Below are positions 1-18,054 of a stretch of DNA of 18,054 nucleotides, piece after piece. The notes below the pieces were generated by a model. It worked only from the letters and a program-made list of their open reading frames with translations. It had not been told where the DNA came from and searched no databases. Where the stretch lies: positions 1-18,054 of the forward strand of contig NZ_PVNL01000139.1 of the NCBI RefSeq assembly GCF_002994635.1. Reading direction: 5' to 3'. The translations under genes were made by a program, and so were the position numbers. The stretch's first letter is position 1. Each line of letters opens with the position of its first letter. The DNA is from Enhygromyxa salina (GTDB lineage: Bacteria; Myxococcota_A; Polyangia; Nannocystales; Nannocystaceae).

Positions 1-436
1 CCCCAGCATCCACCGCCCCCCGCCAAGGTTGTTCGAGCTGCCCGACCAACAAGATCAACCCAACGATCCCCACCAACAACACCCAAGACCCAATCAACCG
101 CCGCCGCGAAGCATGGATCAACCCCATCGCCATCACCGGCGCCACCACCACCATCCACCCTCCCCGCCGCGCCAACGCAAACGCCCGCACCACCACCCGC
201 GGCGAAAAGCTGCGCTGAAACCCCCGGTACCCCTCGCTGTACGCGAACAAGCCGATCAACCCAACGTAGGCAAGCGCCCCACCAAGCTCGAGCGACCCAT
301 CGAGCACCGGCTCGAGCGCCCGCGGCAGCAACCGCACGATCGCCTGCAGCAATAGCGCGACGATCCCCAGGACCGCCCACCACACGATCGCCAGGCCGCC
401 GCGCGTGGTCGGTGGGGAGCTCATGCGCCGGACCAT
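1..436 (-). CDS. Polytopic membrane protein of unknown function. Only the N-terminal ~145 aa are in the window; the 3' end runs off the window start.
   Basis: The reverse-strand frame is open from the ATG at complement 434-436 (with an in-frame stop just upstream at 443-445) to position 1. Its translation is MVRRMSSPPTTRGGLAIVWWAVLGIVALLLQAIVRLLPRALEPVLDGSLELGGALAYVGLIGLFAYSEG...GSWVLLVGIVGLILLVGQ. It shows at least three hydrophobic helix-length segments and strong GC3 codon bias. The six-frame track does not list it because the window contains no stop for it. The + strand ORF 29..355 on the same DNA is a His/Pro/Arg low-complexity artefact. Confidence 0.5.
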   Translation of the reverse strand, partial: MVRRMSSPPTTRGGLAIVWWAVLGIVALLLQAIVRLLPRALEPVLDGSLELGGALAYVGLIGLFAYSEGYRGFQRSFSPRVVVRAFALARRGGWMVVVAPVMAMGLIHASRRRLIGSWVLLVGIVGLILLVGQLEQPWRGAVDAG

Positions 437-548
437 ACGCGCTCACGCGGCAGGCGGGAATCGCTCGCGCGCAGCCTGGTCTGGGCCCCCCGGTTGGGTC
501 GGCGGAATCCTGTGCGAAACTCCGCAGGGACCGCACCCACGAGTCACC

Positions 549-2537
549 ATGCGCAAGTTCAGCCTCGCCCTCGCCGCCTCCTGTCTGCTCTGCCTGCCCG
601 CCTGTGACAGCTCGCCCAACGACAAGGACCGCGCGTCCAAGGACGACAAGGACGACAAGGACGACAAGGACCGCGCGTCCAAGGACGAGGACAGCGACAA
701 AGACGACGACAGCAACCCGCTCGCGGGCCTCGCCAACAACCCCTTGGCGGCGATGTTCACCAAGAAGCTCGACGAGCCGGGCCCCTACGATCCACCCAAG
801 CAGTCGCCCAACTACGCCGCCGATCAACCGCACCTGCGCGTGCTGAACCTGTCCGGCAGCGTCGGCGAGGTCGAGTCCTTCGATCCGCTGGCGTTCGCGG
901 GCGGCGGCGGCGGCAGCCTGCGGACCCGGGCGCTGCTCGACAAGCTCGGCGAGCTGGCCGCCGAGCCGCAGCTCGAGGGCCTGGTCTTGCGAGTGGGGGA
1001 TCTGAGCCTGGACATGGCCCGCGGCGTCGAGCTGCGCGCGGCGCTGACCGAGTTCAAGGCAGAGGGCGCCCGCAAGCTCCACTGTCACGCCGAGTCGCTG
1101 AACAACACCAGCTACTTCCTGCTCTCGGTCTGCGACGAGCTGGCCATGGTCCCCGTCGGCACGCTGATGCTGCCCGGACCCGCGGCCACGCCCATCCACC
1201 TCAAGGGCCTGCTCGACAAGCTCGAGGTCCAAGCCGACTTCCTGCACGTCGGCGCGTTCAAGGGCGCGGCCGAGCCCCTGACCCGCGACGCGCCCTCGCC
1301 CGAGATGCTCGAGACCCTCGGCGCGCTGGTGGATCAGGCCTACGCGACCATGGTCAGCGGCATCGCGCAGGGTCGGGGCAAGCCCGAAGCCGAGGTCACC
1401 GGGTGGATCGACCAGAGCTTGTTCACGTCCGAAGCCGCGGCCGAGCGGGGCCTGATCGACAGCGTCGAAGCGTGGGAGCCGTTCTTGACCCGGGTCACGG
1501 GCGAGCGCGGGTGGAAGAACGTCACGCTGACGGACAAGCCGTGGTCCGACCCCCTCGCGCTGCAGCGCTTCTTGGGCATGGCGGGGCCCAAGCGCCCGAG
1601 CGAGCCCCACGTCGCGCTGGTCTACGCGGTCGGCAACATCATCGACGGCAAGGGCGGCGGCGCGATCGGAGCCACGACCGAGATCGCCTCGGGTCAGCTG
1701 GTCCCCGTGCTCGACCGCCTCGCCGCCGACGACAAGGTCGCGGCCGTGGTCCTGCGCATCGACTCTGGCGGCGGGTCGGCCCAGGCCTCGGAGCAGATCT
1801 GGCACGCGGTCGAACGGCTCAAGGCCACCAAGCCCGTGGTCGTGTCGATGGCCGGGGTCGCGGCTTCGGGCGGCTACTACATCGCCGCGGGCGCCGACCA
1901 GATCTTCGCCGACACCGACACCGTGACCGGGTCGATCGGCGTCGTCGGCGGCAAGCTGGTGCTCGGCAAGGCGCTCGAGAGCTTCGGCATCAAGAGCTTC
2001 GCGGTGACCAAGGGCGAGCACGCGCTGCTGTGGTCGCCGATGCAGGCGTGGACCCCGGACGAGCGCGAGATCGTCTACGCCATGATGGAGCAGACCTACG
2101 AGGTGTTCGTCCAGCGCGTCGCCGCCGGTCGCAACATGGACCGCGACGCCGTCCACGAGATCGCCCAGGGTCGGGTCTGGACCGGCGTCGCCGCCAAAGA
2201 GCGCGGGCTCGTCGACGAGCTCGGCGGGCTCGAGCAGGCGCTGGCGGCCGCGGCCAAGCTCGGCAAGGTCGAGCCCGACGTCGGTCTCGAGGTCTACCCG
2301 GGCGAGCCCACGATCAAGGACATCCTCGGCAGCTTCGAGCAGCTCGTGGCCGTTCAAGCTGGGGCCCGCGCCGACTCGCTGCCGATCGGGATCGGGATGG
2401 TCATCGACGAGCTCGCGGCCAGCGTCGGGCCCGAGGGGCGACCGTGGATCGAGGCCGTCCGCGCGTCACTGCGGACCACCGTCGCGCTGCAAGGCAGCAC
2501 GGTGTGGGCGGTCGAGTGGACCCAGAGCGTTCGCTAG
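549..2537 (+). CDS. sppA: Signal peptide peptidase SppA (protease IV, peptidase S49), 67K type with two tandem S49 domains. The N-terminus has a lipoprotein-like signal.
   Basis: Lies within the tracked ORF 405..2537. The preferred start is the ATG at 549, giving MRKFSLALAASCLLCLPAC (signal peptide with Cys). Two S49/ClpP-like halves are present. The second half carries the typical active-site context VVVSMAGVAASGGYYIAAGADQIFADTDTVTGSIGVVGG and GGSAQASEQIWHAVERL. A low-complexity acidic linker DKDRASKDDKDDKDDKDRASKDEDSDKDDD follows the signal. Confidence 0.85.
   Translation: MRKFSLALAASCLLCLPACDSSPNDKDRASKDDKDDKDDKDRASKDEDSDKDDDSNPLAGLANNPLAAMFTKKLDEPGPYDPPKQSPNYAADQPHLRVLNLSGSVGEVESFDPLAFAGGGGGSLRTRALLDKLGELAAEPQLEGLVLRVGDLSLDMARGVELRAALTEFKAEGARKLHCHAESLNNTSYFLLSVCDELAMVPVGTLMLPGPAATPIHLKGLLDKLEVQADFLHVGAFKGAAEPLTRDAPSPEMLETLGALVDQAYATMVSGIAQGRGKPEAEVTGWIDQSLFTSEAAAERGLIDSVEAWEPFLTRVTGERGWKNVTLTDKPWSDPLALQRFLGMAGPKRPSEPHVALVYAVGNIIDGKGGGAIGATTEIASGQLVPVLDRLAADDKVAAVVLRIDSGGGSAQASEQIWHAVERLKATKPVVVSMAGVAASGGYYIAAGADQIFADTDTVTGSIGVVGGKLVLGKALESFGIKSFAVTKGEHALLWSPMQAWTPDEREIVYAMMEQTYEVFVQRVAAGRNMDRDAVHEIAQGRVWTGVAAKERGLVDELGGLEQALAAAAKLGKVEPDVGLEVYPGEPTIKDILGSFEQLVAVQAGARADSLPIGIGMVIDELAASVGPEGRPWIEAVRASLRTTVALQGSTVWAVEWTQSVR
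621..700 (+). repeat. Short coding direct repeats inside sppA. A 26-bp perfect direct repeat sits at 621-646 and 663-688, and a 9-bp GACGACAAG triplet lies between the copies. It encodes a (DKDRASKD/DDK)n acidic linker.
   Basis: Direct reading of the sequence: gacaaggaccgcgcgtccaaggacga occurs twice. Confidence 0.8.
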
Positions 2538-4249
2538 AGCACCGACTTGGGGCGGCGGTTGAACCACGCGATCCCGAAGATCCCCAGCAACCCAAACAGG
2601 CCCTGCAGACCCAGGCGCTCGATCGAGCAGCCTGGGCCAGGGCCGGTCAGCTGCGAGTCGTTCCAGGCGCTGAGCGTGGCGTCGATCGTCGCGGCGTTGT
2701 CGAGCTCGACCTGCGGCGGGCCCATCATCGGGACTCGCTCGATCCGCAGCGCGGCCGGGTTGTCGTCGAGCTCGGGCATCGTGCCTCCGTTGGTCAGCGC
2801 GACCGTGCGTCCGTCCGGCAGCTCGAAGTACGAGGGCCCGCCGTCGCAGTCGTTGACCCGCGTCGCGCTGATGTTGTTGTCGACGGTCGGCACCCCGCCA
2901 GCCGGGTGAAACAGCGGATCCTCGATCATCTCGTGAGGCGAGATCAGCGTGAACAGCCGGGTCAGCTGGGTCGCGTCGTCGAGCATGTCGAGGGCGTGCT
3001 GACCGGGGCCGACGATCCGGGTCTGAAAGTCCGCCGCGAAGCCCGGCTGCGCGTCCCAGGCGGTCAGGTCGATCTGGTCCTGGAAGCACTCGAGGCAGCT
3101 CCAGAACTCGTGGGCGTTCACGCCACTCGGGGCCGGCAGGTAGATGTTCAACAGCACCTCCAGCTGCGGGTGCGCGAACGTGCACTCGCCGTCCGTGCAG
3201 CTCATGAGGCCGCGAGACACGAGCAGATCGATGAAGGTCAGCAGCTCGGCGTTCTCGAACGCCGCCGGGTCCCACTGCGGATCGAACACCCCGGAGGTCG
3301 AGACAATCGCGTCGGTGCCCGCGTACTCGGTGATGAACGCACGACCGCCCGCCTCGTCGATCGCGAGGCTGACGACTTCGTTGTAGGTGGTGCTCGGCCC
3401 GTTGACCCAGTCGAAGCGCGAGTGGTTGATCTCCACGTGCGGCCAGTTCTGCGGGGCGGCCCGCTCGTTGCCCAGGAAGAACGCCCGGATCGCCATGTCG
3501 TCGACCGCCGCGATCCGGGTCAGCCGGATCGGAATGCAAGGCTCGACGCCCGGATAGCGGATCCCGAGCGGGTGGATCTCGTCGACCCCGGCCCCGCTGG
3601 CGAGCTTGACCGCCACGAACACGAAGCCCTCTTGCAGGTACTCCTCGAGGATCGGCGGCGCGTCGGGGTCTTGCGCGTAGCCGGCCTGATCGAGCCAGTC
3701 GGTGATCTCGGCGATGTTGTCGCCGGTCAGCACCACGTACTCGAACGCGCCCGCGAACCCGCGATCGAGGATCTCGGGCCCGTCGGTGTCCCCACCTGTG
3801 AGACCGGTCCCGCCACCGTCGTCGGCGAAGTCGATCTCGCTCGACTCGGCCGTGGCGCAGGCGAGCCCGGTCGACCCCCCACAGTCCCCGATCGACGTGG
3901 TGTTGATCGTGAAGGTCGGGACCGTCGCCTGCAGCACGTTGTCGAACAGCGCCTGCGAGCCGACCAACACCTCCGGGACCTCGAGCACCGGTATGATCCA
4001 CGCGAACCGCTCGGCGTCGCCCTCGTACTGAATCTGGATGTGCGCCTCCGTGTAGGGCTCGCTGCCGGTCTCGTCGATCCAAAAGATGATGCTCTCGCCG
4101 GTCTGGTCGACCGGCATCACCTGCGGACCCGCGTCGCAAAAGGTCCCGCCGCAGGCCTCGGCGGTGGTTGGCGCGGCGACCACCAAAGGAACGACCACAG
4201 CCGCCAACAGGGCGGGCGCGAGCAGCTTGATTGAGTTGCGAATCAGCAT
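2534..4249 (-). CDS. Secreted Cys-rich protein of unknown function (571 aa) with a MYXO-CTERM-like C-terminal sorting tail. Paralogue 1 of a tandem pair.
   Basis: Tracked ORF. The N-terminal signal peptide is MLIRNSIKLLAPALLAAVVVPLVVAAPTTAEA followed by CGGTFCDAGPQ. The protein has 18 Cys residues. The C-terminus GPGPGCSIERLGLQGLFGLLGIFGIAWFNRRPKSVL has a Gly/Cys motif, then a hydrophobic helix, then a basic cluster, which is the MYXO-CTERM pattern. It is about 75-80% identical to the downstream ORF 4289..6025. The antisense ORFs 1403..4234 and 2466..4139 are R/G/D-rich artefacts. Confidence 0.8.
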   Translation of the reverse strand: MLIRNSIKLLAPALLAAVVVPLVVAAPTTAEACGGTFCDAGPQVMPVDQTGESIIFWIDETGSEPYTEAHIQIQYEGDAERFAWIIPVLEVPEVLVGSQALFDNVLQATVPTFTINTTSIGDCGGSTGLACATAESSEIDFADDGGGTGLTGGDTDGPEILDRGFAGAFEYVVLTGDNIAEITDWLDQAGYAQDPDAPPILEEYLQEGFVFVAVKLASGAGVDEIHPLGIRYPGVEPCIPIRLTRIAAVDDMAIRAFFLGNERAAPQNWPHVEINHSRFDWVNGPSTTYNEVVSLAIDEAGGRAFITEYAGTDAIVSTSGVFDPQWDPAAFENAELLTFIDLLVSRGLMSCTDGECTFAHPQLEVLLNIYLPAPSGVNAHEFWSCLECFQDQIDLTAWDAQPGFAADFQTRIVGPGQHALDMLDDATQLTRLFTLISPHEMIEDPLFHPAGGVPTVDNNISATRVNDCDGGPSYFELPDGRTVALTNGGTMPELDDNPAALRIERVPMMGPPQVELDNAATIDATLSAWNDSQLTGPGPGCSIERLGLQGLFGLLGIFGIAWFNRRPKSVL

Positions 4250-4288
4250 GTCGGTGCTTCTTTCTGGTGACTATCTCTAACTCTAGCT

Positions 4289-6025
4289 CTAGCGCCTACG
4301 CCCGCGGCTGAACCAGGCGATCCCAAACATCCCGAACATGGCCAGCATCCCCTCGAGGCCGACGCGACCGATCGAGCAGCCCGGCTCGGGGCCCGAGAGC
4401 TGGTCGTCGTTCCAGGCCTTCAGCAGGCCGTCGATGTCGTCGCCGTTGTCGGTCTCGACCTGCGGCGGGCCCATCATCGGGACCTGCTCGATCCGCAGCG
4501 CGGCCGGGTTGCCGTCGAGCTCAGGCATCGACCCGCCACTGTCCAGCGCGATCGTGCGACCGTCCGGCAGCTCGATGTAGGACGGCCCGCCATCGCAGTC
4601 GTTGACCCGCGTCGCGCCGATGTTGTTGTCGACGGTCGGCAGCCCGCTGGTGGTGTGAAACAGCGGGTCTTCGATCATCTCGTGGGGCGACAGCAGCGTG
4701 AACAGCCGGGTCAGCTGGGTCGCGTTGTCGAGCATCTCGAGCGCGTGCTGGGCAGGCCCGTAGATCCGCGCCTCGAAGTCCGCGGCGAAGCCCGGCTGCG
4801 TGCCCCACGCGGTCTCATCGATCAGCCCCTCGTAGCAGGACACGCAGCTCCAATAGGTGTGGGCGGCGACGCCGTCGGGGGCCGGCAGGTAGATGTTCAG
4901 CAGCGCCTCGACCTGCGGGTGCCTGAAGATGCACTCGAGCCCGTCGCAGGTCATCAGGACCTGCGACGTGAGCTCGTCGACCACGTCGACCGCGGCGATC
5001 CCTTCGAGCGCCGACAGGCTCCAGCTCGACTCGAACACGCCGGAGGTCGAGATGATCGCGTCGGTGCCCGAGTACTCGGTGACAAACCCCCGACCACCCG
5101 CCTCGTCGATCGCGAGGCTGACGATCTCGTTGTAGTTGGTGCTCGGCCCGTTGACCCAGTCGTAGCGCGAGTGGTTGATCTCCACGTGCGGCCAGTTCTG
5201 CGGGGCGGCCCGCTCGTCGCCCAGGAAGAACGCCCGGATCGCCATGTCGTCGACCGCCGCGATCCGGGTCAGCCGGATCGGGATGCAGGGCTCGACGCCC
5301 GGATAGCGGACCGCGAGCGGATGGATCTCGTCGACCCCGGCCCCGCTGGCGAGCTTGACCGCCACGAACACGAAGCCCTCTTCGAGGTACTCCTCGAGGA
5401 TCGGCGGCGCGTCGGGGTCTTGCGCGTAGCCGGCCTGATCGAGCCAGTCGGTGATCTCGGCGATGTTGTCGCCGGTCAGCGTCACGTACTCGAACGCGCC
5501 CGCGAACCCACGATCGAGGATCTCGGGCCCGTCGGTGTCCCCGCCGTCGCCCCCGCTGCTGAAGGCCTCGTTGCGTCCATCACCACCAGCCGAGAAATCT
5601 GCGGCTGCGCAGCCGATCCCGAACGACCCGCCGCAATCCCCGATCGAGGTGCTGTTGATCGTGAAGGTCGGGACCGTGGCCTGCAGCATGTTGTTGAACA
5701 GCGCCTGCGAGCCGACCAACACCTCGGGGACCTCGAGCACCGGGATGATCCACGCGAACCGCTCGGCGTCGCCCTCGTATTGGATCTGGATGTGCGCCTC
5801 GGTGTGTGGTTGGCCGCCGCTCTCGTCGATCCAAAAGATGATGCTCTCGCCGGTCTGATCGACCGGCATGACCTGCGGGCCGGCGTCGCAGAAGGTCCCG
5901 CCGCAGGCGTCGGCGACCTGCGGAGACCAGGCCGCGAGCGCGAGCATGCCCGGCAGCGCCAAGGTGAACAGACGAGAGATCAAGGTCGAAGGTGCGTAGG
6001 TCATGACAGCTTTGGTAGCTTGCAT
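4289..6025 (-). CDS. Secreted Cys-rich protein of unknown function with a MYXO-CTERM-like tail. Paralogue 2 of the tandem pair. The start is placed at the ATG at complement 6023-6025; the ATG at 6002-6004 is also plausible.
   Basis: The tracked ORF 4289..6295 starts upstream with a non-protein-like stretch (MATTSISTVG...). A signal peptide appears only from MQATKAVMTYAPSTLISRLFTLALPGMLALAAWSPQVADA followed by CGGTFCDAGPQ. The C-terminus is GCSIGRVGLEGMLAMFGMFGIAWFSRGRRR (MYXO-CTERM-like). There is long collinear identity with paralogue 1. Confidence 0.75.
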   Translation of the reverse strand: MQATKAVMTYAPSTLISRLFTLALPGMLALAAWSPQVADACGGTFCDAGPQVMPVDQTGESIIFWIDESGGQPHTEAHIQIQYEGDAERFAWIIPVLEVPEVLVGSQALFNNMLQATVPTFTINSTSIGDCGGSFGIGCAAADFSAGGDGRNEAFSSGGDGGDTDGPEILDRGFAGAFEYVTLTGDNIAEITDWLDQAGYAQDPDAPPILEEYLEEGFVFVAVKLASGAGVDEIHPLAVRYPGVEPCIPIRLTRIAAVDDMAIRAFFLGDERAAPQNWPHVEINHSRYDWVNGPSTNYNEIVSLAIDEAGGRGFVTEYSGTDAIISTSGVFESSWSLSALEGIAAVDVVDELTSQVLMTCDGLECIFRHPQVEALLNIYLPAPDGVAAHTYWSCVSCYEGLIDETAWGTQPGFAADFEARIYGPAQHALEMLDNATQLTRLFTLLSPHEMIEDPLFHTTSGLPTVDNNIGATRVNDCDGGPSYIELPDGRTIALDSGGSMPELDGNPAALRIEQVPMMGPPQVETDNGDDIDGLLKAWNDDQLSGPEPGCSIGRVGLEGMLAMFGMFGIAWFSRGRRR

Positions 6026-6110
6026 GCCACCGGCGCTCGCGCCAACGATCTTCAGCTGGAGCCGGATTCTTCGCAGTTTTCCGCAGCGCACCGCCACCAA
6101 GACGCGGGTG

Positions 6111-6950
6111 TCACACCAATTCGGGATACAGGTGGCGAGCCTCGAAGCCCTCCCGCAGGTCCTCGGCCCGCTCGTAGCGGGCGCCCAGGTCCACCACCAG
6201 GTAGCGCCGCTTGGACGGCGGCGCACCAAACAAGACGGGGCAGGCCTGGTTGCCGTGCTCGGTGTACCAACCGTCGAGATCGACGTCGTGGCCATGCACG
6301 ACCACGCGCAGGTCCAGCCCTGGCTGCGACAGCTGGCGCAGCAGCTTGTTGGTGGTCTCGCCGGCCTGACCGTAGCTGGTCAGCAAGGTCCGCAGCATCG
6401 ATCGCTGAGCCAGCTCGGCTTCGCCCGATGGCTCGAGCGCGCCGAGCTGATCGAGCGAAGGGATCTGCTCGTCGGGCGAGCCGTGGCACAGCAGCAGTCC
6501 GCACGGCGCCGCCACGGCCAGCAGCGCGCCACGAAACAGCGCGTGCATCCGGGCGATCGCGTCGGCCGACATCCGTCGCTCGAGCATCTCGACCTCATCA
6601 CGATAGAACTTGCTGGTGTGCGGTCCGCCGATGTGCCCGTGGTCATGATTGCCGAGCAGCAAGTGGAAGTTGGCGGGAAATCGCGCGCGCAGCTCGATCA
6701 TCGCCTCGACCAGCGCGGCGCTCTCGTCGGGGTAGCCAAACCGCAGCGCGTCACGCTGGCGGGCGACCGGGCTGGGCCCATGAACCAGGTCACCCAGCGA
6801 CGCCCAGTGAACCAGATCCGGGTGCTCGGCGGCCTCGCACAGCCTATCGAACACCGCGCGGAGCCGCCGAAAGTCCTCGTGGTTGCCGTGCAGATCCGTG
6901 GAGATCAGCAGCTGCCCACGCGCGGGCAAGATCCGAACACGGCCCGCCAT
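6111..6950 (-). CDS. Calcineurin-like metallophosphoesterase (PPP/ApaH-like phosphatase fold).
   Basis: The metallophosphatase motifs appear in order: D-x-H in STDLHGN, GD-x-x-D/H in LGDLVHGP, and GNH[DE] in LLGNHDHGH, with a later VVHGHD. The Shine-Dalgarno sequence GAGGGG lies 6 nt upstream of the ATG at complement 6948-6950. Confidence 0.75.
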   Translation of the reverse strand: MAGRVRILPARGQLLISTDLHGNHEDFRRLRAVFDRLCEAAEHPDLVHWASLGDLVHGPSPVARQRDALRFGYPDESAALVEAMIELRARFPANFHLLLGNHDHGHIGGPHTSKFYRDEVEMLERRMSADAIARMHALFRGALLAVAAPCGLLLCHGSPDEQIPSLDQLGALEPSGEAELAQRSMLRTLLTSYGQAGETTNKLLRQLSQPGLDLRVVVHGHDVDLDGWYTEHGNQACPVLFGAPPSKRRYLVVDLGARYERAEDLREGFEARHLYPELV

Positions 6951-6965
6951 GCAAACCCCTCGCGT

Positions 6966-8150
6966 TCAGGAGAACGCGCTCAGGCCCGTGAGCGCGCGGC
7001 CAATCGCGAGGGTGTGGATCTCGTGGGTGCCCTCGTAGGTGAACACCGTCTCGAGGTTGCACAGGTGCCGCATGATGTGGAACTCGCCCATGATCCCGTT
7101 GCCGCCGAGCATGGTCCGCGCGGTCTGGGCGGCCTCACGAGCCATGCGCACGTTGTCGCGCTTGAGGTAGCTGACCTGCGAGGGATCGAGCTGGCCCGCC
7201 TGCTTGAGCCGGCCAAAGTGATAGGCGAGCAGCAGCCCCTTGCCGATCTCGTTGTGCAGCTCGACGAGCTTTTGCTGGGTCAGCTGAAAGCCCGCGATCG
7301 GGCGCCCGAACTGGACGCGATCCAGGGTGTACTGGCGGGCCCGCTCGTACACGTCCATGGCCGCGCCCACGGCCCCCCAGCCGATCCCGTAGCGCGCCTG
7401 GGTCAGACAGCTCAGCGGCCCCTTGAGCCCGCGCACGCCCGGCAACATGTTGTCCTTGGGCACGCGGACCTCGTCGAGCACGATCTCGCCCGTGATCGAC
7501 GCCCGCAAGCTCAGCTTTCCGTGGGTCTCGGGCGTGCTCAGCCCAGCCATGCCGCGCTCGACCACGAACCCGCGGATCACCGGCGTGTCCGAGCCGTGAT
7601 CCAAGGTCTGGGCCCAGACCACGCACAGGTCCGCGATCGGGCTGTTGGTGATCCACATCTTTTGCCCGCTCAAGATGTAGTCGCCGCCCTCGCCGTCTTG
7701 CTTGGCGTGGGTGCGCATCGAGCCGGGGTCCGAGCCAGAGTTGGGCTCGGTCAGGCCGAAGCAGCCGATCAGCTCGCCAGCGGCCATGCGCGGCAACCAC
7801 CGCTGCTTTTGTTCCTCGGTGCCGTAGGCCGAGATCGGATACATCGCCAGCGCGGTCTGGACCGAGCAAAACGAGCGGATGCCCGAGTCCACGCGCTCGA
7901 GCTCGATCATGATCGTGCCGTACGCGACCGGGTTGAGGCCGGCGCAGCCGTAGCCCTCGATCGAGCAGCCCAGGAAGCCCATCTCGGCGAACTCGGGGAT
8001 CAGCTCCTTGGGGAAGGTGCCGGCCTCGTAGTGCTGCTCGATCACGGGCATCACCCGGGTCTGACAAAAGTCGCGGGCGGCCTTCCAGGTCAGCCGCTCG
8101 TCATCGTCGAGCAGGTGGTCGATGCTCAGCAAATAGGTGCGCGGGTCCAT
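6966..8150 (-). CDS. gcdH: Glutaryl-CoA dehydrogenase-like acyl-CoA dehydrogenase (394 aa).
   Basis: Full-length ACAD fold. The C-terminal motif TVFTYEGTHEIHTLAIGRALTG matches the glutaryl-CoA dehydrogenase catalytic-Glu region (TYEGTHDIHALILGRAITG in human GCDH). The length and the FAD/substrate-binding regions (GxTEPxxGSD, WITN) are also consistent. Confidence 0.8.
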   Translation of the reverse strand: MDPRTYLLSIDHLLDDDERLTWKAARDFCQTRVMPVIEQHYEAGTFPKELIPEFAEMGFLGCSIEGYGCAGLNPVAYGTIMIELERVDSGIRSFCSVQTALAMYPISAYGTEEQKQRWLPRMAAGELIGCFGLTEPNSGSDPGSMRTHAKQDGEGGDYILSGQKMWITNSPIADLCVVWAQTLDHGSDTPVIRGFVVERGMAGLSTPETHGKLSLRASITGEIVLDEVRVPKDNMLPGVRGLKGPLSCLTQARYGIGWGAVGAAMDVYERARQYTLDRVQFGRPIAGFQLTQQKLVELHNEIGKGLLLAYHFGRLKQAGQLDPSQVSYLKRDNVRMAREAAQTARTMLGGNGIMGEFHIMRHLCNLETVFTYEGTHEIHTLAIGRALTGLSAFS

Positions 8151-8216
8151 GCGGGCGATGAAATACCACGGCCCGGCCCGCGAGTTGCGACCCGCCGAAA
8201 TTCGGCTGCGGGCGAG

Positions 8217-9713
8217 TCAGTAGCTCTCGCAGCGAGTCTCGTTGGCGGCGCAGCTGAAGCGGACGTGGAAGTGCGCCGTGTGGCCGCTCGCGTTGCGCAC
8301 GATCCCGTTGTTGGTGCCCGAGCTGCTGGGGTACTGGATCGTGCGCTCGAGCATGTCCTTGCTCGCCCCGGCCTTCTTGGCGGCCTTGTAGAGCCGCTTT
8401 TGCCGACTCGTGCTCAAGAAAATGTACTGGACCTCGCCGGTCGAGATTAGCGCCTGGATCAGCGCCCAGGTCGCGTCCCAGTCGACGTCGTCGATGTTGT
8501 CCGACGAGCCGCTCGCCGACTTGACCGGCAGCCGGACGTCGACGTCGCGGCCGCTCTGGTGCGACGAGTGCGGCTTGAGCCGGCCGCCACCTCGCTTGCT
8601 GATCGCGCCGATCACCAACTCACCGCTGAACCCCGTCGCGCGGCGAAAATTGGCGATCGCCAGCTGCAGATTGTGCAGGGTGTGGCTGCTGCCAAAGCAC
8701 TCGTCTGGCTTGCGAATCGTGTACAGGACCTTGTTCTCGGGCAGCGCGAGCGCGTTGACGAGCTTGCCGCGATTGGGCTTGCCGACCGAGACCGAGCCGG
8801 TCTTGATCTTGACCAGCGGCAGCCTGGCAGCAGACACGGAGGCCGCGCTCGCGGTGCTCGACGAGCTCACGCTGGCAGACTTGGCGCTGGTCCCCGCGCT
8901 CGCCTTGGTCCGGGTCTCGTCGGCGTCGCGCAGAAGATCTGGGTTGTTCAGCGGGTCGACCCAGATCACCAGCTCTTGCCCGGCCTTGAACTTGCGCGGG
9001 ACCTTGGAGTTCCAGCGCAAGCGCAGCAGATCCACGTCGACGTGGTGCGCGCTGGCGATCTTGTTCCACGTGTCGCCCGACTTGACCGTGTAGATCAGCT
9101 TTTGCTGGGGCGGCGGGATGTGCTTGGTGTAGACCGCGAGATCGCGGCCCGCGAACAGCTGCGGCCGCCTCTCGTCGAGCTTGTTCCAGCGGATCAGCGA
9201 GCCCGTGCGGACGTCGTAGCGGGTGGCGATGTCATCGAGCCGCTCGCCCGGGAGGATCGTGTGCTTGATCCACTTGGGCTTCTTGAGCTTCTTGATCTTG
9301 GGGGCCGCGACCTTGGGCTCGGGCGGCGGAGGCTCGGCCGCGCTCGGGCTGTCGTCGGGCTCGTCTTCGTCGGGCTCGTCTTCGTCAGGCTCGTCTTCGT
9401 CGGGCTCGTGCTTGTCCGACTTCGACTTGGCCTGCGGGGGCGGGCTCGACTCGGCCGTGACCTCCGGCAGGATGTCGGGGAGATCTTCGGGTGAGGGCAG
9501 ATCGCCCAACTCGACCTCGGCCTCGGCATTGACCTCGGCATTGACCCTGCCGCGATCACTCGGCGGCGAGGCTGTCGCGACCGCAGGCGAGCCGATGCCC
9601 AACCCGAAGGTCAGCGTGAGCGGCAGAGCGAGCCACAACGAGCGAGGGCGACCATGAGCGACCGACGGGGGCGGCTCGGCTTGTGATGACTCTCGCTCGG
9701 GCTCACTCGGCAT
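8217..9713 (-). CDS. mepA: LysM-LysM-MepA fusion: a secreted penicillin-insensitive murein endopeptidase (peptidase M74, LAS metallopeptidase family). It has two N-terminal LysM domains and an acidic low-complexity region.
   Basis: There is a signal-peptide-like N-terminus. The two LysM repeats are HTILPGERLDDIATRYDVRTGSLIRWNKL and YTVKSGDTWNKIASAHHVDVDLLRLRWN. The MepA zinc-ligand motifs are KPHSSHQSGRDVDV (HASHQTGLDVDI in E. coli MepA) and HTAHFHVRFSC (DHFHVRLSC in E. coli MepA). Confidence 0.85.
   Translation of the reverse strand: MPSEPERESSQAEPPPSVAHGRPRSLWLALPLTLTFGLGIGSPAVATASPPSDRGRVNAEVNAEAEVELGDLPSPEDLPDILPEVTAESSPPPQAKSKSDKHEPDEDEPDEDEPDEDEPDDSPSAAEPPPPEPKVAAPKIKKLKKPKWIKHTILPGERLDDIATRYDVRTGSLIRWNKLDERRPQLFAGRDLAVYTKHIPPPQQKLIYTVKSGDTWNKIASAHHVDVDLLRLRWNSKVPRKFKAGQELVIWVDPLNNPDLLRDADETRTKASAGTSAKSASVSSSSTASAASVSAARLPLVKIKTGSVSVGKPNRGKLVNALALPENKVLYTIRKPDECFGSSHTLHNLQLAIANFRRATGFSGELVIGAISKRGGGRLKPHSSHQSGRDVDVRLPVKSASGSSDNIDDVDWDATWALIQALISTGEVQYIFLSTSRQKRLYKAAKKAGASKDMLERTIQYPSSSGTNNGIVRNASGHTAHFHVRFSCAANETRCESY
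9361..9405 (-). repeat. 15-bp tandem repeat (tcgtcttcgtcgggc/tcgtcttcgtcaggc), three full units plus flanking partial units, inside the LysM-MepA gene.
   Basis: Direct reading of the sequence. Confidence 0.8.
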
Positions 9714-9716
9714 TGA

Positions 9717-10691
9717 TCATTCGCTTGTTTCGGCTGATGGCTCGGCCGGCAACCCAAGCGCGACGAGCACATCTGGGTAGATCTTCGCGGCCAGATACTC
9801 GCAGCCTGGCATGGTGAAGTGCACACCATCCTCGCTGCGCAGCTCGTGTTGCTTGCCTTTGACCTTGATGGTCTTCAGCAACGCACCCTGTTCATCGACC
9901 AGATATTGGTTGGTGTCCAAGTATAGACCGGCGTCACCGAGCGCGCCGACGCCCTGTTCGTGGATCTCGCGGATCACCTTCAGCTTGCGCTCCAGGCTGG
10001 GACTGGTGACCTGTGGCAGGCTGAGCCACAGCACCTCTGCGCCATCTTCGCCGTCCACGGGGGTGGTGACGCTGGCCAGGAAGTCGTCGACCCGACCGCG
10101 ATAGGCGGCAGGCCAGCCGTCGGTGTCCCACACCACGCGGCTCTCGCTCTTCCACGGCGCGATGTCCTGACCATCGTTGGCGCCCATGAACACGATCACG
10201 AGATCGGGCTTGCGGAACTCGACCTGGCGCTTGCCCTGATCATCCCAGTCAAAGAAGTCTGGACGCGACAACCCCGAGGCGCTCTTGGCCTTGCGATACG
10301 CGACGATGTCCGGGTTGGCGTCGAGCATGTCCTCGAGCACGGCCCCGAACCCGGTCGCCGCCAACGACGAGCCGACGATCAACACGCGACGGGGCTCGAG
10401 CAGCGCGACCGGCTCGGGTGCGTCTGCTGCGGCTTCGGCCTCGTCGCCAACCGCGACGGCGTCGGCCGCTGCATCTTCTTCACCGACGGCCGCGGGATCG
10501 CCCGTCGCCAGCACGGTTGGATCCTCTGAAGGGGCTGCGTCGGTGGCCGGGGGCGTGGGCGCCTGAGGCTCGACCGCGGGCGACGGTGCGTCGACTGTTC
10601 CACCCGTGCCAGACGGCTCGGTGCAGCCCAACAGCGCTGTAGCGCCAAGCGTGAACAGCGCCAATGCGCGGACGGTCGAAGGTCGGATCAT
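9717..10691 (-). CDS. SGNH/GDSL-type hydrolase family lipoprotein (324 aa). The start is taken at the internal ATG that gives a lipoprotein signal.
   Basis: The tracked ORF 9717..11063 begins with an Arg/Cys-rich non-protein-like stretch. From the ATG at complement 10689-10691 the product is MIRPSTVRALALFTLGATALLGC (lipobox LLGC), then an Ala/Pro/Glu-rich linker, then the SGNH blocks VLIVGSSLA, FMGANDGQD and DGVHFT. The stop lies 3 bp before the mepA start, so the two are probably co-transcribed. Confidence 0.7.
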   Translation of the reverse strand: MIRPSTVRALALFTLGATALLGCTEPSGTGGTVDAPSPAVEPQAPTPPATDAAPSEDPTVLATGDPAAVGEEDAAADAVAVGDEAEAAADAPEPVALLEPRRVLIVGSSLAATGFGAVLEDMLDANPDIVAYRKAKSASGLSRPDFFDWDDQGKRQVEFRKPDLVIVFMGANDGQDIAPWKSESRVVWDTDGWPAAYRGRVDDFLASVTTPVDGEDGAEVLWLSLPQVTSPSLERKLKVIREIHEQGVGALGDAGLYLDTNQYLVDEQGALLKTIKVKGKQHELRSEDGVHFTMPGCEYLAAKIYPDVLVALGLPAEPSAETSE

Positions 10692-10942
10692 GGCGGCGAA
10701 GCTAACTGAGTTCGATCTGGCAAGGAAATAAGTGGAGCGCGGTGACGGGCGAGATCGACGCTCAGCCGGCGAGACCGACGCTCGGCGCTGAAGCTCGATT
10801 CCAACCGGTGTCAGTTTCCCGCCAATGACCCAGTTTGCGAACGCTGCCCGCAGGCGCGCCAGAAACCTGGCCCGAGCTGATAACCCACACTGGCAACGCG
10901 TCGGGGTCTGTGAAACACTGGGGCCTGGTACGGAGGACCCCC

Positions 10943-11374
10943 ATGAAGACTGACTCGTCTGCCCTCGCCCGTTGGCGCCTCGCTCGTCGCATCTCACTTG
11001 GTGCGATCGTCGTCGCCGGCACCATGACCACCGCCGCCGCGGTCGCCCAGCGCATCGCCGCACATCCGTGCAGCATGTCGCAGCGCGCCAACGTCCAGAG
11101 CTACTACAGCTACTCGGGCATCGGTGTGGAGCTGACCCAAGATGGCAGTGATTTCGTCGTCGCTCGCGTGTTCGCGGGCAGCCCCGCCGACGGCAAGCTG
11201 TTCCCCGGCGCCGTGCTGCTCAGCGTCGACGGAGAGAGCCCCAAGCACATGCAGCAGTGGACCAACATGATCCGCGGCGAGCAGGGCACCCCCGTCGAGC
11301 TCGAGGTCGTCTACCCCTGCTCCGGCCACGACACCGTCGTGCTCGAGCGAGACGTCGTCCGCCTCCGCTACTAA
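10943..11374 (+). CDS. Small PDZ-domain protein (143 aa) with an N-terminal signal/anchor.
   Basis: A strong RBS (GGAGGA, 5-7 nt before the ATG at 10943) lies inside the tracked ORF 10835..11374. The signal or anchor sequence is MKTDSSALARWRLARRISLGAIVVAGTMTTAAAVAQ. The PDZ-like core is GIGVELTQDGSDFVVARVFAGSPADGKLFPGAVLLSVDGES...GTPVELEV. Confidence 0.7.
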   Translation: MKTDSSALARWRLARRISLGAIVVAGTMTTAAAVAQRIAAHPCSMSQRANVQSYYSYSGIGVELTQDGSDFVVARVFAGSPADGKLFPGAVLLSVDGESPKHMQQWTNMIRGEQGTPVELEVVYPCSGHDTVVLERDVVRLRY

Positions 11375-11400
11375 AGCGTCGGACCTCTGCCAGTAAAAGA

Positions 11401-11438
11401 GCACCGAGCTGGCATCGCCAGTTGGGTGCTTTTTTATT
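11401..11438 (+). terminator. Rho-independent terminator after the PDZ gene.
   Basis: GCACCgagCTGGCatcGCCAGttgGGTGC forms a nested GC-rich hairpin. It is followed by the run TTTTTTATT, 27 nt after the TAA stop. Confidence 0.8.
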
Positions 11439-11465
11439 GGTTCGAGATCGTCGTAGAGTTGGTTC

Positions 11466-11843
11466 ATGACTGGCTACGGACGAATGGCACCGCGAGCCGT
11501 CGCGCTGTTCATCGATCTCGTGTTGATCGGGTTTGTGACCTCGATCATCAGCGGCCTGCTCGGCACCGACAGCCACGGCGTGGTCGCCTCGGTGATCAGC
11601 TGGCTGTACTTCGCCGTCCAGGAGTCGAGCGGGTGGATGGCCACGCTCGGCAAGCGCGCGATGGGGCTCGCGGTCCAGGGTGTCGACGGCCGGCAGCTGA
11701 GCTTCACCCAGGCCAGCATCCGCTGGGTCGGGCGCTGGGTCTCGGGACTGGCCCTGGGGTGTGGGTATCTGCTGGCGCTGTTCACCGACAAGCGGCAGAC
11801 CCTGCACGACTTAATCGCCGGCACTGTCGTGGTTCAGCGCTGA
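11466..11843 (+). CDS. RDD-family membrane protein.
   Basis: The N-terminus is RAVALFIDLVLIGFV, followed by two TM segments. The loop WMATLGKRAMGL...DGRQLSFTQASIRW and the ending HDLIAGTVVV are characteristic of the RDD domain. The start could instead be the ATG at 11484. Confidence 0.7.
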   Translation: MTGYGRMAPRAVALFIDLVLIGFVTSIISGLLGTDSHGVVASVISWLYFAVQESSGWMATLGKRAMGLAVQGVDGRQLSFTQASIRWVGRWVSGLALGCGYLLALFTDKRQTLHDLIAGTVVVQR

Positions 11844-11867
11844 CGTCGCGCTAAGGTGACTGAAGCC

Positions 11868-12323
11868 ATGACCCTCGATGAACTCGCCGCCCTGCTCGCG
11901 CGCACCACCGAAGACTTTCGGCGTACCGAAACGCACTGGCAGTTCGCGCATCAAGGCGTCCCGATGGCGTGCCTGACGGACCCCAGCTTCGATCGCATGC
12001 GCTTCATCGCGCCGGTCACCGAGCTGAGCAAGATGGACGAGGAGACCAAAAATGCGGTCCTCGAAGCCAACTTTCACACAGCGCTCGACGCTCGCTATGG
12101 CAGCTCCAACGGCTTGCTGTTCGCGGCGTTCATCCATCCGCTGAGCTCGCTGGAGCTCACGCTGGCCGTCTCGGCGCTAGATCAGGTCGCCTCGCTGGTC
12201 CAGACCTTTGGCTCGCACTACAGCGGCGGAACCCTCGAGCTCATTGGCGGCCGCGAGCCAGGCCTGCACGATCTAGAGGACGATGACGACGATGATGACG
12301 ACAGCGGCCCGCTGCTGAACTAA
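11868..12323 (+). CDS. YbjN/CesT-fold protein (type III secretion chaperone-like or putative sensory transduction regulator family). It has a poly-Asp C-terminal tail.
   Basis: A Shine-Dalgarno sequence AAGGTG lies 8 nt before the ATG at 11868; the tracked ORF starts at GTG 11856. The protein is about 150 aa and acidic, with a W-x-F...G-x-x-M-A-C...DRMRFIAP...NGLLFAAF pattern typical of YbjN-like proteins. The tail is DLEDDDDDDDDSGPLLN. The gene is 12 nt downstream of the RDD gene. Confidence 0.5.
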   Translation: MTLDELAALLARTTEDFRRTETHWQFAHQGVPMACLTDPSFDRMRFIAPVTELSKMDEETKNAVLEANFHTALDARYGSSNGLLFAAFIHPLSSLELTLAVSALDQVASLVQTFGSHYSGGTLELIGGREPGLHDLEDDDDDDDDSGPLLN

Positions 12324-12334
12324 GCTGCGCGCCC

Positions 12335-13351
12335 ATGAGGCAGATCTGGATCAGTCGCGCCGGCAAGCCCGAGGTGCTCGAGCTACGCGAGGCGCCGGAC
12401 CCCGAGCCTGGACCCGGCGAGATCCGGATCCGCGTCGCCGCCAGCGGCCTCAACTTCGCGGACATCAGCGCGCGCATGGGCCTATACCCCGACATGCCGC
12501 CGATCCCCTGCGTCGTGGGCTACGAGGTCTCGGGTGTCGTGGACGCGGTCGGCGAGGGCGCCAGCGACATCGAGCTCGGGGCCAAGGTCGTCGCGCTGAC
12601 TCGGTTCGGCGGGCACTCGGACGTCGTCTGCATTCCTCGCGCCCAGGCCGTGCGGATCCCCGAAGGGATCTCCATGACCGCCGCCGCCGCGGTGCCGGTC
12701 AACTACCTCACCGCGTGGCTGATGCTCGTCGAGCTGGGCAACGTCCACGCGGACCACACCGTGCTGGTCCACGCGGCGGCTGGTGGTGTCGGCCAGGCCG
12801 CGCTTCAGATCTGCAAGCATCGCGGGGCCTCGGTGATCGGCACCGCGAGCGCGGGCAAGCACGAGCGCCTGCGCGAGGTCGGGGTAGATCACTGCATCGA
12901 CTACCGCAACCTGGACTTCGAGGCCGAGGTCATGCGGATCACCGAGGGTCGCGGGGTCGACATCGCGCTCGACGCCGTCGGCGGTGAGTCGTTCTCCAAA
13001 AGCTACCGATGCCTGCGCCACTGCGGGCGCCTGTTCATGTTCGGGGCCTCGAGCTTCGCGCCCTCGGACAAGCGCCGGCTGATGCCGATCCTCAAGGGTC
13101 TCGTCAAGACCCCGAAGTTCAAGCCCTTCGACCTGCTCGACAACAACCGCGGCGTGTTTGGCATCAACCTCGGGCACCTGTGGCACGAGATCGATCGGCT
13201 CGGCACGCTGTTCGAGCAGGTCATGGACAAGGTCGGCGACGGCACGCTCACGCCCGTGATCGATCGTGAGTTCAGCTTTGATCAGGCCGCCGAGGCCCAC
13301 GCCTATATTCAGGGCCGAAACAACTTCGGCAAGGTGCTGCTGGTCCCGTGA
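12335..13351 (+). CDS. qor: NADPH:quinone oxidoreductase (VAT-1-like), a zinc-independent medium-chain dehydrogenase/reductase.
   Basis: Canonical MDR N-terminus G.PEVLELREAPDPEPGPGEIRIRV. The nucleotide-binding loop is HAAAGGVGQAALQ. There are no structural-zinc Cys ligands. The C-terminus is NFGKVLLVP. Confidence 0.8.
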   Translation: MRQIWISRAGKPEVLELREAPDPEPGPGEIRIRVAASGLNFADISARMGLYPDMPPIPCVVGYEVSGVVDAVGEGASDIELGAKVVALTRFGGHSDVVCIPRAQAVRIPEGISMTAAAAVPVNYLTAWLMLVELGNVHADHTVLVHAAAGGVGQAALQICKHRGASVIGTASAGKHERLREVGVDHCIDYRNLDFEAEVMRITEGRGVDIALDAVGGESFSKSYRCLRHCGRLFMFGASSFAPSDKRRLMPILKGLVKTPKFKPFDLLDNNRGVFGINLGHLWHEIDRLGTLFEQVMDKVGDGTLTPVIDREFSFDQAAEAHAYIQGRNNFGKVLLVP

Positions 13352-13359
13352 AACGAGGA

Positions 13360-13390
13360 CGCCGCCCGTGCGCGCGAGCGCAGGGCGGCG
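13360..13390 (+). terminator. GC-rich hairpin in the convergent intergenic gap after qor (8-bp perfect stem CGCCGCCC/GGGCGGCG with a 15-nt loop). Putative factor-dependent terminator.
   Basis: The inverted repeat is read directly from the sequence and starts 9 nt after the qor TGA. There is no T-tract, so intrinsic termination is uncertain. Confidence 0.35.
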
Positions 13391-13431
13391 GGAGTGAGAC
13401 CTCGGTCGACTGGTCGGCTAGCTGGCAGACG

Positions 13432-13479
13432 ACTTGGCGAGCCACTTGGCGAGCTACTTGGCGAGCTACTTGGCGAGCT
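13432..13479. repeat. 12-bp tandem repeat (acttggcgagcy x4) spanning the stop codon of the - strand VWA lipoprotein gene.
   Basis: Direct reading of the sequence. On the - strand each unit reads CTC GCC AAG TAG (L-A-K-stop). Consecutive in-frame TAG stops occur at 13466-13468, which is the stop in use, and at 13454-13456. Confidence 0.85.
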
Positions 13480-15010
13480 TGGTCGTCCGGCGCGGCTGAC
13501 TGCACACGCCGCCTTGACCCTCGCCGACGGTGCGGATCGAGAACTGCGGCTCAGCCTCGACCCGGCGCCCGGCCAGCTCCGAGCGGACGGTGCGGACCAT
13601 CAGCGGGGCGAGCTGCTCGACGGTGTAGCAGGGGATGTGCGGCTCGGCGTGGGGGTTGCCGACGCCCGAGTCGTCGGTCAGGAACAGATACTGGGCCCCG
13701 GTGAGCATCGCGGCGGCCCGCATCACGAACTCTGCCTCGCCTGCGACGCCGGAGCTGGCCACCGGGTACACCGCCACGCCCATGCTGCGCAGACCGTCGA
13801 CCGCGTCGAGCGTGTCGTCGACCTTGTTGGCGTGGGGCGGCGCGTCGGCGACCAGGAAGGTCACGCGCGCGGTGTCACCGTTGCGCCACGAGAGCTTCTC
13901 CGCTGCCACCAGCGCGGCGTCCATCGCCTCCGGGTAGTCGCCGCCGCCGTTGGCCGACTGCGCGCCAAGATCCTTCTGGAACCGCTCGAGGTTGCCCGTG
14001 AAGTCGAACACGCGGGTCGTGTACTGATCACCGGTGTCGCGGTAGACGATCAGGGCGAAGCGCTGATCCACGCCGGGGAAGTGATGCTCGATCGCCGCGG
14101 CGATGTCCCGGATCTCGACCTTGAGGAACTCGAGCTCGTCACCCATGCTGCCGGTCGCGTCGATCACCAGGGCGATGTCGAGCTGATCGGGGAGCGTGCC
14201 CTGGGTGTCCTTGAGGGTCACCAGCTGCTCGATCTGGTCGTTGATGCTCACCGTCGCGCTGGCGTTGCCGTGGCTGATCTTGGCCTTGCCCTGCCCCTGG
14301 CGGCCGCTGTCCCAGCCCTGCACCCAGACCACTCGGCCGTCGCTGCGGGTCATCATGTGCTTGCCGTCGATCTCGACCTTGGCGTTGCCGACCGGGCGCC
14401 CCTGGGTGTCCTGGACCCGCAGGACCGTGCGCTGGGTCGCAAAGGCCGAGGCCAGCTGCGACAGATCTGCCTGGCTGCGGGCCTGGTCGACGAACTTGTC
14501 GAACACCCAGGGGTTGAGGTTGTCATCGAAGCTGCCGGCGGTCAGGGTGCCGGACTGGATGTTGCGATCGCGGCGGTCGTGCTCGGCGGCGATCTTGGCG
14601 GACTCTTCGGAGGGGCGCTCGCGCATGGCACCCTCTCCCTTCTTGTCAGCCTTGGACTTGGCGGGGCTGGGGCTGGCGGAGGACGGCGCCTCGTCCATCA
14701 TCGCCATGCCGCCGACCCCGTCGCCGCCGGACGCCGCCCTGGTCGCTCCGGACCCGCCGCTCGGGCCATCCATTGCGGGGGCAGCGGGCGCGGGCGCGCT
14801 CTCGGCCTCGCCAGCGGCCATGTCATCGGCGTAGTCGTAGCTCCCGGGAGCCGCCTCGGCGTAGTCTCCCTCGTACGACGGCTCCATCGCCGTCTTTTCT
14901 TCGGAGGGGCTCGGGTATGCGTGGTCTTCGGGGCTCTGGGCGGCGCAGCCAAGACCGAGGGCGGGGAGCAGAAGGAGCAGGCAGGTGAGCTGAATCGAGA
15001 GGCGTCGCAT
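13466..15010 (-). CDS. von Willebrand factor type A (VWA) domain lipoprotein.
   Basis: The N-terminus MRRLSIQLTCLLLLLPALGLGC has a lipobox. A long low-complexity acidic/Ala/Pro/Gly linker follows. The VWA core carries the MIDAS motif DxSxS in LDIALVIDATGSMGDE, with downstream T and D positions (VYRDTGD, LVADAPPH). Confidence 0.75.
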   Translation of the reverse strand: MRRLSIQLTCLLLLLPALGLGCAAQSPEDHAYPSPSEEKTAMEPSYEGDYAEAAPGSYDYADDMAAGEAESAPAPAAPAMDGPSGGSGATRAASGGDGVGGMAMMDEAPSSASPSPAKSKADKKGEGAMRERPSEESAKIAAEHDRRDRNIQSGTLTAGSFDDNLNPWVFDKFVDQARSQADLSQLASAFATQRTVLRVQDTQGRPVGNAKVEIDGKHMMTRSDGRVVWVQGWDSGRQGQGKAKISHGNASATVSINDQIEQLVTLKDTQGTLPDQLDIALVIDATGSMGDELEFLKVEIRDIAAAIEHHFPGVDQRFALIVYRDTGDQYTTRVFDFTGNLERFQKDLGAQSANGGGDYPEAMDAALVAAEKLSWRNGDTARVTFLVADAPPHANKVDDTLDAVDGLRSMGVAVYPVASSGVAGEAEFVMRAAAMLTGAQYLFLTDDSGVGNPHAEPHIPCYTVEQLAPLMVRTVRSELAGRRVEAEPQFSIRTVGEGQGGVCSQPRRTTKLAK

Positions 15011-15198
15011 GGCGGGGTGTCCGTGGTGCGGCGGCGAACGCAGGCCTGGAAACCCGACTTACAGCGACAGCTGGGTTGTTTGCGGCCGCGCGAACCCGTG
15101 GACCTGGGGGCACGCGGACCGCGGTGGGCCTGCGCGGGGCTCGGATCCAAGCCCGCGGCGTCTGCGTTCCAGCTGTGCAGGGGAGCGTCCGTCGAGGC

Positions 15199-15227
15199 TT
15201 GACGGTGACGCGAGCGTCGGCTAGACC
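15199..15227 (+). promoter_or_regulatory. Candidate sigma-70-type promoter for tRNA-Asn: TTGACG at 15199-15204, a 17-nt spacer, then TAGACC at 15222-15227.
   Basis: Good -35 match and 17-bp spacing. The -10 is weak because the conserved final T is missing. The tRNA starts about 28 nt downstream. Confidence 0.2.
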
Positions 15228-15255
15228 CCTGCTCCGCGTCAGACAGAGCTGCTAT

Positions 15256-15328
15256 TCCGGCATAGCTCAGTTGGTAGAGCAGTCGGCTGTTAACCGACTT
15301 GTCGCAGGTTCGAGTCCTGCTGCCGGAG
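15256..15328 (+). tRNA. tRNA-Asn (anticodon GUU), 73 nt, with no encoded CCA.
   Basis: Manual cloverleaf: acceptor TCCGGCA/TGCCGGA; D arm GCTC-AGTTGGTA-GAGC; anticodon stem GTCGG/CCGAC with loop CTGTTAA (anticodon GTT); variable loop TTGTC; T arm GCAGG-TTCGAGT-CCTGC; discriminator G. Confidence 0.9.
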
Positions 15329-15339
15329 CTACCTGAGAC

Positions 15340-15388
15340 AAACCCCGCATCGGACCGCTTGGCACGGTCCCCGCGGGGTTTGCTTTTG
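15340..15388 (+). terminator. Intrinsic terminator after tRNA-Asn.
   Basis: AAACCCCGC...GCGGGGTTT is a 9-bp stem that encloses an inner GGACCG/CGGTCC hairpin. It is followed by TTTGCTTTTGGGG. Confidence 0.7.
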
Positions 15389-15583
15389 GGGCATGGTGGC
15401 GCGGCGGGTCCGGGCCTCGTAGAGGTCCGCGTGCATCGTGCGGTCGGCGTGAACTCGGACCTCGCGGACGGTCGAGCCGACGAGTTCCTTGGCCTCCGGT
15501 CCGGCGAGGCTGAGGATCTCGCTGCCGGCTTCCGAGCTACACTCCCTGCTGTGCCGCCCAAGGCCAGGACGAAGGAGGCGACG

Positions 15584-16507
15584 ATGACTGAACACAAGAT
15601 CTCACTCCGCGGACCCGCCGCTCGGGGCACGGTCGTCGCCGCCGCCGTTCTGCGAGACCTCCTCGATGTCGTCCTCCAGGGCTGCCAGCAAGCAGTGAGG
15701 CTCCGTTGCGAGGGGCGCTCCTCCGCCCGCGGACAACCCCCCGCGTGGCTCGATCAAGCTGCGGCGTTCGACGTGACCGGAATCCGCGAGGGCTCGACCC
15801 AAGTGGTGGTCGCAACGCAGCCGCTGAGGACGGCGGCACCGGACTACTTCGCGCAGACCGACATGTTCGACGAGGTGGATACGGAGCAGTCGGCGCTCGA
15901 CCTGTTCCTCGTCGGACTGGGCGACGCTGCGGCGAACGAGACCAACAGCGACTACTTCGACGCGGGGTTGCTGCGGACGTTCGGCCGCTTGGACCGCGTG
16001 TTTCGTCGCGGCTTCGCCGAGATCGAGTTCGACGGAGCCAAGAAGCTGGTCATCGACTCCGAGCGCATGGGTGCGATCGGAAGCCTCAAAGCCACGGTGC
16101 CCGGTTCCCGACAGGTTCGTGTCGCGGGCAAGCTCGAGCAGATCAAGCACAGCAACCGACGCTTCACGCTTCTGATGGACGAGGGCTCGCTGAACGGCGT
16201 CGCCGATGACTCGATCTCGCCGGACGAGCTTGCTGAACACTTCGGTCGGCTCGTCATCGTCAGCGGCGAAGCGGTCTTCCGGCCCAGCGGGAGCCTCCTC
16301 CGCGTTGAAGCAAAGCACTTGGAGCCCGCCGGAGAGACCACCTCAATCTGGTCCCGGATTCCCCGGCCGCTGTTGGAGGAGAGGACGAGCCCGGACAAGT
16401 ACCGCGTGGCTCAGGGTCCGCGCTCGGGGCTTGCCGCGATCATTGGGAAGTGGCCCGGCGAAGAGACTGACGATGAGATCGCAGCCGCTCTGGGGCAGAT
16501 CTCGTGA
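15584..16507 (+). CDS. Hypothetical protein (307 aa), acidic and soluble, with no recognisable catalytic motif. It is translationally coupled to the downstream PIN nuclease and may be an unusually large antitoxin or partner.
   Basis: A perfect Shine-Dalgarno sequence AAGGAGG lies 5 nt upstream of the ATG at 15584. The tracked ORF 15299..16507 is open further upstream but starts inside the tRNA. The TGA stop at 16505-16507 overlaps the GTG start of the next gene (GTGA). GC is about 63-66%, below that of the flanking core genes. Confidence 0.65.
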   Translation: MTEHKISLRGPAARGTVVAAAVLRDLLDVVLQGCQQAVRLRCEGRSSARGQPPAWLDQAAAFDVTGIREGSTQVVVATQPLRTAAPDYFAQTDMFDEVDTEQSALDLFLVGLGDAAANETNSDYFDAGLLRTFGRLDRVFRRGFAEIEFDGAKKLVIDSERMGAIGSLKATVPGSRQVRVAGKLEQIKHSNRRFTLLMDEGSLNGVADDSISPDELAEHFGRLVIVSGEAVFRPSGSLLRVEAKHLEPAGETTSIWSRIPRPLLEERTSPDKYRVAQGPRSGLAAIIGKWPGEETDDEIAAALGQIS

Positions 16508-16950
16508 CAGCTAGGCCGGGGCTGGTCGTACTCGACACGAACATCCTGGTTCATCTGGTCCGTGGCAAGGCCCCCGGCCGCCACCTGGACAGCACCTACG
16601 AGTTGTCTTCGGCCGCGGTACGGCCCCTCATCTCGGTGACAACCGTTGGAGAGTGCCTCTCTCTCGCCAAGCAGTTTGGCTGGGGATCCGAGAAGGAGAA
16701 GGTACTCCTCGACTTGTTGAAACAGCTCGTCGTCGTGGACATCAACGACTCGAGCGTCCTCGACGCCTACGCGGACATCGACTTCGCATCGCGGAAGAAC
16801 GGGAACACGATGGGCAAGAACGACCTGTGGATCGCGGCGGTCGCCGTGGCCGCGAACGGGTGGCTTCTCACCACGGACAAGGACTTCCTGCCTCTCGACC
16901 CTGACTTCCTCCCGGTTGAGTGGGTGAACCCCCAGGCTCTTCCTGCCTGA
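16504..16950 (+). CDS. vapC: PIN-domain ribonuclease, a VapC-like type II toxin.
   Basis: The N-terminus is LVVLDTNILVHLV, the canonical PIN motif. The conserved acidic positions are D(TN), E in VGECLSL, D in NDLWIAAVA and D in LLTTDKDF. The protein is about 148 aa. The GTG start overlaps the upstream stop by 4 bp. Local GC is about 60%. Confidence 0.8.
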   Translation: MTARPGLVVLDTNILVHLVRGKAPGRHLDSTYELSSAAVRPLISVTTVGECLSLAKQFGWGSEKEKVLLDLLKQLVVVDINDSSVLDAYADIDFASRKNGNTMGKNDLWIAAVAVAANGWLLTTDKDFLPLDPDFLPVEWVNPQALPA

Positions 16951-17126
16951 CCGTAGCGTGCGCCCACGGACTCGCCATTGCTAACCCTCTCGCGCAAAGC
17001 AACGCGACGCGTAACTTTTCGTAAGAGAGTCAGATCAGCGACGGCGACGCTCGCGGTTCGCACTTGCGTGTCGGGTGAAGACGCAGATCACGAACCAAGA
17101 ACCACCAGAACCTCGAGGTTGCGGTC

Positions 17127-17701
17127 CTAGCCCGGCTTGCGGAACAGAGCCCCGACGTCGAAAGGCACGGCACCAAAGGGCTCGGGGCGAGCGTCGGGCG
17201 CGGCCCCGTGGGTCGAGACCACGAGCCACAGCGCGCCCTCGCGACGGTACACTTCGAGGGTCTCGGCGAGGGGATCGACCAGCCACAGGTGTCCGACCCG
17301 TGCTCGGCATACAGGGGCATCTTCTCCACGCGATCGCTGCGCGCAGTCGAGGGCGAGAGCACCTCGCAGATCCAATCGGGGACCAGCGTGATCGGGTTGT
17401 CCTCCGGCTCGACGTAGTGCTCGACCCGCCAGCCAGCGAGGTCCGGACAGCGGATCTGCTCACCGAAGGCAAGCTCGGGCTCGACCAGGATCACCCAGCC
17501 ACCTGGGCCCGACTTCGTGTCCCAGCCAAACTCGTGACCGAGGCGCACGACGAGCGCACTCGCGGCGCGTGTGTGGCGAGGCCGTGGGCGCGGAAGTACC
17601 CGGAGCTCGCCTGCGACAATTTCGGCCCGGGTGTGGGGCGGCAGCGCGCGGTACTCCTCGTAGAGTTGCTCGAAGCGCGAGCGAGGTTTGACTTCACTCA
17701 C
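17127..17701 (-). pseudogene. Uma2/DUF820-family putative endonuclease, frameshifted. A -1 frameshift lies in a G-run near 17297-17299.
   Basis: Frame a (ORF 17030..17701) gives a Uma2-like N-terminal part, ...YEEYRALPPHTRAEIVAGEL...LVPDWICEVLSPSTARSDRVEKMPLYAEHG, and then becomes non-protein-like. The family C-terminal part, VGHLWLVDPLAETLEVYRREGALWLVVS...VPFDVGALF, continues in a second frame (ORF 17127..17375). Restoring one G in GAGCACGGG|TCGGACAC gives a continuous EHGVGHLWLVDP. This could be a sequencing error rather than true decay. Confidence 0.6.
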
Positions 17702-17773
17702 CCTTCGAGTCTACCTCACGTGACCGCGCCGTGGCTCGCGCCACTCGCGCCCGCCGCCATCTGGATGGGGCGA

Positions 17774-18054
17774 CTAGGTTGAGCGTGGATCCGCGTAAAT
17801 CGTGTCGACGGCGATCGAGACCCCCTGCGAGGGCAGCTCGAGCAACCCTCCCGCGACGCTGGTCCGCAAGATCCACTCGTCACCCTCGCGCCGGAAGACC
17901 TCTACGTAGGGCTCGCCCTGAGAGATCAACACGTACTCACGCAGCGAGGGCAGGCGCTGGTAGTGGCGCCACTTCTCGCCGCGATCGGCAGCCTCCGTCG
18001 AAGGCGAGAGCACCTCGACGATGATCGCCGGGTTGGTCACGGCGTTTGGATCGA
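17774..18054 (-). CDS. Uma2/DUF820-family putative endonuclease. Only the C-terminal part is in the window; the 5' end runs off the window end.
   Basis: The frame is open to the window edge (...DPNAVTNPAIIVEVLSPSTEAADRGEKWRHYQRLPSLREYVLISQGEPYVEVFRR...). It has the family core motif EVLSPST...D...K...Y. The GTG at 18038-18040 is only the first tracked start, so the true start is probably beyond 18054. Confidence 0.7.
   Translation of the reverse strand, partial: DPNAVTNPAIIVEVLSPSTEAADRGEKWRHYQRLPSLREYVLISQGEPYVEVFRREGDEWILRTSVAGGLLELPSQGVSIAVDTIYADPRST

Follow-up and report, generated by a model that had tools for sequence, protein, structure and literature searches.

Tandem DUF2330-family paralogues of Enhygromyxa salina with a candidate sorting tail and a predicted P35-like core

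Two adjacent genes, A and B, in the genome of Enhygromyxa salina (contig NZ_PVNL01000139.1, positions 1 to 18,054, here called the window) encode tandem paralogues of the DUF2330 family (Pfam ID PF10092) that are likely to be exported, end in a putative lineage-specific sorting signal, and have a beta-rich core predicted to resemble the P35/P49 caspase inhibitors of insect viruses. We put the probability that these assignments of identity, sorting, and fold are jointly correct at roughly 55%. The predicted fold, which was not visible in an earlier note made from the DNA letters alone and came from the structure prediction and Foldseek comparison proposed there, appears to be the most interesting feature of the two proteins. 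Overall, the observations of that note were partly confirmed and its interpretation was partly supported. The features discussed below are listed in Table 1.

Table 1. Features of the A and B genes and their products (window coordinates)
Feature	Coordinates	Strand	Basis
Gene A, DUF2330-family precursor, 571 aa	2534..4249	-	ORF and translation
Signal peptide of A (likely), residues 1-32, ends A-E-A	4154..4249	-	n, h, and c regions in the sequence
N-terminal mature peptide of A, CGGTFCDAGPQVMPV, residues 33-47, near-invariant	4109..4153	-	Conservation in 343 relatives
DUF2330 core of A, residues 48-312, predicted beta-rich, baculovirus P35-like fold	3314..4108	-	
Gly/Asp/Ser loop of A, residues 121-158, disordered, hypervariable, starts near invariant Cys123	3776..3889	-	pLDDT, composition
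C-terminal elaboration of A, residues 313-535, Myxococcota-specific	2645..3313	-	Secondary structure, Cys co-occurrence, cross-phylum alignment
Tail of A, residues 536-571 plus stop: GPGPG-C541-SIER, hydrophobic stretch, NRRPK	2534..2644	-	Sequence
Gene B, tandem paralogue, 578 aa	4289..6025	-	Translation
Signal peptide of B (likely), residues 1-40, ends A-D-A	5906..6025	-	Sequence
B counterpart of the near-invariant N-terminal peptide	5861..5905	-	
Variable loop of B, residues 129-167, counterpart of the A loop	5525..5641	-	A-B alignment
Tail of B, residues 545-578 plus stop: GPEPG-C550-SIGR, hydrophobic stretch, SRGRRR	4289..4393	-	Sequence

The gene pair and its family

Both ORFs show coding-type GC3 values (0.89 to 0.92) and are separated by 39 bp, and their products are 76% identical over 565 residues, so that the description of A and B as adjacent paralogues stands. 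NCBI places the start of gene B at the ATG at position 6004, which gives a protein of 571 aa (P0004) identical to B from Met8 on. The P0001 record, “DUF2330 domain-containing protein [Enhygromyxa salina],” has the sequence of protein A (100% identity), and public records already use this designation for both products. The host is a marine myxobacterium.

The Pfam DUF2330 model matches residues 29 to 308 of A with 85.3 bits and residues 38 to 289 of B with 84.4 bits (cutoff, 24.7). The earlier claim that the proteins have no recognizable catalytic domain is therefore only half right. Pfam describes DUF2330 as “Uncharacterized protein conserved in bacteria,” and none of the papers in the literature searched mentions it. 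As this is a catalogued family of uncharacterized function, A and B do not represent a new one. It is large (4,654 clusters at E ≤ 1e-3) and is found in tandem arrays, with up to 7 or 8 copies, at 23 of 80 loci; among the neighbors of its members, we found neither conserved partner genes nor a conserved protease gene. Calling the pair an “undescribed cell-surface system” was thus an overstatement.

The Pfam model fits best the Mycobacteriales members (425 bits). An hhalign comparison of the myxobacterial and Mycobacteriales alignments gives a probability of 99.8% with the CGG motif aligned, and both groups have the core, with A-x-A|C-G-G ahead of it and a membrane anchor at the C terminus. The myxobacterial proteins, however, are about 225 residues longer. 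They have a helical insert, a beta-rich extension, and extra cysteines, and they end in a Cys-containing sorting tail where the Mycobacteriales proteins have a plain transmembrane anchor.

Export and the mature N terminus

Sec-dependent export of A and B with cleavage just before a Cys residue, as proposed earlier, is likely: of 321 family members, 314 have an A-x-A|CGG junction that conforms to the -3/-1 rule. Given the A-x-A ending of the signal peptide, cleavage by signal peptidase I should give a mature protein starting with Cys-Gly-Gly, and A is predicted to be processed in this way and not by the lipoprotein route. A double lipid anchor, in which a lipobox Cys is acylated after cleavage by signal peptidase II while the C terminus provides a second anchor, is very improbable. 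It would account for a Cys directly after the signal peptide, and the PROSITE lipobox pattern is fitted by 37 of the 321 members, but only by these. The lipobox reading is disfavored because the -2 residue is charged, being Glu in A, Asp in B, and E, D, R, H, or K in 200 of the 321; this and Pro as the commonest residue at -4 are both usual in signal peptidase I c-regions and incompatible with a lipobox.

The mature N terminus, CGGTFCDAGPQVMPVDQTGESIIFWIDE, which begins with CGGTFCD, is the same in A and B despite a dS of 0.52. Among 343 relatives, C33 is conserved in 321, G34 in 324, G35 in 320, F37 in 319, and C38 in 312, and the aligned motif in the Mycobacteriales is A-C-A-C-G-G. In the model of A, this peptide has a pLDDT below 50. 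Outside the cell, C33 may be disulfide-bonded to C38.

The C-terminal tail

The tails of A and B, whose sequences are as quoted in the earlier note, were compared with the MYXO-CTERM signal (TIGR03901) of the myxosortase (MrtX/MrtC) system, with TraA and MXAN_4924 as the model cargo. They share with it the position at the extreme C terminus and the tripartite layout, in which an invariant Cys precedes a hydrophobic helix and then an Arg cluster, as well as a host within Myxococcota. The check suggested for this assignment formally went against it: TIGR03901.2 gives no score to either tail, in the whole protein or alone, so that both fall under the reporting level of the model. On the other hand, the same model does score 36 of 70 relatives through their homologous tails (best E-value, 8e-7), none of the 70 aligned relatives lacks the tail Cys, and some of their tails also match models of other myxosortase-dependent families. 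Homology of the A and B tails to MYXO-CTERM tails elsewhere in the family is thereby strongly supported.

In contrast to the common GCGC form of MYXO-CTERM, the A and B tails have a single Cys (G-C-S-I), followed by a charged spacer (ER in A, GR in B); the hydrophobic stretch of B includes a Glu, which is atypical. Three ORFs outside DUF2330 in Nannocystaceae/Enhygromyxa loci have the same single-Cys “GCSI/SCSV” form; one of these, an alpha/beta hydrolase (locus L014) unrelated to B, has the “GCSIG” signature of the B tail. According to Haft, the short MYXO-CTERM model requires lineage-specific rebuilding, and Plesiocystis, another member of the Nannocystaceae, is among the MYXO-CTERM-positive species listed there. 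We read the tails as a lineage-specific, single-Cys sorting signal of the MYXO-CTERM type. By the pathway defined experimentally in M. xanthus, C541 of A and C550 of B, the tail cysteines, would be lipidated, a myxosortase would cut off the tail helix, and the protein would be displayed on the cell surface via the type II secretion route.

Predicted fold and its resemblance to P35

The predicted structure of A has a pLDDT of 87.5 and a pTM of 0.81. In a Foldseek search of the PDB, the best three matches were P35 chains, with probabilities of 0.98, 0.91, and 0.75, although with an E-value of only 5e-3, TM-scores of 0.36 to 0.39, and a large global rmsd. In BFVD, the best three were P49 (E-value, 2.3e-4), an entomopoxvirus P35 (8e-4), and a second entomopoxvirus protein; the P35/P49 matches had probabilities of 0.96 to 1.00, the next one 0.15, and the rest E-values of about 1 or worse. 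TM-scores were low overall (0.26 to 0.39). Across three libraries and two algorithms, P35-family proteins, and nothing else, rank first, and the P35/P49 caspase inhibitors are the only significant structural match of the predicted beta-rich core.

The group compared is the baculovirus and entomopoxvirus P35 superfamily (AcP35, SpliP49, and AMVP33; Pfam ID PF02331, MEROPS I50), for which the literature searched gave no report of a cellular relative. In P35, as in the predicted mature A and B, the first residue is a Cys (the invariant Cys2 in P35), and a long exposed loop follows the first strand block; P35 (299 aa) is also similar in size to the ectodomain of the short actinobacterial DUF2330 form (about 285 aa). 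By the order of secondary-structure elements, the loop after C123 is placed where P35 has its reactive-site loop; this equivalence and that of Cys33 with Cys2 both rest on that order, taken on the P35 side from a poor model with a pLDDT of 40. P35 is a cytosolic viral protein, whereas A and B are bacterial, secreted, and predicted to be membrane- or surface-anchored, and the P35 loop includes a helix as well as a defined caspase site (DQMD|G); the loop of A and B is low-complexity Gly/Asp/Ser sequence in which no site is conserved.

The resemblance could be a false lead, the core being a generic multi-sheet beta-sandwich like those of M1 aminopeptidase N-terminal domains, ribophorin, and VIT domains, with P35 coming first by chance or through a bias of the predicted model. 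The modest PDB scores would fit this explanation, as would the fact that the query is a predicted and not an experimental structure. There is also no sequence or profile signal between DUF2330 and P35 (hhalign probability of about 0.1) and no match of Pfam Baculo_p35 to A or B. Nevertheless, we consider a false lead rather unlikely, given the consistent first rank of a single family, the sharp fall in BFVD probability below it, and the standing of P35 in SCOP-based censuses as a separate, virus-only fold superfamily (b.28.1).

Cysteines and the Myxococcota-specific elaboration

The motifs CTDGEC/CDGLEC, WSCLEC/WSCVSC, and NDCDGG are present, but each precursor contains 11 cysteines, not about 18. 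In A, these are C33, C38, C123, C131, C238, C351, C356, C385, C388, C468, and C541; B has them at equivalent positions. C351 and C356 co-occur with a phi of 1.0 and C385 and C388 with a phi of 0.96, while C123 and C468 are invariant. The C-terminal elaboration of A consists of a helical insert, which bears the CxxxxC and CxxC pairs; two core strands (about residues 428 to 450) common to actinobacterial DUF2330; and a beta-rich extension with C468, which a C123-C468 disulfide probably ties to the core.

These features bear on a further possibility, that A and B are extracytoplasmic enzymes or redox or metal proteins, with the N-terminal Cys as a nucleophile or ligand (an Ntn-type or thiol enzyme), perhaps with help from the CxxC pair and from Glu, Asp, and Arg residues that are conserved. 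The invariant Cys-Gly-Gly start, the location of the C385/C388 pair at the start of a helix, and the conservation of E52, R263, and D444 across phyla are in its favor. Nonetheless, it seems improbable: no enzyme family in Pfam, NCBIfam, or the PDB sequences matches A or B, and the CxxC and CxxxxC pairs cannot represent a core function because 14 to 19 of the 70 myxobacterial members and every Mycobacteriales member lack them. Few polar residues are kept in both phyla (C33, E52, R263, T430, and D444), so a scaffold fits better than an enzyme.

The variable loop and possible functions

In A, residues 126 to 154 of the loop have a pLDDT below 50. Across the family, the loop spans 22 to 49 aa and is rich in Gly (26%), Asp (13%), and Ser (11%); between A and B, it is only 50% identical (dN, 0.46; dS, 0.76). 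Differences between the paralogues are concentrated in the loop and residues 313 to 400, with the core homogenized (dS, 0.086). Hence, “diversifying” applies to particular regions only, and dN/dS exceeds 1 in none of the regions of A versus B. Nor does the loop have a conserved P1-type residue: just before the conserved Gly-Pro, 144 sequences have Gly and 67 have Asp. It could be just a low-complexity linker.

One serious possibility, although on balance we would not expect it to be correct, is that A and B are noninhibitory surface proteins (adhesins, structural components of the matrix or envelope, or recognition proteins) in which the P35-like core serves simply as a stable scaffold, and the variable acidic loop and the helical insert are exposed surfaces diversified by phages, predators, or kin recognition. 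The anchoring indicated by the tail, the common tandem arrays, the distribution of variation just described, the lack of conserved partner or protease genes nearby, and the loop without a cleavage motif all agree with this, and polymorphic receptors, TraA for one, are among the known MYXO-CTERM cargo. However, it leaves unexplained a flexible N-terminal peptide that is near-invariant in two phyla, Pfam detects no adhesin-type domain or repeat in A or B, and even the variable regions have dN/dS below 1.

The function that we favor, by analogy with P35 and although taken on its own it is rather unlikely to be right, is that of a surface-tethered pseudosubstrate with a “bait loop” that traps proteases. 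The exposed loop would be cut by a protease, and the conserved N-terminal Cys peptide would then block or capture the acyl-enzyme. P35 is a caspase inhibitor that also inhibits a bacterial protease, gingipain K. A thiol mechanism of the P35 type would be blocked if Cys33 is disulfide-bonded to Cys38, as it may be.

Bait-region protease traps include the bacterial alpha-2-macroglobulins and the serpins. An exposed, variable bait or reactive loop, association with the envelope, and loop diversification within a family would be common to these traps and to A and B, but the proteins have no relation in fold or sequence: neither family appears among the fold-search matches, and A and B contain no CxEQ thioester motif. 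If A and B do act as P35-like traps, they would protect the envelope of a predatory, protease-secreting cell, and more proteases could be trapped where tandem copies differ in their loops.

Family Membership and Distribution

Genes A and B (see the table) are adjacent paralogues, as the earlier note had described, separated by 39 bp; their products share 76% identity over 565 residues (BLASTP), and each of the N- and C-terminal motifs quoted in the note is present. The number of cysteines has to be lowered from about 18 to 11 per precursor, located at equivalent positions in A and B. The same note had recognized no family in these proteins, but both pass the Pfam threshold for DUF2330 (PF10092; gathering threshold, 24.7 bits), with 85.3 bits over residues 29-308 of A and 84.4 bits over the equivalent part of B, and they already carry that name in public databases. 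A is 100% identical to a protein of the marine myxobacterium Enhygromyxa salina (family Nannocystaceae) named “DUF2330 domain-containing protein,” and B, starting from its eighth residue, is a public protein of the same 200-kb contig with the same name. No NCBIfam model matches either protein, a PDB sequence search with A returned no related sequence, the actinobacterial profile gave nothing useful there, and a literature search for DUF2330 found no paper that mentions the family.

An exhaustive phmmer search retrieved 4654 clusters (at 50% identity) with E <= 1e-3 and 927 with E <= 1e-30, mostly of about 570 aa, like A and B. A scan of species-representative genomes yielded 474 DUF2330-encoding stretches, from which a set of 80 loci was retained; all 80 are titled as Myxococcota (Nannocystaceae, Polyangia, “Myxococcales”) or as unclassified metagenome-assembled genomes (MAGs). 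More than one head-to-tail copy of DUF2330 is encoded in 23 of these loci, with 7-8 genes in the largest array listed in the table and 4 copies in each of two other MAG arrays (L034 and L039). The A-B pair is thus one case of a common tandem expansion. Fused multicopy forms also exist: in P0121 (1833 aa), P0124 (1470 aa), and P0238 (1489 aa), the DUF2330 query finds 3-4 distinct matching regions per protein.

A short form, about 345 aa in length, occurs widely in Mycobacteriales (Nocardia, Mycobacterium, and Mycolicibacterium; P0282-P0401), and its Nocardia member spans the whole PF10092 profile with 425 bits. Judged by alignment, the short form is clearly homologous to the myxobacterial one: hhalign pairs the two alignments with a probability of 99.8% (E = 1.1e-28) and places their ACGG motifs in register. 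Among phage records, DUF2330 was not found, and among plasmid records it occurs only in a 2.66-Mb Nocardia replicon.

Coordinates of the DUF2330 genes and of other features discussed in the text (window positions unless a locus of another genome is named)
Feature	Location	Strand	Remarks
S49 (SppA-type) peptidase gene	405-2537	+	710 aa; S49 domain, 219 bits
Gene A	2534-4249	-	571 residues; third-position GC of the A-B pair, 0.89-0.92 (coding type)
Gene B	4289-6025	-	578 residues; longest ORF form extends to 6295
Low-dS core stretch, codons 159-312	A, 3314-3775; B, 5063-5524	-	dS 0.086
M74-type murein endopeptidase	8217-9713	-	Two LysM domains; directly downstream of the DUF459/GDSL-type gene
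DUF459/GDSL-type protein	9717-11063	-	Forms a cell-wall-related pair with the M74 gene
VWA-domain protein	13466-15010	-	N-terminal lipobox LGLGC
402-aa ORF	15299-16507	+	No Pfam match; third-position GC failed the coding filter
102-aa ORF	16206-16514	+	No Pfam match; overlaps the PIN ORF by 11 bp
PIN-domain ORF	16504-16950	+	Pfam PIN, 44.8 bits
Uma2-family ORF (putative restriction endonucleases)	17030-17701	-	60.8 bits; adjoins the PIN module
DUF2330 array, Nannocystaceae MAG	L031, 284-13524	head-to-tail	7-8 genes in 13.5 kb
Paralogous ORFs, Enhygromyxa MAG	L055, 7780-8991 and 9453-10766	-	403 and 437 aa; no Pfam match
Mycobacteriales DUF2330 gene	L080, 4815-5861	+	In Nocardia, S9 oligopeptidase gene nearby; esterase gene adjoining

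Genomic Context and Divergence of the Gene Pair

Divergence between A and B is distributed unevenly along their length. The dS value is 0.086 in codons 159-312 and 0.46-0.76 in the loop (residues 121-158 of A) and codons 313-400, which suggests that the core has been homogenized by recent gene conversion, while the exposed parts kept their divergence. In the loop and codons 313-400, dN/dS is 0.6-0.9, and in the region-by-region comparison of A with B it nowhere exceeds 1 at this resolution, which falls short of demonstrating positive selection. The short spacing is compatible with a putative joint transcript of B and A, and no promoter or terminator signals above chance were found around the two genes. 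At their stop codons, gene A and the convergent S49 gene share 4 bp (2534-2537). The G+C content is 65-71% across the window.

No conserved partner gene emerged from the locus set, where each neighboring family is confined to at most 15 of the 80 loci. An acyl-CoA dehydrogenase (ACAD) and a metallophosphoesterase are encoded upstream, and relatives have SspB downstream; these genes only mark the orthologous chromosomal site in the Enhygromyxa/Plesiocystis clade; the DUF2330 neighborhoods of Mycobacteriales differ among themselves. Elsewhere in the window, the 102-aa ORF and the PIN-domain ORF (16206-16950, + strand) probably constitute a VapBC-like toxin-antitoxin module, and the 402-aa ORF, because of its third-position GC, may not be a gene.

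Predicted N-Terminal Processing

The signal peptides of A and B have a polar c-region that ends in A-x-A and is immediately followed by Cys-Gly-Gly. This form of the -3/-1 rule (A-x-A, then C-G-G) is obeyed by 314 of 321 relatives. Recognition as a lipoprotein by signal peptidase II was considered and rejected, since the respective sites, T-A-E-A-C in A and V-A-D-A-C in B, have an acidic residue at -2 and the lipobox pattern used, [LIVMFWSTAG](2)-[LIVMFYSTAGCQ]-[AGS]-C, fits only 37 of the 321 sequences, 200 of which have E, D, R, H, or K at -2. Taken together, these counts make it likely that signal peptidase I is the processing enzyme, with a Cys (Cys33 in A) as the predicted first residue of the mature protein. 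In contrast to this site, the lipobox of the VWA-domain protein encoded in the window is a textbook one.

The peptide that starts at this Cys, CGGxFCD..P.MPVDQTGE, is near-invariant in 343 relatives and identical in A and B despite a dS of 0.52 in this region; despite such conservation, its AlphaFold pLDDT is below 50. In members from Mycobacteriales, the signal peptide is followed by an invariant A-C-A-C-G-G, aligned to the myxobacterial CGG motif, which can be read as an A-x-A/C-G-G cleavage site as well. Both Cys33 and Cys38 are present in 60 of 70 relatives, and outside the cell Cys33 may be oxidized to a disulfide with Cys38.

Putative C-Terminal Anchor

At the extreme C terminus of each protein, Gly-Cys is followed by a short charged spacer, a hydrophobic stretch of about 18 residues, and a cluster of Arg residues, as in GC-SIER-LGLQGLFGLLGIFGIAWF-NRRPK of A and GC-SIGR-VGLEGMLAMFGMFGIAWF-SRGRRR of B. 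The earlier note had assigned these tails to the MYXO-CTERM sorting signal and named a failure of its model to score them as evidence to the contrary. The tripartite layout, the invariant Cys, and the scores of relatives speak for the assignment, but the model itself, TIGR03901.2 (34 residues; curated cutoff, 20 bits), is silent on A and B, formally the refuting outcome: neither the full proteins nor the tails alone are matched at E <= 10. The same model gives 16-19 bits for the relatives P0116, P0118, and P0119 and matches 36 of 70 relatives at E <= 0.1, the best E value being 8e-7. The tail Cys (C541 in A) is kept in all 70 aligned, diverse relatives, and more distant ones have textbook GCGC/hydrophobic/RRRR ends. 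According to Haft, the MYXO-CTERM transmembrane region contains no charged or Pro residues; the stretch of A contains only a Gln, and that of B has a Glu (VGLEGML), at a position that possibly belongs to the spacer rather than the helix. Haft also found TIGR03901 to be lineage-sensitive, requiring rebuilding for each lineage, and counted Plesiocystis pacifica, a member of the Nannocystaceae like Enhygromyxa, among the MYXO-CTERM-positive species.

Tails of the Cys/transmembrane/basic type were seen in ten non-DUF2330 ORFs within a small sample, about 970 kb of Myxococcota loci. The single-Cys form is represented in Nannocystaceae/Enhygromyxa by an alpha/beta hydrolase (“KGCSIGQ...”; L014) and by two ORFs of an Enhygromyxa MAG (“SCSV.EPK.LRFAG...RRRRS”; L055), which adjoin each other and DUF2330 genes and may represent a second uncharacterized family of MYXO-CTERM cargo. 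From the invariant Cys, the scores of relatives, their GCGC tails, the lineage caveat of Haft, and the unrelated carriers of single-Cys tails, we conclude that A and B bear a putative lineage-specific (divergent) MYXO-CTERM.

TraA and MXAN_4924 of M. xanthus are the only proteins with demonstrated cleavage at the C terminus, lipidation of the Cys, and surface display dependent on the type II secretion system (T2SS). By analogy with these proteins, the tails of A and B would be cleaved by myxosortase, their Cys residues may be lipidated, and both proteins would reach the surface via the T2SS. At the corresponding place, members from Mycobacteriales have a plain transmembrane helix with an Arg anchor, which makes an envelope-tethered ectodomain a predicted trait of the entire DUF2330 family.

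Predicted Ectodomain Structure and Its Similarity to P35

The AlphaFold2 model of A, built from a 70-sequence alignment, has a mean pLDDT of 87.5 and a pTM of 0.81, with 426 residues at pLDDT >=90; low confidence is limited to the N-terminal peptide, residues 126-154, and the tail. The disordered loop 121-158, which follows the invariant Cys123, is preceded by four strands and a helix and followed by a strand and two helices. In relatives its length ranges from 22 to 49 residues, with 26% Gly, 13% Asp, and 11% Ser, and A and B share only 50% identity there. The myxobacterial form's C-terminal half comprises a helical insert (~313-427), two strands (~428-450; motif YLT...DP.F) that belong to the core and are shared with actinobacteria, and a beta-rich extension. 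Co-occurrence of cysteines suggests disulfides C351-C356 (phi 1.0; in a beta-hairpin) and C385-C388 (phi 0.96; a CxxC where a helix begins). A further disulfide probably connects C123 and C468, both of them invariant in the myxobacterial form; in the Mycobacteriales form, the alignment has a gap at C123, and the extension that bears C468 is missing. The only polar residues kept across both phyla are C33, E52, R263, T430, and D444, and such a short list argues for a scaffold or a binder rather than an enzyme. An Ntn-hydrolase reading was discarded, as no such fold was among the fold-search matches.

The earlier note could match the mature region to no characterized enzyme or adhesin family; the Foldseek comparison of the predicted structure that it had proposed ranks the superfamily of P35, the baculovirus caspase inhibitor, first. 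Among PDB entries, the top three matches are P35 chains, with probabilities of 0.98, 0.91, and 0.75 and a best E value of 5e-3. Among predicted viral structures, the first rank is taken by P49 of Leucania separata NPV (E = 2.3e-4; probability, 1.00), the second by an entomopoxvirus “P35 apoptosis inhibitor” (E = 8e-4; probability, 0.99), and the third by a second protein of the same entomopoxvirus (probability, 0.96); the remainder have E values of ~1 or worse. The P35 superfamily thus comes out on top for the modeled ectodomain in three libraries and with two methods, and the predicted structure places DUF2330 in the P35 fold (SCOP b.28).

The TM-scores are low, at 0.26-0.39. Baculo_p35 (PF02331) does not match A or B in Pfam at E <= 1, and in hhalign, the myxobacterial and actinobacterial profiles compared with P35, given either as one sequence or as a 7-sequence alignment, yield probabilities of 0.09-0.14, the P35 profile being shallow: a word-based homologue search gave 7 close P35s and neither P49 nor the entomopoxvirus P33. 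The best pair in hhalign is not significant; it aligns “WLxxNGY” of DUF2330 with “ILKSHDY” of P35, on a helix already paired by the order of elements. Given the low TM-scores and the lack of a profile signal, the link between DUF2330 and P35 is one at the level of the fold, as predicted by modeling.

SCOP-based censuses of 2015 and 2017 list the P35 superfamily/fold as virus-specific, a 2011 paper on P35 notes that a cellular homologue had yet to be described, and our literature search turned up no account of a relative in bacteria. DUF2330 is the only cellular family with a predicted P35-like fold that we could find.

Functional Interpretation

As a suicide substrate, P35 is cleaved by a caspase at DQMD87/G within its exposed reactive-site loop, which spans about residues 60-98, and the resulting acyl-enzyme thioester is shielded by the repositioned N terminus, for which the thiol of Cys2 is essential. 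A cyclized N-terminal fragment has been seen with P35. The initiator Met is removed, leaving Cys2 as the first residue, and M1-C2 is invariant in 7 of 7 P35 sequences. Gingipain K, a bacterial protease, is also inhibited by P35. Like P35, DUF2330 would begin its mature form with a Cys, at a predicted site (A-x-A/C in 314 of 321), and it resembles P35 in the long exposed loop, disordered and variable in DUF2330. The order of elements is also similar in the two, running four strands, helix, loop, strand(s), two helices, and more strands, a likeness that is only indicative because the AlphaFold model of P35 has a pLDDT of 40 and the comparison is by order of elements.

On these likenesses, a surface-tethered, P35-like protease trap is the most likely function of A and B, with a probability of roughly one in four. 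In such a trap, the exposed bait loop would be cut, and the conserved N-terminal Cys peptide would then capture the acyl-enzyme. The DUF2330 loop differs from that of P35 in having no conserved P1-like residue, and a variable surface protein with no inhibitory activity has about the same probability. Taken jointly, the assignments of identity, sorting, and fold stand at somewhat better than even odds. Rather doubtful, and less probable than the protease trap itself, is the wider proposal that DUF2330 represents the missing cellular relatives of viral P35/P49, ancient envelope-tethered mechanism-based traps; such a gene would be the source from which insect viruses took P35, and myxobacteria would have multiplied the family into tandem arrays that differ in their bait loops and are displayed through MYXO-CTERM.

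A and B form a DUF2330 tandem pair that is already annotated and has a MYXO-CTERM-type anchor of divergent form, nothing unusual in a myxobacterium; if the link to P35 fails, this ordinary annotated pair of surface proteins is what remains. For the MYXO-CTERM field, the analysis adds a widespread, multicopy cargo family and documents in Nannocystaceae a single-Cys variant of the tail that the current HMM misses. Few apoptosis inhibitors are as well known as P35, which is also a standard tool for work on cell death. The link would give DUF2330 a first functional hypothesis, and a large bacterial family that combines the P35 fold with the same unusual N-terminal Cys, its clusters numbering in the thousands across Myxococcota and Mycobacteriales (Mycobacterium and Nocardia among them), would be a candidate ancestor of P35.

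What the first reader, a model, noticed from the sequence alone, without database searches (positions are those of the whole stretch)
3290..5640. Mosaic of near-identical and hypervariable blocks between the two paralogues (gene conversion plus cassette-like diversification)
A block of about 500 bp aligns at near-identity between paralogue 1 (about 3290-3790) and paralogue 2 (about 5040-5540); I could find only scattered single-base differences by eye. Immediately adjacent segments are unalignable at the protein level. The first encodes DCGGSTGLACATAESSEIDFADDGGGTGLTGG against DCGGSFGIGCAAADFSAGGDGRNEAFSSGGDGG, at about 3790-3880 and 5540-5640. A second variable segment is VFDPQWDPAAFENAELLTFIDLLVSRGLMSCTDGECTFAHPQLEV... 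against VFESSWSLSALEGIAAVDVVDELTSQVLMTCDGLECIFRHPQVEA..., at about 2990-3300 and 4740-5040. This pattern suggests recurrent gene conversion that homogenises a scaffold while exposed loops diversify, as in surface antigen or receptor-binding families. Alternatively it reflects recent duplication with selection concentrated on those loops.
Basis: seen in the sequence. Interest (0 to 1): 0.55.

Follow-up and report, generated by a model that had tools for sequence, protein, structure and literature searches.

The report
Gene-conversion mosaic in tandem DUF2330 genes
Two neighbouring copies of an uncharacterised secreted myxobacterial gene have had their middle ~450 bp copied from one to the other by gene conversion, while two flanking segments keep older differences; this is a known evolutionary pattern, but the protein unexpectedly folds like the baculovirus caspase inhibitor p35.

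Summary
Two co-oriented minus-strand genes, p1 (2534-4249) and p2 (4289-6004), each encode 571 aa. They come from Enhygromyxa salina and belong to Pfam DUF2330. They are 95.2% identical over 3290-3790 / 5039-5539, 56% over variable segment 1 and 69% over variable segment 2.

Gene conversion of the central block is well supported. Synonymous divergence there is 0.08, against 0.22-0.41 in the other non-loop segments (0.56 in var1) and 0.24 between orthologues. Segment trees switch from (p1,p2) at 93-98% bootstrap to (p2,orthologue) at 100%. A second tandem pair from a metagenome shows the same switch at quartet sites (16:1 against 6:32).

"Cassette-like hypervariation" is not supported. Both genes are intact, the duplication predates three genomes, and p2's variable segments are stable between strains. 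The amino-acid burst (omega about 1) followed the duplication.

Variable segment 1 is a disordered Gly/Asp/Ser-rich loop that varies in length across the whole family. Variable segment 2 is a confidently folded helical sub-domain, not a loop.

The parts
4289..6004 (-). p2, the upstream DUF2330 paralogue (571 aa from ATG 6004; an in-frame ATG at 6025 is also possible). It is the conservatively evolving copy.
   Evidence: ORF list. Pfam PF10092 scores 84.5 bits against a cut-off of 24.7. It equals database protein P0004 from E. salina. AF2 gives pLDDT 86.1.
2534..4249 (-). p1, the downstream DUF2330 paralogue (571 aa). It is the faster-evolving copy.
   Evidence: PF10092 scores 85.3 bits. It is 100% identical to P0001 from E. 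salina. AF2 gives pLDDT 86.5 and pTM 0.81. Its branch carries most of the changes.
4250..4288 (-). 39-nt spacer between the p2 stop codon and the p1 start codon. The two genes are probably co-transcribed.
   Evidence: Sequence read. No terminator-like site was found between the genes. Co-transcription is inferred.
3348..3793 (-). Gene-conversion tract in p1 (aa about 153-301), encoding the second half of the p35-like domain.
   Evidence: There are 15 mismatches in 446 nt, counted from the mismatch list. The permutation fragment is 3771-3329 or aa 160-330. pS is 0.08. The (p1,p2) clade has 98% and 93% bootstrap.
5097..5542 (-). The matching conversion tract in p2 (offset +1749). p2 is the likely donor.
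   Evidence: Same alignment as above. The p2-orthologue distance in this tract is normal (pS 0.24), and the p2 branch is short. This fits a p2-to-p1 transfer, but the direction is inferred.
3785..3877 (-). Variable segment 1 of p1 (aa 125-155), a disordered Gly/Asp/Ser-rich loop that follows a conserved GDC motif.
   Evidence: pLDDT is below 50 at aa 126-154. No database protein exceeds 36% identity here. Across the family the loop is 0-112 aa long, with 27% Gly.
5534..5629 (-). Variable segment 1 of p2 (aa 126-157).
   Evidence: pLDDT is below 50 at aa 127-156. It is 71% identical to the orthologue P0002. The (p2,L001c) clade has 100% bootstrap.
3014..3289 (-). Variable segment 2 of p1 (aa 321-412), a folded helical and beta-hairpin sub-domain with four conserved Cys.
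   Evidence: pLDDT is 96-98. 42 of 92 residues differ from p2, at positions that also vary across the family. omega is about 1 on the post-duplication branches.
4763..5038 (-). Variable segment 2 of p2 (aa 323-414).
   Evidence: It is 89% identical to the orthologue P0002. The (p2,L001c) clade has 100% bootstrap and (p2,L001c,L006_1) has 96%.
4136..4249 (-). p1 signal peptide (aa 1-32, ending AEA) followed by the near-invariant motif CGGTFC at the start of the mature protein.
   Evidence: AxA followed by CGG[TF]FC occurs in 123 of 164 diverse family representatives, about 27 aa from the start. C33, G34, G35, F37 and C38 are at least 90% conserved. The cleavage site is inferred.
2537..2644 (-). 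p1 C-terminal tail (aa 536-571) with an invariant Cys541, a hydrophobic helix and basic residues. It resembles a MYXO-CTERM sorting signal.
   Evidence: C541, F558 and R565 are invariant. A helix is predicted at aa 548-564. The tail pattern occurs in 134 of 164 representatives. The TIGR03901 model does not reach its cut-off.
4292..4393 (-). p2 C-terminal tail (aa 538-571), of a different type from the p1 tail.
   Evidence: The tail tree gives (p2,L006_1) 100% and (p1,L001c,L006_2) 88%.

Best explanation
p2 and p1 are tandem, co-oriented and probably co-transcribed paralogues of a secreted protein family (DUF2330).

The predicted architecture is:
- an SPase-I-type signal peptide;
- a mature N-terminus beginning CGGTFC;
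- a p35-like beta-rich domain interrupted by a disordered loop (var1);
- a helical, Cys-containing sub-domain (var2) followed by a C-terminal beta/alpha domain;
- a Cys + transmembrane + Arg tail that probably anchors the protein at the cell surface.

The evolutionary history is as follows.
1. The duplication predates the divergence of the window strain, E. salina DSM 15201 and a metagenomic relative (L006).
2. After the duplication, both copies changed amino acids at about the neutral rate (omega about 1) in var1 and var2. These are the segments the whole family tolerates changing. p1 changed most.
3. The upstream copy then settled under purifying selection.
4. More recently, at roughly one third of the synonymous distance to DSM 15201, a single non-reciprocal homologous recombination event (intrachromosomal gene conversion, probably p2 to p1) overwrote about 450-500 bp in the middle of the gene.
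5. The tract stops sharply at var1 and fades into var2. The likely reasons are that sequence divergence blocks heteroduplex extension, or that convertants extending into these segments are selected against.

Shown: the mosaic itself, the dip in synonymous divergence, the phylogenetic switch along the gene, the age of the duplication, and the integrity of both genes.

Inferred: the direction of conversion, why the tract ends where it does, the cellular location, and any function.
For: Divergence by segment
- p1-p2 pS by segment is 0.22 / 0.56 / 0.08 / 0.31 / 0.26 / 0.41. The p2-orthologue values are 0.31 / 0.37 / 0.24 / 0.31 / 0.26 / 0.34.
- A core pS of 0.08 is the lowest of 17 within-array pairs. 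The others range from 0.15 to 0.34, so the core has no intrinsic silent-site constraint.
- Four-fold sites give Fisher P = 0.0009. The permutation test gives P < 1e-4.

Segment trees (NJ bootstraps)
- Core: (p1,p2) 98% and 93%.
- var1: (p2,L001c) 100%.
- var2: (p2,L001c) 100% and (p2,L001c,L006_1) 96%.
- aa 413-510: (p2,L001c) 88% inside (p1,p2,L001c) 92%.
- Tail: (p2,L006_1) 100% and (p1,L001c,L006_2) 88%.

Quartet sites with the independent pair L006_1 / L006_2
- aa 180-299: 16 within-genome sites against 1 positional-orthology site.
- aa 330-389 plus 540-599: 6 against 32. Fisher P = 3.6e-8.

State of the two genes
- Both copies depart from only 5 of 210 columns that are at least 90% conserved, which is the family median.
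- Both fold to the same high-confidence model.
- Branch omega is about 1.0-1.5 in var2a on the two post-duplication branches, then 0.14-0.39 afterwards.
Against: - For the second lineage (L006) the core signal is weaker. Third-position bootstrap is 60%, and core pS (0.24) is no lower than the orthologue pS (0.21). 'Recurrent' conversion of the same block is therefore only moderately supported.
- Four-fold-site tests restricted to equally conserved segments are only P = 0.02-0.04.
- The branch omegas come from parsimony reconstruction with few outgroups, not from a likelihood model.
- p1's var1 and var2 have no close relative anywhere in the database. Their origin, whether fast in-situ divergence or import, is not settled.
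- The window is a draft-assembly contig, and read-level support for the two copies was not available.
Confidence: 0.8

Rival explanations
1. Recent duplication followed by positive selection concentrated on two segments. On this view the central block is simply the undiverged remainder.
For: omega is about 0.9-1.5 in var1 and var2a on the post-duplication branches. pN exceeds pS in 30-codon windows over aa 311-356. The changes are concentrated on the p1 branch.
Against: - Silent divergence outside the core (pS 0.22-0.56) equals or exceeds the divergence between orthologues of different strains.
- In var2, in aa 413-510 and in the tail, p2 groups with orthologues from two other genomes to the exclusion of p1, at 88-100% bootstrap.
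- DSM 15201 carries a hybrid gene with a p2 head and a p1 tail, so both copies existed before that split.
Confidence: 0.04
2. No conversion occurred. The central block is near-identical because it is the most constrained part of the protein, with codon-usage or nucleotide-level constraint also suppressing silent change.
For: The block is the most conserved part of the family at the protein level, with 0.81-0.90 column conservation. The genome is 68% GC with strong codon bias.
Against: - The same block shows ordinary silent divergence between orthologues (p2-L001c pS 0.24) and in 16 other within-array pairs (0.15-0.34).
- The equally conserved N-terminal block, aa 39-124, has pS 0.22 between p1 and p2.
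- The tree topology itself changes between segments.
Confidence: 0.03
3. The copies are young, and the divergent parts of p1 (N-terminal block, var1, var2, C-terminal part) were imported piecemeal from a diverged relative by homologous recombination after horizontal transfer. On this view the core is the only original part.
For: p1's var1 and var2 have no close match in 5.8 billion proteins (best 36% and 62%). p1 does not group firmly with its positional orthologue L006_2 in var2 (29% bootstrap).
Against: - It needs several separate imports covering about 70% of the gene, against one conversion of about 450 bp.
- The p1 tail is positionally orthologous to the tails of L006_2 and of the DSM 15201 hybrid (88% bootstrap; diagnostic sites). 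This indicates vertical descent of the downstream copy.
- In aa 413-510, p1 sits as sister to (p2,L001c) within the local clade (92%).
Confidence: 0.1
4. Assembly artefact: a short-read assembler partly collapsed or cross-threaded two paralogues, producing an artificially similar central block.
For: The source is a draft contig (200,418 bp). Repeats of about 450 bp are comparable to insert sizes.
Against: - The block still carries 15-24 well-spread differences, and both reading frames are intact.
- An independent metagenomic contig shows within-genome similarity over the same block.
- The tract boundary coincides with a real drop to 56% identity.
Confidence: 0.03

Closest known systems
Segmental concerted evolution of Helicobacter pylori outer-membrane paralogues (homA/homB, babA/babB)
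   Same: Two paralogues in one genome are split into segments. One segment clusters by genome, through gene conversion by intragenomic recombination. Another stays divergent and defines the alleles (PMC2795765, read). The evidence used there, segment trees and Ka/Ks per segment, is the same as used here.
   Different: - Here the copies are adjacent and co-oriented rather than dispersed, and the homogenised part is internal rather than at the 3' end.
- The divergent segments differ between paralogues, not between alleles in a population.
- The protein family and phylum are unrelated, and no host-immune context is known.
Concerted evolution of prokaryotic paralogues in general (for example tuf and rRNA operons)
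   Same: Paralogues are more alike within a genome than orthologues are between genomes, because of non-reciprocal homologous recombination (PMC6053082 listed; Santoyo and Romero 2005 as cited in PMC2795765).
   Different: Those cases usually homogenise the whole gene. Here only about a quarter of the gene is homogenised, and the copies are otherwise on separate trajectories.
Baculovirus/entomopoxvirus P35 caspase inhibitors (PF02331)
   Same: - Both proteins have a long exposed loop after an early helix.
- Both have a Cys as the first residue of the mature chain. For P35 this follows Met removal (PMC3375223).
   Different: - No sequence similarity is detectable (hhalign probability below 0.1%; no PF02331 hit at E up to 5).
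- The bacterial protein is secreted, is twice as long with an extra C-terminal domain and membrane tail, and its loop is low-complexity with no conserved cleavage motif.
- Equivalence of var1 to the reactive-site loop could not be checked, because no residue-level superposition was available.
MYXO-CTERM surface proteins such as TraA of Myxococcus xanthus
   Same: They share an N-terminal signal peptide and a C-terminal tripartite tail (invariant Cys, transmembrane helix, Arg cluster) in a member of Myxococcota. TraA is also a surface protein with a variable region (PMC11980579).
   Different: - The tail motif is GP.P.CSI rather than the generic GCGC, and the TIGR03901 model is not reached.
- There is no PA14 domain.
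- The variation here is between tandem paralogues, not between alleles of a single receptor.

Membership tests
DUF2330 (Pfam PF10092) | Profile HMM score above the Pfam gathering threshold | tested here: met
   p1 scores 85.3 bits and p2 84.5 bits against a cut-off of 24.7. The match covers aa 29-308 of p1.
Paralogues under gene conversion (segmental concerted evolution) | Within the tract, paralogues of one genome are closer to each other than to orthologues. Outside it, orthologues group together. | tested here: met
   Core (p1,p2) has 98% and 93% bootstrap. var1 and var2 (p2,L001c) have 100%. Tail (p2,L006_1) has 100%.
Paralogues under gene conversion (segmental concerted evolution) | Synonymous divergence is reduced in the tract relative to the flanks and to orthologues | tested here: met
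   pS is 0.08 in the tract, 0.22-0.56 in the flanks and 0.24 for the orthologue. Four-fold sites differ at 5/72 against 38/149, P = 0.0009.
Paralogues under gene conversion (segmental concerted evolution) | Recurrence: the same block is homogenised independently in another lineage | tested here: inconclusive
   (L006_1,L006_2) has 91% bootstrap on all sites but 60% on third positions. Quartet sites are 16:1 in favour. However, core pS in L006 is 0.24, not reduced.
Cassette-type antigenic variation (pilE/pilS or vlsE style) | An expression site plus silent, truncated donor cassettes | tested here: not met
   tblastn finds only the two full-length copies in the window. Both have a start codon, a signal peptide and a complete tail.
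Cassette-type antigenic variation (pilE/pilS or vlsE style) | Variable segments turn over rapidly between close relatives | tested here: not met
   p2 against its DSM 15201 orthologue is 71% identical in var1 and 89% in var2. omega is 0.10-0.49 on those branches.
MYXO-CTERM sorting domain (TIGR03901) | Tripartite tail: motif with an invariant Cys, a transmembrane helix and a C-terminal Arg cluster | tested here: met
   C541 is invariant, a helix is predicted at aa 548-564, and R565/R568 are conserved. The pattern occurs in 134 of 164 family representatives. The definition is taken from PMC11980579.
MYXO-CTERM sorting domain (TIGR03901) | HMM score above the curated cut-off (20 bits) | tested here: not met
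   The p1 and p2 tails give no hit. A B-type tail from L002 scores 12.3 bits, E = 0.17.
MYXO-CTERM sorting domain (TIGR03901) | Cleavage by myxosortase and surface display | not testable with these tools
   This needs an experiment. No mrtX gene lies in the 18-kb window.
P35 caspase-inhibitor family (PF02331) | The P35 fold | tested here: met
   [not shown]
P35 caspase-inhibitor family (PF02331) | Detectable sequence or profile homology | tested here: not met
   hhalign probability is 0.07-0.08%. There is no PF02331 hit at E up to 5.
P35 caspase-inhibitor family (PF02331) | A reactive-site loop cleaved by the target protease, with the N-terminus then protecting a thioester adduct | not testable with these tools
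   Only indirect parallels exist: a disordered loop after helix 99-109 and a near-invariant N-terminal Cys. No residue-level superposition or biochemistry was available.

The most novel reading that the evidence does not exclude
DUF2330 proteins may be bacterial counterparts of viral P35. On this reading they are secreted, surface-anchored suicide-substrate protease traps.
- The hypervariable disordered loop (var1) would be the bait, equivalent to the reactive-site loop.
- The invariant N-terminal Cys, exposed by signal-peptide cleavage, would stabilise a covalent adduct.
- Tandem arrays of 1-5 copies at one locus would diversify bait and recognition surfaces, while gene conversion keeps the mechanical scaffold uniform.

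If true, this would give P35, which to my knowledge has no known cellular relatives, a large prokaryotic family of 4,654 clusters at 50% identity. It would also define a new class of bacterial protease inhibitor.
Probability: 0.12. Interest if true: 0.85.

Novelty: new member of a known kind. Interest (0 to 1): 0.42.

Why it matters
As an evolutionary phenomenon this is a clean, well-controlled example of segmental concerted evolution. The controls include an orthologue, a second tandem pair and a recombinant single-copy gene. It occurs in a phylum and a protein family where it had not been described, but the mechanism is familiar.

The larger value lies in what the analysis revealed about the family:
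- it is very large and has no published function;
- it has a conserved secretion and anchoring architecture;
- it shows copy-number variation at a syntenic locus;
- its fold has viral P35 as its only structural neighbour.

That fold link gives a concrete, testable functional hypothesis for DUF2330 and a possible clue to the origin of P35.

Tried and rejected
- Exact-sequence lookup of p1 in the contig index found nothing. The source organism was instead identified from the homologue search.
- The genome-contig scan returned only four Enhygromyxa loci and not the window's own genome.
- NCBIfam gives no family for p1 or p2. MYXO-CTERM is below its cut-off. Pfam gives nothing for the C-terminal half except a chance zinc-finger match.
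- A profile search of PDB sequences found no relative.
- hhalign of DUF2330 against P35 was run twice, the second time with a more diverse 153-sequence N-domain alignment against 7 P35 sequences. It found no significant similarity. The non-significant alignment is colinear (DUF2330 aa 172-310 with P35 aa 109-253), but I do not count it as evidence.
- The P35 homologue search found only 7 close baculoviral sequences and no bacterial bridge.
- Literature searches for DUF2330, PF10092 and bacterial P35-like proteins found nothing. The Fisher 1999 P35 structure paper is not held.
- The promoter/terminator scan and the Rfam scan of the region gave nothing relevant.
- The long plus-strand ORFs antisense to the genes (1403-4234 and 4655-6991) were dismissed as high-GC artefacts. 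Their translations are Arg/Gly/Pro-rich, and the minus-strand frames carry the Pfam domain.
- Solvent exposure of var2 could not be computed because model coordinates are not returned. Only proxies were used: family conservation, and polarity of the differing positions.

Full report
**What is there.** The window is 68% GC. Its proteins match Enhygromyxa salina, a marine member of Nannocystaceae in Myxococcota.

- The finding covers two co-oriented minus-strand genes, p1 (2534-4249) and p2 (4289-6004). Each encodes 571 aa, and they are separated by 39 nt.
- Both match Pfam DUF2330 over their N-terminal half, at 85 and 84 bits against a cut-off of 24.7. They have no NCBIfam name.
- I found no literature on this family.
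- The long plus-strand ORFs that overlap them are high-GC artefacts.

**Checking the observation.** A codon alignment gives 82% nucleotide and 76% amino-acid identity overall, but the identity is very uneven along the gene.

| Segment | p1 coordinates | Identity to p2 |
|---|---|---|
| Cleanest part | 3400-3790 | 96.9% nt |
| Variable segment 1 | 3791-3880 | 55.6% nt, with indels |
| Variable segment 2 | 2990-3289 | 69% nt |

All quoted peptides are present. The one overstatement concerns var2. It aligns without gaps, 50 of 92 residues are identical, and all four Cys are conserved.

**Is it gene conversion or just constraint?** Silent sites decide this question.

- p1-p2 pS is 0.08 in aa 156-300. 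It is 0.22 in aa 39-124, 0.56 in var1, 0.31 in aa 301-412, 0.26 in aa 413-510 and 0.41 in the tail.
- The same core block has ordinary silent divergence between p2 and its orthologue in strain DSM 15201 (L001c, pS 0.24). It also has ordinary values in 16 other within-array paralogue pairs from five loci (0.15-0.34). Codon-level constraint therefore does not explain the dip.
- Four-fold degenerate sites differ at 5/72 in the core against 38/149 elsewhere (P = 0.0009). Against equally conserved segments the test gives P = 0.02.
- A GENECONV-style permutation places the maximal p1-p2 fragment at p1 nt 3771-3329, with 0 of 10,000 shuffles as high. With more sequences it falls at aa 160-330.

**Phylogenetic incongruence.** I fetched related loci.

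| Locus | Source | DUF2330 copies |
|---|---|---|
| L001 | E. salina DSM 15201 | 1 |
| L002 | E. salina SWB005 | 2 |
| L003 | MAG | 2 |
| L004 | MAG | 3 |
| L005 | Metagenomic contig | 5 in tandem |
| L006 | Metagenomic contig | p2-type then p1-type pair |

Segment-wise NJ trees with bootstraps give:

| Segment | Supported clades |
|---|---|
| Core | (p1,p2) 98% and 93% |
| var1 | (p2,L001c) 100% |
| var2 | (p2,L001c) 100%; (p2,L001c,L006_1) 96% |
| aa 413-510 | (p2,L001c) 88%, within (p1,p2,L001c) 92% |
| Tail | (p2,L006_1) 100%; (p1,L001c,L006_2) 88% |

- Quartet sites for the two independent pairs favour within-genome grouping 16:1 in aa 180-299. They favour positional orthology 32:6 in var2a/b plus the tail (P = 3.6e-8).
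- The duplication is therefore older than the split of these three genomes, and the core was homogenised later.
- For L006 the core signal is weaker at silent sites: 60% third-position bootstrap, and pS is not reduced. L006 has its clearest tract at aa 501-525, where (L006_1,L006_2) has 98-100% bootstrap. 'Recurrent' conversion of the same block is therefore plausible but not firm.

**What the variable segments are.**

- The variable and conserved pattern between p1 and p2 mirrors the conservation profile of 110 family members. Conservation is low at aa 121-160 and 321-360 and high at aa 41-120 and 161-260.
- AlphaFold2 models of p1 and p2 are confident (pLDDT 86.5 and 86.1; pTM 0.81 and 0.80) and have the same order of secondary-structure elements.
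- var1 is the only long internal disordered stretch, with pLDDT about 30. Across 164 diverse representatives it is 0-112 aa long (median 31) and rich in Gly, Asp and Ser. It is an indel-prone exposed loop.
- var2 is not a loop. It is a helix, beta-hairpin and helix sub-domain with pLDDT 96-98.
- The 42 positions in var2 that differ fall on family-variable columns (mean conservation 0.54 against 0.73). In 23 of 42 cases they are polar in both copies. This fits surface positions but does not prove it.
- p2's variable segments are stable in its orthologue (71% and 89% aa identity).
- Parsimony-based branch counts put an omega of about 1-1.5 burst on the two branches just after the duplication. 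Afterwards omega is 0.14-0.39.
- p1 is the faster copy throughout, and its var1 and var2 have no close relative in the database. Even so, p1 and p2 each violate only 5 of 210 highly conserved columns, which is the family median.
- I see no evidence for cassettes or for ongoing hypervariation.

**A by-product: a recombinant gene in DSM 15201.** At 45 diagnostic sites that separate p2-type from p1-type genes, the single-copy gene of DSM 15201 behaves as follows.

- It is p2-type from aa 332 to 493.
- It is p1-type from aa 539 to the end.

Synteny on both sides matches the window. That strain therefore lost one copy by unequal crossing-over between the paralogues. This independently shows that the pair recombines.

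**What the protein may be.**

- Family-wide, a signal peptide of about 27 aa ends in A-x-A and is followed at once by CGG[TF]FC (123 of 164 sequences). Position -2 is usually charged, which fits signal peptidase I rather than a lipobox. This is my inference.
- 134 of 164 sequences end with Cys + hydrophobic helix + Arg. This is the tripartite layout described for MYXO-CTERM surface sorting (PMC11980579). The TIGR03901 model itself is not reached.
- Foldseek ranks P35 first in PDB. It ranks two P35 proteins, from an entomopoxvirus and a granulovirus, first in BFVD with probabilities 0.97 and 0.96.
- Sequence profiles show no relationship.
- P35 inhibits caspases after cleavage of an exposed reactive-site loop. 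Its N-terminus then moves into the protease active site and protects a thioester adduct (PMC3375223).
- DUF2330 has an exposed hypervariable loop after an early helix, and a near-invariant N-terminal Cys. These are suggestive parallels. I could not obtain a residue-level superposition, and the loop is low-complexity with no conserved cleavage motif. I treat this as a lead, not a classification.
- Gene neighbourhoods give no functional partner. An acyl-CoA dehydrogenase lies upstream in the window and L009. SspB lies downstream in L005 and L007-L009. An SppA homologue lies downstream in the window.

**Verdict.** Gene conversion of the central block is the best explanation (about 0.8). The cassette/antigen-like reading and the recent-duplication alternative are not supported. 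The pattern is a new example of a known kind, comparable to segmental concerted evolution of H. pylori homA/homB and babA/babB (PMC2795765). The P35-like fold of a large, unstudied secreted family is the most interesting thing to follow up.

Noticed in passing
L001:10001-11704 (E. salina DSM 15201), compared with window 2534-6004: The single DUF2330 gene at the syntenic locus of DSM 15201 is a hybrid. It is p2-type at diagnostic sites aa 332-493 and p1-type at aa 539-573. This implies that one copy was deleted by unequal crossing-over between the paralogues.
   Followed up: yes
[not shown]
   Followed up: partly
window 4136-4153 and 5888-5905; family-wide: The motif A-x-A followed by CGG[TF]FC, directly after the signal peptide, is near-invariant across relatives only 35-50% identical to p1. 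The mature protein would therefore start with Cys. The role of this motif is unknown.
   Followed up: partly
L005:10001-18921; L004:3183-8262; L007-L009: DUF2330 copy number ranges from 1 to 5 across the fetched loci. L005 and L007-L009 share SspB downstream, the window and L009 share an acyl-CoA dehydrogenase upstream, and L005 has five copies in a row. The array expands and contracts among Nannocystaceae.
   Followed up: partly
window aa positions 437-448 of p1 (nt about 2906-2941): The C-terminal domain carries a nearly invariant SPHEMIEDPLFH motif (S437, P438, E440, M441, D444 and P445 are invariant). Several other His, Glu and Asp residues are also invariant. This could indicate a metal or catalytic site, but no family or structure match was found.
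   Followed up: no
window 2534-2537: The p1 stop codon and the stop codon of the convergent SppA-like gene (405-2537, plus strand) overlap tail-to-tail by 4 nt.
   Followed up: no
window 619-702: Imperfect repeats encode a Lys/Asp-rich (KDD) low-complexity linker near the N-terminus of the SppA homologue. Its likely true start (MRKFSLALAASCLLCLPAC) looks like a lipoprotein signal.
   Followed up: no
window 9352-9411: Four copies of a 15-nt unit encode a (PDEDE)n acidic repeat in the LysM / murein-endopeptidase-like protein (8217-9713, minus strand).
   Followed up: no
window 15256-15329: A tRNA-Asn (GTT) gene lies on the plus strand. The long ORFs called across it are spurious.
   Followed up: yes
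window 6005-6965: About 960 bp between the p2 start and the acyl-CoA dehydrogenase gene contain no convincing gene. The peptide MQ[AT]TKAVMTYA upstream of ATG 6004 is conserved in DSM 15201, so p2 may start at ATG 6025.
   Followed up: partly
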